From positions 1 through 59,541 of the forward strand of contig JAZNOJ010000067.1 of NCBI GenBank assembly GCA_045580735.1: a stretch of 59,541 bases of DNA, in the 5' to 3' direction. The stretch is from Candidatus Egerieisoma sp. GTDB taxonomy: Bacteria; Bacillota; Clostridia; UBA1212; UBA1255. The notes below the pieces were generated by a model. It ran no database searches, had not been told where the DNA came from, and saw nothing but the letters and a program-made list of their open reading frames with translations. Every line of letters begins with the position of its first letter. Within the stretch, counting starts at the first letter, position 1. The translations under genes were made by a program, and so were the position numbers. Positions 1 through 59,541 of this stretch are shown here, piece by piece.

Positions 1-99
1 GCAGCAGGTGTTTCACCGGATCTTATTCGTCTTTCAGTTGGTATCGAACATTCTGACGATATTATTGCTGATATTGAAAACGCTTTGAAATCAATTTAA
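1..99 (+). CDS. 3' end (last 32 codons) of a PLP-dependent Cys/Met-metabolism enzyme (O-acetylhomoserine sulfhydrylase / cystathionine synthase-like); the 5' end lies outside the window
   Basis: Frame 1 reads [32 protein letters not shown] followed by TAA at 97-99. The [14 protein letters not shown]...AL tail is typical of the trans-sulfuration PLP family. Confidence 0.6.
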
Positions 100-153
100 C
101 GAATTATTTATTCATTATATAAGAGAGAATGAAAAAAAGGACAGGTAATTAAA

Positions 154-3100
154 ATGAACGTAAGACGTATTTTTGTTGAAAAAATTCCCGGCATGGATGT
201 TGCAGCTAAAGCTGTTTATTCCGATTTAAAAACTAATTTAGGTATCTCGGGACTAAAAAATGTAAGACTTTTAAACAGATATGATGTGGAAGGAATTTCA
301 GAAGAAGAGTATGAATCTGCAAAATACCTTGTTTTTTCAGAACCTAATGTAGATACTGTAACTGATGAGGTATTTACTTGTCCTGAAGGAAGCAAGCTTT
401 TTGCAGTTGAATATCTTCCCGGACAGTACGACCAAAGAGCTGACTCTGCAGCACAATGTATCCAAATTTTAACACAAAAGGAGCGCCCCGAAGTAAGAGC
501 AGCTCAAATATATGTGTTAGAGGGTGACATTTCAGATGCAGACGTAGAGGCAATTAAGAAATATAGTATTAACCCTGTTGAATCAAGAGAAGCTTCTTTA
601 GAAAAACCTGATACATTAAAGCTCAAACTTGATATTCCAGAAAAAGTTGCTGTATTGGAAGGATTTATTTCTCTTAGTGATGAAGAAATCGTTAAAATGC
701 GTAAAGATATGGGTCTTGCAATGTCTGCAGAGGATTTACTTTTCTGTAGAAATTATTTCAAAGATACAGAAAAACGTGACCCTACAATTACAGAAATTAG
801 AGTAATTGACACATATTGGTCAGATCATTGTCGTCATACAACATTCTTAACAAAGTTAAATAACATAACATTCGGCAAAGGCCCTGAAAATGAAGCAGTT
901 GAAAAGGCCTTTAAAGAATATCTTGAAGCAAGAAATGCAGTATATGGAGAAAAAGCAAAAACCAGAGATATAACTCTTATGGATGCTGGAACGATTGCTA
1001 CAAAATATCTTAAAAAGAATGGTAAAGTTAAAGATTTAGATGAATCAGAAGAAATTAATGCTTGTAGCATAAAGATTAAAGTTGATGTCGATGGTGAAAA
1101 GCAAGATTGGCTTTTAATGTTTAAAAATGAAACACATAATCATCCGACAGAGATAGAACCTTTCGGTGGTGCAGCTACATGCTTAGGTGGAGCTATCAGA
1201 GATCCACTTTCCGGTCGTTCTTATGTTTATCAGGCTATGCGTGTAACAGGTAGCGCGGACCCTACAGTTCCTGTTTCACAAACAATAAAAGGTAAGCTTT
1301 CACAAAGAAAAATTACAACAGGTGCTGCAGCAGGTTATTCTTCATATGGTAACCAAATTGGACTTGCAACAGGTCATGTTCGTGAAATTTATCACAAGGG
1401 ATATATGGCAAAAAGAATGGAAATTGGTGCAGTTATTGCAGCAGCTCCGGCTGATAATGTTGTGCGTGAGAGACCTGATGCGGGAGATGTGGTTATTCTC
1501 TTAGGTGGTAGAACAGGCCGTGATGGTATTGGCGGTGCAACGGGTTCATCAAAGGAGCATACAGTTGAATCAGTTACAACATGTGGTTCAGAGGTTCAAA
1601 AGGGTAATCCTCCTACAGAGAGAAAGCTTCAAAGACTTTTCAGAAATCCTACAGCGAGCAAAATGATTAAACGCTGTAACGACTTCGGTGCAGGCGGTGT
1701 ATGTGTTGCTATCGGCGAGCTTGCTCCTGCTCTTAATATAGACTTAGATAAAGTGCCCAAAAAATATGAAGGCCTTGACGGAACAGAGCTTGCTATTTCA
1801 GAGTCACAAGAAAGAATGGCTGTTGTAGTAAGAGCTGGGGATGCCGAGGAGTTTATAAAGCTTGCTAAGAGTGAAAACCTAGAAGCTGTTAAGGTTGCTG
1901 ATATTACAGATACAGGCAGACTTAAAATGTTCTGGAACGGAAATATTATCGTTGATGTTGCAAGAGAGTTTTTAGATACAAACGGTGTTAAACAAAATGC
2001 TGATGTTATTGTTGATGTTACAAAATTCCGCCCTGAAAGAGAACATGTGTGCAAGTGTGATGCAAGCAAGAGTGTAAAGGAAAACTGGCTTGCGCTTTTG
2101 TCACAACTTAATGTATGTTCACAAAAAGGCTTGGAAGAAAGATTTGACTCAACAATCGGAAATAATACAATAGTCATGCCTTATGCGGGTAAATATCAAT
2201 TTACACCATCAGACGGTATGGCAGCAAAAATTTCAGTTGAAAAGGGAGATACAACAACGGGAAGCATTATGACATATGGCTTTGATCCATACATGATGGA
2301 AGATAATCCGTATATTGGTGCGATGTATTCGGTTGTTTCATCACTTGCAAAATTAACTGCAATGGGTGGTGACTACAAGAAGAGTTACTTGACATTCCAG
2401 GAATATTTCGAAAGACTTGGAACAGATGCAAATAAGTGGGGAATTCCTTTCGCAGCACTTTTAGGTGCATTCCAGGCACAGGTAGAAATGGGAACATCAG
2501 CTATAGGTGGTAAGGATTCAATGTCTGGTACATTTGAAACAATTCATGTTCCACCGACACTCGTTTCATTTGCTGTTGCAGCAGAAGATATTAAGAATAT
2601 TAGATCACAGGAATTTAAAAAGGCAGGAAATAAAGTTGTTTTATATACAATGCCTAAGACAGAAACGGGAGCTCCTAACTATAAAGACATTAGAGAAATG
2701 TATTCATACATTCATGAGCTTATAGAAAAGGGAATTGCCGTATCAGCTAAAGCTGTTGGTTTCGGTGGTATAGCTGAAAGTATCAGTTACATGTGCTTTG
2801 GTAATAAGCTGGGATTTAAGTTTGAGTATAGTCCTGAGCTAGAAGAACTTAATCTCTTTGAAAAGGGTTATGGTTCAATAATCCTCGAACTCGAAGCAGG
2901 CGCAGATGTAAAAGGCTTGGACAGCAGACTTATGTTCTTAGGTGAAGTTACAGACAATGCTAAGGTTTTATATGGAGATACAGAAATAAGTGTTGAAGAC
3001 ATGTTATGCGCATGGAGAAAGACACTTGATAATGTATTCCCTGAAAAGTCAGCTAACACAACTGATAATGTAAACATTCCGCTTTATAATGAAAAGAGTT

Positions 3101-3927
3101 TTAAGACTCCTTCAATAAAGATTGCTAAACCAAGGGTATTCATTCCTGTGTTCCCTGGAACTAACTGTGAATACGATACAATTAAAGCATTCGAAAAGGA
3201 AGGCGCAATCTGCACACCATTTATCTTTAAAAATTTAAGTGCTGCTGATATTGAAGAATCGGTAAATGAAATGAAGAAGCTTATTGATAATGCTCAGATT
3301 ATCATGATTCCAGGTGGTTTTAGCGGTGGTGATGAGCCTGATGGTTCAGGTAAATTTATTGCTACAGCATTTAGAAATCCTGTTATTAAAGAAGCAACAC
3401 ATAATTTATTAAATAATAGAGATGGACTTATGCTAGGTATTTGTAATGGATTCCAGGCTCTCATTAAATTAGGTCTTGTACCTTATGGAGAAATTAAAGC
3501 TCTGTCAAAGGAGGCTCCTACACTTACATTTAATACTATAGGACGCCATATTTCAAGATATGTTTATACAAGAGTTGTTTCGAACAAATCTCCATGGCTC
3601 ATGAATACAACACCGGGTGAGGTGCATGCAGTTCCAATTTCACATGGTGAGGGACGTTTCGTAGCATCACAGGAGGTTCTTGAATCACTTATAAAGAATA
3701 ATCAAATTGCTACACAGTACGTTGATGCTCTTGGTAATCCTTCAAACGATTCTGAATGGAATCCAAATGGAAGTGTTTGTGCAATTGAAGGTATCACAAG
3801 TCCAGACGGAAGAATATTAGGTAAGATGGCTCACTCGGAGCGTTACGGAAAATCAATAGGATGCAACATTCCTGGAGAAAAGAATCAAAAGATATTCGCA
3901 TCAGGTGTTGAATATTTTACTAAATAA
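154..3927 (+). CDS. purL: Phosphoribosylformylglycinamidine (FGAM) synthase, single-chain large form with a C-terminal glutamine amidotransferase domain
   Basis: 1257-aa ORF. It has AIR-synthase-like repeats (NETHNHPTEIEPFGGAATCLGG, DFGAGG) and a C-terminal GATase motif (LGICNGFQAL ... HGEGR). Confidence 0.95.
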   Translation: MNVRRIFVEKIPGMDVAAKAVYSDLKTNLGISGLKNVRLLNRYDVEGISEEEYESAKYLVFSEPNVDTVTDEVFTCPEGSKLFAVEYLPGQYDQRADSAAQCIQILTQKERPEVRAAQIYVLEGDISDADVEAIKKYSINPVESREASLEKPDTLKLKLDIPEKVAVLEGFISLSDEEIVKMRKDMGLAMSAEDLLFCRNYFKDTEKRDPTITEIRVIDTYWSDHCRHTTFLTKLNNITFGKGPENEAVEKAFKEYLEARNAVYGEKAKTRDITLMDAGTIATKYLKKNGKVKDLDESEEINACSIKIKVDVDGEKQDWLLMFKNETHNHPTEIEPFGGAATCLGGAIRDPLSGRSYVYQAMRVTGSADPTVPVSQTIKGKLSQRKITTGAAAGYSSYGNQIGLATGHVREIYHKGYMAKRMEIGAVIAAAPADNVVRERPDAGDVVILLGGRTGRDGIGGATGSSKEHTVESVTTCGSEVQKGNPPTERKLQRLFRNPTASKMIKRCNDFGAGGVCVAIGELAPALNIDLDKVPKKYEGLDGTELAISESQERMAVVVRAGDAEEFIKLAKSENLEAVKVADITDTGRLKMFWNGNIIVDVAREFLDTNGVKQNADVIVDVTKFRPEREHVCKCDASKSVKENWLALLSQLNVCSQKGLEERFDSTIGNNTIVMPYAGKYQFTPSDGMAAKISVEKGDTTTGSIMTYGFDPYMMEDNPYIGAMYSVVSSLAKLTAMGGDYKKSYLTFQEYFERLGTDANKWGIPFAALLGAFQAQVEMGTSAIGGKDSMSGTFETIHVPPTLVSFAVAAEDIKNIRSQEFKKAGNKVVLYTMPKTETGAPNYKDIREMYSYIHELIEKGIAVSAKAVGFGGIAESISYMCFGNKLGFKFEYSPELEELNLFEKGYGSIILELEAGADVKGLDSRLMFLGEVTDNAKVLYGDTEISVEDMLCAWRKTLDNVFPEKSANTTDNVNIPLYNEKSFKTPSIKIAKPRVFIPVFPGTNCEYDTIKAFEKEGAICTPFIFKNLSAADIEESVNEMKKLIDNAQIIMIPGGFSGGDEPDGSGKFIATAFRNPVIKEATHNLLNNRDGLMLGICNGFQALIKLGLVPYGEIKALSKEAPTLTFNTIGRHISRYVYTRVVSNKSPWLMNTTPGEVHAVPISHGEGRFVASQEVLESLIKNNQIATQYVDALGNPSNDSEWNPNGSVCAIEGITSPDGRILGKMAHSERYGKSIGCNIPGEKNQKIFASGVEYFTK

Positions 3928-3939
3928 TATGTTATTCAC

Positions 3940-3977
3940 AGACTGTACGGAGCAAAAGCAATGTACAGTCTTTTTTT
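3940..3977 (+). terminator. Rho-independent terminator after purL
   Basis: 9-bp perfect stem AGACTGTAC (3940-3948) / GTACAGTCT (3963-3971) followed by a T7 run. Confidence 0.75.
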
Positions 3978-4038
3978 AGTATTATAAGAAAGGAGAGGAA
4001 TATCAGCTTCGTAAGAAATGACGATATTCCGAATAAAT

Positions 4039-4839
4039 ATGAAAATAGGTTTTATTGGTGCAGGTAATATGGGTGGTGCAATTTTAAAGGGCATCGCAGC
4101 TGATAAGAAATATGAAATAGCAATATATGAAAAATCTGCTGAAAGAGCAGAAATGATGGCAAAATCCACAGGTGTTAGTATAAAGGAAACGGTGGCAGAT
4201 TTAATTGATTTTGCAGAGATTGTTTTAATAGCTGTTAAGCCAGTTCATATTGATTCTTTGATTAAAGAAATTGCAGAATGTAATAATTATGCACAAAAGG
4301 TATTTATTTCTATAGCAGCAGGAGTAAAAATTGAGCGCTTTACTAATATTTTGGGTGAAATTGCACTTGTGCGTACGATGCCAAACCTTCCAGCTATGGT
4401 ACAAGAAGGATTGACAGGTATTTATTATCATAATATGGAAGACGAAAAATATGAGATTGTTAGAAGTGCGATAAAGGCTATTTTTGATGCTTGTGGTAAA
4501 ACAGTAATTTTACCAAACGAAAGTGCAGTTGATAAAATAATATCTGTTACATCAAGTAGTCCTGCATATATTTGCCTTGTAATAGATGCTTTGGCTGATG
4601 GCGCAGTAAGAGCAGGATTTTCGAGAGCCGATGCTTATGTTATGGCAGAGCAGACAGTTTTCGGCACAGCCAAATATCTTTTAGAAACAGGAACTCTTCC
4701 AAGTGTACTTAAAGACCAGGTTTGTTCACCAGCAGGTACTACTATAGAAGCTGTTGTGGCTTTGGAAAAGAGTGGTTTAAGAAGTGCTATTTTAGATGCT
4801 ATGGATGCTTGTGAAAAGAAAGCAACAGGCAAAATGTGA
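4039..4839 (+). CDS. proC: Pyrroline-5-carboxylate reductase
   Basis: MKIGFIGAGNMGGAI Rossmann N-terminus and the SPAGTTIEA motif near the C-terminus. The track ORF starts at 4018, but the ATG at 4039 gives the canonical N-terminus. Confidence 0.9.
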   Translation: MKIGFIGAGNMGGAILKGIAADKKYEIAIYEKSAERAEMMAKSTGVSIKETVADLIDFAEIVLIAVKPVHIDSLIKEIAECNNYAQKVFISIAAGVKIERFTNILGEIALVRTMPNLPAMVQEGLTGIYYHNMEDEKYEIVRSAIKAIFDACGKTVILPNESAVDKIISVTSSSPAYICLVIDALADGAVRAGFSRADAYVMAEQTVFGTAKYLLETGTLPSVLKDQVCSPAGTTIEAVVALEKSGLRSAILDAMDACEKKATGKM

Positions 4840-4868
4840 TTTCTAGATGTATTTAAAAGGGGCAGAAT

Positions 4869-5930
4869 ATGAAAAGAGTTATTATTTATACTGATGGTGC
4901 TTGTTCAGGAAATCCAGGACCTGGTGGTTATGCAGCTATTTTAATGTGTGAGGGCGCAAAAAAAGAAATATCCGGCGGTGAGGCGAATACAACGAATAAT
5001 CGTATGGAGCTTCGTGGTCCTATTGAGGCATTAAAGCTTTTAAAAGAAAAATGCGAGGTTGAAATTTATTCTGACAGTTCATATGTTGTAAATGCTTTTA
5101 CGCAAGGCTGGGTGTATGGCTGGAAGAAAAATGGTTGGAAACGTAAAGACGGGGAGCTTAAAAATCCAGAGCTTATAAAGGAATTATACGAATTGTGCCA
5201 ATATCACGATGTAAAATGGATAAAAGTCAAAGGCCATGCGGACAATCAATACAACAATAGATGTGATGAGCTTGCAGTGGCGCAGTCACAAAAGTATAAA
5301 ACCGGTGCAGGTGATACTGCACAAAGCATTTTAAACGTTTCTAACATCAAGAAGGCAAAGCCTATAGTTGAAGAGGTTCGTGACAAAGAATATAGCGGTG
5401 AGCTTTTTGAAAAAATCATAAGCACCGAAAAGAAATTCGAAGGTCGTGTTTTTACAGCAGAGGTTTCTGTAGTTGAGCTTCCTGATGGAAATACATCTAC
5501 AAGAGAAATTATACGACATAATGGTGGAGCTGCCATAGTTGCTATTGATGATAGTAAGAATATTTTTCTTGTAAGACAATACAGAATTTCTACAGACCAG
5601 GAGCTTTTAGAAATTCCAGCGGGAAAGCTTGAAAAAGGAGAAGATCCTTTAAAATGCGCCATTCGTGAGCTTGAAGAAGAAACAGGAATGGTTGCAGAAA
5701 ATGTTAAGCATCTTTTTACAATGTATGCTACCCCCGGATATTGTTCTGAAAAATTACATATTTATCTTGCAACAAATCTAAAGCCAGGTAAAATTCATCG
5801 TGATGAGGAGGAATTTTTACATGTAATAAAAATGCCATTTGATGTTGCTTATAAAATGGTAATGAGTGGGCAGTTTTTTGATGCTAAAACTATAGCTGGT
5901 ATATTGGCTGCGAAAAACTTGCTTTTTTAA
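4869..5930 (+). CDS. Fusion protein: N-terminal RNase HI domain plus C-terminal NUDIX ADP-ribose pyrophosphatase-like domain
   Basis: N-terminus has YTDGACSGNPGPGGY, NNRMEL, YSDSSY and NRCDELA (RNase HI DEDD residues). C-terminus has the Nudix box GKLEKGEDPLKCAIRELEEETG preceded by a NudF-like beta-sheet region. Confidence 0.85.
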   Translation: MKRVIIYTDGACSGNPGPGGYAAILMCEGAKKEISGGEANTTNNRMELRGPIEALKLLKEKCEVEIYSDSSYVVNAFTQGWVYGWKKNGWKRKDGELKNPELIKELYELCQYHDVKWIKVKGHADNQYNNRCDELAVAQSQKYKTGAGDTAQSILNVSNIKKAKPIVEEVRDKEYSGELFEKIISTEKKFEGRVFTAEVSVVELPDGNTSTREIIRHNGGAAIVAIDDSKNIFLVRQYRISTDQELLEIPAGKLEKGEDPLKCAIRELEEETGMVAENVKHLFTMYATPGYCSEKLHIYLATNLKPGKIHRDEEEFLHVIKMPFDVAYKMVMSGQFFDAKTIAGILAAKNLLF

Positions 5931-5978
5931 AATTGTGTGCTATACTACTTTGAATATTAATTCAGTGAGGTTGTTTTG

Positions 5979-6788
5979 ATGTTAGATAAATCATATATTA
6001 TATCTCAGCTTTTGGGAATTCCGGGTTTTATATTGTTTTTATGCTTTAGAGGCTTATGTCAGGCGTGGACGTCTAGAAAGCTAGGTGATCCAACGGCATA
6101 TTTACAAGGATATATGACAATGAATCCAACGAAGCATATTAACTTAATAGGTTTATTGTTTCTTTTGATATTTGGTTTTGGTTTTAGCAATCCTGTTCCG
6201 GTAAATACCAGAAATTTTAAAAATATAAAAAGAGACAATGCTTTTCAAATATTGTCTTCTCCTGTAAGTGGCATTTTATTGATGTTTATTTCCGCACTTG
6301 CATTTTATGTTATGTGGTTTGTGGGATATAAGCTTGATTTGATTCATCTTACAACGGGATTATTGTTTGATACAGAAACATGCACAATGGTGGATGTTAT
6401 CGGGAGATTTCGTTATTACATTCTAAATGTATATAATAATCCGTATTCTATACTAAGTCGATGCGCTGCATATGGTACTGGAGCAGTTATGTATAATGCA
6501 ATATTATGTATTTTAGCTAGAACAGTAACAATTTCTGTATTCTTGTCTGTTTTCTTTATGTTGCCGTTGCCGGGATTTGATGGATACAAATTAATTGCAA
6601 ATTTTCTACCATATAAGGCATATTCAACACTCTATAAAATAGAAAAATATAGCATGTTTATTTTTATTGGTTTTATAGTGGTTCTAGAGCTTTTCCCAAT
6701 TGTTTATAGTGTAGTTGAGATTCCTGCGAATGTATTGATTAATTTAGCAAACACAATTTGCACTAATGCTTTAAAAATTTTTATCTGA
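5979..6788 (+). CDS. Polytopic membrane protein homologous to site-2 protease (peptidase M50) family proteins, but lacking the HExxH zinc motif
   Basis: KLGDPTA...MNPTKHINLIG...GFGFSNPVPVNTRNFKN and LPLPGFDGYK match the small M50/S2P family. The position of HExxH reads RGLCQ (nt 6048-6062). Confidence 0.6.
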   Translation: MLDKSYIISQLLGIPGFILFLCFRGLCQAWTSRKLGDPTAYLQGYMTMNPTKHINLIGLLFLLIFGFGFSNPVPVNTRNFKNIKRDNAFQILSSPVSGILLMFISALAFYVMWFVGYKLDLIHLTTGLLFDTETCTMVDVIGRFRYYILNVYNNPYSILSRCAAYGTGAVMYNAILCILARTVTISVFLSVFFMLPLPGFDGYKLIANFLPYKAYSTLYKIEKYSMFIFIGFIVVLELFPIVYSVVEIPANVLINLANTICTNALKIFI

Positions 6789-6885
6789 TTTATTTACATT
6801 TATTTACATGAATATATTTTCACCATGCTGTAAATATTATATTTGCCGATAAAAAAGGCAATTAATAATAGTGTGGTGAAATTTT

Positions 6886-7080
6886 ATGTCAAAGAAAAAA
6901 AGTGCATTCGACCAAATGAAGTATGAGGTCGCAAATGAGATGGGAATCCAACTTAATCATGGATATAACGGCGATAAGACATCTAGAGAAAATGGTGCTA
7001 TCGGCGGTAGAATAACTCAAAAGGTTTTTGAACAGTATACAGGCAAAAACTACAAAAATGATCAGCCCAAAAATTCTTAA
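6886..7080 (+). CDS. Small acid-soluble spore protein, alpha/beta type
   Basis: 64 aa. KYEVANEMGI ... GDKTSRENGAIGGRITQKV matches the conserved alpha/beta SASP motifs. Confidence 0.9.
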   Translation: MSKKKSAFDQMKYEVANEMGIQLNHGYNGDKTSRENGAIGGRITQKVFEQYTGKNYKNDQPKNS

Positions 7081-7207
7081 TTGTTTAAAATGTATTTTGT
7101 ATAATTTGAGTTTAGCTTATTATATAAAATTTACAATTTGATTTTTAAACAAATGTGAGAAAGATATTTTCATGTCAAAGAGACAAGTCAAATATCTAAA
7201 AACAATT

Positions 7208-7243
7208 ACGACTACCATATCAAGAAATACGGTAGTCGTTTTG
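7208..7243. terminator. Probable bidirectional terminator between the convergent SASP gene and the beta-helix gene
   Basis: 9-bp stem ACGACTACC (7208-7216) / GGTAGTCGT (7231-7239). T-rich sequence follows on the + strand and an A-run precedes it (T-run on the - strand). Confidence 0.55.
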
Positions 7244-7270
7244 TATGATTATATACTTTAAAAATTTATA

Positions 7271-8458
7271 TTAATTATTTTTGGTGCTTAAATGATATGG
7301 CTCTGAAATTTCGCCTATTAGTATATTGTTAGATATTTCCATTTGTGATTCGGCATCTGGTGAAATAATTGAATATATTGCACTACCAACGGGTGCATCT
7401 TGAAATATATTTCTCTTTATTTCCAATTTTCCTCCTTCTGTAGGCTCGTCTATTCGCCATAGAAAAATATGGTGTCCCATAGGCTGGGGCCAGATTTCTG
7501 ATTTTCTTGGTATGCTTTCACCGAGTACGCCAAATCCACATCCAGCATTGCAACAAATGTTATTTTCAAAGCAGGAATCAATAGGCATTTTGTCTCTGTA
7601 TTCAAAGGCTGCCATAGAATAGGTATCGAATACATTGTTTCGACATATGAAATTTTTAGTAGGAATTGTATCCTTTCCGGGTCCCTGATGTGTTACACAA
7701 GAATCATAAATATTTTTAAATATACAATTTTCAATTAAAATGTTTTCACCATAAACCCAAAATTCAATACCATTTCCAAAACGTATTTTTAAATCCTTAT
7801 CCCAAACACAGCCGCCAATATTTTTAATTATACAGTTTCTTATTGTGATATTATTTCCTCGTCCTGCTATAGCATGTACTCCACTATTTTTGAAGCAGAG
7901 TTTTTCAATAATAATATTGCTGGCTGTATGTGCTAGAACTCGGTTGTTATACGAGATACATTCTATTTTATTGTATATTGTCGCAGGATTTTCTGTAGAA
8001 TAAAGCAATACTATTTCGTCAGTTGCTTTATATAGTTTTTTTTCACACGTTCCAAATCTTGAATCCCAAAAGCTCCCTTGTGTTTTAAGATCTGATTTAT
8101 CCCAACATAGTGTTGCTGTGCATTCGTCGTTGTTAAAGACAAAATTTCCAACTTCACCTGGAATTTTCTTTTGACATTGCCATATATTTTGTGATATTTC
8201 CAACCAGTCAGAGGCTTCGCTTACATCGACGGATGCAGAAAATGTTGGCGCCGTACCTTCACCGTAAGAAGAATAACAAATTGGATTGTTCTCTTCACCG
8301 GCCTTTAAAAGTAAATAATTATAAATATTGCCACACTTAAACAAAACATTGTCACCTGGTTGTAAATTAATATTATCCTGACTTTTTTTAGGTTCTTTTT
8401 GTGTTAAACCGGTATTTGAATCATTTCCTAGAATATTATCTATGTAATATGTAGCCAT
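7271..8458 (-). CDS. Right-handed parallel beta-helix repeat protein (pectate-lyase-fold), no signal peptide
   Basis: The N-terminus YYIDNILGNDSNTGLTQKEP is typical of this family. Repeated N-I/C-I-I-x-N-x segments are present (ITIRNCIIKNIGG, ILIENCIFKNIYD, FICRNNVFD). Confidence 0.6.
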   Translation of the reverse strand: MATYYIDNILGNDSNTGLTQKEPKKSQDNINLQPGDNVLFKCGNIYNYLLLKAGEENNPICYSSYGEGTAPTFSASVDVSEASDWLEISQNIWQCQKKIPGEVGNFVFNNDECTATLCWDKSDLKTQGSFWDSRFGTCEKKLYKATDEIVLLYSTENPATIYNKIECISYNNRVLAHTASNIIIEKLCFKNSGVHAIAGRGNNITIRNCIIKNIGGCVWDKDLKIRFGNGIEFWVYGENILIENCIFKNIYDSCVTHQGPGKDTIPTKNFICRNNVFDTYSMAAFEYRDKMPIDSCFENNICCNAGCGFGVLGESIPRKSEIWPQPMGHHIFLWRIDEPTEGGKLEIKRNIFQDAPVGSAIYSIISPDAESQMEISNNILIGEISEPYHLSTKNN

Positions 8459-8622
8459 ATTGTAACCTCCTGAATTTAGTATAATAATTTAGAATGTTTT
8501 GTTGAAAGCCATATTGCTATATAAAAATTTTATTAAGTTTATCAAATAATTAGATTAGTGTAAATAGAAAATAGTATTAAGAGGCTTTTTCTACAAAAGT
8601 ACAATGATTCTAAGCAAAATTC

Positions 8623-8651
8623 TTGACGAAAACAACCTATAGATGTATATT
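8623..8651 (+). promoter_or_regulatory. Sigma-A-type promoter for the 8702 operon
   Basis: TTGACG (8623-8628), 17-nt spacer, TATATT (8646-8651), with TG immediately upstream of the -10. Confidence 0.5.
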
Positions 8652-8701
8652 ATATAAGTTATATTAGGCTTGTATGCAAGTTAGGATAAGGATTTGTTTT
8701 T

Positions 8702-10387
8702 ATGAAATTTAGAATTGACTTTAGTAAAGAAGGTAGCAAGGAGTTTGTTGATTCTCTATGTGATTATATTGAGAGTTGGAATCAAAGAAAAACAGAATTG
8801 AATTTCTCTCGAGCTGATGACATGGAAGATTCATTTTGTTATGAAAATAAAGAAAGCAAAGCAGATAGTGAAATAGAGAATGATTTTTACGATTCAGCAT
8901 CAAATGAAATTCAAATTGAAAATGAAGAATTCTCTATAGATGATGCTTCTGATGAAAAAATCGAAATCAATAAAAATGAGGAATTCATAGCTCAAGAGGA
9001 TTTCGTAAATGTTGTTAAAATTGAAGATGCAAATGAAGACGTTACTGACGAATTTGATATAGCATTTTCTAATGAAAATCGTTCAAATGAAGTCATTAAT
9101 CAGCTTGATGAGGAAAATATAGAAGCTAATGTGGAGGTGTCAATAACTCAAATTGAACAGAAGGTACTAAAGTCGCCTCGAAGACCCTCTAATTTAAACA
9201 AGATAGCAGAAAAGGAAAAGCATCAAAGAAAAAATAAAAACGTTATAGAAAATGAAGAAAAAGAGCAATTAGGTCAAACAGATAATACTAAGCGGATAAA
9301 AAAAAGACACAGAAAAGAAAAGCTTACTAAGGGAGCGATTGTAGGAAGAATATTTGGCTCATTAGGTACGTTTATTGCTGCGATACTTATTTTAGTGCTA
9401 TGTGCTGACTTAATAGTATTGTATGGTCCTTCAAAGGCAGCAAGGGATCGATTTGTTTTGACTGTAACAGAAACTAGTGCAGCAGGTTTTTTAGCAACGT
9501 GGTTTTTGCCGGATGAAATCGTTAACACTATTATAGATGGAAGTGGGATTCAAGAATCAGGAGGAAGTACGGATACAACATTGATTGAATTCCCTGAAAA
9601 TTCTGGCACAGAGAACGGAGACTCGGGTGTAGATATAAATAGTGTTGAGTTAGTTAATATAGAAGGAAAGACGTATAAAGGAAAGCTTTTAATAGTACAG
9701 AATCCTAAAAGAGTATATTTAGGCACACCTGAAGCTTATGGTGAAGATAAGCAAGGTGTAGAAACCATTAATATGGTAAAAAATAAAAATGCTTTATATG
9801 GAATAAATGGTGGCGGTTTTTACGACACAGGTAAAGGCAACGGTGGTATTCCTACGGGAAGAGAAAATTCTTCAGGTATTGTAATTTCAAAAGGAAAGCT
9901 TATGTGGGGTTCTTTAAGCAGAGAATATGAGGTTATAGGAATTAATAAGAAGGGTGTTCTGGTTTTAGGGAATATGACAGCACAGCAGGCGTTAGATCAA
10001 GGTATAGTAGAAGCACTTAATTTTGGACCATTTTTAGTTATGAATGGAGAAGCATGTGAGGTAGGAGGTCTTACAGAGGCCGGACTTAATCCACGTACTG
10101 CAATAGGACAGAGAAAAGATGGTGCAATGCTTCTTCTAACAATAGATGGTAGACAACCATCTAGTGTCGGAGCTTCGTACGAGGATTTGATAGAGGTTAT
10201 GATGAATTATGGTGCGGTAAATGCTGCGAACCTTGATGGGGGTTCTTCCACATATATGGTTCAAAATTCTGAAACAGAGAATAATCCACAAATAATAACA
10301 CAATGTGCTTCACTGTATGGTCCTAGAAAAATGGCAACATCGGTACTTGTAAGCAGAGTTGATCAAATTAATGAACAATATGAGTAA
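8702..10387 (+). CDS. Phosphodiester glycosidase (NAGPA-like) family protein with a long acidic N-terminal region and one TM helix
   Basis: The C-terminal domain has GINGGGFYD, NPRTAIGQ and NLDGGSSTYMV. A TM segment is present (IVGRIFGSLGTFIAAILILVLCADLIVLYG). The first ~200 aa are D/E/N-rich. Confidence 0.75.
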   Translation: MKFRIDFSKEGSKEFVDSLCDYIESWNQRKTELNFSRADDMEDSFCYENKESKADSEIENDFYDSASNEIQIENEEFSIDDASDEKIEINKNEEFIAQEDFVNVVKIEDANEDVTDEFDIAFSNENRSNEVINQLDEENIEANVEVSITQIEQKVLKSPRRPSNLNKIAEKEKHQRKNKNVIENEEKEQLGQTDNTKRIKKRHRKEKLTKGAIVGRIFGSLGTFIAAILILVLCADLIVLYGPSKAARDRFVLTVTETSAAGFLATWFLPDEIVNTIIDGSGIQESGGSTDTTLIEFPENSGTENGDSGVDINSVELVNIEGKTYKGKLLIVQNPKRVYLGTPEAYGEDKQGVETINMVKNKNALYGINGGGFYDTGKGNGGIPTGRENSSGIVISKGKLMWGSLSREYEVIGINKKGVLVLGNMTAQQALDQGIVEALNFGPFLVMNGEACEVGGLTEAGLNPRTAIGQRKDGAMLLLTIDGRQPSSVGASYEDLIEVMMNYGAVNAANLDGGSSTYMVQNSETENNPQIITQCASLYGPRKMATSVLVSRVDQINEQYE

Positions 10388-10402
10388 TAGGGGTGACTTG
10401 AA

Positions 10403-12037
10403 ATGAACAAAATCAAAGAGTTAATACACAATTCAAAATTTTGGAAAGCTTACTTCATCTCTATAGCTGTATTTTTATGCTTGCTTTTAGTAGGAGCAGT
10501 AGTTTTTACATTTTGGTTATCAGATTACGAAAAAAGCCAAAATACTGTGGAAGTAGATAAAATCGTAGAGCTTTTTGAAAATGGTCAATATTCTGAAATT
10601 TTAGATAGCACAGATGTCGTTAAAACTGGTTTTGTAGCAAAGGAAGAATATGAGCCACTTCTGAAGGAGGCAGTTTCAGGAAAAACGATTACCTATACCA
10701 AGGCCTTTTCTTATGACAGATTTGCAAAGCCAGCTTACAACATAAAAGCGGACGGAGATACAATTTGCAAAGTCGTATTAAAGGCAAGCAATAAAAAAAG
10801 CACATTTGGTTTTGCATTATATGAATTTGATTATATTTCTGATTTTGATTTTGCAGATATAAAGGTGGTATTTTTAACTCCAGAAGGCACACAACCATAT
10901 ATTGATGGCAAGACTGTTGATGAAATATTTGCACAGAAGCTTGCAAAGGATCAGCCTAGTGATTCTGAGTATATGTTAGACGAAGCTGTTGAAATTAAAC
11001 GATATGAAATATGTGGCTTGACGAAAGCTCCACAGACTGTAGAAATTAAAAATTCAAAAGGCGAAAGTATCGAAATAGAAAGCAATAGCAATAATGAGCT
11101 AGAAGCGAAGCTTTATGATATTAAGATAAATGCTCCTGTAGGATATACAATTAAAGTTAATAATACTGTATTATCTGATAAATATAAAACGACTACACAG
11201 CAAAACGATTCATATGCACAATATATGGTTAATGAGTCAGACAAAAAATTACTCGACGATATTCAAACATATAGAGTTGACAGTTTGGCTGAAATTCCAG
11301 AGGTTGTTGTAACAGATAAAAGTGGAAATAATATAGACTGCGTTTACAATGCAGATACACAGACCTTTGATGTTGGCTGCAAGCTTTATAATTTTGAAAT
11401 ACCTTCTAATTACAAGGTTAAGGTAAACGGTGTAGATATCATTGCTTCACCAAATTTTTTAGTTGAAAAAGATGTTGTTATAGAAGAGCTTGACAATTGC
11501 CCTGAGGAATTTTATACAAGACCCGTGATGAATATATATAAGGTAGCTGTTATGAATGGCGAGCTGAATATTCAAGCACAAAATTTTAAGGGAGAGAATG
11601 TAGAACTAGAATTTGATGAAGAATCTATGACATATTATGGAGATTTTGCAGTTGCAGATGCTTCTGCAGATGAATACTATGAGGCAGCAATAAATGGTGC
11701 AAAAATGTATGCCGGATTTATGTCAAATGATGTGTCAATGGGTACATTTTTGTATAATATAGTATCAGGCACACAAATGCATGACGATATGGCAGCTTAC
11801 AGACAGTTTTTCTATACGGATCATAATTCAACAAAATTTGAAAATGTTGAAGCTTATGATTTAAAAGTATATGATGAAACGTGTTTCTCTTGTGCTGTAT
11901 ATTTTGATTACTGGATTTATGGACAAAGAGGTGATCCAGACTTTGAGGTTAAGCTTGAAACAAATTTAAGATTATGGTTTGTAGTTAAAAATGGACAATG
12001 GAAAATGGTAGATTATGAGATATTTGATAAAGTATAA
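10403..12037 (+). CDS. N-terminally membrane-anchored extracytoplasmic protein of unknown function
   Basis: 544-aa ORF 15 nt downstream of the previous gene. It has a single N-terminal TM helix (YFISIAVFLCLLLVGAVVFTFWL). I recognise no catalytic motif. Confidence 0.6.
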   Translation: MNKIKELIHNSKFWKAYFISIAVFLCLLLVGAVVFTFWLSDYEKSQNTVEVDKIVELFENGQYSEILDSTDVVKTGFVAKEEYEPLLKEAVSGKTITYTKAFSYDRFAKPAYNIKADGDTICKVVLKASNKKSTFGFALYEFDYISDFDFADIKVVFLTPEGTQPYIDGKTVDEIFAQKLAKDQPSDSEYMLDEAVEIKRYEICGLTKAPQTVEIKNSKGESIEIESNSNNELEAKLYDIKINAPVGYTIKVNNTVLSDKYKTTTQQNDSYAQYMVNESDKKLLDDIQTYRVDSLAEIPEVVVTDKSGNNIDCVYNADTQTFDVGCKLYNFEIPSNYKVKVNGVDIIASPNFLVEKDVVIEELDNCPEEFYTRPVMNIYKVAVMNGELNIQAQNFKGENVELEFDEESMTYYGDFAVADASADEYYEAAINGAKMYAGFMSNDVSMGTFLYNIVSGTQMHDDMAAYRQFFYTDHNSTKFENVEAYDLKVYDETCFSCAVYFDYWIYGQRGDPDFEVKLETNLRLWFVVKNGQWKMVDYEIFDKV

Positions 12038-12042
12038 TTACA

Positions 12043-12501
12043 TCATTTTCTAATTTGAATAAAATAATTTTTTAAGAGTGACTCGCAGTCACTCTTTTTT
12101 ATTCCGCCAAAAACCTTAACGTGCTTAGGAATAATGTTATATACTGTTCCTGCCGCACCTTCAGTTATATTAAATGCACCAAAATATATCTCGGATATTT
12201 GTGCTGAACGAATGGCACCTGCACACATCGGGCATGGCTCTAATGTGACAAAAAGCTTACACCCTTGTAGGTGACACGAGTTGAGTATTTTTGATGCTGC
12301 ATTAAGAGCATTAATTTCTGCATGACCTGATATGCATTTATCTCTTTCGCAAGTGTTATATGCAGAAGAAATAATTTTTCCGTCTTTAACGATTAAACAA
12401 CCAACGGGAACATCGGATGGATTAATTTTAAGTGATTTTTTTGCAAGCTTTAAAGCTTCGTCCATAAAGAAACATATATCTGACACAGATTGTTTACACA
12501 C
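12043..12501 (-). CDS. tadA: tRNA adenosine(34) deaminase
   Basis: HAEINAL and PCPMCAGAI zinc-binding CDA motifs; about 150 aa. The start is uncertain: GTG at 12501 or ATG at 12465. Confidence 0.85.
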   Translation of the reverse strand: MCKQSVSDICFFMDEALKLAKKSLKINPSDVPVGCLIVKDGKIISSAYNTCERDKCISGHAEINALNAASKILNSCHLQGCKLFVTLEPCPMCAGAIRSAQISEIYFGAFNITEGAAGTVYNIIPKHVKVFGGIKKSDCESLLKNYFIQIRK

Positions 12502-12627
12502 CTTTACTACAATAATAGAGAATTTGAAATATCAAATAAAAATTTGCTCTAATTCATTTAATGTATTATAATCAAAATGCTATGCTTTTTGCAATGATAT
12601 TTTAAATACAGAAGAGATGGTGCAAAA

Positions 12628-13314
12628 ATGATTGAGGTTGAAAGAAAAAAGCAGGGAGATAAGTATAATTTAGAAGAATTATATCATATTATTGAATTAT
12701 TGCGTTCTCCGGAGGGATGTCCGTGGGATAGAGTACAGACTCATGATACACTCATTAAACCAATGATAGAGGAGGCATATGAGGCTGTTGATGCTATTAA
12801 TAAGAAGAGTTCAGAAAAGCTTTGTGAGGAGCTTGGTGATGTGTTGCTGCAGGTTATATTCCATTCTATTTTATCAAAAGAGGAAGGCAGCTTTGATTTT
12901 GAGGATGTAACAGACAGGTGCGCCAGAAAGATGTTATTTAGGCATACACATGTATTTGGCGATGTCCATGTAGAAGATGAAAAACAAGCATTGGATAATT
13001 GGGAAAAAAGAAAGCTTACAGAGAAAGGCTTTTCCTCATTAAAACAAGATTTAGAAGATGTACCTACCGTATTTCCGGCACTTATGAGAGCGCAAAAGGT
13101 TGCAAAGAAAATTCGTAAAGCTGAAAAAGCTAAGTCTGATGAAAATAATTTGATTAATGAAAATGAATTTGAAAAGGCAACAGAAGGTGAAATAGGAGAG
13201 CTTTTGTATGCACTTTGCAAACTTGCTGATAATTCTGACGTTGATGCAGAAATTGCACTTTCTAAATATATCGATAGTATTATTGAGGATGTGGATTCAA
13301 AAAATGAGAATTGA
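12628..13314 (+). CDS. mazG: MazG-family nucleoside triphosphate pyrophosphohydrolase
   Basis: EGCPWDRVQTHDTL...EEAYE...ELGDVLLQV motifs. Confidence 0.85.
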   Translation: MIEVERKKQGDKYNLEELYHIIELLRSPEGCPWDRVQTHDTLIKPMIEEAYEAVDAINKKSSEKLCEELGDVLLQVIFHSILSKEEGSFDFEDVTDRCARKMLFRHTHVFGDVHVEDEKQALDNWEKRKLTEKGFSSLKQDLEDVPTVFPALMRAQKVAKKIRKAEKAKSDENNLINENEFEKATEGEIGELLYALCKLADNSDVDAEIALSKYIDSIIEDVDSKNEN

Positions 13315-13549
13315 TAAATTTTTAAAGGTTTCTAGAGTTATTAAGCGCCGTACAGTTGCTAATGAAGCATGTGATGGTGGACGTGTATTTATAAATGGAA
13401 GACAAGCAAAAGCAGGAACGGCTGTTAAAGCTGGAGATATAGTCGAGATTGCATTTGCAGGAGGAAAAACAAAATTTGAAGTATTAAGTGTTGCCGAAAC
13501 CGTAAGGAAGGACAATGCTAAAGATATGTATAGAATAATTACAGAATGA
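13304..13549 (+). CDS. S4-domain RNA-binding protein (YabO/Hsp15-like)
   Basis: MRIDKFLKVSRVIKRRTVANEACDGGRVFINGRQAK is a canonical S4 domain. The ATG at 13304 overlaps the mazG stop by 11 nt. The longer track ORF from 13208 lies inside mazG. Confidence 0.85.
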   Translation: MRIDKFLKVSRVIKRRTVANEACDGGRVFINGRQAKAGTAVKAGDIVEIAFAGGKTKFEVLSVAETVRKDNAKDMYRIITE

Positions 13550-13563
13550 ATCGGAGGACAAAG

Positions 13564-15897
13564 ATGAAAAAGATTACGAGGCTTATTGCTACTTTATTGA
13601 CACTAACTTTAACACTCGGACTGTTTGTTGGATGTAAGGAAACTCCAAAAGAAAAGAAACCTGTTGTAAGTGTCGCTACTGTAAACGGTGTTGCTATTCC
13701 TGATTGTATTTTTATTAACTATTTTTTAGGGGAGTCAAGTAAAGAACTTGGAAAAGAGGATTCTAAAGTTGATACTACGGCCTCTGGTGATAAAATTTAT
13801 GCTCAATTAGAGGAGCTTGGTTTGTTGCAAACAATGATAGATAATTCTCTTGAAGAAGCAAGACTTTTTATGGTTGAGTATGAGCTTTGCAGGGCTAATG
13901 AAGACTGGCTTAATGAAAGTGAAATGGCTGAAATGGAGAAAACCTCTAAGGAGTATATCGAAGAGCTGAATTCTACTTATGGTTCATATTATGGAACTTC
14001 TTCGTTAGAGGAATTTGCCAATTACGCATATAGTATGACATATGATGATTTGGTTGAATTTTTCCAAATGACCGGAGCTTTAGAAAAATATAAGGTTTCA
14101 TTGGAAGATTCTATGAAGGTTTCAGATGATGAGCTTAAGGCATATTACGATGAAAATTCCGAAAAATTTTATACTGTGGAGGTAAGACATTCTCTTATCA
14201 AATACGAAGATGCTACTGACAAGGAAAATGTTGCTGAAGTAAAAGCAGAGGCACAAGAGCTAGTGGATAAGTATAATTCAGGAAAGCTCACCTTTGACGA
14301 AATTGTAAAAATGTCTGATGATGTTGATGAGGATGGAAAGGTAAATAATGATGGATATTATACAGTATATCAAGGAGCAGGCTTTGTTGAATCATTTGAA
14401 GATTGGGCTACAGCTCAAAAAGAAGCATCAGACAAAATTGCTGTAGTTGAATCAGAGTATGGTTGTCATATTATGCAATGTACTAAAGTTTTAACATTAG
14501 AAGATAAAGAGGTTAAGGACAGAGTTTCAGACGAATACAAAAGTGAAAGTGTTAGCACAAAGATTGAAAAAGATGTTGAAGCTGCCGCTGCTAAAAGTGA
14601 ATATCAACTAAAGGATTATAACGAAGAACATACTAAAGCACTTGCAAAAAGAACCTTTACCGGTGAGTTTGAGGACGAAAAAACAGAACCTAAAGAATAT
14701 AATGATGCACCTATGGACAAAACTGTAGTTGCAAAATACAAAGAAGAAGATATATATCAATCATATTACAGACAGTATTTTTCACAAGCGATTAATGAAA
14801 GCTTTGCAAGCTATGATTCATCAAAATTATCCGAAATAGAAGATGAAAACGAGTATTATGAAGCTCTAACTAAAGCTTTAGACGAAGAGTATAAGGATGG
14901 TAAATCATATATCGAATATTCAAAGGAATATGCATTGGAGCTTTTGCTTGAATTTATGGCAGCTAAGGAACTTGCTGTAGAAGCTAAGTTTACTTATACG
15001 GACGAGGAAAAGGCTGAAATGCTTGCTGAGCTTGATGCACAAATAGATGAAATGCTTTCATATTACGGTGAATATTATGGTTTTGAAACAAGAGATGAGC
15101 TTATAGAGGATATGACAGGCAGTAATGTAAATGGATATAAGGACATGTATATAAACCAGGAAATGGTTGCTGAATATAAGGCTGATGCTATAAGTAAAAT
15201 GAAAACAGAAGATAAGGTTATTAATGATTATTATTATGCGAATGAGAATGATTATAAGATTATAACAATAAGAACTATCAAAAAGAAATTTTTTGATGAG
15301 GAAGGAAATAGATTTGATGACAAAACTATTAAGCAAAGTGAAAATTTGTTGTACTCTTTAATGGACAAAATCAAAAATGGTGATTCTGCAGCAGCACTTG
15401 TTGAAACATACTCAGATAGCGCTGATCTTTCAAAATATGGATTACAGGATTTGCAAAAAACAGAATATCCTTTAGAAGAGAAAATTTTCGAATGGGCATT
15501 TAAACAAACAAAAATAGGCGAAATGGCCGTTATAGAGGAATCAGATTCATTAAATCTTGTTATTATCGAGGGTATTACAAATATTGAAAAGACAATAGGA
15601 GTTGTAGCAGATTCTGAGGCCACAACACCAAAGGCTGTAAAGGAAAAGGTTACTGCTGATTACAATTCTAGTGCCTTCGACAAAAATATCGAAAAATATA
15701 TTACAGACAATAAGCTTGAGCTTACAGATATCGACTATGATGTTATAGAAAACATAGTAAAAGAGTATATGGATTTTAATACTGGAAAGTCAGAGGAAGA
15801 GTCAAAAGATGAATCTAAGGAGGATTCAAAGGATGAGTCTGAAAAAGAATCTAATACGGCTACTGACGAAAGTAAAACTACTGCTAATTCTAAATAA
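13564..15897 (+). CDS. Large PrsA/SurA-like lipoprotein with a parvulin-type peptidyl-prolyl isomerase domain
   Basis: Lipobox LGLFVGC after MKKITRLIATLL. A parvulin-like segment is present (VRHSLIKY ... DGYYTVYQGAGFVESFEDWA ... SEYGCHIMQC). The tail is acidic with S-K-D/E repeats. Confidence 0.7.
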   Translation: MKKITRLIATLLTLTLTLGLFVGCKETPKEKKPVVSVATVNGVAIPDCIFINYFLGESSKELGKEDSKVDTTASGDKIYAQLEELGLLQTMIDNSLEEARLFMVEYELCRANEDWLNESEMAEMEKTSKEYIEELNSTYGSYYGTSSLEEFANYAYSMTYDDLVEFFQMTGALEKYKVSLEDSMKVSDDELKAYYDENSEKFYTVEVRHSLIKYEDATDKENVAEVKAEAQELVDKYNSGKLTFDEIVKMSDDVDEDGKVNNDGYYTVYQGAGFVESFEDWATAQKEASDKIAVVESEYGCHIMQCTKVLTLEDKEVKDRVSDEYKSESVSTKIEKDVEAAAAKSEYQLKDYNEEHTKALAKRTFTGEFEDEKTEPKEYNDAPMDKTVVAKYKEEDIYQSYYRQYFSQAINESFASYDSSKLSEIEDENEYYEALTKALDEEYKDGKSYIEYSKEYALELLLEFMAAKELAVEAKFTYTDEEKAEMLAELDAQIDEMLSYYGEYYGFETRDELIEDMTGSNVNGYKDMYINQEMVAEYKADAISKMKTEDKVINDYYYANENDYKIITIRTIKKKFFDEEGNRFDDKTIKQSENLLYSLMDKIKNGDSAAALVETYSDSADLSKYGLQDLQKTEYPLEEKIFEWAFKQTKIGEMAVIEESDSLNLVIIEGITNIEKTIGVVADSEATTPKAVKEKVTADYNSSAFDKNIEKYITDNKLELTDIDYDVIENIVKEYMDFNTGKSEEESKDESKEDSKDESEKESNTATDESKTTANSK

Positions 15898-15917
15898 ATA
15901 CTTTTTGTAATAAAGAC

Positions 15918-15949
15918 ACCGGAGCCTCGAAGGGTTCCGGTTTTCTTTT
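15918..15949 (+). terminator. Rho-independent terminator
   Basis: Stem ACCGGAGCC (15918-15926) / GGTTCCGGT (15933-15941, one G-U pair), followed by TTTTCTTTT. Confidence 0.7.
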
Positions 15950-15990
15950 GCAAAGTATATAAAAAATCTTTTATTTGTTAACTAGTATAA

Positions 15991-16019
15991 TTGACAATTT
16001 TGTTTGTATGTGTGATAAT
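15991..16019 (+). promoter_or_regulatory. Sigma-A-type promoter with extended -10, upstream of the dehydrogenase/fumarase/Hdr-Frd unit
   Basis: TTGACA (15991-15996), 17-nt spacer, TGtGATAAT (16011-16019). Confidence 0.6.
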
Positions 16020-16096
16020 AAAGTGTACGTTTAAACGTTGATTTCTTGTGCTTAAAAATAAATAGCACATAAAAAATTATAGAAAAGAGGATGCAT

Positions 16097-17044
16097 ATGA
16101 GTAAGGTCACAATTATAGGTGCCGGCAGCGTCGGCTCAACGATTGCATATACGATAGCAGTAAAAGGTATTGCTTCAGAGGTTGTGCTTATCGATATTAA
16201 TGAAGAAAAGGCTAGAGGCGAAGCTATGGATATTATCCAAGGAACTCCGTTTTGCAGTCCATTAACAGTTTATGCTGGAACATATGAAGATGCAAAGGAT
16301 TCTGATATTGTTGTAATTACATCGGGACTTCCAAGAAAAGAAGGTCAGACTAGATTAGACCTTGCCCAAACAAATGTAAATGTAATGAAACAGATTGCTC
16401 CGGAGCTTGCAAAGTATGCACCTAATGCTTTTTATATTATAGTAAGTAATCCTGTAGATATTATGACATATGCATTTATGAAATATTCAGGACTTCCTAA
16501 TAATAAGATTATTGGTTCTGGAACAATTCTTGATACAGCAAGACTTCGTTTTTATCTTTCAGACCATTTTGGCGTAAGCCAAAAGAATATTCATGCTTAT
16601 GTAATGGGTGAGCATGGAGATTCAGCTTTCATTCCTTGGTCACTTGCTAAAGTTGCTGCCATCGGAATTGAAGATTATTGTAAAGGAATCAAGTATACAG
16701 GAAAGGATGTAGTTACTCTTCCTGATCATGATGAGGTTCTTAAGTATGTTCGTACATCAGGTGGACAAATTATAAAAGACAAGAGAGCGACTTATTATGG
16801 AGTTTCAATGTCAGTATGTAGTGTTATTGAATCATTGTTCACAAGGAAGGATTATATTATGACAATTTCTTCTATGATGAATGGCGAATATGGTTTGAAT
16901 GATGTATGTCTCAGCCATCTTTTCGTACTTTGTATGGATGGAGTAAAGGGCTGTGTAACACCAACATTATTAGATAGTGAAGTAGAGCTTATGCATAAGA
17001 GCGGAAATGTTCTTAAGGATATGATTTCAAAGCTTCAATTTTAA
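16097..17044 (+). CDS. LDH/MDH-family NAD-dependent 2-hydroxyacid dehydrogenase; specificity residue predicts malate dehydrogenase (LDH-like MDH) rather than lactate dehydrogenase
   Basis: KVTIIGAGSVGS ... LIDI ... SNPVD ... GSGTILDTARLR ... GEHGDS. The substrate loop GLPRKEGQTRLDL has Arg (nt 16334-16336) where LDHs have Gln102. Confidence 0.85.
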   Translation: MSKVTIIGAGSVGSTIAYTIAVKGIASEVVLIDINEEKARGEAMDIIQGTPFCSPLTVYAGTYEDAKDSDIVVITSGLPRKEGQTRLDLAQTNVNVMKQIAPELAKYAPNAFYIIVSNPVDIMTYAFMKYSGLPNNKIIGSGTILDTARLRFYLSDHFGVSQKNIHAYVMGEHGDSAFIPWSLAKVAAIGIEDYCKGIKYTGKDVVTLPDHDEVLKYVRTSGGQIIKDKRATYYGVSMSVCSVIESLFTRKDYIMTISSMMNGEYGLNDVCLSHLFVLCMDGVKGCVTPTLLDSEVELMHKSGNVLKDMISKLQF

Positions 17045-17081
17045 TAGTCAATTTTTTTAACTTTAAAGGAGGATTATATAG

Positions 17082-18446
17082 ATGGATTATCGTATTGAAC
17101 GCGATTCGATGGGCGAAATGCAAGTACCAGCGGATCGTTATTGGGCCGCACAGACCCAAAGAAGTTTTCAAAACTTTAAAATTGGCGGAGAGATAATGCC
17201 TCGTGAGATTACTCATGCGTTTGGTATTTTGAAGAAGGCAGCAGCTATTGCCAATTATAATTTGGGGAAAATGGATGATGAAAAGAAGGAAACAATTTGT
17301 AAAGCATGTGACGAAGTAATTGCTGGAAATTTGAATGATCATTTTCCTTTGGTAGTTTGGCAAACAGGAAGCGGAACCCAATCAAATATGAATGCAAATG
17401 AAGTAATTGCAAACAAAGGTAATGAAATTTGCGGAAAGAAGCTTCTCCATCCTAATGATCATATTAACATGTCACAAAGCTCGAATGATACTTTCCCTAC
17501 AGCAATGCATATTGCAGCGGTAATAGGTATAGAAGACAAGCTTTTCCCAGCAATGGATACTTTTATCGAGACATTGAAGCGTCTTGAAAAGGAAAATGAC
17601 GATATAGTAAAAAGTGGACGTACACATCTTCAAGATGCTACACCTGTAAAGTTTTCACAGGAAATCAGTGGCTGGAGAAACATGATAGAAAAGACAAAGG
17701 GAATGCTTGAAGCAGCACTTCCTGGTCTTAAGGAATTGGCACTTGGTGGCACAGCAGTAGGTACAGGTTTAAATGCTCCTAAAGCTTTCGGTGCTGAGGT
17801 TGCTAAGGTTGTATCTGAGCTTACAGGTAAAAATTTTGTTACTGCAGATAACAAATTCCACGCTCTTACATCAAAGGATGAGTTGGTATTTGCTCATGGC
17901 GCTTTAAAGGCTCTTGCAGCAGATCTTATGAAGATAGCAAATGATGTACGTTGGCTTGCAAGTGGTCCTAGATGTGGACTTGGGGAAATATTTATTCCTG
18001 AAAATGAGCCAGGAAGCTCTATTATGCCTGGAAAGGTTAATCCTACACAATGTGAATCAATGACTATGGTTGCAGTTCAGGTTATAGCTAACGATGTTGC
18101 AGTTGGTATGGCAGCTTCACAGGGTAATTTTGAGCTCAATGTATTCATGCCTGTTCTTATTTATAACTTCCTCCAGTCAGTTCGTCTTTTAGCTGACGGA
18201 ATTCGTTCTTTCAATGACAATTGTGTAACAGGAATCACAGCAAACAGAGAAAAAATGAAACATAATTTGTATAATTCTTTGATGCTTGTAACAGCTCTTA
18301 ATCCATATATAGGATATGATAATGCAGCTAAGACAGCAAAGAAGGCATATAAAGAAAACATCTCATTAAAAGAAGCGTGTGTAGCGCTTGGCTTCCTCAC
18401 TGCAGAAAAATTTGATGAAGTGTTCAAGCCAGAGCAGATGGTATAA
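17082..18446 (+). CDS. fumC: Class II fumarate hydratase
   Basis: GSSIMPGKVNPTQCE signature (fumarase-type rather than aspartase-type), with AGGAGG 8 nt upstream. Confidence 0.9.
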   Translation: MDYRIERDSMGEMQVPADRYWAAQTQRSFQNFKIGGEIMPREITHAFGILKKAAAIANYNLGKMDDEKKETICKACDEVIAGNLNDHFPLVVWQTGSGTQSNMNANEVIANKGNEICGKKLLHPNDHINMSQSSNDTFPTAMHIAAVIGIEDKLFPAMDTFIETLKRLEKENDDIVKSGRTHLQDATPVKFSQEISGWRNMIEKTKGMLEAALPGLKELALGGTAVGTGLNAPKAFGAEVAKVVSELTGKNFVTADNKFHALTSKDELVFAHGALKALAADLMKIANDVRWLASGPRCGLGEIFIPENEPGSSIMPGKVNPTQCESMTMVAVQVIANDVAVGMAASQGNFELNVFMPVLIYNFLQSVRLLADGIRSFNDNCVTGITANREKMKHNLYNSLMLVTALNPYIGYDNAAKTAKKAYKENISLKEACVALGFLTAEKFDEVFKPEQMV

Positions 18447-18467
18447 AAAATTTAAACTGAAAGGAAA

Positions 18468-19259
18468 ATGAATATGACTTACAGTTATTATCCCGGATGC
18501 ACATTGAAAACAAAAGCAAAAGATTTAGATCGTTACGCCAGAGTTTCCGCCGAAGCTCTAGGCGTTACTCTTGCTGAAATAGAAGATTGGCAATGCTGCG
18601 GAGCAGTATATCCTTTAGCTTTAGACGAAATTGCTACAAAGCTGTCAGCAGTTCGTGCACTTGATAGTGCAAAGAAGGAAGGAAGAGATTTAATTACATT
18701 ATGCTCTGCTTGTCATCATGTTATAAAAAGAGTAAATAATGATATGCTTACTAATGATGACATCCGCACAAAAGTAAATAATTATTTAAAACTAGACACT
18801 GACTACGTCGGTGAAACTAATGTTATTCACTATTTAGAAATGCTCAGAGATGAGGTTGGATTTGATAAGATTAAAGAGGCAGTTACAAATCCTCTTAAAG
18901 GAAGAAAAATAGCTGCATATTATGGTTGCTTGTTACTTAGACCTGCGAAGGTAATGCAATTTGATAATCCTGAAAATCCTACAATTCTTGAGGATTTCAT
19001 TAAGGCAATTGGTGCAACACCTGTTATAACAGGATACCGTAATGAATGTTGTGGTGGGTATGTAGCATTAGAGGATAAATCAATTCCTCAAAAGCGTGCT
19101 AATATGATTCTTGAAGAAGCTATAGCTAAAGGAGCAGATACTGTTATTACAGCATGTCCTTTGTGCTTGTATAATCTTGAAGCCAATAGCACAATTACGG
19201 AAAAACCAGCCATTTGCTATTTTACAGAGTTACTTGCCGAGGCTCTCGGATTGAAATAA
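18468..19259 (+). CDS. hdrB: HdrB-like protein with two CCG domains (heterodisulfide reductase subunit B / SdhE family)
   Basis: Two C..CCG..CxxC modules: PGC...QCCGA...LCSACHH and YGC...ECCGG...ACPLCLYN. The ATG at 18474 has better RBS spacing. Confidence 0.8.
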   Translation: MNMTYSYYPGCTLKTKAKDLDRYARVSAEALGVTLAEIEDWQCCGAVYPLALDEIATKLSAVRALDSAKKEGRDLITLCSACHHVIKRVNNDMLTNDDIRTKVNNYLKLDTDYVGETNVIHYLEMLRDEVGFDKIKEAVTNPLKGRKIAAYYGCLLLRPAKVMQFDNPENPTILEDFIKAIGATPVITGYRNECCGGYVALEDKSIPQKRANMILEEAIAKGADTVITACPLCLYNLEANSTITEKPAICYFTELLAEALGLK

Positions 19260-19271
19260 GGAGGGGTATTT

Positions 19272-19664
19272 GTGACGGTTAACGAAAAAGAGCTTGCAGA
19301 GCGCATAGTTCGTATCAGCGGCGTGAATACAAAAAAATGTATGAAATGCGGAAAATGTTCCGGAACTTGTCCTTCATTTGATGAAATGGAATATCATCCA
19401 CATCAATTCGTTTCGATGGTTGAAAAGGGACAAATTAAAAAATTAATGGATTCTAAATCAATATGGACATGTCTTTCTTGTTTTGCATGTATTGAAAGAT
19501 GTCCAAGAAGTGTTGAACCTGCAAAGCTTATTGAAGCTGTTCGTCTTTGTGTAATTAGACAGCAGGGAGAGAATCATTTAAAAGCGAATGCAGTGCCTGA
19601 GAAATTAGATGAAAATATTCCTCAGCAGGCAATAGTAAGTGCATTCAGAAAATACAGTAAATAA
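19272..19664 (+). CDS. hdrC: HdrC-like 2x[4Fe-4S] ferredoxin subunit
   Basis: CMKCGKCSGTCP and CLSCFACIERCP motifs; GTG start 12 nt after the hdrB stop. Confidence 0.8.
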   Translation: MTVNEKELAERIVRISGVNTKKCMKCGKCSGTCPSFDEMEYHPHQFVSMVEKGQIKKLMDSKSIWTCLSCFACIERCPRSVEPAKLIEAVRLCVIRQQGENHLKANAVPEKLDENIPQQAIVSAFRKYSK

Positions 19665-19680
19665 CCGGTATAGATTGGAA

Positions 19681-21675
19681 GTGAATAAATTGCAAAAAAT
19701 CGGAGTATTTGTATGTTGGTGCGGCAGTAATATCGCAGGCACCGTAGATGTAGAAAGAGTAGCTCAGGCTGTAGCAAATGAGCCGGGTGTTGTTATTTCA
19801 ACAGATTATCAATATATGTGTTCTGAAGCCGGTCAGCTCAAGATTAGACAGGCAATTAAGGATTATGGACTTACAGGTATTGTAGTATGTTCATGTTCTC
19901 CTCGTATGCATGAGGCTACATTCCGCAAAACTGCACAAGCAGCAGGAATAAACCCATATATGGTTGAAATTGCTAACATTCGTGAGCAATGTTCATGGAT
20001 TCATAAGGATAAGGATGAGGGAACAGAAAAAGCAATTATTTTGGCTAAGGCGGCTATTGCTAAGCTTCAGCTTAATACACCACTCACAGCTGGTGAAAGT
20101 GCAGTAACAAAAAGAGCACTCGTTATTGGTGGTGGTATAGCTGGTATTCAGACAGCTCTTGATGTTGCTGATGCAGGATACGAGGTTGATATTGTTGAAA
20201 AATCACCAACCATCGGTGGTAAGATGGCTCAGCTTGATAAAACATTCCCAACACTTGACTGTGCGGCATGTATTTTGACACCAAAAATGGTTGATGCCTC
20301 AGCTCATGAAAAGATTAATCTCTTTACATATAGTGAGGTAGAAGCAGTTAGTGGATTTGTTGGTAATTTCAAGGTTAAAATCAGAAAAAAGGCAAGACGT
20401 GTAAAAGCAGACCTTTGTACAGGTTGCGGAGTATGCACAGAAAAATGTCCTTCAAGAAAGGCGCCTAACGAGTTTAACCAAGGCCTTAATAAAAGAGGCG
20501 CAATTTATATTCCTTTTGCACAGGCTATACCAAATGTTCCTGTTATTGACCCTGAATACTGTGTTAAATTAAAAACAGGAAAATGTGGACTTTGTGCAAG
20601 TGTTTGTCCTTCAAAGGCAATTGATTTTGAACAACAGGATGAGATAATTGAGAGAGAGTACGGTGCAATCGTTGCTGCTACTGGTTATAGACCAATATCT
20701 TTAGAGAATTTCGAAGAATTTGGATATGCTCAAAATAAAGACGTAATCACATCGCTTGAGCTCGAGCGCCTTATGAATGCTGCAGGACCTACAAAGGGTG
20801 TACTCCTTCGTCCTTCAGATAATGAACATCCACATGAAATCGTATTTGTACAGTGTGTAGGTTCAAGAGATACATCAGGCTGTGGTAAACCATATTGCTC
20901 AAAAATTTGTTGTATGTATACAGCTAAACATGCAATGATGATTCGTGATAAATATCCTGATACAAAGGTACATGTATTCTATATTGATGTTAGAACACCT
21001 GGTAAAAATTTCGATGAATTTTATCGCAGAGCTGTTGAAGAATACGGTGTAGATTATATAAAAGGTATGGTAGGTAAGGTTGTTGAAAAGGATGGCAAGC
21101 TTATTGTTCAAGGTTCAGATCTTATCGCTAATGAACAGGTTAAGATAGAAGCAGATATGGTAGTTCTGGCAACTGCAATTGAGCCTGATCCAAGTGTTAA
21201 GAATCTTGCTACAATGCTTACAGCAAGTATTGATACAAACAACTTCTTAACAGAGGCTCATGCTAAGCTTCGTCCTGTAGAGAGTCCTACAGCAGGCGTA
21301 TTCCTTTCAGGTGTATGCCAAGGTCCTAAAGACGTTCCTGAAACAGTTGCACAGGCAAGTGCAGCTGCAGCGAAGGTTATTGGCCTTTTAGCTAAAGACA
21401 AGCTCACATGTAATCCATGTGTTGCAAATTCTAATGAGCTTCTCTGTAATGGATGCTCACAGTGTGCTAATGTTTGTCCTTATGGAGCTATTGATTATAT
21501 AAATAAAGAAGTAAATGACCATGGAAAGAGAGAAGTTCGTCGCATTGCACAGGTTAATGAAGCAGTGTGTCAGGGCTGTGGTGCTTGTACAGTAACATGT
21601 CCTTCAGGCGCTATGGATCTTAAGGGCTTTACAACAAGACAAATTATGGCGGAGGTTGACGCAATATGCAAATAA
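19681..21675 (+). CDS. hdrA: HdrA-like FAD-dependent iron-sulfur flavoprotein
   Basis: N-terminal KIGVFVCWCGSNI; VIGGGIAGIQTALDVADAGYEVDIVEK...TLDCAACILTPKM; four CxxCxxCxxxCP motifs. The start is uncertain: GTG 19681, TTG 19690 or ATG 19639. Confidence 0.85.
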   Translation: MNKLQKIGVFVCWCGSNIAGTVDVERVAQAVANEPGVVISTDYQYMCSEAGQLKIRQAIKDYGLTGIVVCSCSPRMHEATFRKTAQAAGINPYMVEIANIREQCSWIHKDKDEGTEKAIILAKAAIAKLQLNTPLTAGESAVTKRALVIGGGIAGIQTALDVADAGYEVDIVEKSPTIGGKMAQLDKTFPTLDCAACILTPKMVDASAHEKINLFTYSEVEAVSGFVGNFKVKIRKKARRVKADLCTGCGVCTEKCPSRKAPNEFNQGLNKRGAIYIPFAQAIPNVPVIDPEYCVKLKTGKCGLCASVCPSKAIDFEQQDEIIEREYGAIVAATGYRPISLENFEEFGYAQNKDVITSLELERLMNAAGPTKGVLLRPSDNEHPHEIVFVQCVGSRDTSGCGKPYCSKICCMYTAKHAMMIRDKYPDTKVHVFYIDVRTPGKNFDEFYRRAVEEYGVDYIKGMVGKVVEKDGKLIVQGSDLIANEQVKIEADMVVLATAIEPDPSVKNLATMLTASIDTNNFLTEAHAKLRPVESPTAGVFLSGVCQGPKDVPETVAQASAAAAKVIGLLAKDKLTCNPCVANSNELLCNGCSQCANVCPYGAIDYINKEVNDHGKREVRRIAQVNEAVCQGCGACTVTCPSGAMDLKGFTTRQIMAEVDAICK

Positions 21676-22112
21676 ATGAAAACGACAAAGAATTTAAACC
21701 GTTGATTGTTGCATTTTGCTGTAACTGGTGTAGTTACGCAGGTGCAGACCTAGCAGGCTCAAGCAGACTTTCATACCCTGCAAATGTAAAGGTAATTCGT
21801 GTTCCTTGTTCATGCCGCGTTAACCCAATGTTCATTTTACGTGCATTCCAAAGAGGTGCCGACGGAGTTATTATTGCCGGATGTCACCCTGGAGATTGCC
21901 ATTACACATCGGGTAACTATTTTGCAAGAAGAAGAATGACACTATTATTCAGTATGCTTGATTATTTAGGAATAGAAAAAGGCAGAACAAGAGTGGAATG
22001 GATTTCCGCTGCTGAGGGTGCTAAGTTCTCTGCAACAATGAACGAATTTGTAGAAACTATCCACAATTTAGGACCTAATAAGAAATTGGAGGATTTGAGA
22101 TGCAAAGAATAA
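21666..22112 (+). CDS. mvhD: MvhD/FlpD-like iron-sulfur protein (methyl-viologen-reducing hydrogenase delta subunit family)
   Basis: FCCNWCSYAGADLAG ... RVPCSCRV ... GCHPGDCHY motifs; overlaps hdrA by 10 nt. Confidence 0.85.
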   Translation: MQINENDKEFKPLIVAFCCNWCSYAGADLAGSSRLSYPANVKVIRVPCSCRVNPMFILRAFQRGADGVIIAGCHPGDCHYTSGNYFARRRMTLLFSMLDYLGIEKGRTRVEWISAAEGAKFSATMNEFVETIHNLGPNKKLEDLRCKE

Positions 22113-23098
22113 GTGAAGAAATTTTATCAAAATGCCGTAGTTTATTAGAAGACGGTACAGCTGACAGAGTAATGGGCTGGGAAAATGGTGAGTTTTATTA
22201 TGATGTAACACCTGCTGTTTTCACTAAAGATAATTTGGATAATATGATTTACGATGATTTCTGTGCATCAAACCAGAGCAAGTATTTCATTGCAGAATCC
22301 AAAAAAGAAGGAAAAATAGTAGCACTTTTAAAGCCATGTGACACATACAGCTTTAATCAGCTTTTGAAAGAAAACAGAGTCAATCGTGATAATGTATATG
22401 TTTTGGGTATTCCATGTGATGGTAAAATTGATGTTCAGAAAGCTGCTACTTTAGGCATCAAGGGAATTACCGGAGTAAAGTCTGTTGGAGACGAGGTGGT
22501 TTTTGAAACAATCTACGGAGAAAAGACTTGTGCAAAGAACGATGTTTTATTTGAAAAGTGTATGGCCTGCAAAGGAAAGAAACACGTTGTTTATGATGCG
22601 TTGACAAATGAAGATAAAGAGCCTGAAGAAGCAGTGCCAAATGACCTCTTTGGAAATCGCTTTGCATACATTGAAAATATAGAACATATGACTCCGGATG
22701 AGCGTTTTGAATTTTGGAGAAATGAGCTTTCAAGATGTATACGCTGTAACGCTTGTCGTAATGTATGTCCTGCTTGTTCATGTCTTACATGTGTGTTTGA
22801 CAATCCTAAATCAGGAGTTGACAGCAAGGCAAATACAGATGATTTTGAAGAAAATCTCTTCCATATCATCAGAGCATTCCACGTAGCAGGAAGATGTACA
22901 GACTGTGGTGAGTGTACAAGAGTTTGTCCTCAAAATATTCCGCTTCATTTACTTAATCGTAAGTTTATTAAAGATATTAACGAACTTTATGGTGAATATC
23001 AAGCAGGTGCGGATATTGAGCTTGGAATGCCACTTACATCTTATACAAAGCAAGATGCAGAGCCAAGTGTAGTTTATGAGAGAGGCGGTAATAAATGA
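22100..23098 (+). CDS. 4Fe-4S dicluster protein (polyferredoxin-like electron-transfer subunit)
   Basis: CIRCNACRNVCPACSC and CTDCGECTRVCP motifs; overlaps mvhD by 13 nt. Confidence 0.7.
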   Translation: MQRISEEILSKCRSLLEDGTADRVMGWENGEFYYDVTPAVFTKDNLDNMIYDDFCASNQSKYFIAESKKEGKIVALLKPCDTYSFNQLLKENRVNRDNVYVLGIPCDGKIDVQKAATLGIKGITGVKSVGDEVVFETIYGEKTCAKNDVLFEKCMACKGKKHVVYDALTNEDKEPEEAVPNDLFGNRFAYIENIEHMTPDERFEFWRNELSRCIRCNACRNVCPACSCLTCVFDNPKSGVDSKANTDDFEENLFHIIRAFHVAGRCTDCGECTRVCPQNIPLHLLNRKFIKDINELYGEYQAGADIELGMPLTSYTKQDAEPSVVYERGGNK

Positions 23099-24147
23099 TG
23101 TATAAAATAGCTAAAGACCGTTTACCTGAATTATATGCTGCTGTTTCTGCTGTTAAGAACATCTATCTTCCTATTGAAAATGCAAATCAATGCCTTTTTG
23201 AAAAATACGAAGATGGTTGCAATGTAAATATTGATTGTCTTAAGACAGTAAAATCAGCAAAGGAATTATTCTTCCCACAGAGTGAAAATCTTATTTCATT
23301 TAAAGTAAGTGGTAAGGATATAGATATTATAGAAGACAGAGATCCTGCTGAGCCCTTTGTAATCTTCGGCGTTCGTGCTTGTGATGCCAAGAGCTTTAGC
23401 ATTTTGGATACTGTATTTTTAAGTGAACCCGTTGACACATTCTATAAAAGAAGAAGAGAAAACGGTGTAATCGTAACAATGGCTTGTAACGAACCTGAAG
23501 AAACATGTTTCTGTGGTGCATTCGGTGTAGACGCAGCTAATCCAGTAGGTGGAGACGTTACAACATGGCTTTCGGGAGATACACTTTACTGGAAGGCTGA
23601 GACAGCAAAGGGTGAGGAGCTTACAGAGTTCTTAAGTGGAATTCTTGTTTCTGCTGACGACAGTGACGAAAAGAAGGTTGAGGAAACTAAGGCTGCCATT
23701 GCAGAAATACTTGCAAAGCTTCCTTTGAAGGATTTAGACCTTTCTTACTTTAGTGGTGAGAATTTAACAACAAAGCTAAATGATGTATTTTATGCTGAAC
23801 AATGGCAGGAATTGTACAAGGCTTGTCTCGGTTGCGGAACTTGTACATTTGTATGTCCTACTTGTCAATGCTATGATATTAGAGATTTTGACACAGGTCA
23901 TGGTATAAAGAGATTTCGTTGCTGGGATTCATGTATGTTCTCTGATTTTACAAAGTGTGCACACGGAAACCCACGTACAAGTCAGCTTGAGCGCTTCCGT
24001 CAAAGATTTATGCACAAATTAGTTTATTATCCTGCAAATAATGGAGGAGAATATTCATGTGTAGGCTGCGGAAGATGCTTATCAAAGTGTCCTGTATCAT
24101 TGAATATTGTAAAAGTAATTAAATCCTTTGGAGGTGAATCGAAATGA
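23095..24147 (+). CDS. 4Fe-4S dicluster protein resembling anaerobic sulfite reductase subunit A / sulfhydrogenase beta subunit
   Basis: CLGCGTCTFVCPTCQCYD ... CVGCGRCLSKCP; ATGA start/stop overlap with the upstream gene. Confidence 0.7.
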   Translation: MMYKIAKDRLPELYAAVSAVKNIYLPIENANQCLFEKYEDGCNVNIDCLKTVKSAKELFFPQSENLISFKVSGKDIDIIEDRDPAEPFVIFGVRACDAKSFSILDTVFLSEPVDTFYKRRRENGVIVTMACNEPEETCFCGAFGVDAANPVGGDVTTWLSGDTLYWKAETAKGEELTEFLSGILVSADDSDEKKVEETKAAIAEILAKLPLKDLDLSYFSGENLTTKLNDVFYAEQWQELYKACLGCGTCTFVCPTCQCYDIRDFDTGHGIKRFRCWDSCMFSDFTKCAHGNPRTSQLERFRQRFMHKLVYYPANNGGEYSCVGCGRCLSKCPVSLNIVKVIKSFGGESK

Positions 24148-24971
24148 ATCCTGATGTATTAATACCTCAGCTCGGAGTAGTAACTGACATTCGTCAAGAT
24201 ACTCCCGACGTAAAAACATTTCGCGTAAATGCTCCCGGTGGTGGTAAATGCTTTGAGCATATGCCTGGTCAATGTGCAATGCTTTCTATACCAGGAGTTG
24301 GTGAAGCAATGTTTTCAATAACATCTTCTCCTACAAATAAAGAATTCATGGAATTTAGTATCAAGCGTTGCGGACAGCTTACAGAGTGGCTTCATCAGAT
24401 GGAGGTAGGTCAGACTGTTACAATCCGTGGACCATATGGACGTAACTTCCCAGTAGAAGATGAGCTTAAGGGTAAGGATCTTCTTTTCATAGCAGGTGGT
24501 ATCGGTCTTGCACCTCTTCGTAGTGTAATTGATTACTGTCTTGCTAACAGAGCAAATTACGGAAAAATTGACATCGTATATGGCTCACGTTCGGCTGATG
24601 ATTTGGTTGATTACGATCAAATCTGCAATGATTGGATGAATGCTGAAAATGTTAATGTTCACCTTACAATCGATAGACCTCAAGAAGGTTGGGATGGTCA
24701 CGTAGGATTCGTTCCTGCATATGTTAAGGAATTGAATTTTGATACAAATAAGACAGCTCTTCTCTGTGGACCACCGATAATGATTAAATTTACTTTGGCA
24801 TCACTCCAAGAGATGGGTTATGACAAAACTCAAGTTTATACAACAATGGAGCTTCGTATGAAGTGTGGCATTGGTAAATGTGGCAGATGTAATATCGGTT
24901 CTAAATATGTTTGCAAAGACGGACCTGTTTTCCGTTGCGATCAGTTAGACGAACTACCTAATGAATATTAA
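24144..24971 (+). CDS. FAD/NAD(P)-binding oxidoreductase with C-terminal [2Fe-2S] (AsrB / sulfhydrogenase gamma / PyrK family)
   Basis: LLFIAGGIGLAPLRS dinucleotide motif and CGIGKCGRCNIGSKYVCKDGPVF cluster motif; ATGA overlap with the upstream gene. Confidence 0.8.
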   Translation: MNPDVLIPQLGVVTDIRQDTPDVKTFRVNAPGGGKCFEHMPGQCAMLSIPGVGEAMFSITSSPTNKEFMEFSIKRCGQLTEWLHQMEVGQTVTIRGPYGRNFPVEDELKGKDLLFIAGGIGLAPLRSVIDYCLANRANYGKIDIVYGSRSADDLVDYDQICNDWMNAENVNVHLTIDRPQEGWDGHVGFVPAYVKELNFDTNKTALLCGPPIMIKFTLASLQEMGYDKTQVYTTMELRMKCGIGKCGRCNIGSKYVCKDGPVFRCDQLDELPNEY

Positions 24972-24986
24972 TTATTTTTACAGAAA

Positions 24987-25676
24987 GTGAAGGCAAAAGA
25001 TATGGAAAATATGGTAAATGTATTTATAATGGGCAAAAAATATTCCGTACCGTCAGAGCTTACAATTATGGACGCTATGGAATATGCCGGATATCAGCTT
25101 ATTCGCGGATGCGGATGCCGTAACGGTTTCTGCGGCGCTTGTGCTTCAGTTTACAGAATAAAAGGCGATCCTGAACTTAAGGTATGTCTTGCATGTCAAA
25201 CTAAGGTAGAAGAGAATATGTACGTAGCACAAATTCCTTTCTTCCCAGTTGTTAAGCAAACTTATGATATAAATGAGGTTCGTCCTAATGAGAGCATCAT
25301 GATGCAGCTTTATCCAGAAATTTATAGCTGTATAGGATGTAACGCTTGTACAAAGAGCTGTACACAGAGCCTTAATACAATGCAGTATATCGCATATGCA
25401 CAAAGAGGTGAGTATGCTAAATGTGCAGAAGAATCATTTGACTGCGTAATGTGTGGAATTTGTTCATCACGTTGTCCTGCTCAAATCTCACACCCACAGG
25501 TAGCTCTTTTAGCAAGAAGACTTACAGGTAAATATATAGCACCTAAGGCAGATCATCTCGAAAAGAGAACAGCAGAAATTGATAACGGTGACTTTGAAGC
25601 TGCAATGAAGGAGCTTATGGCAAAACCAATTGATGAGCTCAAAGATATGTATAATCATAGAGATATAGAAAAATAA
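24987..25676 (+). CDS. Succinate dehydrogenase/fumarate reductase iron-sulfur subunit-like protein
   Basis: N-terminal [2Fe-2S] pattern CGCRNGFCGAC...C, then CIGCNACTKSC and CVMCGICSSRCP. The start is GTG 24987 or ATG 25002. Confidence 0.7.
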   Translation: MKAKDMENMVNVFIMGKKYSVPSELTIMDAMEYAGYQLIRGCGCRNGFCGACASVYRIKGDPELKVCLACQTKVEENMYVAQIPFFPVVKQTYDINEVRPNESIMMQLYPEIYSCIGCNACTKSCTQSLNTMQYIAYAQRGEYAKCAEESFDCVMCGICSSRCPAQISHPQVALLARRLTGKYIAPKADHLEKRTAEIDNGDFEAAMKELMAKPIDELKDMYNHRDIEK

Positions 25677-25689
25677 GGAGGACGGAACA

Positions 25690-27318
25690 ATGAGCGACGC
25701 ATTTTACACACAAGAGATGCTGGATTCAATTAAAAAGGTAGAAGCTAGCCGTGCTTCACGTATCGGCTTTGAACCCAGAAGAATGACAGCAGAGGAAAAG
25801 GATGCTTTACTTGCTAAATTCCATCCTGATTACAAGAAAGAAAACTTTGCAACACTTGCAATGGGACCAAATAAAGGAGAACAGGTTCCTACAGAATTGG
25901 CTGCACTTTTACAAGCACACAGCCGTATTAATCCTGCAGATATTGATCTTACACAAGTAGATTATGATGTAGATGTTCTTATTATTGGTGGTGGCGGCGC
26001 AGGTTCTGCAGCAGCAGTTATGGCACATGAAAATGGCGCAAATGTTATGGTTGTAACAAAGCTTCGTCACGGCGATGCTAACACAATGATGGCAGAGGGC
26101 GGAATTCAGGCTGCTGATAAAGAAAACGACTCACCAATGACTCACTATGTTGATGCTTTAGGAGGCGGACACTTCAAGAATGTACCTGAACTTTTATATA
26201 AGCTCGTTACAGACGGCCCTGGAGCTGTAAAATGGCTCAATGAATTGGGTGTAATGTTCGATAAAGAAGAAGACGGTACAATGGTAACAACACACGGCGG
26301 CGGAACTTCAAGAAAGAGAATGCATGCTGCAAAAGACTACTCAGGTGCTGAAATCATGAGAGTTCTTCGTGATGAAGTTATTAACAGAAAGATTCCGGTT
26401 GTTGATTATACAGCTGCAGTTGAGCTTATTCTTGATGAAAATGGCAAGGCAGCAGGTGCTGTACTTATGAACATGGAAACAAAAGAAATTCTCATCGCAA
26501 GAGCTAAAACAGTTGTTATAGCTACAGGTGGTGCCGGAAGACTTCACTATCAAGGCTTCCCAACATCTAACCACTACGGTGCTACAGCAGACGGACTTGT
26601 TCTTGCTTACCGTGTAGGCGCTCCACTTTTATATGCGTATACACTTCAATACCATCCTACAGGTGTTGCTTTCCCAGCACAGATTTTCGGTGCATTGGTT
26701 ACTGAAAAAGTTCGTTCATTAGGTGCAATGCTTATTAACGTCGAAGGCGAAGCATTTATGCATCCGTTAGAAACACGTGACGTATCAGCTGCTTCAATTA
26801 TTCGTGAATGCAGCGAAAGAGGAAAAGGTGTTCCTACTCCTGATGGTTACGGAATTTGGCTCGATACTCCAATGATTGAAGAAATTCATGGAAAGGGTGC
26901 TATTGAAAAGAGAATTCCTGCTATGCTCCGTATGTTTATGAAGTATGGCTACGATATGAGAGAGAAACCAATTCTTATCTATCCTACACTTCACTATCAA
27001 AACGGTGGTATTAAAATTTCTGCTGATGGTCAGTCAGAAGTTGAAAACCTCTTCGTTGCAGGTGAGGCAGTTGGAGGAATCCATGGTGAAAACAGACTTA
27101 TGGGTAACTCATTACTCGATATCATTGTATTTGGTCGTAACGCTGGTGTTCATGCAGCTGCAAAGGCTAAGACAATAGATGAGGTAGGAAAGCTTACGCT
27201 TGATCACGTTGCTAAATTTGACAAAGAGCTTGCTGATGCTGGTATCGTTACAGATAATGTTTCACCACAGCTTCTCCCAAGATATACTCATGGCAACCCC
27301 AAGTATGAGGCAAAATAA
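25690..27318 (+). CDS. Fumarate reductase/succinate dehydrogenase flavoprotein-like subunit (FAD_binding_2 family)
   Basis: DVLIIGGGGAGSAAA, YHPTG, LHYQNGGI and GEAVGGIHGENRLMGNSLLD motifs; GGAGGA RBS. Confidence 0.8.
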   Translation: MSDAFYTQEMLDSIKKVEASRASRIGFEPRRMTAEEKDALLAKFHPDYKKENFATLAMGPNKGEQVPTELAALLQAHSRINPADIDLTQVDYDVDVLIIGGGGAGSAAAVMAHENGANVMVVTKLRHGDANTMMAEGGIQAADKENDSPMTHYVDALGGGHFKNVPELLYKLVTDGPGAVKWLNELGVMFDKEEDGTMVTTHGGGTSRKRMHAAKDYSGAEIMRVLRDEVINRKIPVVDYTAAVELILDENGKAAGAVLMNMETKEILIARAKTVVIATGGAGRLHYQGFPTSNHYGATADGLVLAYRVGAPLLYAYTLQYHPTGVAFPAQIFGALVTEKVRSLGAMLINVEGEAFMHPLETRDVSAASIIRECSERGKGVPTPDGYGIWLDTPMIEEIHGKGAIEKRIPAMLRMFMKYGYDMREKPILIYPTLHYQNGGIKISADGQSEVENLFVAGEAVGGIHGENRLMGNSLLDIIVFGRNAGVHAAAKAKTIDEVGKLTLDHVAKFDKELADAGIVTDNVSPQLLPRYTHGNPKYEAK

Positions 27319-27349
27319 TTAGGATTATATATATTTATTTGTTTAATTG

Positions 27350-27400
27350 CGCTATACGTATATTTTAATTACAAACAAAGTATACGTATAGCGAGTTTTT
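27350..27400 (+). terminator. Rho-independent terminator closing the Hdr/Frd unit
   Basis: 13-bp perfect stem CGCTATACGTATA (27350-27362) / TATACGTATAGCG (27381-27393), then a T5 run. Confidence 0.7.
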
Positions 27401-27455
27401 GAGTTAAAATAACTTTAATAATCTATCATAAAATGAGAAAAGAGGAAATTTAATA

Positions 27456-28742
27456 ATGGAGATTATTGATAAGATTTTTTCATTAGGTTCTGTTGGAGGA
27501 ACTACTATTGTATTATGCGGAGCAATGCTTATTGCATTTATAGGTTATGCTTTAGGTAGCATTAAAATTAAAGGCTTGTCATTAGGTACAGCGGGTGTAT
27601 TTTTAATGGCTCTTTTATTTGGATATTTGTTCACACTTCCAGTAATTGAAAATATTCCTGTAATTGGAAAGTTTTTCATAGAAAGTGCAGAAGCCACTGC
27701 TGTTAGTAAATACAAAATGCTTAGTTCAATTGGACTAGTGCTATTTGTAACTTCTGTTGGATTTATTGCAGGTCCAAGCTTCTTCAAAAACTTAAAGAAA
27801 AATGCTAAATCATACGTTCTTTTAGGTGTATTAATAGTAGGCTCAGGCGTTCTTGTTACTGTTTTATTCTCACTTCTTTACGGCAGTGCATATGGAACAG
27901 GTGTTATGTCAGGTGCTTTAACAAGTACACCGGGATTTTCAGCATCACAAGAAGCAGTTGAAGCAGCTAATCCAAGTCAACTAGGGCTTGTAGCATTAGG
28001 TCACGCTGTAGCTTATCCATTTGGTGTTGTAGGTGTTGTACTCTTTGTACAATTAATTCCTAAATTATTAAAAGCAGATATGTCTAAAGAGCGTGAACTT
28101 ATGAAAGTAGGTATTGAGGCTCCAAAAGAAGAAAAGAGTATATCAAAAAAAGCTTTTGAATTAGATGAATTTGGACTTGGAGCATTTGGTCTTGCAGTTG
28201 TACTTGGAATACTTCTTGGTTCAATAAAGATTCCTCTTTCAGCCTCAGGATATGCAGAGGGTGCAGCTACATTTTCACTCGGAAATACAGGCGGTCCATT
28301 GATAATGGCTTTAATTTTAGGTCACTTTGGAAGAATTGGAAAATTAAGCTTAAAGGTCCCTGATAAAACATTAAAGGTATTTAGAGAATTTGGATTAATG
28401 TTATTCCTTTTAGGTGCAGGCGTTGAAGGTGGCGTTGAATTAGTAGACCAAATTAAGGCTTCTGAAAGTGGAGCTATGATACTTGTTTATGGCTTAATCG
28501 GAGGAGTATTGATGACAACTGTGCCGATGTTAGTTGGCTATTTCTTTGCAAGAAAGGTTCTTAAAATGAGTATGCTTAATGCACTTGGTTCAATTACTGG
28601 TGGTATGACAAGTACACCTGCCCTTGGTACATTGATTGGTGTTGCAGGTACGGACGATGTTGCAGCAGCATATGCCTCAACTTATCCCGTTGCACTAGTG
28701 CTCGTGGTACTTGCCTCACAGCTTATTGTAGTTTTGATATAA
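27456..28742 (+). CDS. AAE (aspartate:alanine exchanger / YidE-YbjL-SucE) family transporter, short form without RCK_C domains
   Basis: Two homologous hydrophobic halves: GSIKIKGLSLGTAGVFLMALLFG and GSIKIPLSASG...GNTGGPLIMALILG. They are joined by a short charged linker. Confidence 0.7.
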   Translation: MEIIDKIFSLGSVGGTTIVLCGAMLIAFIGYALGSIKIKGLSLGTAGVFLMALLFGYLFTLPVIENIPVIGKFFIESAEATAVSKYKMLSSIGLVLFVTSVGFIAGPSFFKNLKKNAKSYVLLGVLIVGSGVLVTVLFSLLYGSAYGTGVMSGALTSTPGFSASQEAVEAANPSQLGLVALGHAVAYPFGVVGVVLFVQLIPKLLKADMSKERELMKVGIEAPKEEKSISKKAFELDEFGLGAFGLAVVLGILLGSIKIPLSASGYAEGAATFSLGNTGGPLIMALILGHFGRIGKLSLKVPDKTLKVFREFGLMLFLLGAGVEGGVELVDQIKASESGAMILVYGLIGGVLMTTVPMLVGYFFARKVLKMSMLNALGSITGGMTSTPALGTLIGVAGTDDVAAAYASTYPVALVLVVLASQLIVVLI

Positions 28743-28796
28743 TGCTTAATTTTTGATTGCAGAAATATCGAATAAAGTTTAAAAGATACTAAAACA

Positions 28797-28838
28797 AGAG
28801 ACTACATACCTATTTTATTTAGGAAGGTAGTCTCTTTT
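28797..28838 (+). terminator. Rho-independent terminator
   Basis: Stem AGAGACTAC (28797-28805) / GTAGTCTCT (28827-28835) followed by TTTT. Confidence 0.65.
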
Positions 28839-28882
28839 ATATATTATGTTCTATGTAAATATTAGAAATACAAGGAGAAATT

Positions 28883-29503
28883 ATGAAAATAATTACAATT
28901 AGCCGAGAATTTGGCTCCGGTGGTAGGGAGCTTGGTAAACGTCTCGCAGATGTGATGGGTTTTGATTATTATGATAGTGAAATAATAAGTGCTGTTGCAC
29001 AGAATAGCGGAATGGCAGAGGACTATGTTGAAGAAAAGTTATCTAATCATGGTTGGCAATCGTTTCCAATAACATATCGTGGTACAATTAGTTCAGCAAG
29101 TTATACTCAATCCAATAGCGTTTCACTTCTGCTTCAGCAGAAAAAAGTTATTGAAGAAATTGCTTGTATGAACAAGGATTGCATTATAGTTGGTAGAAAT
29201 GCTGATGTTATTCTTCAAGAATATAAGCCTCTAAATATATTTGTTTGTGCAGAAATGTATGCAAAGATTGAAAGATGCATGAAATATCAGTCTGTCGATG
29301 AAACGTTAAATGAAAAAGAGTTAGTACGAAAAATTCGTCACATAGATAAAATGCGTATGCAAACACGAGCAATTATGTCAGGTTCAGAATGGGGACAAAG
29401 AGATAAGTACAATTTGATTATAAATACAACTGATTGGAATATTAAGGAGCTTTCACTGGCAGTTGCAGAGTTTGCAAAACACTGGTTTGGGAGGAAACAA
29501 TGA
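28883..29503 (+). CDS. Cytidylate kinase-like family protein
   Basis: The N-terminus MKIITISREFGSGGRELGKRLA is characteristic of this family. Confidence 0.75.
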   Translation: MKIITISREFGSGGRELGKRLADVMGFDYYDSEIISAVAQNSGMAEDYVEEKLSNHGWQSFPITYRGTISSASYTQSNSVSLLLQQKKVIEEIACMNKDCIIVGRNADVILQEYKPLNIFVCAEMYAKIERCMKYQSVDETLNEKELVRKIRHIDKMRMQTRAIMSGSEWGQRDKYNLIINTTDWNIKELSLAVAEFAKHWFGRKQ

Positions 29504-30834
29504 AGATAAAGCTTTCTGATCATTTCACATATGGAAAATTAATTAAATTTACTTTGCCATCTATTGCAACGATGATATTTACTTCTATATATGGCATTGT
29601 AGATGGTTTTTTTGTTTCAAATTTTGCTGGTAAAACACCATTCGCTGCAGTAAATATTATTATGCCTTTTTTGATGATTTTGGCGACGGTAGGATTTATG
29701 TTTGGAACAGGAGGAACTGCTATAGTAGCAAAAACCTTAGGGGAGGGTAATAAAGTAAAAGCGAATGAATATTTTTCGCTATTTGTATATGTATCCTTTG
29801 TATTAGGTATTATTTTTGCAGTTTTAGGAATAGTATTTATTCGTCCTATTGCGATGCTGCTAAATGCAGAGGGAGAGCTTCTTGAAAATTGTGTAGTTTA
29901 CGCGAGAATTATACTTATCGCATTGCCGTTTTTTATAATGCAGCTTTTATTTCAAAGCTTTTTTGTAACTGCGGAAAAACCTCAATTAGGATTAATTGTT
30001 ACCATATCTGCAGGTGTTACCAATATGCTTTTGGATGCTATACTTGTTTTGTCTTTACCAGAAGAATATAAGTTGATTGGTGCTGCAATAGCAACAGCTA
30101 TGAGTCAGGTTATTGGAGGTGTAATTCCGCTATTTTATTTTTTTCGCAAAAACAATAGTATTCTACGATTGGGCAAGACTAAATTTCATGGGAAAGCAAT
30201 ACTTAAAGCATGTACAAATGGTTCATCAGAATTTATGAGCAACGTTTCAATGAGTATTGTGGGAATACTTTATAATATTCAGTTAATGAAGTATGCAGGT
30301 GAAAATGGTGTAGCTGCATATGGTGTTATGATGTATGTAAGCATGATATTTGCTGCCGCATTTATAGGTTATTCAATAGGTACAGCACCAATTATAGGAT
30401 ATCACGACGGAGCCCAAAACTATGATGAATTAAAGGGATTACTAAGGAAAAGTATAAAATTAATTGGTATATTTTCTGTAGCAATGGTACTTTTAGGACA
30501 GATATTAGCGGTACCTCTTGGAAAGCTATTCGTAGGTTATGATAATGCTCTTATGGAAATTACAGTTTCTGGTTTTAGAATTTTTGCTGTTTCATTTTTA
30601 TTTATGGGTTATGCTATTTTCGGTTCGGGACTTTTTACAGCATTAAACGATGGAGTAACTTCCGCAATCATCTCCTTTTTAAGAACGACAGTATTTCAAA
30701 TTGCGTCAGTTATGTTATTACCCTTGATTTATGGTATCGACGGAATATGGTATTCTATTATAGTTGGTGAGTTTATGGCAATGACATTAAGCTTTCTCTT
30801 TATCATAATAAAGAGAAAGAGGTATCATTATTGA
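29500..30834 (+). CDS. MATE family efflux transporter
   Basis: 444 aa, about 12 TM segments. The N-terminal LIKFTLPSIATMIFTSIYGIVDGFFVS motif is MATE-typical. ATGA overlap with the upstream gene. Confidence 0.85.
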   Translation: MKIKLSDHFTYGKLIKFTLPSIATMIFTSIYGIVDGFFVSNFAGKTPFAAVNIIMPFLMILATVGFMFGTGGTAIVAKTLGEGNKVKANEYFSLFVYVSFVLGIIFAVLGIVFIRPIAMLLNAEGELLENCVVYARIILIALPFFIMQLLFQSFFVTAEKPQLGLIVTISAGVTNMLLDAILVLSLPEEYKLIGAAIATAMSQVIGGVIPLFYFFRKNNSILRLGKTKFHGKAILKACTNGSSEFMSNVSMSIVGILYNIQLMKYAGENGVAAYGVMMYVSMIFAAAFIGYSIGTAPIIGYHDGAQNYDELKGLLRKSIKLIGIFSVAMVLLGQILAVPLGKLFVGYDNALMEITVSGFRIFAVSFLFMGYAIFGSGLFTALNDGVTSAIISFLRTTVFQIASVMLLPLIYGIDGIWYSIIVGEFMAMTLSFLFIIIKRKRYHY

Positions 30835-30923
30835 TTTGTTGCTTGATTTGCTAATGCAAAGGTTGCTCTAAATCAATTTATGTATTATAATGTTATAAAG
30901 TTGTTTTGAAAGGCGAATTGAAT

Positions 30924-31895
30924 ATGGTATACGATTACAGGAAAATTAACAAATATATTAAAGAGAATCGTTTTGATGAGCTTATTTCTATTGCAGAGGA
31001 TAGAGTGAGAATGCAATTTGAAAATTTATTAAAGCTTATAAGAGCTAAAGATTCTGAAAGCAATGACTATGGTTTGACAGATATATTGATGGTTACAGGA
31101 CCTTCAGCTTCTGGAAAAACAACGACCTCAAATTTGCTTGCAGAGTTTCTTGCTGCAGATGGATATAATTGCACTGTTGTTTCATTAGATGACTATTATT
31201 TCGATACTGAAATTACAAAACGAAAACAAATAGAAATGGGATTAGTAGAAGAAGGAAGTAATGACTTTGATTTTGAAACTATAGAAGCTATAGATGTGGA
31301 ATATTTCAAAAAACAAATGAAAGAATATACCTCGGGTAAATCAATTCGACTTCCTAAATTTGATTTTACTGTAGGTAAAAGAAAAGATAGTAATAGGATT
31401 ATAGAGTCTACAAAGAAGGATATGATTATATTAGAAGGCATACATGCCTTTCATCCGATTTTGACAGAGGGATTAAAATTCGATACCAGTATAAGAATAT
31501 ATATTTCTCCAAACGACTCATATTATTCTGTTTCTAATGGAAAAGAATACAGTATAGAGCCGCATCAAATAAGATTTATGAGGAGAGCAATACGAGATAG
31601 TGTTCATCGTGCAGCATCATTGGGAAAAACAATGGAAATGTGGGAAGGTGTTCGTAGAGGTGAAACAAACTATATGAAGCCACTTGTTAAGTACGCAGAT
31701 GTTTTTCTTAATTCTTCATTCGGATATGAAATAGCATATCTAAAAAAGAAAATTGGTGAACTTGCAAGTGATATAAGCAGAGAAGAGTATTTGCAATTTT
31801 CTCAAATTGTAGTACCGGAGGCTCTAGAACCTTTTTTAACAGCAGATAATTTTGATATTCCTGATAGTTCACTTTTTAACGAATTTTATATGTAA
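30924..31895 (+). CDS. Uridine kinase/phosphoribulokinase-family nucleoside kinase-like protein
   Basis: P-loop GPSASGKTTTSNLLAEFL and LEGIHAF motif. The ATG at 30924 is preferred over the TTG at 30906. Confidence 0.7.
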   Translation: MVYDYRKINKYIKENRFDELISIAEDRVRMQFENLLKLIRAKDSESNDYGLTDILMVTGPSASGKTTTSNLLAEFLAADGYNCTVVSLDDYYFDTEITKRKQIEMGLVEEGSNDFDFETIEAIDVEYFKKQMKEYTSGKSIRLPKFDFTVGKRKDSNRIIESTKKDMIILEGIHAFHPILTEGLKFDTSIRIYISPNDSYYSVSNGKEYSIEPHQIRFMRRAIRDSVHRAASLGKTMEMWEGVRRGETNYMKPLVKYADVFLNSSFGYEIAYLKKKIGELASDISREEYLQFSQIVVPEALEPFLTADNFDIPDSSLFNEFYM

Positions 31896-31900
31896 AAATT

Positions 31901-31945
31901 TACCCAACAGATTAGTAATAAAAATCTGTTGGGTATTTGCTTTTA
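31901..31945. terminator. Bidirectional terminator between convergent genes
   Basis: 12-bp perfect stem TACCCAACAGAT (31901-31912) / ATCTGTTGGGTA (31924-31935), T-rich on both sides. Confidence 0.75.
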
Positions 31946-31975
31946 TATGATATATATCAATAATTATGTATTATT

Positions 31976-33823
31976 TTAGCTGCTAAAATCAAAACAGAAT
32001 CTTCCACCGGGAGCTACATCTCCATTTATATAAAAATCCATAATGTCTCCTTCTTTTTGCATATTGTCAGACCATTTAAAGCTAAAATCAAAGTTTTTTT
32101 CATCAAGCTTTAAAAGTCTTCGAGGAATTTCTATTTGGAGAATATTGTTTTTGATGCTGTATTTAAGCTCAGAGCTAATATTTTCCCAAAGCCATGTACC
32201 ATCTTCTGAAATACCTTTAGAGTGTTCAAGTATACAGCCTGTAGCAGTTGGATTAAGTCTGTTTACAATATAATCAAATCCTTCCCAATTATTACCATTA
32301 GAGGCATTTTTAGTTCTAATGAAAAGACGCATCCATGCTCTGTCATTAGGAGAAGACAATTTGTTGACTGTTGAAACATAAAAATAAATATTTGTGTTAT
32401 CGTAGGCAACCTTGGTAGTTACAATATCATTTCTCATTGTGTGATTCTCATAATGATAGCCTATATATCCATCGCAATCCCGTTCTCTTGTATTTCTTGT
32501 ATAGTGATTAAAGGAGTATATTTTATTCCATGGAGAAAGGTCGTCGGAATGAATGTCGATAGTTTCTTTTTTTACTATATTGTCTAAAGTGGTATTTTTA
32601 TCAGCTGCTCCTTTATATCTTCTTATATTAGATACAAGCTGGTAATAAAAATGATCCTTCAAACAGCCTTTTGTGGGTTCAATATCTCTACTGTATTCAT
32701 CTGTAAAGGCATCACAAAAACCTGAACATCTGCCTGCTGTCCATTCATTCCAACCTGTAACAAGTATAAAGTCAGGGTCACATTCAATTGCATAATCCCA
32801 TTGCTGTTGGAAATTTCTTCCGGCTAGCATAGAAAAATAATCTCTTTTATCAGCAGTAAATGTTTTATTGTTATAAGTATATGAATAAGAATAATTTTCA
32901 CCATTTTCATGTGAAGGAGCAGCAAAGCTGCGCCCCATAATGTGTTCTCCGGCAGCCATAAATGATAACTCGTATTTTAATGAGTCAGCATTTTGAGAAA
33001 CTCCCACAGATATTTCTTCAGGTCTTCCATCCTCAGTTAAACCAAATTTGCATTGAGGATAAACATTTAACCAACCCCAAAAGTTTGGATTTGACCCTCC
33101 TTGATTAAAGTATGTTGGGTCAATTTGTTTGAAAACGAATATTTCGTTTATTTCATTATGATATTTATATTCTACATTTTTTACATCATCAAATCCTAAA
33201 ATTAAATATTTATCATCAATTTTATATAATAAATCACGATATTCTGGATTAGAATACCATCTTTCGTAGATTAATGTTAGATGGTGTAATCTGTTTTCTG
33301 TTTTAAAAAGACTAAACCAAAATGAAATTTTTGGAACTTTTATGCCATCCTTTTTTGCTTCACTAAAAACCTTGAAAATAATGTCAATTCCATTTTCCCA
33401 TGAATGTTGGCCATTAGTCCAATCAAAGAAAATAAAATCCACTCCTGCATCTGCCAAAAGCTCTACATGTTTTCTTATAACATATTCATCCATAGTATTG
33501 TAAAAACCATATAATGGCTCATTCCAAAAATATCCAGGTGTGTATTTGTCTTCGATATTTTCTTCCCAAAAAGGATTGTTTTTAACATCTATTTTGGCTT
33601 CGGGATATTTTTCTAACAAATCTGTAATATTTACAGGTTTTCTTTTAGTAGCAAATTCTGTATGCCATGCATGATAAAATATACCAACCTCACGCTTGTG
33701 GTTAGGTCTGTTTTTAGGAGCTTTTTTATAGGTGCTATCACAGCGACCAAGTCCATCAACATAGCTCCAGGTTTGGGGATTAATATCCATATTTGAATTT
33801 TCTAAGATCGTTTTACTTTCCAC
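31976..33823 (-). CDS. Putative TIM-barrel glycoside-hydrolase-like protein with C-terminal beta-sandwich domain; paralog A, no signal peptide
   Basis: 615 aa; GTG start with AAAGGA RBS. Conserved blocks are GIFYHAWHTEF, FWNEPLYGFY, LLADAGVDFIFFDWTNG and VTGWNEWTA (NEW motif as in GH99/WbsX-like enzymes). Family assignment is tentative. Confidence 0.5.
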   Translation of the reverse strand: MESKTILENSNMDINPQTWSYVDGLGRCDSTYKKAPKNRPNHKREVGIFYHAWHTEFATKRKPVNITDLLEKYPEAKIDVKNNPFWEENIEDKYTPGYFWNEPLYGFYNTMDEYVIRKHVELLADAGVDFIFFDWTNGQHSWENGIDIIFKVFSEAKKDGIKVPKISFWFSLFKTENRLHHLTLIYERWYSNPEYRDLLYKIDDKYLILGFDDVKNVEYKYHNEINEIFVFKQIDPTYFNQGGSNPNFWGWLNVYPQCKFGLTEDGRPEEISVGVSQNADSLKYELSFMAAGEHIMGRSFAAPSHENGENYSYSYTYNNKTFTADKRDYFSMLAGRNFQQQWDYAIECDPDFILVTGWNEWTAGRCSGFCDAFTDEYSRDIEPTKGCLKDHFYYQLVSNIRRYKGAADKNTTLDNIVKKETIDIHSDDLSPWNKIYSFNHYTRNTRERDCDGYIGYHYENHTMRNDIVTTKVAYDNTNIYFYVSTVNKLSSPNDRAWMRLFIRTKNASNGNNWEGFDYIVNRLNPTATGCILEHSKGISEDGTWLWENISSELKYSIKNNILQIEIPRRLLKLDEKNFDFSFKWSDNMQKEGDIMDFYINGDVAPGGRFCFDFSS

Positions 33824-33876
33824 TTGTAATCCTTTCTATTATAAAAACTAATCATTATATGTGTTGAATTTATTAT

Positions 33877-35898
33877 TTATGCACTTTCTTGTTTTGACTT
33901 TTTAAGAAAATGCTTTAACAATAAAATAGTTATTGCAATAAATAGCAGGGAAGAGACAATAATTGTGATATAAATGACAAGAGGATTGTTATGGTTTTTT
34001 ATGTTTTGAAATCTAAAACAGAATCTACCTCCTGGTGCAACATCTCCATTTGAGTAAAAGTCCATTATGTCACCATCTGATTGCATATTATCAGACCATT
34101 TAAAGCTGAAATCAAATTTATTATCAAAACCTAATAGCTTTTTTGGAACTTCGATTTGAAGAATATTGCCTTTTACACTGTAGTTTAGCTTATCACTTAT
34201 TTTTTTCCAAAGCCATTCACCATTTTCAGAGATACCTTCGGATTTTTCCAAGGTGCAAGTGTTTTCGGTTGGATTAATTCTGTTTATTACAAACTCAAAT
34301 CCCTCCCAATTATCACTTAACCCAGTATAATCTGTATCTATAAAAAGGCGCATCCAGCCTTTATCCGTATAAGCTGTAAGGTCTTCAAGGGTAGAAACGT
34401 AAAAATAAAAATTATTTTTGTCATAAGCGACTTTAGAAGTAACGATATCGTTTCTCATTGTAAAATTTTCAAATTTGCATTGTTTGTATCCCTTACAATC
34501 TCTGTCGCGAGTACTTCTGGTGTAATGATTATATGATGTAATATCGTCCCATTGAGATAAATCATTCGAATATATATCTATTGTTTTTTTGTCATTTTTA
34601 TTCCATTCTGATTCTTCTATGCCTTTATAGCGTCTTACATTTGAAACAAGCTGATAATAATAATTATCCTTTAAATCACCCTTTGTAGGTTCAATATCTC
34701 TACTATATTCGTCAGTAAAAGCATCACAAAATCCACTATTTCTATATGAGGTCCATTCATTCCAACCAGTTACGAGAACTACATTAGGATCACATTCGAT
34801 AGCATAATCCCATTGTTGTTGGAAATTTCTTCCTGCCTTTGTAGCAAGATCATTTCTTTCTTTTATAATATATTCTTTCCCAGCATAATTATAGGAATAG
34901 AAATACGTTTTTTTTGTTTGTTCGTCTAAGGCCGCAAAGCTTCTTCCCATTATTCTATCACCTTCGGCCATATAGGATAATGTGTAGGAGTCAGAATTTG
35001 CATTTTGAGCTACTCCTACTGCCATTTCTTCAGGGCGGCCATCTTCTGTTGTACCATATTTGCATTGAGGATAAACACTAAGCCAACCCCAATGTGTTTC
35101 ATCAATTCCTCCATAATTAAAATAAGAGGGATTAATGGAGCGAAATGTAAACATATTTTTTATCTCAGTGCTATTGGTATATGACATACCTAAAATATCA
35201 GAATATCCAAGAACTAAAGGCTTACCATCTAATTTAAACCACATATCATCGTATTCAGGATTGCTATACCATCTTTCATACATGGTAGTAATTTGATTTA
35301 TTCTATTTTGAGGTTCAAATAAACTAATCCAAAAAACAATCTGTGGTGCATCTACACCGTCTTCTCTGGCTTCTTTAAAAACCTTTAGAATCGCATCAGT
35401 TCCTTTTTCCCATGTGAATTCACCATTAGTCCAATCAATGAATATAAAATCTACACCTGCATCAGCTAATAGCTCAGCATGCTTTCTTAAAACATATTCA
35501 TCCAAAGTGTCATAATATCCAAAAATAGGTTCGTTCCAAAAATATCCAGGTTGATATTTTCGCTCAAAGTTTTTATACCAAAAATCATTGTTTTTAACAT
35601 CAATAGCTGCTTCTGGATTATTATTTACTACTTCTGTCATATTGACAGGTACTCTTAATTTTGAAAATTCTGTGTGCCATGTATGATAAAAAATACCAAC
35701 ATATCGATCGTGTTCTTTTCTATCATCGGAAATCTGCTCATATGATTCGTCAGTTCTTCCTAGGGCATCAACGTATGTCCATGATCCGGGGTTTATATCA
35801 TTGTTAATAATATTGGAATCCTTCGCAATGGAAGTCGTTGTAGAGATTATATATAAAATAAGAAAAAATACATTTATAGATAAAATAATTCTTTTCAT
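33877..35898 (-). CDS. Paralog B of the GH-like protein, with N-terminal signal peptide and C-terminal TM anchor
   Basis: 673 aa, collinear with paralog A with long identical blocks (AGRNFQQQWDYAIECDP, GFCDAFTDEYSRDIEPTKG, FKWSDNMQ..GDIMDFY.NGDVAPGGRFCF). It also has MKRIILSINVFFLILYIISTTTSIA and a C-terminal hydrophobic helix followed by KKSKQESA. Confidence 0.5.
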   Translation of the reverse strand: MKRIILSINVFFLILYIISTTTSIAKDSNIINNDINPGSWTYVDALGRTDESYEQISDDRKEHDRYVGIFYHTWHTEFSKLRVPVNMTEVVNNNPEAAIDVKNNDFWYKNFERKYQPGYFWNEPIFGYYDTLDEYVLRKHAELLADAGVDFIFIDWTNGEFTWEKGTDAILKVFKEAREDGVDAPQIVFWISLFEPQNRINQITTMYERWYSNPEYDDMWFKLDGKPLVLGYSDILGMSYTNSTEIKNMFTFRSINPSYFNYGGIDETHWGWLSVYPQCKYGTTEDGRPEEMAVGVAQNANSDSYTLSYMAEGDRIMGRSFAALDEQTKKTYFYSYNYAGKEYIIKERNDLATKAGRNFQQQWDYAIECDPNVVLVTGWNEWTSYRNSGFCDAFTDEYSRDIEPTKGDLKDNYYYQLVSNVRRYKGIEESEWNKNDKKTIDIYSNDLSQWDDITSYNHYTRSTRDRDCKGYKQCKFENFTMRNDIVTSKVAYDKNNFYFYVSTLEDLTAYTDKGWMRLFIDTDYTGLSDNWEGFEFVINRINPTENTCTLEKSEGISENGEWLWKKISDKLNYSVKGNILQIEVPKKLLGFDNKFDFSFKWSDNMQSDGDIMDFYSNGDVAPGGRFCFRFQNIKNHNNPLVIYITIIVSSLLFIAITILLLKHFLKKSKQESA

Positions 35899-36190
35899 AG
35901 GTATCCTCTTTATTCAATCAAAAAATTGTTAATATCGTTAATTATAAATTTAGATGAAGTATAACAAATAATTATGAAAATTCAAGCATTAAAAGTAAAA
36001 ATTTTTTTAATATTTGTAAATAAGCTCTTATTAGCGTAAAAAAATACCACGATTATCTACAAAAATATAAAGAAGCTTTAAAAATCTAAAAAAATTTTTA
36101 CAGTTTTAAGAAAAGAAACATGCAAATAGCTAAATAACAATTTTTATTTAATAAAAAATTTTACAGTGTAGATTTTCACATAAAATAAAA

Positions 36191-36220
36191 TTGATAAATA
36201 GTGTTTTTGTGTGGTATAAT
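36191..36220 (+). promoter_or_regulatory. Sigma-A-type promoter with extended -10
   Basis: TTGATA (36191-36196), 18-nt spacer, TGgTATAAT (36212-36220), 30 nt upstream of the 36250 start. Confidence 0.55.
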
Positions 36221-36249
36221 ATTCGAAATATTTTTAGGAGGATATTAGG

Positions 36250-36951
36250 ATGCCTTTTCCACTTTTTTTTATTGATTATTGGTATGTTGTTTTAATTGTA
36301 CCTGTGATGATTATATCAATGATTATTCAAGCAAAAATGAAATCTACCTACAAAAAATTTTCTGCTGTGCCTGTTAGGTCAGGTGTCTCGGGAGCCGAGA
36401 TGGCAAAGCGTGTATTATCTGAAAACGGGATATATGATGTAGGAGTTACTGTTATAGACGGTGAACTTACTGATCATTATGATCCAAAAGCAAAGATGAT
36501 AAGATTATCTAGAAATGTTTATGATGGACGCTCGGTTTCCTCAGTTGGAGTTGCTTGCCATGAGGCAGGACATGCGGTACAGCATGCACAGGCATATTTT
36601 CCATTGCTTGCAAGAAATTCGATAGTCCCGCTTGTTAATTTTTGTTCGGGAATATCTTGGTTTGTATTGTTTTTGGGAATGTTTATGGGGCACGAGCTTT
36701 TAATAAATTTAGGTATTATTTTATTTGCTTCAGCAGCTGTATTTCAGCTTATAACATTACCTGTGGAGTTTAATGCATCAAGACGTGCTGTTAAAGCTCT
36801 GAAGAATAGCGGAATAATGGCTCAGGACGAAATTAATGGAACACAAAAGGTTCTTTCGGCTGCGGCTATGACATACGTTGCTGCACTTGCGACATCGATT
36901 GCCAGCTTATTAAGATTGATTTTGATAACGCGAGGAAATAGAAGAGATTAA
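36250..36951 (+). CDS. Membrane zinc metallopeptidase, YugP-like (Zn_peptidase_2)
   Basis: HEAGHAVQH motif, N-terminal TM helix and C-terminal hydrophobic segments. Confidence 0.8.
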   Translation: MPFPLFFIDYWYVVLIVPVMIISMIIQAKMKSTYKKFSAVPVRSGVSGAEMAKRVLSENGIYDVGVTVIDGELTDHYDPKAKMIRLSRNVYDGRSVSSVGVACHEAGHAVQHAQAYFPLLARNSIVPLVNFCSGISWFVLFLGMFMGHELLINLGIILFASAAVFQLITLPVEFNASRRAVKALKNSGIMAQDEINGTQKVLSAAAMTYVAALATSIASLLRLILITRGNRRD

Positions 36952-36966
36952 GGAGAAAAATACAAA

Positions 36967-37446
36967 ATGAAGAGAGAAGATTATCTTAAATGGGATGAGT
37001 ATTTTATGGGAATTGCGTTGCTTTCAGCAATGAGAAGTAAAGACCCTAATACAGGCGTAGGAGCATGTATTGTTGGAAAGGACAATAGAATTCTATCACT
37101 TGGATATAATGGCATGCCATATGGTTGCTCAGATGATATTTTTCCTTGGGAAAGAGAAGGAGAACCATTAAATACAAAATATATTTATGTTTGCCATGCA
37201 GAGCTTAATGCTATATTGAATTATAATGGAGGTTCTCTAGAGGGAGCAAGAATTTATACGACACTATTTCCGTGTAATGAATGCACAAAGTCAATTATCC
37301 AAAAAGGAATTAAAGAAGTAATTTATATGGAAGATAAATATGCAGATACAGATTCTGTAAAAGCTTCAAAAAAAATGATGGATTCTTCAGGTGTGTTTTA
37401 TAGACAATATGAATCAAATGATAAAAAAATAGAATTAGAATTATAA
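36967..37446 (+). CDS. comEB: dCMP deaminase (ComEB family)
   Basis: WDEYFMGIALLSAMRSKDP, HAELNAI and PCNECTKSII zinc motifs. Confidence 0.85.
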   Translation: MKREDYLKWDEYFMGIALLSAMRSKDPNTGVGACIVGKDNRILSLGYNGMPYGCSDDIFPWEREGEPLNTKYIYVCHAELNAILNYNGGSLEGARIYTTLFPCNECTKSIIQKGIKEVIYMEDKYADTDSVKASKKMMDSSGVFYRQYESNDKKIELEL

Positions 37447-37600
37447 GAATTCTTTAGAAATACATCAGAGATAAATTAATAAAAAAGTGCTAGGCAAAAT
37501 CATTTGAAAGTGGTAGAATAGGCTAATTGCATAAAACAATGTGTTTGTATTGATAAAAGTTTGCAATTAATATTTCAGAGCATAAATAAGGAGTAAGAAA

Positions 37601-39217
37601 ATGAAGGTTATAGTTACTGAAAGTATAGCAATGGAAGGTATAGAACATTTAAAAGCTAAGGGATATGACGTAGATGTTAGATTTGGTATTAGCAGAGATG
37701 ATCTATTAGAGATAATTGACCAGTATGATGCGTTAATTGTAAGAAGCGTTACAAAGGTTAACGAAGAACTTATGAGTAACGGTAAGAATCTTAAAGTAGT
37801 AGGTAGAGCCGGAAATGGTGTAGATAACATAGATTTAAAAGTAGCCACAGAAAAAGGTATTATTGTAGTAAATACACCTGAAAGTAATATTATGGCAGCA
37901 GCAGAGCTTGCTGTAGCTCATGCATATGCAATTTTTAGAAATTTAATACAAGCTGTTTCTGCCGGAAGAAATAAAGATTTCAGACGCGGTAAGTTTATAG
38001 GAAATGAGCTTGATGGCAAGACTGCAGGTATAATTGGTCTTGGAAGAATTGGTTCAATAGTAGCTAAAAAATTAATTGGCTCAAATATGAATGTTGTTGC
38101 CTATGACCCTTACATCGGAGATGATCGTTTTAATCAGCTCGGGGTTAAAAGATGCGCAACCTTAGAAGAACTTCTAAAGCAGGTTGATCTCATTACATTG
38201 CATACACCTAAAACTTCTGAAACATATGGTATTATAGGTGAAAAAGAGCTTGCAATGTGTAAGGACGGAGTTCGTATTGTAAATGCAGCAAGAGGTGGTC
38301 TTGTAAATGAAAAGGCATTATACGATGCTTTAGTTTCAGGTAAGGTTGCAGCAGCGGCACTCGATGTTTTAGATCCTGAACCAAATTACAATAAAGCACC
38401 AGAGGAACAGGATTATGAGAATCCACTTCTTACACTTAATAACTGTATTGTAACGCCACATTTAGGAGCATCTACTGATGAAGCTAACTACAATGTAGGA
38501 ACTGCAGTAACTAAGCTTGTAGGTGAGGCATTAGAGGGACAGATGGTTCCCGCAGTAAATATGCCACAGGTTGGCAGCGGTAAGATTGAGGATGTAAAGC
38601 CATATCTTAATTTAGCCGAAGCATTGGGAGGCATTTATTTCCAAACAAACAAAAAACCTTTAAAGAAAATAGAAATTATTTACAGTGGTGATCTTGCAAA
38701 AGAGGATGTTTCAACAGGACTTTATACACTGTCTGTTATAAAAGGTTTATTAAGTGTAGTTATTCCAACCAGAGTAAATTATGTTAATGCAAAAAATCTT
38801 TTGGAGTCAATGGGTGTAGAAGTAATTGAAAGTAAAACAACTACATTAGAAAAGTATACTAACCTTATAACTGTTAAATTTATAAATGAAGATGACACAT
38901 TGTCTGTTTCTGGAACAGTATTTGCTAAGAGTGAGCTTCGTATAGTGGAATTTTTTGGATATAAGCTTGATTTTGAACCTACAGCTAATGTATTAGCAAT
39001 TCAAAATAAAGATGTTCCTGGAATTATCGGTAAAATAGGAACAGTTTTAGGAAATGCTCAGGTTAATATTGCTGCAGTACAATGGAGCCGTAAGGATATT
39101 GGCGATAAGGCGGAGGCATTTGTAAGTGTTGACCAGCCTGTAGGAGAGGATACTATCAAAGCTTTAGTTGACATAGATGGAGTTACAAAGGTATCAAATA
39201 TTAATTTCTTTAAATAA
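37601..39217 (+). CDS. serA: D-3-phosphoglycerate dehydrogenase, long form with C-terminal ACT domain
   Basis: GIIGLGRIGSIVAKK NAD motif, NAARGGLV, TPHLGAST and a C-terminal ACT-like region (NKDVPGIIGKIGTVLG). Confidence 0.9.
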   Translation: MKVIVTESIAMEGIEHLKAKGYDVDVRFGISRDDLLEIIDQYDALIVRSVTKVNEELMSNGKNLKVVGRAGNGVDNIDLKVATEKGIIVVNTPESNIMAAAELAVAHAYAIFRNLIQAVSAGRNKDFRRGKFIGNELDGKTAGIIGLGRIGSIVAKKLIGSNMNVVAYDPYIGDDRFNQLGVKRCATLEELLKQVDLITLHTPKTSETYGIIGEKELAMCKDGVRIVNAARGGLVNEKALYDALVSGKVAAAALDVLDPEPNYNKAPEEQDYENPLLTLNNCIVTPHLGASTDEANYNVGTAVTKLVGEALEGQMVPAVNMPQVGSGKIEDVKPYLNLAEALGGIYFQTNKKPLKKIEIIYSGDLAKEDVSTGLYTLSVIKGLLSVVIPTRVNYVNAKNLLESMGVEVIESKTTTLEKYTNLITVKFINEDDTLSVSGTVFAKSELRIVEFFGYKLDFEPTANVLAIQNKDVPGIIGKIGTVLGNAQVNIAAVQWSRKDIGDKAEAFVSVDQPVGEDTIKALVDIDGVTKVSNINFFK

Positions 39218-39283
39218 TTATTTTTTGTACTGATTATTTGTAGTGTATAGCAATTCAAAATATTTTAAAGAAAGGTTTTATTT

Positions 39284-40261
39284 ATGAATATAGAGAGCTT
39301 AAATACAAGCACAATTCTTTCTCAAATAATAATATTGTATGTTTTGATTGCAATAGGCTTTATCGCTGGAAAGACCGGATACCTTCCTAATACATCAGGT
39401 ACGGTAATATCCAAGCTTGTTATGAGAGTAACTATGCCAGCGCTTATTTTAAGTAAAATGTTGTCTGCTGATTTTTCAGCAGACAATTATTTTGATGGAA
39501 TCAAGCTCATAATAATTGCAGTTGTATTTTTTTTATTGGTTTTTTCTTTAACGAGACCTTTTACGCATATTATGAAAATTCCTGATAAATCCAGAAATGT
39601 GTACTCAATTCAAACACTCTTTGGAAATGTAATATTTTTTGCTTTTCCATTATTTCAGGCATTGTTTGGCGATATAGGTGTTATCTATGCATTGTTTTTT
39701 AATATAGGAAATGACTTGCTTTTGTGGACTTTAGGCATATATTTGGCAGGAAAGCACAAAGGAAGTAACGCCGGAAACGTGCTAAGACATATATTTAATC
39801 CTAATATGATAATGTTTATAATCGGAATAGTTCTTGTAGTAACAGGTTTTAATGCTAAGCTTGAGGATACTGTTTTATATGAGGCATCAAGCATGATTGG
39901 CGGCGCTACAAGTCCTCTTTCTATGATATTTATTGGATTGGTTTTAGCAAATTCAAAGGGCTTTTTCAAAAATTTTGGAAAGAAAATGATTACTGTAGTT
40001 ATGGCAATACAAAAACAGCTAGTGGTTCCAATTTTGACCGGATTGATGCTTTTGTTTGCGGTGCATATGGGATGGATTTCAAGTGTAGTAATGATGGTTG
40101 CAGTATTACAGCTTGCAATGCCGGTCGGCACATTAACTGTTTCTATTGCAGCGGAATATGATTCAGACTATGAGATGGCTGCTGATGGTGTATTTATATC
40201 GACGCTTTTTTCTATAGTTACTCTTCCTTTTATCGCGTATTTATTGCGTTTGGTTTTGTGA
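39284..40261 (+). CDS. AEC (auxin efflux carrier) family transporter
   Basis: 325 aa, about 10 TM segments. The N-terminal ILSQIIILYVLIAIGFIAGK pattern is typical of the family. Confidence 0.75.
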   Translation: MNIESLNTSTILSQIIILYVLIAIGFIAGKTGYLPNTSGTVISKLVMRVTMPALILSKMLSADFSADNYFDGIKLIIIAVVFFLLVFSLTRPFTHIMKIPDKSRNVYSIQTLFGNVIFFAFPLFQALFGDIGVIYALFFNIGNDLLLWTLGIYLAGKHKGSNAGNVLRHIFNPNMIMFIIGIVLVVTGFNAKLEDTVLYEASSMIGGATSPLSMIFIGLVLANSKGFFKNFGKKMITVVMAIQKQLVVPILTGLMLLFAVHMGWISSVVMMVAVLQLAMPVGTLTVSIAAEYDSDYEMAADGVFISTLFSIVTLPFIAYLLRLVL

Positions 40262-40340
40262 TTAAAAAGCTTTTTGAGTATAAACGGTGCATAACAGCTT
40301 GTTTTTGTGCTACATGAAGATGTTATTTTTTTGATAAAAT

Positions 40341-40415
40341 GTCCCGGTGGTTTAATGGATAAGATAATAGACTCCGACTCTGTTGATATGGGTTCGATTC
40401 CCGTCCGGGATACCA
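40341..40415 (+). tRNA. tRNA-Arg (anticodon CCG), CCA encoded
   Basis: Hand-folded cloverleaf. Acceptor stem: GTCCCGG / CCGGGAT. D arm contains GG. Anticodon stem: ATAGA / TCTGT with loop CT-CCG-AC. T arm: ATGGG-TTCGATT-CCCGT. Discriminator A followed by CCA. Confidence 0.85.
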
Positions 40416-40420
40416 TTTTA

Positions 40421-40449
40421 AGGGATTGCTTAAAGCAGTCCCTTTTTTA
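40421..40449 (+). terminator. Rho-independent terminator after the tRNA
   Basis: Stem AGGGATTGC (40421-40429) / GCAGTCCCT (40435-40443, one G-U pair) followed by T6. Confidence 0.75.
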
Positions 40450-40464
40450 GTTTTGGAGTGATTA

Positions 40465-41169
40465 ATGATGTGGGATTTTACAGAGAGAACAGAGCTTTTG
40501 ATTGGTAAAGAGGCAGTTAAAGCTTTAATGGATAAAAATGTGATTGTCTTTGGTGTTGGTGGTGTAGGTTCTTATTGTGCAGAAGCGCTTGCAAGAGCAG
40601 GAATCGGAAAATTGACATTGGTAGATGGTGACAAGGTTAGCTTATCAAATATTAATAGGCAATTGGTTGCGCTTCATAGTACTGTCGGTGAAAATAAATG
40701 TGATGTAATGAAAAAAAGAATTATGGATATAAATCCAAATGCAAATGTAAATGCAATTAATGAATATTTTACAATTGATAATTCAATGGAATTTAATTTT
40801 TCTGATTATGATTATGTTGTTGATGCAATTGATATGGTGACATCAAAAATTCTAATTGCACAAATGGCAAATCAAGCAAATATACCATCTATATGTGCTA
40901 TGGGTGCAGGAAACAGATTAAATTCTACGGGATTTGAGGTTACAGACATTTATAAAACAGAAAATTGTCCACTTGCAAGGGTAATGAGAAGAGAATTAAG
41001 AAAGAGAAATATTACTTCATTGAAAACTGTTTTTTCCCGTGAAGAAACATATAAGGTTTTTAATGACACGCAAAGAACAATAGGAAGTATTTCTTTTGTG
41101 CCAGGAGCCGAGGGGCTTGTTTTAGCAGGAGAGGTAATAAAAGATCTTATTCAACTTTACTTAAAGTAA
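40465..41169 (+). CDS. tcdA: tRNA threonylcarbamoyladenosine dehydratase (ThiF/E1-like)
   Basis: VIVFGVGGVGSYCAEALARAGIGKLTLVDGDKVSLSNINRQ. Confidence 0.8.
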   Translation: MMWDFTERTELLIGKEAVKALMDKNVIVFGVGGVGSYCAEALARAGIGKLTLVDGDKVSLSNINRQLVALHSTVGENKCDVMKKRIMDINPNANVNAINEYFTIDNSMEFNFSDYDYVVDAIDMVTSKILIAQMANQANIPSICAMGAGNRLNSTGFEVTDIYKTENCPLARVMRRELRKRNITSLKTVFSREETYKVFNDTQRTIGSISFVPGAEGLVLAGEVIKDLIQLYLK

Positions 41170-41261
41170 TATTATTGGTATACTTGCTGTGTTTGGTAGA
41201 AGTTTTTATTTATATGATTAAAATGGATAAATAAAATTAATTTATAGAAAGAGGTTGTGTT

Positions 41262-41660
41262 ATGTTAGAAATAGGTTTAAAGGGAAACGAAACGGAAATA
41301 GTAAATGATAAAAATACTGCGGAGGTTTATGGAAGCGGTGATTTACCTGTTTATGCTACTCCGGCAATGATTGGACTTATGGAGTATACTGCTTCGCATA
41401 GTGTACTTGCACATTTACCTGAAGGTCAAAGTACTGTTGGAACTGTTGTAAACGTAAAGCATCTTGCTGCAACACCCTTAGGAATGAAGGTTACTTGCGA
41501 AAGCGAGCTTGTGGAAATTGATAGAAGAAGACTTGTATTTAATGTTAAGGCTTTTGATGAGTGTGGGATTATTGGAGAGGGCATTCATGAAAGATTTATA
41601 ATAGATAAGGAAAAATTTATGGCAAAAACGAATTCTAAAGGTGACGTAAAGAAGGATTAA
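41262..41660 (+). CDS. Hotdog-fold thioesterase family protein
   Basis: 132 aa. The YGSGDLPVYATPAMIGLME ... GEGIHERFII pattern matches small FlK/YbgC-like thioesterases. Confidence 0.65.
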   Translation: MLEIGLKGNETEIVNDKNTAEVYGSGDLPVYATPAMIGLMEYTASHSVLAHLPEGQSTVGTVVNVKHLAATPLGMKVTCESELVEIDRRRLVFNVKAFDECGIIGEGIHERFIIDKEKFMAKTNSKGDVKKD

Positions 41661-41662
41661 TT

Positions 41663-42196
41663 ATGAATTGGGAATTTCAATTGCTAGATTTTATAAGAGA
41701 AACTATGTCCTGTAGCTTTATGGATACATTTATGAGGTGTGTGACATATATTGGTGAAGCTGGATGGTTCTGGATTTTGACGGGTGTTGTATTGCTCTTT
41801 TTTAAAAAAACAAGAAAAATCGGAATCACAATGCTTGGCGCATTAATTTTGAGCTTACTAGTATGTAATGTGACATTGAAGCCTTTAGTAGAAAGAGTAC
41901 GACCATACGACATTAAAGCCGGAATAGATTTAATTATAAAAACTCCTCATGACTATTCTTTTCCTTCAGGACATACATCTGCATCCTTTGCAGGTGCGGT
42001 TGCTATATTAATTTATAATAAAAAATGGGGAATTCCTGCTGTTGTTTTAGCCGCATTAATCGGCTTTACAAGATTGTATTTATATGTTCATTTTCCAACA
42101 GATGTGTTAGCAGGAGCATTAATTGGTTCTGCTTGCGCTGTAGTATCATATTTTGTAGTAAAATTTATTTTCAATAAGATAGAAGCAAAGAGGTGA
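41663..42196 (+). CDS. PAP2-family phosphatase (undecaprenyl-diphosphatase-like)
   Basis: KPLVERVRP, PSGHTS and TRLYLYVHFPTD acid-phosphatase motifs; 4-5 TM segments. Confidence 0.8.
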   Translation: MNWEFQLLDFIRETMSCSFMDTFMRCVTYIGEAGWFWILTGVVLLFFKKTRKIGITMLGALILSLLVCNVTLKPLVERVRPYDIKAGIDLIIKTPHDYSFPSGHTSASFAGAVAILIYNKKWGIPAVVLAALIGFTRLYLYVHFPTDVLAGALIGSACAVVSYFVVKFIFNKIEAKR

Positions 42197-42202
42197 CGAA
42201 TA

Positions 42203-42706
42203 ATGTCAAAATTAAAAAAAATATTGCCTTTAACATTTTTTATTTTGGTAATTATTTGTACTTCTGCCTGTGATCCAAAGGAAAAGGTTTTTTCCAAGGA
42301 TGGTATGAGTATTACACTTACAGATGAATTTGAAGAAAAAGAGTATTACGACTTTAATGCTTATTATGATACTGAGGAAGCACAGGTTTATATAATGAAG
42401 GAGGATTTTAAGCTTCTTGAAGAAAATGATCAGGATACGAATGCATCATTAGAGGAATATGCACAATCAATGATGAAATCCGGTAGTATAGATGCAGAAA
42501 TTAAGAACGAAGATGGTCTTACTTATTTTAATTTTGAAAAGGAATTTCAGGATATTGATGGCAAATATATTCCTTATAAATATTATGCTGTTGTATACAA
42601 GAGTCATGATGCGTATTGGCTATTTCAATTTGCCTGTGAAGAAGCATTATATTCAAAGTATGAAGATATTTTTATAAAATGGGCCAAATCTGTAAAATTT
42701 TATTAA
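42203..42706 (+). CDS. Lipoprotein of unknown function
   Basis: Signal peptide with lipobox ICTSAC. No recognisable catalytic motif. Confidence 0.6.
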   Translation: MSKLKKILPLTFFILVIICTSACDPKEKVFSKDGMSITLTDEFEEKEYYDFNAYYDTEEAQVYIMKEDFKLLEENDQDTNASLEEYAQSMMKSGSIDAEIKNEDGLTYFNFEKEFQDIDGKYIPYKYYAVVYKSHDAYWLFQFACEEALYSKYEDIFIKWAKSVKFY

Positions 42707-42716
42707 TATTATTTGT

Positions 42717-42745
42717 TTGACAAAGAAAGTACTATAAAGTAAAAT
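42717..42745 (+). promoter_or_regulatory. Sigma-A-type promoter
   Basis: TTGACA (42717-42722), 17-nt spacer, TAAAAT (42740-42745). Confidence 0.55.
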
Positions 42746-42776
42746 AGCAATTATCAATAAAAAGGAGGTTTTTTCT

Positions 42777-44057
42777 TTGAAGAAATTTTTCAGTATTTTT
42801 TTAGCAGTATGTATGTTAGCTGCACTTTCTGTGGGTAGCTTCGTAAATGCTGAAGGAAGCGCGGTTGCAATACCTGATAATGGTACGGCTGTAGCTCTTC
42901 CACTTGATCAAGTAGAACTTGAATATGGCTATGAGGTAGAAACTAATTTTGTTATTAGTGATACCATTAGATCAACAATACCAGGAGATGCGGTTATTTG
43001 GGATGTCAACATTTCAAAAGCAGGAAATTACAAAGTATCAATTCCTGTTGCATCAATGGACGGTGAAGGTGTTATAGGCTTGTATGTAAATGGAACAAAG
43101 ACATATACAGCTGGTAACTTTAAAGCATATGGATATGGAAATGCAGAGAACTTCGATAACGTTGCAGAGCTTTATTTTAATGCAGCAGAGGCTGGTACTT
43201 ATGAATTAAAGCTTGCATTCGAATCAATTGGTGCATCTGCAAAGGCTCCAGAGGTTTCATATTTTGAAGGAAATATTCCTGAAGCAGCACCTGTTGATCA
43301 AACAGTTTCTCTTGTTCAATATGATGGCCTTACAAACAATGCTACTAAAGCTTTGCTTTTAGGTAGCACAGGCCCAGCTCATACAGGTGAATTCTATTCA
43401 TGGCAGGTTAATACTGCAGCCGCTTTTAAAGGTCTTTTGATTCCACAATGGACACCAGGCGGTGGAGCTAACCATGTAGTAATTGATGTATCTGTACATA
43501 CATGGACAGGTGATTTTGAAGGAGCTATTGCTGCTGAACCAGTTGTTAAGACAACACTTACAACACCTGGTGACTCAATATTAGTTTGGGATTTTGAAAA
43601 AGAAGTTCCTGCAGGTGAATATGTAATATATGTTAAATTGGTAGAAGTTCAAGGCACAGGACACAGCGATATACACATCAAAACAGGTTTAGGTCTTTAT
43701 GAAGAATATACAGAGGATTACATCTATACTGAGACAGATGCTACTGGTTATGATCCATTTGCTCGTACAGCTATAGCTCATCTTATAGTTGGTCCTGATG
43801 TTGATACAAATCCTGAAAAGTTCTTTGTTGAATTGGGTGCACAGCCTGGTGCAGAGGATGAGGAGCCTACAGAGGAGCCTACTGAAGAGCCTGAAGAGGA
43901 AACAGCTACAAAGAAGCCTGCTCCTACATCAAAGCCAGCTTCATCAAACAATTCATCAGATGATTCAACTATAATTATTGTTGTAGTAGTTGTAGTAGTA
44001 GTTGTAGTTGCAGCTGCTGTTGTAGCAATCATTTTAATCAAAAAGAAAAAGGGCTGA
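42777..44057 (+). CDS. Secreted cell-surface protein with E/P/T-rich linker and C-terminal poly-Val TM anchor
   Basis: TTG start 9 nt after AAAGGAGG. Signal peptide ends AALSVGSFVNA. It has an EEPTEEPTEEPEEE linker and the tail IIIV(10)AAAVVAIILIKKKKG. Confidence 0.7.
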   Translation: MKKFFSIFLAVCMLAALSVGSFVNAEGSAVAIPDNGTAVALPLDQVELEYGYEVETNFVISDTIRSTIPGDAVIWDVNISKAGNYKVSIPVASMDGEGVIGLYVNGTKTYTAGNFKAYGYGNAENFDNVAELYFNAAEAGTYELKLAFESIGASAKAPEVSYFEGNIPEAAPVDQTVSLVQYDGLTNNATKALLLGSTGPAHTGEFYSWQVNTAAAFKGLLIPQWTPGGGANHVVIDVSVHTWTGDFEGAIAAEPVVKTTLTTPGDSILVWDFEKEVPAGEYVIYVKLVEVQGTGHSDIHIKTGLGLYEEYTEDYIYTETDATGYDPFARTAIAHLIVGPDVDTNPEKFFVELGAQPGAEDEEPTEEPTEEPEEETATKKPAPTSKPASSNNSSDDSTIIIVVVVVVVVVVAAAVVAIILIKKKKG

Positions 44058-44086
44058 TAATTAATTCAGACTTTTAGACAAAAAGA

Positions 44087-44120
44087 AATAGGACTGCCCT
44101 ATAGGGTGGTCCTATTTTTT
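44087..44120 (+). terminator. Rho-independent terminator
   Basis: Stem AATAGGAC (44087-44094) / GTCCTATT (44109-44116) with an inner CCCTATAGGG palindrome, followed by a T-run. Confidence 0.7.
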
Positions 44121-44151
44121 GTATCATATTTAAAAATATTTCAAAATTTTG

Positions 44152-44180
44152 ATGACAATTAATTATCAAGGTGATATACT
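44152..44180 (+). promoter_or_regulatory. Probable sigma-A promoter for alaS
   Basis: ATGACA (44152-44157), 17-nt spacer, TGaTATACT (44172-44180). Confidence 0.45.
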
Positions 44181-44230
44181 TATATAGGTTATATATTTTT
44201 AGAAATAATTATTTTTGGGAGTAAGTTTTT

Positions 44231-46867
44231 ATGGAAAAATTAAGTCTTAATACAATCAGAGAAAAATATCTTTCGTTTTTTGAAAGCAAAGGTCATTTAA
44301 GATTGCCAAGTTTTTCACTTGTGCCTCAAAATGATGCTAGCTTATTACTTATAAATAGTGGTATGGCACCACTTAAACCATATTTTACCGGAGCAGAAGT
44401 TCCACCAAGAAGGAGAGTTACAACTTGTCAAAAATGTATAAGAACACCTGATATTGATAATGTAGGTAAGACAGCCAGACATGGTACTTTCTTTGAAATG
44501 TTAGGAAATTTCTCTTTTGGAGACTATTTTAAAAGAGAAGCTATTTCATGGGCATGGGAATTTTTTACAGAAGTAATGGAAATACCTGCAGAGCTTCTTT
44601 ATATAACTGTATACAAAGAAGATGACGAAGCATACGATATATGGACAAAGGAAATAGGTGTCGCAGCCGATCATGTAATTAAAATGGGAAAAGAAGATAA
44701 TTTCTGGGAGCATGGAACCGGACCATGTGGACCATGCTCTGAAATACATTATGATAGAGGCGAAAAATATGGCTGTGGTAAACCTGGTTGTACTGTTGGC
44801 TGTGATTGTGACAGATACATCGAGGTGTGGAATCTAGTATTTACACAATTTGATCGTCAAGAGGATGGCTCTTATAAAAAGCTTGCAAATCCAAATATTG
44901 ATACAGGTATGGGCTTAGAAAGATTGGCTTGTGTTATGCAAGATGTGGACAACCTCTTTGAAGTTGATACAGTTCGTAAGGTTATTGATACAGTATGTGA
45001 AATGTCAGGCAAGGAATATGGTGCAGATTGGAAAACTGATGTATCTATAAGAGTTGTAACAGACCATATTAGAAGTACAGTAATGATGATTAGCGATGGA
45101 GTTGTTCCATCAAACGAAGCTAGAGGTTATGTATTAAGACGTCTTTTAAGAGGTGCAGCACGTCATGGTAAGCTTTTGGGAATTAAAGGTGTCTTCCTTG
45201 AGTCTTTAGCGGATGTCGTTATAGAGCTTTCCGGTGGAGCGTATCCAAATCTTGTTGAAAAGCAGGCATATATTAAAAAAGTAATCAGAATAGAAGAAGA
45301 ACGCTTTGCTGCTACAATAGAACAGGGACTTGCTATTTTATCAGAGCATGTAGAAAAAATGAAACAGGAAGGAAATGCAGATAAAGGTATTTTAGCAGGA
45401 GCGATTGCATTTAAGCTTCATGACACTTATGGATTCCCGATTGATTTAACTAAAGATATATTAGCTGATTATGGTTTTGGTGTTGATGAGGATGGCTTTA
45501 GAAAGGAAATGAGTCACCAAAAGCAAACTGCAAGAGAAAATATGAAAAATAAAGATAGCTCATGGGCGAGCAGTGAAATCGCAGTGCCGGGAGAGTGTCC
45601 GCAAACAATATTTGAGGGGTATGACAAGCTTGAATCAGAAGCTGAGATTTTATATATTCTTCTCCCAGACGGAAGCAGTATCCAAGAAGCAGATGAAGGC
45701 TCAGAGGTTATAATATTAACAGACAGCACACCATTTTATGCGGAAAGTGGTGGACAGGTTGGAGATAAAGGCTCAATAGAAACAGAAAGTGGAACACTAT
45801 TAGTATATTCTGTAAACAAGACGAATGATGGAAAATGGCGCCATATGTGTAAGGTTGCACAAGGAAATATTTGCACACAATCAAAAGCAAAGATGATTGT
45901 AAACAGAAAGCTTAGACTTGCAACAGAGAGAAACCATAGTGCTACCCATCTTCTCCAAAAGGCATTGAGAACAGTTTTAGGAGAGCATGTACATCAGGCC
46001 GGTTCTGCTGTATCTGCTGATAGATTACGTTTTGACTTTAATCATATGCAGGCTCTTACAAAGGCGGAATTAGAACAGGTTGAGGCTCTTGTAAATAACG
46101 CAATAGTATATGATTACGAGGTAAATACAAACGTACTTCCTATTGAAGAAGCTAAAAAGCTTGGTGCTATGGCATTGTTTGGGGAAAAGTATGGAGATAA
46201 TGTAAGAGTAGTTGAAATGGGAGACTACAGCCTTGAATTTTGTGGTGGTACACATGTAAATAATACTGCATCGATTGGACTCTTTAAAATTATTCATGAA
46301 AGTGCTGTTGCTGCAGGTATTAGAAGAATCGAGGCAGTAACTGGTGGTGCTGCAAGAGCAGTATTTATGGCTCAGGAGGATGTACTTAAACAGGTTGCAG
46401 ATGTAACTAAAGCAAATCTTTCAGATGTACCTAACAAGGTTTCAAATCTTTTAGAGCAAAATAAAGCACTCCAAAGGGAAATAGATAAAATGAAACGCGA
46501 AAGCGCTGCGTCAGGAATCGACGATGTATTGTCAAAGGCTAAGGAAATCAATGGTATTACAGTAGTATCAGGAAGATTCGATGAGCTTGACGGAAATAGT
46601 CTTCGTGATATGGCTGATAATTTGCGAGATAAGCTCGATACAGGTGTAGTTATACTAGCTTCTTCATTTGGAGGTAAAGTTTCTATTGTTGCAATGGCAA
46701 CAAAATCTGCATTGGACAAGAAGATTCATTGTGGAAATATAGTGAAAAAAGCAGCTGCTATATGTGGCGGTGGTGGTGGCGGCAGACCTGATATGGCACA
46801 GGCTGGCGGCAAGGAACCAGGTAAAATTGATGAGATGCTTTCAAAAATTGAAGAGCTGTTAGCATAA
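44231..46867 (+). CDS. alaS: Alanine--tRNA ligase
   Basis: 878 aa. N-terminal FFESKGH, FEMLGNFSFGDYFK, HSATHLL editing-domain motif and C-terminal GGGGGRPDMAQAGG. Confidence 0.95.
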   Translation: MEKLSLNTIREKYLSFFESKGHLRLPSFSLVPQNDASLLLINSGMAPLKPYFTGAEVPPRRRVTTCQKCIRTPDIDNVGKTARHGTFFEMLGNFSFGDYFKREAISWAWEFFTEVMEIPAELLYITVYKEDDEAYDIWTKEIGVAADHVIKMGKEDNFWEHGTGPCGPCSEIHYDRGEKYGCGKPGCTVGCDCDRYIEVWNLVFTQFDRQEDGSYKKLANPNIDTGMGLERLACVMQDVDNLFEVDTVRKVIDTVCEMSGKEYGADWKTDVSIRVVTDHIRSTVMMISDGVVPSNEARGYVLRRLLRGAARHGKLLGIKGVFLESLADVVIELSGGAYPNLVEKQAYIKKVIRIEEERFAATIEQGLAILSEHVEKMKQEGNADKGILAGAIAFKLHDTYGFPIDLTKDILADYGFGVDEDGFRKEMSHQKQTARENMKNKDSSWASSEIAVPGECPQTIFEGYDKLESEAEILYILLPDGSSIQEADEGSEVIILTDSTPFYAESGGQVGDKGSIETESGTLLVYSVNKTNDGKWRHMCKVAQGNICTQSKAKMIVNRKLRLATERNHSATHLLQKALRTVLGEHVHQAGSAVSADRLRFDFNHMQALTKAELEQVEALVNNAIVYDYEVNTNVLPIEEAKKLGAMALFGEKYGDNVRVVEMGDYSLEFCGGTHVNNTASIGLFKIIHESAVAAGIRRIEAVTGGAARAVFMAQEDVLKQVADVTKANLSDVPNKVSNLLEQNKALQREIDKMKRESAASGIDDVLSKAKEINGITVVSGRFDELDGNSLRDMADNLRDKLDTGVVILASSFGGKVSIVAMATKSALDKKIHCGNIVKKAAAICGGGGGGRPDMAQAGGKEPGKIDEMLSKIEELLA

Positions 46868-46961
46868 TATGTCGAATGCTTTTTAATTCAGATTATAGGT
46901 AAAGATTATAAAAGTTAAATTAAAATATTTATCTGAAAATATTATACGAGGAGGTAAAATA

Positions 46962-47309
46962 ATGGATGATAATTGTATTTTTTGCAAAATTATTAAAGGC
47001 GAGATTCCAGCAAATGTAGTTTATGAGGATGAATATTGTATTGCATTTAATGATATTAATCCGCAAATGCCTGTACACATCGTTGTTGCAGCCAAAAGAC
47101 ATATTTCAAGTGTTTTGGGATTTAGTAAAGAGGATGCTGCCTTTTTAGGTGGTATACAGCTTGCTATTGCTGAAATAGCAAGACGATTGAATCTTACAGA
47201 AAATGGATTTAGAGTAATCAACAATTGTGGAAAGGATGCCAAACAGTCAGTGCCTCACATTCATTATCATATTTTGGCTGGTGGCGATATGGGAGAAAGG
47301 ATTGTATAA
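46962..47309 (+). CDS. HIT-family (histidine triad) nucleotide-binding protein
   Basis: CIFCKII ... VPHIHYHILAG histidine triad. Confidence 0.9.
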   Translation: MDDNCIFCKIIKGEIPANVVYEDEYCIAFNDINPQMPVHIVVAAKRHISSVLGFSKEDAAFLGGIQLAIAEIARRLNLTENGFRVINNCGKDAKQSVPHIHYHILAGGDMGERIV

Positions 47310-47311
47310 TA

Positions 47312-48382
47312 TTGAGTGCTATAGTTGAAGAATTTCAAGATTTATTCTCATTTGTGACACAATGCGCCTCAAGTCCTGCGCTTTTAATAACTATTGTTTT
47401 GGTTTTAGGTGTTATATTGGTTAATGGTTGGACAGATGCTCCGAACGCAATAGCTACGGTAGTATCCACGGGCTCAATGAAACCTAAAAAAGCAATTTTG
47501 ATGGCAGCATTTATGAACTTTGCAGGAGTTCTTATTATGTCACTTGTTAGTAGTAAAGTAGCCGATACTATATATAAAATGGTTGATTTCAAAGGGGACG
47601 GACGCAAGGCACTTATTGCCTTGTGTGCGTCCTTGTTTGCAATTGTACTATGGGCGGTAGCGGCATGGTGGTTCGGAATACCTACAAGTGAAAGTCATGC
47701 ATTGATAGCAGGTATAACGGGTGCAGCGATTGCATTAGGCGGTGCAGACGGCGTAAATATGAATGAGTGGGTAAAAGTAATAATAGGATTGTTTTTATCA
47801 ACGATATTAGGTTTTACAGCTGGATTTATAATTGTAAAGCTTGTCGTTGCTATTTTCAGAGGAATGGACAGGCGTAAAACAGACAGTTTTTTCAAAGGAG
47901 CACAAATTACAGGTGGTGCTGCGATGGCTTTCATGCATGGAGCTCAGGATGGTCAAAAGTTTATGGGCGTATTTATGTTAGGAAGTATGCTAGCAAGTGG
48001 AAATTATGTTGCTGGCGGTAATTTTGAAACGTCAATATGGCTTATGGTTTTATGTTCCGTTGTTATGAGTTTAGGAACCTCCATAGGAGGATATAGAATA
48101 ATCAAATCTGTAGGCATGGATATGATTTCATTAGAAAAATATCAAGGATTTAGTGCAGATATTGCAGCTGCACTTTGCCTATTGCTAGCTTCACTAACAG
48201 GAATACCTGTTAGTACAACTCATACAAAAACAACAGCCATAATGGGTGTTGGTGCAGCGAAAAGAATTTCGGCAGTGAATTGGGCTGTAGTAAAGGAAAT
48301 GGTACTTGCATGGGTACTCACATTTCCGGGATGTGGTTTAATAGGATACATAATGGCAAAAATATTTTTGGCAATATTTTAA
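47312..48382 (+). CDS. Inorganic phosphate transporter, PiT family
   Basis: GWTDAPNAIATVVST and PVSTTHTKTTAIMGVG PiT repeats. The likely TTG start at 47312 lies after GGGAGAAAGGA. The track ORF start at 47225 lies inside the HIT gene. Confidence 0.85.
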   Translation: MSAIVEEFQDLFSFVTQCASSPALLITIVLVLGVILVNGWTDAPNAIATVVSTGSMKPKKAILMAAFMNFAGVLIMSLVSSKVADTIYKMVDFKGDGRKALIALCASLFAIVLWAVAAWWFGIPTSESHALIAGITGAAIALGGADGVNMNEWVKVIIGLFLSTILGFTAGFIIVKLVVAIFRGMDRRKTDSFFKGAQITGGAAMAFMHGAQDGQKFMGVFMLGSMLASGNYVAGGNFETSIWLMVLCSVVMSLGTSIGGYRIIKSVGMDMISLEKYQGFSADIAAALCLLLASLTGIPVSTTHTKTTAIMGVGAAKRISAVNWAVVKEMVLAWVLTFPGCGLIGYIMAKIFLAIF

Positions 48383-48395
48383 GGAGGATAATTAA

Positions 48396-49031
48396 ATGGC
48401 ACGTAAGAAGGAAGCAGATTTTTTTGAACTTTTGAAGGAAGAAATGAAATATACATCAAAATTGAGCAAGTCATTAAAGGAGCTTTTGTTAAATTTTAAG
48501 AAAGATGGATATAGTGGAGATTTAAGAGAATGTTTAGAAAACATCCATAATATAGAGCACCAAGGAGATCAAGTGCAAAGCAATATCGTTTATGAGCTCA
48601 ATTGTGCATTTATCACTCCAATAGACAGAGAAGATATTTTTATGATTGCTGAAAATATAGATAAAACTACAAATGAAATTGAAGATGTAGCATTTCGATT
48701 TTGGATGTTCGATATAAAACAGCCAAGAGAAGATGTCGTGGATTTTGTTGAACTAGTTTGTAAATGCTGTGATAAAGCAGAGGAGATTCTGTCTGAATTA
48801 CCAAATTATAAAAAATCAAAAATCTTATTTGATTTAATCAAAGAAATGTATAGCCTTGAGCATCAAGGAGACGATATGTATCGAGATGCTGTGAGAAATT
48901 TATTTGTTAGTGAACAGAATCCTGTTGAGATTCAAAAGTGGCGCGAGTTCTATCATGATTTGGAAAATTGCTTTGACTCATGTCGTGAAATTGCAGCATC
49001 AGTAGAAAGAGCAGCAATAAAGAATAGTTAA
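48396..49031 (+). CDS. DUF47 / PhoU-like phosphate-transport accessory protein
   Basis: Two helical repeats each with an EHQGD motif (IEHQGDQV, LEHQGDDM); adjacent to PiT. Confidence 0.75.
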   Translation: MARKKEADFFELLKEEMKYTSKLSKSLKELLLNFKKDGYSGDLRECLENIHNIEHQGDQVQSNIVYELNCAFITPIDREDIFMIAENIDKTTNEIEDVAFRFWMFDIKQPREDVVDFVELVCKCCDKAEEILSELPNYKKSKILFDLIKEMYSLEHQGDDMYRDAVRNLFVSEQNPVEIQKWREFYHDLENCFDSCREIAASVERAAIKNS

Positions 49032-49053
49032 TGTTTTGTAAGGAATAAGTGTT

Positions 49054-49800
49054 ATGCTTTTAAAATGCGACAATATAAGTTTGGCATATGAAAATAATAT
49101 AGTAGTTAAGGATTTATCGTTTGAAATAAGTAATGGAGATTATTTATGTATAATCGGAGAAAACGGCTCCGGTAAAAGTACATTGATGAAAGCTCTGTTA
49201 GGCTTGAAGTCTGTAGATAAGGGTAGTATAGCTTTTGGAGATGGATTAAGAAAAAATCAAATAGGATATTTACCGCAGCAGACAGGAATTCAAAAGGATT
49301 TTCCAGCTTCTGTTTGGGAGGTCGTTTTATCAGGAAGAATTAATTCACTTGGATTTAAACCGTTTTTTACATCAAAGGACAAACAAATAGCAAGAGAAAA
49401 TCTTGAATTACTAAATATAAGTAATTTGAGGAATAAATGCTATAGAGAACTTTCAGGAGGACAACAGCAAAGAGTTCTTTTGGCAAGAGCTTTGTGTGCA
49501 ACCAGCAGACTACTTCTTTTAGATGAACCGGTTGCAGGCCTAGATTTATTAGTAACAGAAGAAATGTATCACATAATCTATGATTTAAATAGAAATCAAG
49601 GTATAACTGTTATAATGATTTCTCACGATTTAGATAGAGCACTTAGGGATGCAACTCATATTTTACATCTTCATCAGGATAATATATTTTTTGGAGAAAA
49701 AGCAGAGTATCTTGAATGTCCTGAATGTCGCAGGTTTACTGAAAGAGAAGCCTCAGAAAAACGTGGCTGTATAGAAAAGAGGTGCGGATGTAATGAGTGA
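49054..49800 (+). CDS. Metal (Zn/Mn-type) ABC transporter ATP-binding protein with Cys-rich C-terminal tail
   Basis: Walker A GENGSGKST, signature LSGGQQQR, Walker B LLLLDEP, and tail ECPECRRFTEREASEKRGCIEKRCGCNE. Confidence 0.8.
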   Translation: MLLKCDNISLAYENNIVVKDLSFEISNGDYLCIIGENGSGKSTLMKALLGLKSVDKGSIAFGDGLRKNQIGYLPQQTGIQKDFPASVWEVVLSGRINSLGFKPFFTSKDKQIARENLELLNISNLRNKCYRELSGGQQQRVLLARALCATSRLLLLDEPVAGLDLLVTEEMYHIIYDLNRNQGITVIMISHDLDRALRDATHILHLHQDNIFFGEKAEYLECPECRRFTEREASEKRGCIEKRCGCNE

Positions 49801-50632
49801 TTTTATTCAGCTTATAAGTGATATGCTTTCATTACCGTTTATGGTGAGAGCCTTTATAGTTGGAATTCTTATTGCATTATGTTCTTCATTGCTTGGCGTT
49901 AATCTAGTTTTAAAAAGATATGCAATGATAGGAGATGGACTTTCGCATGTAGGATTTGGGGCTCTAGCTATTGCTGCTGCGATGAATTTAGCTCCTTTAA
50001 AGATTGCAATTCCAATTGTAATTGTAACAGCTTTTTTACTTTTAAGGATGAGTGAGTCCGGAAAAATGAAAGGTGATTCTGCTATTGCAATGGTGTCATC
50101 ATGCTCACTGGCTCTTGGAGTTCTTATTGTTTCGATTTCATCATCTAATGTAGATTTAAATAGTTATCTTTTTGGAAGCATATATGCAATAGGTGAGGAG
50201 GATATGTATTTAAGTATAATACTATCTGTAATTGTAATTCTGTTATATGTTGTTTTTTACAATAAATTGTTTGCTATTACCTTTGATGAAAATTTTGCAA
50301 GAGCAACAGGTGCAAAGGCTTCAGCGTATAATATGATAATGGCCTGTCTTACAGCTGTAACAGTAGTGATTGGAATGAGGCTCGTTGGTTCGCTTTTGAT
50401 TTCCAGTCTTATTATATTTCCACCAATTACATCGATGCGAATATGTAAAACGTATAAAAATGTAATAATATCATCAATTATAGTATCAATAATTTGCATA
50501 GTGATAGGTATTGTTTCTTCTTTTGTATTAGATGTTCCAGCTAGCTCATGTATAGTTTTAGCTAATCTTATAGCATACTTATTATTTTACATTGTAGGTA
50601 CATTAAAGAGCCGTGTTTGCAGAAATGCATAA
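49793..50632 (+). CDS. Metal ABC transporter permease (ZnuB/MntB-like, ABC-3 family)
   Basis: 279 aa, 8-9 TM segments. MIGDGLSHVGFGA motif. Overlaps the ATPase gene by 8 nt. Confidence 0.8.
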   Translation: MSDFIQLISDMLSLPFMVRAFIVGILIALCSSLLGVNLVLKRYAMIGDGLSHVGFGALAIAAAMNLAPLKIAIPIVIVTAFLLLRMSESGKMKGDSAIAMVSSCSLALGVLIVSISSSNVDLNSYLFGSIYAIGEEDMYLSIILSVIVILLYVVFYNKLFAITFDENFARATGAKASAYNMIMACLTAVTVVIGMRLVGSLLISSLIIFPPITSMRICKTYKNVIISSIIVSIICIVIGIVSSFVLDVPASSCIVLANLIAYLLFYIVGTLKSRVCRNA

Positions 50633-50652
50633 ATAATGTGAGGGTTATAAAT

Positions 50653-53259
50653 ATGGAAAAAATTTTACTAATAGATGGAAATAGCATATTGAACAGAGCT
50701 TATTATGGAACTCAAAGCAGTTATTTAAAAAATGCAGAGGGATTTTCTACAGGCGCCTTGTTTGGATTTATGAATATGCTTCTAAAGCAGCTAGAGGATA
50801 TAAATCCAGAATATGCGGCAGTAGCATTTGATGTTAAAGCTCCTACATTTAGACATGAAAAATATTCTGAATATAAAGCAGGACGTCATGCTACACCAAC
50901 TGAACTTTTAGAACAGTTTCCGGTAGCAAAAGAGTTAATTATTGCAATGGGAATAGCGAGCCTTGAAATGCCAGGATATGAAGCCGATGACTTGCTAGGT
51001 ACGTATTCAAGAATTGCGACAGAAAATAATATAAAGTGCTATATTATGACAGGTGATAGGGATTCTTTGCAATTGGTAAGTGAAAATGTAAATGTACTTC
51101 TATGCTCAACCCAAAAGGGCAGACCACATACTGAGATTTATGATGTCGAAGCTGTAAAAGCAAAATATGGTGTTTTGCCAACAAAGCTTATAGATATGAA
51201 AGCCCTTATGGGAGATTCGTCTGATAACATTCCAGGGGTTCCAGGTGTTGGTGAAAAGACAGCTTCTGCTTTACTAATAGAATTTGGAAGCTTAGACAAT
51301 ATTTACGACAACATTGAAAATGTTAAAAAGGCATCATTAAAAGAAAAATTAATAAATAACAAGGAGCTTGCATATTTAAGTCAAATGCTTGGTAAAATTG
51401 AGCTTTTTGTACCATATGATTTAAAATTTGAAGATATGAAGATGGGCAAAGTCAATACAAGTGAATTGATGAATCTTTTAGATAAGCTAGAGTTTAAAGC
51501 CATTAAGAAAAAGCTTATAGACATGAATGTTTTAACAGAGACAGTGAATTTTGAAACACAAGAAGATGAGCTGTCGCTTTTTTCAATTAATGAAGAATTT
51601 ATAAATGTTCAAAGTGACCTACCATCATTAAGTGCTGAAGAATTTGTGACATTTGTTCAAGAAAAATTGTATGTGTTTTCAAAAGAAGAAGGAGAAGATG
51701 GTTTTTCATTTGATCTTGCATGTGACGAACCAGATAAGGTATATAGAGGCAAGGGAGAAATTGAACCCGAAATCAAAGCATTATTTGAAAATAAAAGCAT
51801 AGGAAAGATTTTTTTTAACGCAAAACCCTTTGTTTCCTTTTTGATAAAAAAGGGAATATATCTAGAAAACATAAAGCATGATCTTTCAGTAGCCTCTTAC
51901 ATTTTAGATTCTACTAGAAAATCGGATAATATAGAAGATGTATGTCGTTTCCTAACATCAAAGCAGCTGCCGGTAAATGTAAACATATTAAAGCCTATGG
52001 CAGAGGCAGCGGAAAAGAAAATAAAAGATGCTTCAATGGAAAATCTATATTCAGAAATCGAGCTTCCTTTAATTAATGTTTTAGCCGAAATGGAAATAGA
52101 AGGATTTAAAGTGGATGCTGAGATATTAAAACAACAGGGTATGGAAATTGAGGCCACTATTGAGAACGATAAAAAGGACATTTTTGCTATTTGCGGTCAT
52201 GAATTTAACATAAATTCGCCTAAACAGCTTGGAATTGTGCTTTTTGAAGAGTTAAAATTAAAATCTGGCAAGAAAACTAAAAGTGGTTATTCAACAAGTC
52301 AGGAGGTTTTGGAGGGACTTGTAGATGAGCATCCTATTATTCCTTTGATTATAGAATATAGACAAAATACAAAGCTTAAATCAACATATATTGATGGACT
52401 TATTAATGTTATTGATAGTAAAACACTTAGAGTTCATTCTTGTTTCAACCAAACTGTAACAGCGACAGGTAGGTTGTCAAGTACTGAACCGAATTTACAA
52501 AATATACCTATTAGAACTGAAATTGGAAGGCTCATAAGGAAAGCATTTATTCCAGCAAAGGAAGGTAATGTTTTGATTGATGCGGATTATTCACAGATTG
52601 AATTGAGAGTTCTTGCTCACATTTCAGGTGACAAGGCTATGTGTGAGGCTTTTAATAATGATGCGGATATTCATACTATTACTGCGGCTCAAGTGAATAA
52701 GATTCCAGTTCATATGGTTAACTCTGAAATGAGAAGCAGAGCAAAGGCTGTGAATTTTGGTATCGTTTATGGCATTAGTGATTTTGGACTTTCAAAGGAC
52801 TTAGGCATTTCTGTATACGAAGCTAAAAAATATATATCCGATTACTTTGACAATTATCCTGGTGTGGAAGCACTACTCAAAAACATGATTGATGAAGCAA
52901 AGGATAAGGGATATGCCGAAACATTAATGGGTAGACGACGTTATCTGCCAGAGCTTACGTCACCAAAGCATATGATAAGAAAGTTTGGTGAAAGAGTTGC
53001 TATGAATATGCCAATTCAAGGTACGGCGGCAGATATTATTAAGCTTGCTATGATTAAGGTTAATAACGAGCTTAAAAGAGGTGGATATAAGGCAAAGCTT
53101 ATTTTGCAGGTACATGATGAGCTTTTAATTGATTCACCTTTAGAAGAAGCAGAAAATGTTACAAAGCTTTTGGAAAAATGTATGCAGGATGCATTTGAAC
53201 TATCTGTTCCGTTGAAGGTAGATGTTAATGCAGGAAAAAGCTGGTATGAGTGTAAGTGA
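50653..53259 (+). CDS. polA: DNA polymerase I
   Basis: 5' nuclease domain (LLIDGNS, GDRDSLQL, GDSSDNIPGVPGVGEKTA) and polymerase motifs A (DYSQIELRVLAH), B (RSRAKAVNFGIVYG) and C (QVHDEL). The ATG at 50653 is preferred over 50617. Confidence 0.95.
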   Translation: MEKILLIDGNSILNRAYYGTQSSYLKNAEGFSTGALFGFMNMLLKQLEDINPEYAAVAFDVKAPTFRHEKYSEYKAGRHATPTELLEQFPVAKELIIAMGIASLEMPGYEADDLLGTYSRIATENNIKCYIMTGDRDSLQLVSENVNVLLCSTQKGRPHTEIYDVEAVKAKYGVLPTKLIDMKALMGDSSDNIPGVPGVGEKTASALLIEFGSLDNIYDNIENVKKASLKEKLINNKELAYLSQMLGKIELFVPYDLKFEDMKMGKVNTSELMNLLDKLEFKAIKKKLIDMNVLTETVNFETQEDELSLFSINEEFINVQSDLPSLSAEEFVTFVQEKLYVFSKEEGEDGFSFDLACDEPDKVYRGKGEIEPEIKALFENKSIGKIFFNAKPFVSFLIKKGIYLENIKHDLSVASYILDSTRKSDNIEDVCRFLTSKQLPVNVNILKPMAEAAEKKIKDASMENLYSEIELPLINVLAEMEIEGFKVDAEILKQQGMEIEATIENDKKDIFAICGHEFNINSPKQLGIVLFEELKLKSGKKTKSGYSTSQEVLEGLVDEHPIIPLIIEYRQNTKLKSTYIDGLINVIDSKTLRVHSCFNQTVTATGRLSSTEPNLQNIPIRTEIGRLIRKAFIPAKEGNVLIDADYSQIELRVLAHISGDKAMCEAFNNDADIHTITAAQVNKIPVHMVNSEMRSRAKAVNFGIVYGISDFGLSKDLGISVYEAKKYISDYFDNYPGVEALLKNMIDEAKDKGYAETLMGRRRYLPELTSPKHMIRKFGERVAMNMPIQGTAADIIKLAMIKVNNELKRGGYKAKLILQVHDELLIDSPLEEAENVTKLLEKCMQDAFELSVPLKVDVNAGKSWYECK

Positions 53260-53303
53260 TATTAGTAATTTTTATCACAAATAGTAGGTTGGAGGAATTT
53301 ATT

Positions 53304-53900
53304 ATGAAAATATTAGGAGTTACTGGTGGTACAGGCTGCGGAAAGACAGTTGTATGCCGTATTTTAAAAGAACAGGGTGGAAAAATTATAGACGCAGACA
53401 AAATTACAAGAAGGCTTCAAGAGCCCGGAGAGGCTGTTTATGAGGAAATTAAACAGCATTTTGGAGAGGAGATTATTCTTCCGGATGGTAATATAGATAG
53501 AAAAAAACTAGGTGCAATAATTTTTTCAGATAAGACACAAAGAGGTATATTAAATAATATTGTACATACAAGAGTTTCAACTGAAATAAAAAAAAGAATT
53601 GAAAAATATGAAGCACAGGGCGATGTGCCTTTTGTTGTTCTTGATGTCCCTATACCTGTAGAGGAAGGCTTTTTTGATACAGCAAATTGTATTTGGGCAG
53701 TTATCGCCAATAATGACATCAGAATTTCCAGAATTATGAAACGAATGGGAATTACAGAGAGTGAAGCAGAGGCTAGAGTAAATGCACAGATGTCTAATAG
53801 GGAATATGAGGATATAGCAGATGTTGCAATAGTGAACGAGGGCAGTGTCGAAGAGCTTAAACAGCTTGTTTTGTTTGAGTTAAAGCGATTTATGGCGTGA
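53304..53900 (+). CDS. coaE: Dephospho-CoA kinase
   Basis: MKILGVTGGTGCGKT P-loop, about 198 aa, immediately downstream of polA as in many Firmicutes. GGAGGA RBS. Confidence 0.9.
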   Translation: MKILGVTGGTGCGKTVVCRILKEQGGKIIDADKITRRLQEPGEAVYEEIKQHFGEEIILPDGNIDRKKLGAIIFSDKTQRGILNNIVHTRVSTEIKKRIEKYEAQGDVPFVVLDVPIPVEEGFFDTANCIWAVIANNDIRISRIMKRMGITESEAEARVNAQMSNREYEDIADVAIVNEGSVEELKQLVLFELKRFMA

Positions 53901-53939
53901 AAAATTTTGTAAAGAATTGAGAGGCTGAAAAAATAATAC

Positions 53940-55664
53940 ATGAAAAGTAAAAATCTTTTAAAAAGAACTATGCCATATTACAAAAAGTATTGGAAATCTA
54001 TGGTATTTGATTTGTTTTGTGCAGGCTTAACAACTATTTGTGAGCTTGTACTTCCGCTAATTATCAAATATTTTACTAATACTGCTATTGAAGATATAGG
54101 AAGTCTTACAATAAGAGCTATATTAATTGCTGGTGGTATTTATATAGTACTTAGAATTATAGACGCCTTTGCAAATTACTATATGGCAACGTATGGACAT
54201 ATTATGGGTACAAAAATTGAAACGGATATGAGAAGGGATATGTTTAATCACCTGCAAAAGCTCTCATTTAAGTATTATGACAGTGCAAAGGTTGGTAAGC
54301 TTATGTCAAGGATTACGACGGATCTCTTTGATGTTACAGAATTTTCACATCATTTTCCTGAAGAGGTTTTTATTGCAGTCATTAAGATATCTGTTTCTTT
54401 TATAATTCTTGTTGGAGTAAATATATGGCTGACATTAGCTATGTTTGCAGTTCTTCCTCTTATGCTTATTGTCACATATAAAATTAGGCATAAAATGAGG
54501 GACGCATTTAAGGAACAGCGTAAATGCTGTGGTGAACTAAATGCGGCTGTTGAGGATAGTCTTTTGGGTATTAGAGTTGTAAAATCGTTTGCTAACGAGC
54601 AGGTTGAAATTCAAAAATTTGCTGAAGGAAATAAAAAGTTTTTTGACGTAAAGGCAAAAGCATATAAGTACATGGGTGCCTTTAGTACATCAACGAGAAT
54701 TTTTGATGGAATAATGTATATACTCGTAGTGATGCTTGGCGCTATTTTTATGATTAAGGGCAAAATACTTCCAGGAGATTATGTTGCGTATTTATTGTAT
54801 GTTTCTACATTACTTGCAAGTGTTAGAAGAATAATAGAATTTACTGAACAATTCCAAAGAGGCATGACTGGAATAGAAAGATTTGCCGAAATAATGGATG
54901 TAGATCCAGATATTAAGGATGCAAAAGATGCCTATGAGCTTCAAAATGTGGAAGGAGAAATAGAGCTTAGGAATGTTACATTTGGTTATGATAATGATAC
55001 AGTGCTTTCAAACATCAATTTAAAGGTAAAAAAAGGTGAAAGCATTGCTCTTGTTGGACCTTCAGGTGGTGGAAAGACAACCTTATGCAGTCTTATACCG
55101 AGATTTTATGAGCTAGATGAGGGTGAAATTTTAATCGATGGAAAAAATATTTGTTCAGTAACCACATCTTCATTGAGAGAAAATATTGGTATCGTTCAAC
55201 AGGATGTATATCTTTTTTCGGGAACTGTTATGGAAAACATAGCATATGGTAAGCCTGGAGCTACTTTAGATGAAATTAAAAATGCTGCTAAGCTTGCCGG
55301 AGCACAGGAATTTATCGAAAAATTACCAAATGGTTATGACACGTATGTTGGAGAACGTGGAGTTAAGCTTTCGGGTGGACAGAAGCAGAGAATAAGTATT
55401 GCTCGCGTATTTTTAAAGAATCCTCCAATTTTAATTTTAGATGAGGCTACGTCAGCGCTCGACAATGAAAGTGAAAAGATTGTTCAAGAGTCACTTGAAA
55501 GACTTGCAAAGGGGAGAACAACTTTTACTATTGCACATAGGCTTTCTACAGTTCGTAATGCTTCTGAAATACTGGTTTTGACGTCAAAGGGAATCGAAGA
55601 ACGCGGTACCCATGAGGAGCTTATAAAGCAAGGCGGAATTTATTCAAACTTGTATAACATATGA
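53940..55664 (+). CDS. ABC exporter, fused permease/ATPase (MsbA/multidrug type)
   Basis: Six N-terminal TM helices, Walker A GPSGGGKTT, LSGGQKQRISIAR and ILILDEATSALD. Confidence 0.9.
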   Translation: MKSKNLLKRTMPYYKKYWKSMVFDLFCAGLTTICELVLPLIIKYFTNTAIEDIGSLTIRAILIAGGIYIVLRIIDAFANYYMATYGHIMGTKIETDMRRDMFNHLQKLSFKYYDSAKVGKLMSRITTDLFDVTEFSHHFPEEVFIAVIKISVSFIILVGVNIWLTLAMFAVLPLMLIVTYKIRHKMRDAFKEQRKCCGELNAAVEDSLLGIRVVKSFANEQVEIQKFAEGNKKFFDVKAKAYKYMGAFSTSTRIFDGIMYILVVMLGAIFMIKGKILPGDYVAYLLYVSTLLASVRRIIEFTEQFQRGMTGIERFAEIMDVDPDIKDAKDAYELQNVEGEIELRNVTFGYDNDTVLSNINLKVKKGESIALVGPSGGGKTTLCSLIPRFYELDEGEILIDGKNICSVTTSSLRENIGIVQQDVYLFSGTVMENIAYGKPGATLDEIKNAAKLAGAQEFIEKLPNGYDTYVGERGVKLSGGQKQRISIARVFLKNPPILILDEATSALDNESEKIVQESLERLAKGRTTFTIAHRLSTVRNASEILVLTSKGIEERGTHEELIKQGGIYSNLYNI

Positions 55665-55785
55665 TTAAATATAACAATTAAACAAACCAATAAAAAATGG
55701 AAAGATTATACATTGAGAAAATACACTTGATTTTATTATTCCTTTGTATATAATGATGGTGATATATTTTATAGGAGGTATAAAA

Positions 55786-57123
55786 ATGAAAAGATTTTTA
55801 GCTGTTTTTTTAGCTGTAGTTATGGCTATGGCTTGCTTTGCTGGCTGTGGAGATAATCCCGAAAAAGCTGATAATAATGAGGTTTCTGGTTCGGTAGATA
55901 AGTCAACTGAGACTTCTTTGTTATCAATCAATGATGTAATGGAGGTTACAGAAAAGCTTAATGAAGGAACAGAATTTTCAACTTCATTAAACATAAATGT
56001 TGTTCCAGAAGAAGAGACAGACCTTAGTGAGCTTGAGGATTCTATGTCTTTCTTTATTAAGAAAAATGAAGATGGTTCTTATGGAATAAATGTTAGCTTG
56101 ATAGGTAAGGCTAATGAAAAAGGTGTGAGTGTAACAATTAAGCTTGGAGATAAAGAGCTTTCTGATGTGATAGTTACAGAGAATATGGATATGTATATAA
56201 ACTTTAAGGATATTATTTCTTTTGTTTATGAGGTTATTGGGCTTCCTGCAGATTTCGAAATGGAAACTGAATATGTTACACTTGATGCAATGGTAGAAAG
56301 TGGTCTTCTTGATGGTTTTATGCCAGTAGAGGAAGAATTTATAGAAGAGGACTTTGTTGATGTAGAAATTAATGAAATCCTTGAAGAGGATTTCTATGAT
56401 GAGAAATCTGACCCATATGCTGAATACGATTCTGATGAATATATTGAGGAGGATTCTTACAGTGATTTCAGTATTAGTGATATTATGTCTCTAATGAATG
56501 ACGAGGAAACTGTAAAAGAGATTCAATCAACAATTGAGCTTGTTACTAATATTGTAATAGTTGTTCTTTCTGATGATGTAGTAGAAGCATTTGCTAAAGA
56601 TATTGTAGAAGCAGTAAAGAATGCTAAAGTAGTAACTATAACAAGTGATTCAGTTGTGTTGGATATTAATGCTGCTTCAATAAAGAATGCTACAAATTCA
56701 ATAATTGATATTATTAACGCAGATGGAGCAAATGCTATAATTGCAGGTATTGATGCTTTAAAAGCTTCAGATAAAATCGAACAGGATATTAAGGATTCGA
56801 TAACAGATGTTGAAAAAGAAGAGCTTCAATCAAATATTAAGGATTCATTTGATAAAGAAGAAATTGGTAAGGCGATTGATGAATTTGCAGAGTCTTGTGG
56901 TAATCCAAATTTAAAGGTTACAGTTAAGGTAGAGGATAATGGTCTTGATGTAAAAGCATCAGCAAGCATGAATCCTTCTGCAGAAATGTCTATGGGATTT
57001 AAGGGCTTGAGTATTGAATTTACTACTTCGATGAAAGCTAATAAGGTAGATGAAATCAAAGCACCTGCTACTTCTATGGATGCTAAAGATTTTGAAGATT
57101 TCATGTATTCATTTGGTATGTGA
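55786..57123 (+). CDS. Highly acidic lipoprotein of unknown function
   Basis: MKRFLAVFLAVVMAMACFAGC lipobox; D/E-rich body. The ATG at 55786 lies after AGGAGG. Confidence 0.65.
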   Translation: MKRFLAVFLAVVMAMACFAGCGDNPEKADNNEVSGSVDKSTETSLLSINDVMEVTEKLNEGTEFSTSLNINVVPEEETDLSELEDSMSFFIKKNEDGSYGINVSLIGKANEKGVSVTIKLGDKELSDVIVTENMDMYINFKDIISFVYEVIGLPADFEMETEYVTLDAMVESGLLDGFMPVEEEFIEEDFVDVEINEILEEDFYDEKSDPYAEYDSDEYIEEDSYSDFSISDIMSLMNDEETVKEIQSTIELVTNIVIVVLSDDVVEAFAKDIVEAVKNAKVVTITSDSVVLDINAASIKNATNSIIDIINADGANAIIAGIDALKASDKIEQDIKDSITDVEKEELQSNIKDSFDKEEIGKAIDEFAESCGNPNLKVTVKVEDNGLDVKASASMNPSAEMSMGFKGLSIEFTTSMKANKVDEIKAPATSMDAKDFEDFMYSFGM

Positions 57124-57149
57124 GGTTGACTTTTAATTAAGTAATTTAT

Positions 57150-57192
57150 AAAGGCTTAGTTACTATTTTAAATAGTGCTAAGCCTTTTTTTT
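57150..57192. terminator. Bidirectional terminator between convergent genes
   Basis: Long imperfect hairpin AAGGCTTAG..ACTATTT / AAATAGT..CTAAGCCTT followed by T8. The A/T run on the opposite side can serve spoVT. Confidence 0.7.
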
Positions 57193-57742
57193 AATGTTCT
57201 AATTGTTTTCCTATTATTGCAGCTGCAGATTGTGTGAGCTTGGCTTCAGTATCACCCATGGACTTTCTTGTATCAGGAGAAAACATTATTACAGAACCAA
57301 TAGGATCTCCGTGTGATATTATAGGGGTAACAACAAATGAGGTCATTTTATCACCATTTACATCTTCTAATATCGGAAAAAAGTCTGTTCTGGAATCTCT
57401 GGAAATATACGTTGCTCTATCTTCCATTGCTTCTTCTAGTTGTTTTGTAATGCGCTTTCCGTTAAATTCTTTTTTTGAAATTCCAGAAACAGCTACTACT
57501 GCATCTCTATCAGTAATACATGTTGGGTATCCGGCTGTTTTAGAAAGACTATCAGCAAAATGCAATGCAAAATCATTTAAATCGCTTATAACAGAGTGCT
57601 TGTGAAGTATTATTTCTCCATTTTCACCTGTGAATATTTCTACAGGATCGCCTTCACGAAGCCTAAATGTGCGTCTGATTTCTTTTGGTATTACTATTCT
57701 TCCTAATTCATCTATTCTACGAACTATACCAGTTGCTTTCAT
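57191..57742 (-). CDS. spoVT: Stage V sporulation protein T (AbrB-family regulator with GAF-like C-domain)
   Basis: MKATGIVRRIDELGRIVIPKEIRRTFRLREGDPVEIF SpoVT-AbrB N-domain; about 180 aa. Confidence 0.9.
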   Translation of the reverse strand: MKATGIVRRIDELGRIVIPKEIRRTFRLREGDPVEIFTGENGEIILHKHSVISDLNDFALHFADSLSKTAGYPTCITDRDAVVAVSGISKKEFNGKRITKQLEEAMEDRATYISRDSRTDFFPILEDVNGDKMTSFVVTPIISHGDPIGSVIMFSPDTRKSMGDTEAKLTQSAAAIIGKQLEH

Positions 57743-57813
57743 AATATATAAATCTCCTTTGTGAATTTTATAACATTGTTATTATTTGTTAAGAAAGGAG
57801 TTTTATACTAGTA

Positions 57814-58140
57814 TTATTGTAAAGAGTCAATATAAACACTTAAAAGTTTTAATGCTGTTTTTTTTTCGTTACTTGAACAAAGTTTTAACGCGTTTGTAAT
57901 ATCTTCTTCTGAAACAGATATGTTCTTTTCTGTTACTAAAATATCGTTTGGCGTGATATTTAACGCCTCGCATATTTTAAGTAATGTTTCAATTCTCATA
58001 TTAGTGCTGCCGCGTTCAATGTCAGCATATGTTCGGTCAGAAAGTTCTGCATTTTCAGCTACTTCTACTCTACTCATTAGCTTTTTGTTTCGTATGTCGT
58101 ATAGTCTATTACCAATAACTTTAAGATCAAAAATAAGCAT
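57814..58140 (-). CDS. XRE-family helix-turn-helix transcriptional regulator
   Basis: IGNRLYDIRNKKLMSRVEVAENAELSDRTYADIERG matches the HTH_3 pattern. Confidence 0.8.
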   Translation of the reverse strand: MLIFDLKVIGNRLYDIRNKKLMSRVEVAENAELSDRTYADIERGSTNMRIETLLKICEALNITPNDILVTEKNISVSEEDITNALKLCSSNEKKTALKLLSVYIDSLQ

Positions 58141-58190
58141 TTCTCTTCCTCCATTGTAGCTCTATATAAGAATTATACTTCCTGTTAGTA

Positions 58191-58219
58191 TTGACAAATA
58201 GGAACAATAGATGTATATT
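58191..58219 (+). promoter_or_regulatory. Sigma-A-type promoter for the 58324 gene
   Basis: TTGACA (58191-58196), 17-nt spacer, TATATT (58214-58219), with TG immediately upstream. Confidence 0.5.
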
Positions 58220-58323
58220 ATGGGAAGAAAAGTTCGTGAGGACTTGTTCTATCATTGTCTAAAATTGCAAATTTATAATATTTAATGATTTGCAAATGAT
58301 TAGTAGAGAAAGGAGGTATAACT

Positions 58324-58749
58324 GTGAAAAAGATAATTTCTTCATTGCTAGTGGTTATTACATTGTTTAGTGTACTTTCGACTTTTAGTATATCTGCTTC
58401 TGCTGCAACATGCATTTTTCCAAGAAGCTCTTATCCTAGTGCAAGCAATACATCTGAATCCTGTACTTGCACGTTAACAAGTAAAAAGAAAGCTAGCGTA
58501 TATGTATGGGCGTATTCAAACAAAAAAAATACATCTATAAATATTCGTATGATTAATCCTACTAATAATAAAGTTATTTGGTCAGAAAAGAATTCATTCA
58601 AATGTTCAAAAATATATATGTATGCTTTCTATCAAGGTGGACGAACATATTATTTGGGTTCTGACCACAAGTCATATAAGTTACAATTCTCTGGAAAAAA
58701 CTTATCTGCGCTTTATGTGAGAAATCCTAGCAAATGTACAATTAAATAA
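58324..58749 (+). CDS. Small secreted protein of unknown function
   Basis: GTG start 7 nt after AAAGGAGG. Signal peptide ends SISASA-A. The mature protein is about 115 aa with 5 Cys. Confidence 0.6.
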   Translation: MKKIISSLLVVITLFSVLSTFSISASAATCIFPRSSYPSASNTSESCTCTLTSKKKASVYVWAYSNKKNTSINIRMINPTNNKVIWSEKNSFKCSKIYMYAFYQGGRTYYLGSDHKSYKLQFSGKNLSALYVRNPSKCTIK

Positions 58750-58804
58750 CAAATTTAGTAAAGGGGATGTTTTACATCCTCTTTACTATTTAAAGGAGTA
58801 GAAT

Positions 58805-59541
58805 ATGAAAAATGTCAAGAAATGTTTATGCTTAATAGTATTTATTTGTTTAATGTTAGCTTCATATAGCTGCCGAGATAAAAAAAATGTTAATAATAAA
58901 TATGATTTTAATGAATATGTAACTCTTTGTGATTATACAAATATCGTAATAGAAAAAAGCTTTACTGAAATTAATGAAGAGGAGATAAATACAATAATTA
59001 ACTTGGATTTTTCTTCAAACAATTATTTTTTAAAAATCAATAAGGATATAATTGAATTAGGCGATTTTGTTTTATTGTCACTTGAAAGTAAGTCTAATGA
59101 ATATAATTTTACAAATTATTATTATGAAGTAGGTTGTAAAGAATTTTCCGAGGAATTTGATATGTATTTGATAGAAAAACAACCTAAAGATTGTTTTGAA
59201 ATTAGTTTAGATAATGTTGTGGTAAAAGTTAATATTGAAGGAATATTTATGTTACCAGATGCAACAGATGAAAAAGTGGTTACAAAATTTTATAATATGA
59301 AAAATATGCAGGAAGTCGAGAATTATTTGAAAGTCCGTGCATATGAAGAAATAGTATATAACTATATGTGGGACTATATTTTAAAAAATTCAAAAGTAAA
59401 AAAATATCCAAAAGAATTATTAAAAGCAATTGAGAATGAAATAAATGATGTGCTTGATAATAAATCATCTACAAATGAATATTTAGAGGGAACGGGAACA
59501 ACTTTGGAAGAAATAGAGAAAAATATTACAGATTATTATTC
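58805..59541 (+). CDS. Lipoprotein, 5' partial at the window end, possibly trigger-factor/PPIase-chaperone-like
   Basis: The open frame runs from the ATG at 58805 to the end of the window and is not in the ORF track because it has no stop. Lipobox LMLASYSC. The later sequence (EKVVTKFYNMKNMQEVENYLK...YPKELLKAIENEIND) resembles a trigger-factor C-domain. This assignment is weak. Confidence 0.5.
   Translation, partial: MKNVKKCLCLIVFICLMLASYSCRDKKNVNNKYDFNEYVTLCDYTNIVIEKSFTEINEEEINTIINLDFSSNNYFLKINKDIIELGDFVLLSLESKSNEYNFTNYYYEVGCKEFSEEFDMYLIEKQPKDCFEISLDNVVVKVNIEGIFMLPDATDEKVVTKFYNMKNMQEVENYLKVRAYEEIVYNYMWDYILKNSKVKKYPKELLKAIENEINDVLDNKSSTNEYLEGTGTTLEEIEKNITDYY

Follow-up and report, generated by a model that had tools for sequence, protein, structure and literature searches.

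Does the region 15991-28838 on the + strand of contig JAZNOJ010000067.1 (Candidatus Egerieisoma sp., assembly GCA_045580735.1) encode a route from oxaloacetate to exported succinate, and which type of fumarate reductase would carry out the final reduction? A first-pass annotation had described the region as a self-contained module, in which an operon of dehydrogenase, fumarase and Hdr/Frd genes is followed by an AAE transporter. In the following, the whole analysed stretch of 59,541 nt is referred to as the window.

Organization of the gene cluster

The 5' boundary of the unit is the intrinsic terminator of an upstream gene encoding a PPIase-domain protein (15918-15941, +; 10-bp GC-rich stem and T-run, dG -22.3, z -4.9). 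Just 3' of this strong terminator lies a sigma-70-type promoter with an extended -10 region (TTGACA-17-TGtGATAAT, 15991-16019, +), which matches the consensus at 11 of 12 positions plus the TG. It ranks best within the 16 kb scanned and is the only site of such quality, with 0.05 expected in Markov-simulated sequence. Moreover, in a comparison with five other species (six in all) neither hexamer varies, in contrast to the diverging flanks, so that the strong promoter proposed at first reading is confirmed.

Downstream of the promoter, 11 tightly packed genes occupy positions 16097-27318 on the + strand in the order mdh-fumC-hdrB-hdrC-hdrA-flxD-flxC-flxB-flxA-frdB-frdA, and the AAE transporter gene follows at 27456-28742. 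The gaps between mdh and fumC (37 nt) and between fumC and hdrB (21 nt) are as annotated before, the remaining junctions of the 11-gene unit measure at most 15 nt or overlap, and GGAGG-type ribosome-binding sites precede most of the genes. Only weak terminator-like sites (5-7 bp) occur within the unit, and they are not commoner than in shuffled sequences (11 versus 8.6 ± 2.8). Promoter-like sites number 69 versus 53 ± 6.9 and none approaches the quality of the 5' promoter. Scanning against shuffles hence bears out that no strong internal terminator precedes 27350-27400 and that no comparable internal promoter exists.

The hairpin between frdA and the carrier gene (27350-27393, U-run 27396-27400, +) is real by folding energy (dG -21.2, z -4.2), and the carrier gene's own terminator, a 10-bp stem with an inner stem and a U-rich tail (28796-28836, +; dG -18.5, z -4.2), closes the unit. 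Both were missed by a consensus terminator scanner owing to its loop and GC rules. The first of the two hairpins is absent from the seven nearest species; on a sister contig it is present with a different inner stem (dG -27.9, z -6.8). It is probably a lineage-specific partial terminator or attenuator. Since the AAE gene starts 5-35 nt after frdA in the seven nearest species, which lack the hairpin, and no consensus promoter for this gene was found in the window, the unit would best be read as twelve genes with the AAE carrier last, behind an internal attenuating hairpin. The extent of the 11 genes stands as first proposed, whereas setting the carrier gene apart from them would apply to this lineage only.

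Malate dehydrogenase and fumarase

The first gene, mdh (16097-17044, +), encodes an LDH-like NAD-dependent malate dehydrogenase with Ldh_1_N and Ldh_1_C domains, which exceeds the cut-offs of both the L-LDH and the MDH-subfamily profile models. At position 102, the residue for oxaloacetate specificity, it carries an arginine that aligns with Gln102 of a true LDH and is kept in all 34 operon-linked homologues. The prediction that the mdh product reduces oxaloacetate to malate is thus supported by its sequence. Given the invariant AGAAAAGAGG ribosome-binding site, the start at 16097 used in the first-pass annotation is a better fit than the alternative ATG at 16091.

The second gene, fumC (17082-18446, +; Lyase_1 and FumaraseC_C domains), encodes a class II fumarate hydratase for the conversion of malate to fumarate. 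It scores 738 bits against the class II fumarase equivalog TIGR00979 (cut-off 664.75). An assignment as aspartase was rejected, as the aspartase model score lies under its cut-off.

The FlxABCD-HdrABC module

The first-pass annotation treated the Hdr/Frd genes as a single block, but seven of the 11 genes constitute a FlxABCD-HdrABC NADH-dehydrogenase/bifurcation module. HdrB (18468-19259, +) possesses two CCG domains (PF02754 twice), the sites of non-cubane 4Fe-4S clusters, with both C..CCG..CxxC motifs intact. Its alignment with the HdrB proteins of structurally solved Hdr complexes spans the two domains, and its score against the model for SdhE, the anchor subunit of a type E fumarate reductase, is about equal (E 2e-41). 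HdrC (19272-19664, +) is a ferredoxin-like 2x[4Fe-4S] subunit with two CxxCxxCxxxC motifs and HdrC models as best NCBIfam matches. The FAD/FeS subunit HdrA (19639-21675, +; HdrA2 model, E 4e-239), for which TTG 19690 is a likelier start codon than GTG 19639, matches the structurally solved bifurcating HdrA over its full length (8rvu, 5odc; E 3.5e-207, residues 3-659). None of the domains of the bifurcating archaeal enzyme is missing from it, those for ferredoxin included, and it is presumed to be the site of electron bifurcation.

FlxD (21666-22112, +) is an MvhD-like [2Fe-2S] connector (PF02662 FlpD, E 1e-55; VhuD model, E 5e-41). FlxC (22100-23098, +) is an FeS protein with two CxxCxxCxxxC motifs and a distant paralogue of FlxB, to which its similarity is weak (E 1e-5). 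FlxB (23095-24147, +; Fer4_22, E 1e-29) is an FeS subunit that resembles sulfhydrogenase beta and AsrA (E 2e-53 to 3e-39 for the ShyB, HydB and AsrA models). FlxA (24144-24971, +), an FAD/NAD(P)H-binding subunit with a [2Fe-2S] cluster (FAD_binding_6, NAD_binding_1, DHODB_Fe-S_bind), matches the HydG and AsrB models and is the presumed entry point for NADH.

The fumarate reductase subunits

FrdB (24987-25676, +; Fer2 and Fer4 domains) is a Tfr-type iron-sulfur subunit, whose N-terminus matches TfrB and SdhB models. Its start is probably ATG 25002 (224 aa), as called on the sister contig. Domain and cysteine-motif scans revealed a [2Fe-2S] and two complete 4Fe-4S motifs, but neither a 3Fe-4S motif nor a CCG domain.

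The flavoprotein of this soluble reductase, FrdA (25690-27318, +; FAD_binding_2, E 2e-66), conserves the HPTG histidine, the catalytic arginine and the HY and NRL motifs. At the covalent-FAD site, asparagine replaces histidine here and in all 80 relatives, among which the GDANT motif is invariant; the FAD is accordingly predicted to be bound non-covalently. The best NCBIfam match is TfrA, with a score (328 bits) far below the equivalog cut-off of 718. The N-terminus of FrdA is extended by 94 aa, and the C-terminal SdhA domain is missing.

A hydrophobic-segment scan detected no membrane segment in any of the 11 enzyme proteins and the cluster contains no FrdC/D-like anchor gene. Therefore, a quinone-linked, membrane-bound reductase can be excluded. 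Against the methanogen TfrB model of 488 positions, FrdB matches the N-terminal part, HdrC the central part and HdrB the CCG end, each in a separate stretch. Together with the match of HdrB to SdhE this illustrates that physical partnerships between FrdB and CCG proteins are known, and such matches offer a precedent, through fusion, for wiring HdrB directly to FrdB.

The AAE carrier

The product of the last gene (27456-28742, +; 428 aa, about 9 hydrophobic segments) belongs to the AAE family, as annotated at first, because it contains two Asp-Al_Ex repeats (PF06826 twice, E 5e-62). It also matches the YidE/YbjL duplication-domain and AspT models. With known AAE carriers (TC 2.A.81) like AspT from Tetragenococcus and SucE from Corynebacterium glutamicum it shares the two inverted repeats; these are joined by only about 35 residues without a central soluble domain, whereas the soluble domain between the repeats of AspT comprises about 160 residues (202-359). 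The protein is thus a minimal member of the family, which includes SucE of C. glutamicum, a proven exporter of succinate (PMC9527358). Amino-acid antiporters are found in the family as well. We presume that the carrier is a succinate exporter or a C4-dicarboxylate/succinate exchanger.

Conservation of the cluster

The nine-gene hdr-flx-frd core is complete in all 53 related loci with room for it. The carrier gene lies directly 3' of frdA in 61 of 65 related loci, fumC precedes the core in 44 of 51, and mdh precedes fumC in 23 of the 38 relatives with room. The flavoprotein is present in at least 584 species genomes, mostly of uncultured gut Clostridia, and of the species behind the 80 closest loci only Huintestinicola butyrica is cultured. 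In the succinate producer Ruminococcus champanellensis, HdrA is linked to Sdh/Frd genes.

Discussion

The order oxaloacetate, malate, fumarate, succinate and export suggested earlier is supported by Arg102, the fumarase score, the FrdA residues, the synteny and the operon of Pseudoclostridium thermosuccinogenes discussed below, and the cluster appears to encode this path around a soluble nine-subunit fumarate reductase. However, while the pathway genes are present, the module is not self-contained, as the window holds neither an oxaloacetate-forming enzyme (PEPCK or pyruvate carboxylase) nor one reoxidising ferredoxin, like an Rnf complex or a hydrogenase.

We propose that transcription would start at the conserved promoter, run through mdh, fumC, hdrBCA, flxDCBA and frdBA, and in the present lineage pass in part through the attenuating hairpin into the carrier gene. 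The Arg102 enzyme would reduce oxaloacetate to malate with NADH, FumC would dehydrate malate to fumarate, and we infer that FlxABCD, HdrABC and FrdAB form one complex that reduces fumarate to succinate. NADH would be oxidised at FlxA and its electrons passed via the clusters of FlxB, FlxC and FlxD to the FAD of HdrA. This FAD would split each electron pair, sending one electron uphill through the HdrA ferredoxin domains to ferredoxin and the other downhill by way of HdrC, HdrB and FrdB, first to the FAD of FrdA and then to fumarate. The net reaction would be 2 NADH + Fd(ox) + fumarate -> 2 NAD+ + Fd(red) + succinate, with the carrier exporting the succinate. The potentials of fumarate/succinate (about +30 mV), NAD/NADH (-320 mV) and ferredoxin (about -450 mV) would therefore make bifurcation exergonic by roughly 40 kJ/mol. 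The reductase probably yields reduced ferredoxin in addition to succinate, a proposal for which we found no purified or assayed enzyme of the Flx-Hdr-Frd type in the literature.

The architecture itself has been described before. P. thermosuccinogenes, known to produce succinate, has a highly expressed and co-regulated "succinate operon" (CDQ83_RS03315-RS03365), which was proposed to bifurcate electrons from NADH to fumarate and ferredoxin (Koendjbiharie et al. 2020, PMC7282089; preprint 10.20944/preprints201912.0288.v1). Judged by order and gene size only, it is alike (fumC-hdrB-hdrC-(hdrA-flxDCBA)-frdB-frdA; fumC 1365 bp, hdrB 783, frdB 675, frdA 1602). However, it stems from a thermophile and not from gut mesophiles, it ends in a 249-bp hypothetical ORF, and a 927-bp gene 342 nt upstream of fumC is not co-expressed, which gives no evidence for mdh as a member of it.

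The seven-gene FlxABCD-HdrABC of Desulfovibrio vulgaris (Ramos et al. 2015) is likewise soluble, with a HydG-like NADH-binding flavoprotein, HydB-like FeS proteins, an MvhD-like connector and HdrABC. There, NADH oxidation is coupled to reducing ferredoxin and a disulfide (PMC10084766), a proposed bifurcation to ferredoxin and a high-potential acceptor as here. That module differs in serving ethanol metabolism and in having the DsrC disulfide as acceptor, whereas in the present unit FrdAB is encoded in the operon and fumarate is the presumed acceptor. In the methanogen MvhAGD-HdrABC and formate-dependent Hdr supercomplexes (PDB 5odc, 8rvu, 7bkb), HdrA, HdrB, HdrC and MvhD are full-length homologues and a donor module docks via MvhD onto the bifurcating HdrA; they differ in using H2 or formate as donor and CoM-S-S-CoB as acceptor, instead of NADH via FlxABC and presumably fumarate via FrdAB. 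Methanogen TfrAB is also a soluble, quinone-independent fumarate reductase. However, its TfrB fuses the FrdB-like clusters and HdrB-like CCG domains that are separate proteins here, and its donors CoM-SH and CoB-SH are not known from bacteria. Direct electron flow from Flx-Hdr to a soluble fumarate reductase was independently proposed for tubeworm symbionts and Thioflavicoccus, where tfrAB is interleaved with flxABCD-hdrABC in reverse-TCA clusters (Rubin-Blum et al. 2019, PMC6315080). These are autotrophic, korABCD-linked systems of Gammaproteobacteria, without mdh, fumC and carrier in one unit.

Four other explanations have to be considered. Compatible with the enzyme mechanism, the module might serve C4-dicarboxylate respiration instead of sugar fermentation, with the carrier as an antiporter that takes up a precursor (malate, fumarate or aspartate) and releases the product succinate. 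AspT, the founding member of the AAE family, is an exchanger, no oxaloacetate-forming enzyme is linked, and in 15 of the 38 relatives mdh does not precede fumC. Nevertheless, an mdh with Arg102 in the same transcription unit points to entry at oxaloacetate, fumC encodes a fumarase and no aspartase, and the family also contains SucE; this role of the carrier is unlikely.

Rather unlikely is a plain NADH- (or ferredoxin-) dependent soluble fumarate reductase, in which HdrA and Flx serve as an electron wire only. Bifurcation cannot be read from sequence alone, the driving force from NADH to fumarate is large enough to make coupling unnecessary, and a metabolic model of Blautia luti assumes an NADH-dependent fumarate reductase (PMC12773636). 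However, seven extra genes with more than 10 FeS clusters, kept in all 53 loci with room, would be costly for a wire, and HdrA conserves the full domain set including those for ferredoxin. Moreover, the soluble NADH-fumarate reductases known so far are, to our knowledge, single flavoproteins.

It is also conceivable, but improbable, that Flx-Hdr, like that of Desulfovibrio with DsrC, reduces a soluble disulfide, belonging either to a protein or to a low-molecular-weight thiol pair, and that a separate Tfr-like thiol:fumarate reductase reoxidises the thiols. The CCG motifs, which form the disulfide-reducing site in Hdr, are intact in HdrB and could point to a further disulfide as the actual acceptor, TfrA is the best NCBIfam match of FrdA, and the P. 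thermosuccinogenes authors wrote of electrons "to ferredoxin (and thiols)" (PMC7282089). However, thiol oxidation by Tfr requires CCG domains, which are fused to TfrB in methanogens and absent from FrdB; the cluster encodes a single CCG protein and no conserved DsrC-like or thiol carrier. Furthermore, CoM and CoB are, as far as we know, absent from bacteria. Finally, the complex might run backwards and use reduced ferredoxin to drive the oxidation of succinate, a confurcation of the kind proposed for syntrophic propionate oxidisers. Although the Desulfovibrio Flx-Hdr is considered reversible, such a reversal is very improbable, as it would cost about 40 kJ/mol, the hosts live as fermenters in the gut, the homologous P. 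thermosuccinogenes operon is expressed during succinate production, and the non-covalent FAD of FrdA is typical of fumarate-reducing enzymes poor at succinate oxidation.

Compared with the P. thermosuccinogenes operon, the present lineage adds mdh and has the minimal AAE carrier in place of the last gene. We consider it reasonably probable that the cluster is an operon for succinate fermentation in an uncultured Clostridia bacterium of the gut, with a bifurcating, soluble nine-subunit reductase and an AAE carrier, of which the FlxABCD-HdrABC module is the interesting part.

Organisation of the transcription unit

The genes around the operon all lie on the plus strand, in a window of low GC content (32-40%). 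The gene directly upstream, which encodes a 783-aa product with a PPIase domain and extends to 15897, has its own terminator behind it (15918-15941, plus strand, 10-bp stem, dG -22.3). Fifty bases past this terminator there is a promoter, TTGACA-17-TGtGATAAT (15991-16019, plus strand; 11/12 plus an extended -10 TG), which is the top match in the 16 kb scanned, whereas only 0.05 sites of this quality are expected in sequence simulated with an equal dinucleotide composition. Both hexamers and the ribosome-binding site AGAAAAGAGG are invariant across five related species, which differ in the spacer, in the leader and in all of the sequence upstream of the promoter. This is good evidence that the promoter is a real one.

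The first gene on the plus strand after this promoter is mdh (16097-17044), followed at a distance of 37 nt by fumC (17082-18446), after a further 21 nt by hdrB (18468-19259) and after 12 nt by hdrC (19272-19664). hdrA (19639-21675 as listed, overlapping hdrC) comes next, and flxD (21666-22112), flxC (22100-23098), flxB (23095-24147) and flxA (24144-24971) each overlap the preceding gene. The unit continues with frdB (24987-25676, 15 nt after flxA) and frdA (25690-27318, 13 nt after frdB). Most of these genes, all of them on the plus strand, are preceded by ribosome-binding sites of the GGAGG type. Two of the mechanically called starts are likely to lie too far upstream. For hdrA, the TTG at 19690, which stands behind a GGAAG ribosome-binding site and leaves a gap of about 25 nt to hdrC, is the likely start instead of 19639. 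For frdB it is the ATG at 25002 instead of 24987, since the resulting protein of 224 aa agrees with the one called on a sister contig encoding an identical FrdA and with that of Pseudoclostridium thermosuccinogenes.

The first-pass annotation had described an unbroken operon of eleven genes from 16097 to 27318 with a separate transporter gene behind it, and the promoter, the genes and the hairpins on which it relied were all found where it had placed them. Internal promoters or terminators splitting the unit were looked for, and such a split can be rejected: consensus promoter matches are weak and occur at background frequency, terminator-like sites within the unit are restricted to 5-7 bp and show no excess over shuffled sequences, and no junction is longer than 37 nt. 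The 5' end and the tight packing thus support a single transcript through frdA. An Rfam search of 15800-29000 revealed no riboswitch or known RNA element at E ≤ 1. The leader at 16020-16060 and those of four homologous loci (L002, L003, L004 and L006) contain a short GC hairpin and, behind it, a T-run just downstream of the -10 hexamer. The stems vary by species, and the consensus fold of only 4 pairs (-0.5 kcal/mol) is too weak for any claim.

The situation at the 3' side is more nuanced than a separate transporter gene would imply. The gene for the carrier (27456-28742, plus strand, 428 aa) begins 137 nt past frdA, and this gap contains a hairpin (27350-27393, plus strand, 17-bp A/U-rich stem, dG -21.2, z -4.2) with a UUUUU run. 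Behind the carrier gene there is another hairpin (28796-28836, plus strand, dG -18.5), which has a U-rich tail. The seven nearest species have only 5-35 nt between frdA and the start of the carrier gene, with a ribosome-binding site but no hairpin, and the carrier gene is there the final gene of the operon. Since the carrier gene adjoins frdA in the nearest species, its separation from the unit does not hold in general. In the lineage of the window, about 110 nt bearing the hairpin and the U-run have been added between the two genes (27320-27440). A hairpin occupies the corresponding position on the sister contig (L081, 3630-3758); it shares the AGCGAGUUUUU end with that of the window but differs from it in the inner stem (CGCUAUGCACGA...UCGUGUAUAGCG, dG -27.9, z -6.8). 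Since the structure is retained although the inner stem has changed, it appears to be maintained by selection, which suggests an attenuator. A repeated mobile element is a poor explanation, as there is no second copy in the window and the sister contig keeps the hairpin with an altered stem; this comparison rather suggests a functional hairpin specific to the lineage. Neither a scan nor reading of the window revealed a consensus promoter with 16-18 nt spacing between this hairpin and the carrier gene, and we therefore infer that expression of the carrier depends on read-through, with the hairpin setting the ratio of enzyme to carrier. In a crude terminator scan of the corresponding gaps of the relatives, where tblastn ends do not mark true starts, convincing hairpins were sporadic. 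A promoter-like sequence with an extended -10, CTCACA-17-TG-TATAAT (10/12), is present at 28715-28743, still within the 3' end of the carrier coding region and ahead of the terminator at 28796-28836; it may be there by chance.

Elsewhere in the window, two large open reading frames of 615 and 673 aa without Pfam match occupy 31976-35898 on the minus strand, within the sole stretch of the window with negative GC skew. Further open reading frames without Pfam match are located at 5976-6788, 7271-8458 (minus strand), 10403-12037, 42203-42706 and 42777-44057.

Enzymes encoded by the operon

The first-pass annotation had read the gene order as a pathway from oxaloacetate to succinate, and the assignment of the individual proteins supports this reading, as malate dehydrogenase, fumarase and fumarate reductase are predicted in pathway order and are followed by the carrier.

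The assignment of the first gene required some care, because its product passes the curated cut-offs of the l-lactate dehydrogenase models and of the malate dehydrogenase subfamily model alike. The HMM scores would thus be compatible with a lactate dehydrogenase as well. The substrate in this family is decided by position 102 (LDH numbering), which is Arg in the window (GLPRKEGQTRLDL), where the true lactate dehydrogenase 4m1q has Gln102. This Arg is invariant in all 34 of the 34 operon-linked homologs, which favors a malate dehydrogenase. His195, Arg171, Arg109 and the NAD-specifying Asp53 are kept, and the GEHGD, DTAR and IDIN motifs are conserved. We therefore read the protein as an LDH-like, NADH-dependent malate dehydrogenase. 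Its best structural match, PDB 1y6j from Clostridium thermocellum, was deposited as 'L-lactate dehydrogenase' but likewise carries Arg at this site (GANRKPG), and this protein may in fact be a malate dehydrogenase. For the product of fumC, the choice is more straightforward. It scores 738 bits with TIGR00979 (cut-off 664.75) and is predicted to be a class II fumarase; an aspartase supplying fumarate from aspartate can be rejected, since the aspartase model TIGR00839 remains at 460.7 bits, below its cut-off of 681.2.

According to their sequences, FrdB and FrdA are a fumarate reductase pair of the archaeal Tfr type. FrdA retains the HPTG histidine, the catalytic arginine and the HY and NRL motifs, and an Asn aligns with the His that binds FAD covalently in SdhA of E. 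coli and Sdh of M. smegmatis. The GDANT motif is invariant in 80/80 relatives. A non-covalent FAD fits an enzyme that works in the reductive direction only. FrdA also possesses a conserved N-terminal extension of 94 residues (25690-25971) without Pfam match, and it stops soon past the FAD domain, without the usual C-terminal SdhA/FrdA domain. The AlphaFold model of FrdA, built on a shallow alignment, is too poor (mean pLDDT 61.8) to identify this extension. FrdB (229 aa from the mechanical start) has a 2Fe-2S motif and two ferredoxin motifs but no CCG domain, and since both ferredoxin motifs are complete CxxCxxCxxxC motifs, it should not contain a 3Fe-4S site.

There are clear differences to both known groups of related enzymes. 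With the TfrA equivalog NF004900, FrdA reaches only 328.6 bits (cut-off 718) over profile positions 6-408 of 546, and the CCG domains, which are fused to TfrB in the methanogen enzyme TfrAB, reside here on the separate protein HdrB. The covalent FAD, the 3Fe-4S motif and the membrane anchors of the quinol:fumarate reductases and succinate:quinone reductases (FrdABCD, SdhABCD) are all absent. No hydrophobic segment is found in any of the eleven enzyme proteins and no anchor gene in the cluster, and the reductase would therefore be soluble, with no link to quinones possible.

The genes flxABCD and hdrABC lie next to each other and encode a complete Flx-Hdr module. HdrA aligns over its full length to the solved bifurcating methanogen subunit (E 3.5e-207), with the FAD-binding fold, the N-terminal cluster domain and the ferredoxin domains all present. 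Both CCG motifs of HdrB are intact (C11/C43C44G/C79xxC82 and C154/C194C195G/C230xxC233), and HdrC has two CxxCxxCxxxC motifs, corresponding to 2x[4Fe-4S]. FlxD is MvhD-like (PF02662, E 1e-55), FlxB is an FeS protein resembling sulfhydrogenase beta (HydB) and AsrA, FlxC is an FeS protein weakly related to FlxB (E 1e-5), and FlxA, a 2Fe-2S protein that binds FAD and NAD(P)H, resembles sulfhydrogenase gamma (HydG) and AsrB. Matched by domain and profile identity, the module has a composition like that of FlxABCD-HdrABC from Desulfovibrio, the Flx subunits of which are homologous to the subunits of the soluble hydrogenase of Pyrococcus without the catalytic subunit and occur together with HdrABC.

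The carrier can be placed in the AAE family (TC 2.A.81) because of its two inverted Asp-Al_Ex transmembrane repeats (PF06826, two stretches, E 5e-62; the TIGR01625 duplication domain is also found twice) and its approximately nine hydrophobic segments. In AspT the repeats are separated by a soluble domain of about 160 residues (202-359), whereas in the carrier only about 35 residues lie between them and there is no further Pfam domain. A sequence search for related solved structures found none.

Distribution and conservation of the locus

Relatives of the flavoprotein FrdA are present in at least 584 species-representative genomes. The best 80 of these at least 584 loci share 74-96% identity and belong almost exclusively to metagenome-assembled genomes of gut and rumen Clostridia from ruminants, pigs, chickens, rabbits and humans, with labels like Oscillospiraceae, Acutalibacteraceae and Ruminococcus; Huintestinicola butyrica is the only cultured species among these best 80. 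An identical FrdA is encoded on the ENA metagenome contig ERZ27298512:k141_498385.

Counting the loci with a given feature among those with room for it, the core hdrBCA-flxDCBA-frdBA is complete in 53/53, so that a soluble reductase without anchor is always encoded together with a complete Flx-Hdr module. fumC lies directly 5' of hdrB in 44 of 51 loci; in 6 of the 51, mdh precedes hdrB directly, without fumC. In 23/38 loci, mdh stands before fumC. The AAE gene directly follows frdA in 61 of 65 loci, and from this genomic linkage the carrier is presumed to be a succinate transporter. In three loci (L045, L046 and L053), frdA and the AAE gene are separated by a gene for a protein of about 145 aa, which has a signal-like hydrophobic segment at its N-terminus. 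Two others (L050 and L056) lack an AAE gene past frdA and instead encode there a membrane protein of 104 aa and a redox-sensing repressor similar to Rex (~11650-13500). Since the Rex-like gene adjoins the cluster in these two loci, we considered a Rex operator at the promoter of the window. This can be dismissed, as matches to TTGTTAAN4TTAACAA with up to 3 mismatches are no more frequent than expected (13 found, 16 expected) and none is near 15900-16100.

The enzyme was reportedly first proposed in a 2019 preprint. The closest published precedent is the succinate operon of P. thermosuccinogenes, which, compared by its published coordinates, has a like gene order, fumC-hdrB-hdrC-(hdrA, flxDCBA)-frdB-frdA, and like gene sizes; the relatives listed from our contig scan all have at least 74% identity. 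That operon is expressed at thousands of FPKM with an approximately four-fold co-regulation by CO2 supply (PMC7282089), and a coupling of succinate formation with the reduction of ferredoxin has been proposed (PMC7282089 and its reference 15). The present locus thus appears to belong to a published kind that is known from genes and expression, and for which electron bifurcation has been proposed. There are also two differences. The last gene of the P. thermosuccinogenes operon is a hypothetical ORF of 249 bp, a transporter by the guess of the authors, where the window has the AAE gene. Moreover, the 927-bp gene upstream of fumC is 342 nt away and not co-expressed, whereas mdh in the window is only 37 nt from fumC. 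The co-transcribed malate dehydrogenase with Arg102 and the minimal AAE carrier, which stands where the small ORF would be, are features of the lineage that strengthen the functional reading. In sulfur-oxidizing Gammaproteobacteria, tfrAB is interleaved with flxABCD-hdrABC in reverse-TCA clusters, and direct electron delivery has been suggested (PMC6315080). Furthermore, for Ruminococcus champanellensis, which forms succinate, a preprint from 2024 names Sdh/Frd among the STRING partners of HdrA. Literature searches for a purification, an assay or a structure of an enzyme of the Flx-Hdr-Frd type found none.

Proposed mechanism

We infer that the nine proteins of the core would form one complex, in which FlxA would oxidize NADH and FlxB, FlxC and FlxD would pass the electrons on to the FAD of HdrA. 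At HdrA each pair would then be split, so that ferredoxin would receive one electron and the second would travel via HdrC, HdrB and FrdB to FrdA and fumarate. The resulting stoichiometry would be 2 NADH + Fd(ox) + fumarate -> 2 NAD+ + Fd(red) + succinate. With potentials of +30 mV for fumarate/succinate, -320 mV for NADH and about -450 mV for ferredoxin, the energetics of such a coupling are favorable.

The electrons could reach the reductase either by a direct wire or by a thiol shuttle. The direct wire is favored, because FrdB does not contain a CCG domain and FrdAB alone should be unable to oxidize thiols. It is also favored by the methanogen TfrB model, which is covered piecewise: the N-terminus is matched by FrdB, the cluster region by HdrC and the CCG end by HdrB. 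By this comparison, TfrB is a natural fusion precedent for the three proteins. In addition, HdrB scores against the model of SdhE (E 2e-41), the CCG partner of SdhAB in type E enzymes.

The most far-reaching reading builds on this direct wire. The nine proteins would be a hard-wired soluble supercomplex and a new class of flavin-based bifurcating enzyme with fumarate instead of a heterodisulfide as high-potential acceptor, which would provide the main route to succinate in hundreds of uncultured species of gut and rumen Clostridia, with an energy gain via ferredoxin and with the minimal AAE carrier as the exporter. We give this reading an even chance of being correct.

Significance

Succinate in the gut and rumen is usually ascribed to Bacteroidota, a few Negativicutes and ruminococci with membrane-bound, quinone-linked fumarate reductases. 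At least 584 species-level genomes, most of them from uncultured gut Clostridia, contain the operon for a reductase that is predicted to be soluble and independent of quinones. Although the idea has already been published for one thermophile, the locus adds breadth and cultured hosts, and its additional mdh and carrier genes make the functional assignment tighter. Together with its hundreds of relatives, it sharpens the question whether Flx-Hdr-Frd truly bifurcates, without answering it. The carrier is a compact candidate for a succinate exporter and could be useful for engineering.

If bifurcation takes place, the exergonic step from NADH to fumarate would yield reduced ferredoxin, and estimates of the ATP yield and the H2 balance would change. 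Fumarate would join the short list of bifurcating enzyme types as a new acceptor, and a step regarded as energy-conserving only in bacteria with quinones would provide the organisms with additional energy via ferredoxin and Rnf or H2.

Follow-up and report, generated by a model that had tools for sequence, protein, structure and literature searches.

A predicted 'succinate operon' with Hdr, Flx and fumarate reductase-like genes in a gut Clostridia genome

What reaction is served by a fumarate reductase-like pair of genes that has no membrane anchor and lies in one run with Hdr and Flx genes? The question is raised by nine tightly packed same-strand genes (18468-27318) in a contig of 59,541 nucleotides from Candidatus Egerieisoma sp. 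(JAZNOJ010000067.1), the whole of which is called the window here. They encode, in order, HdrB, HdrC, HdrA, MvhD/FlxD, a FlxC/FlxB-like pair, and FlxA-like, FrdB-like and FrdA-like proteins. The reading that we favour, with moderate confidence, makes the locus a 'succinate operon' (mdh-fumC-hdrBCA-flxDCBA-frdBA plus an AAEx gene) for a cytoplasmic NAD(P)H:fumarate reductase in which ferredoxin is reduced at HdrA. A preliminary description of this DNA had proposed a cytoplasmic NAD(P)H-dependent fumarate reductase with an Hdr/MvhD bifurcating core. That proposal is upheld in part: the fumarate site is kept, an assignment to aspartate oxidase fails, and fumarase, mdh and AAEx genes flank the core. 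What the donor is, which route the electrons take and whether they are bifurcated is what we infer.

A system of this kind has been described before. In Pseudoclostridium thermosuccinogenes, a 'succinate operon' contains genes for fumarate hydratase, seven Flx-Hdr subunits, two fumarate reductase subunits and a putative succinate transporter, and NADH oxidation was hypothesized to be coupled to the reduction of both fumarate and ferredoxin (PMC7282089). This organism produces succinate, and its operon is transcribed and about 4-fold up under CO2 limitation; succinate formation is abolished by H2 (PMC7282089). The published case is genomic and transcriptomic only (PMC7282089), and that paper (Koendjbiharie et al., 2020) cites a 2019 preprint by Koendjbiharie and van Kranenburg for the operon. 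A tfrAB/flx-hdr link was proposed in 2019 for tubeworm symbionts (PMC6315080). With an identical gene set, order and hypothesis in the former paper and a related link in the latter, the novelty implied by the preliminary description was not borne out. Its statement that no enzyme with such a subunit set has been biochemically characterized appears to be true, as none was found in the literature up to 2026; nor did that literature yield biochemical proof for any homologous complex.

The unit is larger than the nine genes first described. The nine-gene core stands, but the unit reaches mdh (16091) and fumC (17082) on one side and a transporter gene (27456-28742) on the other. Its features are as follows.

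15918..15941, + strand: left edge of the unit, a terminator-like hairpin that belongs to the preceding gene
15991..16019, + strand: sigma-70-like promoter match, TTGACA-17-GATAAT with TG extension; consensus match only
16091..17044, + strand: LDH-family malate dehydrogenase (mdh), predicted oxaloacetate to malate; Ldh_1_N, Ldh_1_C
17082..18446, + strand: class II fumarate hydratase FumC; Lyase_1, FumaraseC_C
18468..19259, + strand: HdrB-like, both CCG motifs complete, predicting two non-cubane [4Fe-4S] sites
19272..19664, + strand: HdrC-like, 2x [4Fe-4S]; TIGR03290 E 5e-20; two CxxCxxCxxxCP
19690..21675, + strand: HdrA flavoprotein; predicted bifurcating FAD site and Fe-S clusters
21666..22112, + strand: MvhD/FlxD [2Fe-2S] adaptor; FlpD/MvhD profile PF02662, E 1e-55
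22100..23098, + strand: FlxC-like Fe-S protein, FdhB-related; two Cys4 motifs and CPACSC
23095..24147, + strand: FlxB-like Fe-S protein, sulfhydrogenase beta / AsrA type; Fer4_22 E 1e-29
24144..24971, + strand: FlxA-like FAD/NAD(P)H-binding protein, [2Fe-2S]; predicted NAD(P)H entry point
25002..25676, + strand: FrdB-like Fe-S subunit; [2Fe-2S] and two Cys4 motifs
25690..27318, + strand: FrdA-like flavoprotein, predicted fumarate site; FAD_binding_2 E 2e-66
27350..27400, + strand: hairpin between frdA and the transporter gene; terminator or attenuator
27456..28742, + strand: AAEx (AspT/YidE/YbjL) family membrane transporter; Asp-Al_Ex x2
28796..28838, + strand: terminator-like hairpin 3' of the transporter gene; -18.5 kcal/mol, z -6.3

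Recomputed ORF coordinates all match the overlaps given earlier (21666-21675, 22100-22112, and ATGA at 23095-23098 and 24144-24147). Two mechanical ORF starts were revised: hdrA begins at GTG 19639 in the ORF list, but TTG 19690, which sits behind the ribosome-binding site GGAAGTG, is the likely true start, and for frdB the listed GTG 24987 probably gives way to ATG 25002. The absence of a membrane anchor was confirmed: the Kyte-Doolittle-19 windows of all nine proteins stay below 1.6. In gene order, frdBA adjoins flxA, not hdrB.

The left-edge hairpin has a 10-bp stem with 6 GC pairs and a T-run (-18.9 kcal/mol, z -4.2). The promoter match (11/12 positions) is the top-ranked in its region and lies 72 nt 5' of mdh. 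A perfect 13-bp stem with a T-run follows frdA (-21 kcal/mol, z -5.9). With a terminator and the top promoter match ahead of mdh and hairpins behind frdA and the transporter gene, one transcription unit is predicted. The mdh product passes both the LDH and MDH NCBIfam models and has Arg at the LDH Gln102 position (GLPRKEG), as in 47/47 related loci; this residue is predicted to be the determinant for oxaloacetate. FumC exceeds the equivalog cut-off of TIGR00979 (738 bits against 664.75). The transporter scores 147.5 bits with TIGR01625 (cut-off 72), has 14 hydrophobic segments and is a candidate for succinate export or C4-dicarboxylate exchange.

The locus is conserved well beyond this genome. 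The preliminary description had suggested a gene-neighborhood survey, and among related genome loci for which 7.4 kb or more of DNA is available upstream, frdBA occurs together with hdr and flx/mvhD genes, all nine collinear, in 58/58, a clustering far beyond chance. Flanking fumarase, mdh and transporter genes are syntenic in most relatives; fumC is upstream in 44/54 related loci and the AAEx gene downstream in 41/63. The nine-gene locus is therefore real and well conserved, and the predicted enzyme type is apparently common among gut Clostridia.

Every redox subunit has its expected cofactor motifs. In the HdrB-like protein, the profile search gives two CCG modules (PF02754), as first described, with motif cysteines at 11/43/44/79/82 and 154/194/195/230/233. 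It matches methanogen HdrB (8rvv_B/5odc_B) with 125 bits and, as well as that, the type-E SdhE model (142 bits, cut-off 500). Both CCG motifs are complete, and such motifs form the disulfide-reducing site in methanogens. The two 4Fe-4S motifs reported for the HdrC-like protein are CMKCGKCSGTCP and CLSCFACIERCP. HdrA (661 residues) scores 796 bits with the HdrA2 model and 693 bits with methanogen HdrA 8rvu_a (residues 3-659 on 13-652); by this alignment it is a full-length homologue of structurally characterized bifurcating HdrA. Three of the four CxxCxxCxxxCP motifs assigned to it are canonical, but the fourth is a variant, C291-x7-C-x2-C-x3-CP.

The MvhD/FlpD-type identity of the fourth gene product held, and this protein aligns with model positions 642-775, in the C-terminal part of the HdrA2 fusion. 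The FlxC-like protein matches 7bkb_E/9t1s_M (88-93 bits) and, weakly, FrhB_FdhB_C (E 0.005). By homology, MvhD and the FdhB-like FlxC are the counterparts of the subunits from which HdrA receives electrons in Mvh-Hdr and Fdh-Hdr complexes. The FlxB-like protein matches ShyB (181 bits) and 9nez_B (143 bits); the CPxCxC motif described for it is present, but gene 5 has it too. FlxA was correctly described as an FAD-NAD(P) protein (FAD_binding_6, NAD_binding_1 and DHODB_Fe-S_bind) and matches sulfhydrogenase I gamma 9nez_C (206 bits).

The FrdB-like protein had been called SdhB/FrdB-like. SdhB/FrdB profile models score below their cut-offs, but hhalign to E. coli FrdB supports the name (probability 96.1%, E 3e-9), with all three cluster motifs aligned. 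Its two Cys4 motifs predict two [4Fe-4S] clusters, the second where a [3Fe-4S] is usual. Domain and motif searches found no CCG domain in it, so FrdAB would have no thiol-oxidizing site of its own. The FrdB-like, HdrC-like and HdrB-like proteins match successive parts of the single-polypeptide TfrB model (model positions 18-93, 123-226 and 415-485). This fusion and the SdhE likeness of HdrB give Rosetta-stone support for FrdB-HdrC-HdrB wiring, and a physical association of FrdAB with HdrB may be inferred from gene order and analogy.

In the FrdA-like protein, the FAD_binding_2 domain is as described, but the Succ_DH_flav_C domain is absent; the C-terminal SdhA domain is missing and a conserved 94-residue N-terminal extension is present. 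Its AlphaFold model (pLDDT 82) matches FrdA/SdhA structures (E 1e-31). Residues H322, T338/E339/R342, R363, H435 and R469 align with E. coli FrdA H232 (HPT), T244/E245/R248, R287, H355 and R390, and are invariant across the subfamily. As far as the alignment goes, the fumarate/succinate active site is complete, with all binding and catalytic residues kept. The covalent-FAD histidine is replaced by Asn131, also invariant in the subfamily, and the FAD is predicted to be non-covalent. As is established from soluble fumarate reductases and from variants of FrdA His44, enzymes of this family with non-covalent FAD are poor at succinate oxidation, so Asn131 favors fumarate reduction.

How might electrons reach fumarate? 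NAD(P)H would be oxidized at the FlxA FAD, and electrons would pass from its [2Fe-2S] over the FlxB and FlxC clusters and the MvhD/FlxD [2Fe-2S] to the HdrA FAD. There the flavin would bifurcate them: one electron would be driven uphill, over the ferredoxin-domain clusters of HdrA, to external ferredoxin, and the other would run downhill through HdrC, the two HdrB non-cubane clusters, the three FrdB clusters and the FrdA FAD to fumarate. HdrB would thus be an electron wire to FrdB, not a disulfide reductase, though it might conceivably have a thiol or disulfide substrate. The sum over two rounds would be 2 NADH + fumarate + Fd(ox) -> 2 NAD+ + succinate + Fd(red, 2 e-). With textbook values of -320, +33 and -420 to -500 mV for the potentials, this reaction is calculated to yield about -33 to -49 kJ/mol. 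Reduced ferredoxin would be re-oxidized through Rnf or hydrogenase. The cell would have a fully cytoplasmic and quinone-independent route for reducing oxaloacetate to the succinate that it exports, and, if this is true, the energy gain of fumarate respiration would be had without quinones or a membrane anchor.

Could Flx and Hdr instead form one long wire to FrdAB, with ferredoxin uninvolved? NADH to fumarate is strongly exergonic by itself, and a soluble five-subunit NADH-dependent fumarate reductase has been characterized in Hydrogenobacter thermophilus, according to PMC13147460. The same FrdA subfamily has a gammaproteobacterial clade in which a NuoF-like gene, for one NADH-binding subunit, comes after frdBA and hdr and flx genes are absent within 10 kb; the FrdBA module thus does not need Hdr, and plain NADH:fumarate reduction is a viable mode for it. 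Yet a plain wire hardly explains why a complete HdrA with all ferredoxin-domain clusters, homologous over its full length to known bifurcating HdrA, is kept with MvhD, HdrC and HdrB in all 58 loci, and the abolition of succinate formation by H2 in P. thermosuccinogenes (PMC7282089) is consistent with coupling to ferredoxin. A non-bifurcating enzyme is thus rather unlikely. Coupling through thiols, with Flx-Hdr reducing ferredoxin and a disulfide (a small molecule or DsrC-like) and a Tfr-like activity re-oxidizing the thiol with fumarate, is quite improbable. It would fit the two CCG motifs kept by HdrB, the passage of electrons to 'ferredoxin (and thiols)' in PMC7282089, and TfrA (thiol:fumarate reductase) as the top NCBIfam match of FrdA; but that match (329 bits) is far under the cut-off of 718, HdrB is the sole CCG protein, and the operon has no gene for a thiol carrier or DsrC-like protein.

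It is very doubtful that the FrdA-like protein acts on L-aspartate, as NadB does, or on another unsaturated acid. The nadB (264 bits) and sdhA_frdA (266 bits) models score nearly alike, no curated fumarate reductase model reaches its cut-off, and some relatives are named 'L-aspartate oxidase' by JGI and NCBI. But nadB is far under its cut-off of 453 and the NadB Glu121 position is His203, so that the aspartate oxidase assignment, which the preliminary description had held out as a refutation, fails. The four dicarboxylate-binding His/Arg residues are all kept, the Fe-S partner subunit, fused to FrdA in some relatives (P0122), is typical of Sdh/Frd and not of NadB, and fumarase and malate dehydrogenase genes are syntenic and predicted to be co-transcribed. 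Least probable of all is the reverse reaction, in which succinate would be oxidized to fumarate, driven by oxidation of reduced ferredoxin with NAD+ as acceptor, and feed malate and oxaloacetate. Flavin-based bifurcating enzymes are reversible in principle, as are the mdh and fumC reactions, but the invariant Asn marks enzymes that oxidize succinate poorly, and P. thermosuccinogenes, the sole studied organism with this architecture, makes succinate.

The bifurcating fumarate reductase that we favor can be set beside several known systems. Gene content and order equal those of the P. thermosuccinogenes operon as published, on whose description the likeness rests; the window adds an LDH-type mdh in front, and its genome, with about 35% GC, is that of a mesophilic member of the gut Clostridia, not of a thermophile. 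FlxABCD-HdrABC of Desulfovibrio vulgaris shares, by description, seven subunits (FAD/NAD(P), two Fe-S, MvhD-like, HdrA, HdrB and HdrC). Ramos et al. in 2015 reportedly proposed that it performs NADH-driven bifurcation to ferredoxin and a high-potential acceptor; to our knowledge, its support is genetic only. The acceptor proposed for it is the disulfide of DsrC, and the setting is ethanol and sulfate metabolism, whereas the extra FrdBA and the fumarase/MDH context of the window point to fumarate. In methanogen Mvh-Hdr and Fdh-Hdr complexes (PDB 5odc, 7bkb, 8rvu), HdrA, HdrB, HdrC and MvhD are clearly homologous to those of the window, and FdhB, to which FlxC is related, feeds them. Their donor is a hydrogenase or formate dehydrogenase and their acceptor the CoM-S-S-CoB heterodisulfide, in contrast to the NAD(P)H flavoprotein and fumarate reductase module here.

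Methanothermobacter TfrAB is likewise soluble and anchor-free, and TfrA is the best curated model for the FrdA-like protein. TfrB joins FrdB-like, dicluster and CCG modules, which the window splits into FrdB, HdrC and HdrB. The window proteins score far under the Tfr cut-offs (329 vs 718; 37 vs 385), its FrdB lacks CCG, and its FrdA lacks the C-terminal domain and has the N-terminal extension; the TfrAB donor, CoM-SH + CoB-SH, is absent from bacteria. FrdABCDE of H. thermophilus (Miura et al., 2008) is, by its description, the nearest biochemically characterized functional analogue, being cytoplasmic, multi-subunit, NADH-dependent, and quinone- and anchor-free; its five subunits are encoded at scattered loci, and neither an HdrABC/MvhD set nor bifurcation is reported for it (PMC13147460). 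Type E SdhABE (succinate:quinone oxidoreductase / methylmenaquinol:fumarate reductase) combines SdhAB with an HdrB-like CCG subunit but, unlike the window, is membrane-associated and quinone-linked and has no HdrA, MvhD or Flx. Type-E SdhB carries a second [4Fe-4S] instead of [3Fe-4S], the same as predicted for the FrdB-like protein.

In the operon described here, FrdBA very probably forms a fumarate reductase module that is functionally linked to Flx-Hdr. ORF calls on the window placed all nine genes on the forward strand, at the positions and with the overlaps recorded in the preliminary description, and profile searches upheld each of its nine gene assignments. The unit is larger than these nine genes. 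Two genes precede hdrB, with spacers of 37 nt after the dehydrogenase gene and 21 nt after the fumarate hydratase gene, and a transporter gene follows frdA. The hdrA gene probably starts at TTG 19690, and frdB probably at ATG 25002.

Features of the operon and its boundaries
15918-15941, strong terminator-like hairpin upstream of mdh
15991-16019, the region's best promoter match, after the upstream hairpin
16091-17044, LDH-family dehydrogenase gene; product passes L-LDH models, with Arg at the LDH Gln102 position (GLPRKEG)
17082-18446, class II fumarate hydratase gene; score over the equivalog cut-off
18468-27318, forward strand, the nine hdr, flx-like and frd-like genes
27350-27400, perfect 13-bp AT-rich hairpin with T-run between frdA and the transporter gene; -21 kcal/mol, z -5.9
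27456-28742, AAEx (AspT/YidE/YbjL) family transporter gene, with its own terminator downstream

The Arg at the LDH Gln102 position of the first gene product was found in 47 of 47 related loci; an Arg there is classically what makes such a dehydrogenase specific for oxaloacetate. The first gene is therefore likely to encode a malate dehydrogenase, judging by sequence, and annotation pipelines would probably misname it. The transporter contains a duplicated Asp-Al_Ex domain (PF06826 twice, E 5e-62) and scores 147.5 bits against the TIGR01625 cut-off of 72. SucE, which exports succinate in Corynebacterium, belongs to the same AAEx family. Acting as a terminator or attenuator, the hairpin in front of the transporter gene may part expression of the enzyme from that of the exporter.

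The FrdA-like flavoprotein matches FAD_binding_2 (PF00890) with an E-value of 2e-66. Alignment with E. coli FrdA and NadB showed that its fumarate/succinate site is complete, consisting of H322 (HPT), T338/E339/R342, R363, H435 and R469. Residues H322, T338, E339, R363, H435 and R469 correspond to H232, T244, E245, R287, H355 and R390 of E. coli FrdA, and the dicarboxylate-binding and catalytic residues are invariant in two alignments of FrdA-like proteins (A2 and A5). The histidine that binds 8-alpha-FAD covalently (FrdA H44) is replaced by Asn131, which is invariant across the subfamily. Studies of FrdA His44 variants have established that non-covalent FAD favours fumarate reduction. By analogy, a non-covalent FAD argues for an enzyme that would act one way, toward fumarate reduction.

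The two ends of the FrdA-like protein depart from the known family. The C-terminal helical domain (Succ_DH_flav_C, PF02910), for which the preliminary description had proposed a profile search, is absent by that test, and the alignment stops about 50 residues past the FAD domain. At the other end is a 94-residue N-terminal extension (25690-25971) with conserved HPDY and GPNxGE motifs, in which HPD and GxNxG are invariant. Residues 1-94 have no Pfam match, are modelled by AlphaFold with a pLDDT of 85-93 and lie outside the Foldseek alignment to FrdA/SdhA. The model used was built from a two-clade alignment (pLDDT 82, pTM 0.87); one built from a close-homologue alignment (pLDDT 58) was discarded. 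The two-clade model matched the FrdA/SdhA structures 1kf6_A and 1nek_A over about 450 columns (Foldseek E 1e-31, TM 0.67). The extension may stand in for the absent C-terminal domain or make a docking surface. The extension is also present in a subfamily member that is 41% identical, from the P0137 protein cluster (WP_413360575.1, from the cyanobacterium Prochlorococcus sp. MIT 1201).

The FrdB-like subunit contains a 2Fe-2S domain and two Cys4 motifs. Its sequence resembles SdhB weakly, with curated models far under their cut-offs, and a PDB sequence search returned only generic ferredoxin and RnfC matches. Comparison of its family profile with E. coli FrdB (hhalign) gave a probability of 96.1% and an E-value of 3e-9, with all three cluster motifs in register. 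The third motif has gained a fourth Cys (CVMCGICSSRCP) relative to the usual [3Fe-4S] motif, which predicts a [4Fe-4S] cluster at this site. In a related protein of 727 aa (P0122), a FrdB-like part (Fer2_4 and a Fer4 dicluster) is naturally fused with a FrdA-like part. This fusion provides Rosetta-stone support for the pairing of FrdB with FrdA.

Several known enzyme classes share parts of this architecture. A classical membrane-bound Frd/Sdh was rejected because no anchor subunit is found among the operon proteins. A hydrophobicity check found no hydrophobic stretches in the nine proteins, as first described, and the reported lack of a FrdCD/SdhCD-type anchor holds for the whole unit: 11 operon proteins are without hydrophobic segments, and the sole membrane protein nearby is the AAEx transporter. 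L-aspartate oxidase, a label currently given to such flavoproteins, was likewise rejected, given a TIGR00551 (nadB) score of 264 bits against a cut-off of 453 and a His203 at the position of NadB Glu121, the residue for the substrate amino group. The sdhA_frdA model scored 266 bits. The highest of the curated scores, 329 bits, was to TfrA. All are far under their cut-offs, which places the FrdA-like protein in a subfamily of its own, nearest to the TfrA model.

Membership of TfrAB itself was rejected on the scores for TfrA (329 vs 718 bits) and TfrB (37 vs 385) and on a FrdB-like subunit without CCG. The TfrB model, which describes one polypeptide, is matched successively by the window's FrdB-like, HdrC-like and HdrB-like proteins. 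A comparable arrangement is seen in type-E Sdh, where SdhAB is joined to the HdrB-like SdhE, and the window's HdrB matches SdhE and HdrB equally well. The nearest characterised functional analogue is the soluble NADH-dependent fumarate reductase of Hydrogenobacter thermophilus, which has five subunits.

The remaining seven of the nine genes encode the Hdr and Flx-like subunits. HdrB has two CCG domains with all ten motif cysteines (C11, C43, C44, C79 and C82; C154, C194, C195, C230 and C233). HdrC contains CxxCxxCxxxCP twice, corresponding to the two [4Fe-4S] sites of this subunit. HdrA scores 796 bits to the HdrA2 model and aligns over its full length, at 693 bits, to a solved methanogen HdrA (8rvu_a; also 5odc_A). 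Of the four CxxCxxCxxxCP motifs first ascribed to it, three are canonical and the fourth is a variant. Together, the model score, the 8rvu_a alignment and the Cys motifs identify an HdrA with FAD and multiple [4Fe-4S] sites.

Gene 4 encodes FlpD/MvhD (profile search, E 1e-55), and gene 7 encodes a protein with FAD_binding_6, NAD_binding_1 and DHODB_Fe-S_bind domains. The products of genes 7 and 6 resemble the gamma (206 bits) and beta (143 bits) subunits of Pyrococcus sulfhydrogenase I, which form the NAD(P)H module of that enzyme. The product of gene 5 (FlxC-like, 22100-23098) is a relative of FdhB from the Fdh-Hdr supercomplexes of methanogens (88-93 bits). Its N-terminal half gives a sub-threshold match to FrhB_FdhB_C, so part of a flavin or F420-binding fold might survive there. 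By domain composition, genes 5-7 with MvhD correspond to FlxABCD as described for D. vulgaris. One cluster thus holds HdrABC, an MvhD-like FlxD, a FAD/NAD(P) FlxA with [2Fe-2S], and the Fe-S proteins FlxB and FlxC. No DsrC-like gene was found in the operon by ORF and domain calls, and the acceptor context points to fumarate instead of a DsrC disulfide or heterodisulfide.

From the cofactor sites, solubility, intact fumarate site, operon structure and synteny seen in the sequence, we infer the following electron path. The FAD of FlxA would take electrons from NAD(P)H, and FlxB, FlxC and FlxD would relay them to the FAD of HdrA. There the electrons would be bifurcated, one branch leading to ferredoxin and the other passing through HdrC, HdrB, FrdB and FrdA to fumarate. 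The gene order hdrB-hdrC-hdrA-flxD-flxC-flxB-flxA parallels this expected path. The link from HdrB to FrdB is drawn from two analogies, the single TfrB polypeptide and the type-E SdhAB with SdhE. Calculated with textbook potentials, the reaction of 2 NADH, fumarate and Fd(ox) would yield about -33 to -49 kJ/mol, comparable to other flavin-based bifurcations. The full bifurcating mechanism is slightly favoured. A broader reading is more tentative and somewhat doubtful as a whole: among enzymes with flavin-based electron bifurcation of the Hdr type, the complex would be the first with a C=C bond (fumarate), not a disulfide, as high-potential acceptor; HdrB would use its non-cubane clusters purely as a wire to docked FrdAB; and many Clostridia of gut and rumen would have here their main, hitherto unrecognised, quinone-free route to succinate, along with energy conservation linked to ferredoxin/Rnf.

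The soluble, Hdr-coupled, NAD(P)H-dependent fumarate reductase of the preliminary description remains the best-supported functional reading. Contrary to what that description had implied, the idea is not new, having been published before as a hypothesis (PMC7282089; related proposal, PMC6315080). The 'succinate operon' of Pseudoclostridium thermosuccinogenes is identical in gene count and order (Koendjbiharie et al., PMC7282089). Both have a fumarate hydratase gene, seven Flx-Hdr genes, two fumarate reductase genes and a putative transporter gene, a likeness read from the published description of CDQ83_RS03315-03365. That operon was induced about 4-fold under CO2 limitation, and the hypothesis fits an older finding, that succinate formation ceases in the presence of H2 (PMC7282089). 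CRISPRi is already available for this organism (PMC9044749). In tubeworm symbionts, a tfrAB/flxABCD-hdrABC/korABCD complex has been proposed (Rubin-Blum et al., PMC6315080). One preprint notes that STRING connects HdrA with Sdh/Frd in Ruminococcus champanellensis, and a 2026 survey still describes the link between Flx-Hdr and fumarate reductase as 'suggested' (PMC13147460). Targeted literature searches found no biochemical study of a bifurcating fumarate reductase or of Flx-Hdr with fumarate reductase, and no biochemically characterised enzyme with this subunit set, in line with the initial reading. The operon is a further case of a known, predicted enzyme type. What this case mainly adds is the wide occurrence and strict conservation of the operon among gut Clostridia, with cultured carriers.

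A scan with one genome per species found at least 598 confirmed relatives; the operon is no curiosity of one thermophile. Synteny was counted in the best 80 of these at least 598 relatives, which have FrdA 71-80% identical, consist for the most part of Clostridia MAGs from gut and rumen, and include the cultured Christensenella tenuis NSJ-35 and Lachnospiraceae bacterium 50-23. Within these 80, the co-occurrence for which the preliminary description had proposed a neighbourhood survey was borne out: frdBA is collinear with the hdr and flx genes, all nine in order, in 58 of 58 loci with at least 7.4 kb upstream. Among loci of the same 80 with enough flank, fumC (44/54) and mdh (46/54) lie upstream and the AAEx transporter gene downstream (41/63). 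The 58 nine-gene loci belong to gut Clostridia of human, ruminant, chicken and mouse hosts, under taxon labels including Christensenellaceae, Oscillospiraceae, Acutalibacteraceae and Lachnospiraceae. Four operons that are 72-77% identical to the window's (loci L012, L018, L046 and L053) carry the MAG labels Treponema, Planctomycetota, Synergistaceae and Bacteroidaceae, so that either Clostridia contigs were mis-binned or the operon was transferred horizontally.

A gammaproteobacterial clade of the FrdA subfamily (45-50% identical) includes the Ridgeia/Riftia symbiont, Sedimenticola and Thiorhodococcus. The order in this clade is mdh, frdB, frdA, a NuoF-like gene (Complex1_51K, SLBB and NADH_4Fe-4S) and korAB, as seen at L083:8408-16160 and L084, JGI metagenome contigs that carry the FrdA-subfamily protein P0370 and are named 'endosymbiont of Ridgeia piscesae'. 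No hdr or flx homologues were found within 10 kb of frdBA at these two loci, and the published tubeworm-symbiont co-location of tfrAB with flx-hdr was not reproduced within that distance. The FrdBA module seems to plug into differing NADH-input modules, and the gene order suggests that this clade may have a simpler FrdAB-NuoF NADH:fumarate reductase.

Should the proposed mechanism hold, quinone-free fermenters would win extra energy from fumarate reduction through reduced ferredoxin, which would feed Rnf or H2 formation, and succinate output would be bound to the NADH/ferredoxin/H2 balance. The acceptor range known for Hdr-type bifurcation would be broadened, a point of interest for biotechnological succinate production. 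As a metabolite, succinate is central to cross-feeding and host signalling, and a distinct enzyme making it would alter metabolic reconstructions of the carrier taxa, where the parts are at present annotated by pipelines as 'FAD-binding protein', 'L-aspartate oxidase', 'CoB-CoM heterodisulfide reductase' and 'L-lactate dehydrogenase'. The novelty would lie in demonstrating the hypothesis and how widely it applies among gut taxa.

The remainder of the window consists of ordinary chromosomal housekeeping genes, including purL, proC, alaS and polA. Two big neighbouring minus-strand ORFs, at 31976-33823 (615 aa) and 33877-35898 (673 aa), lack a Pfam match at E <= 1e-5; GC skew is inverted in the stretch that holds them and nowhere else in the window.
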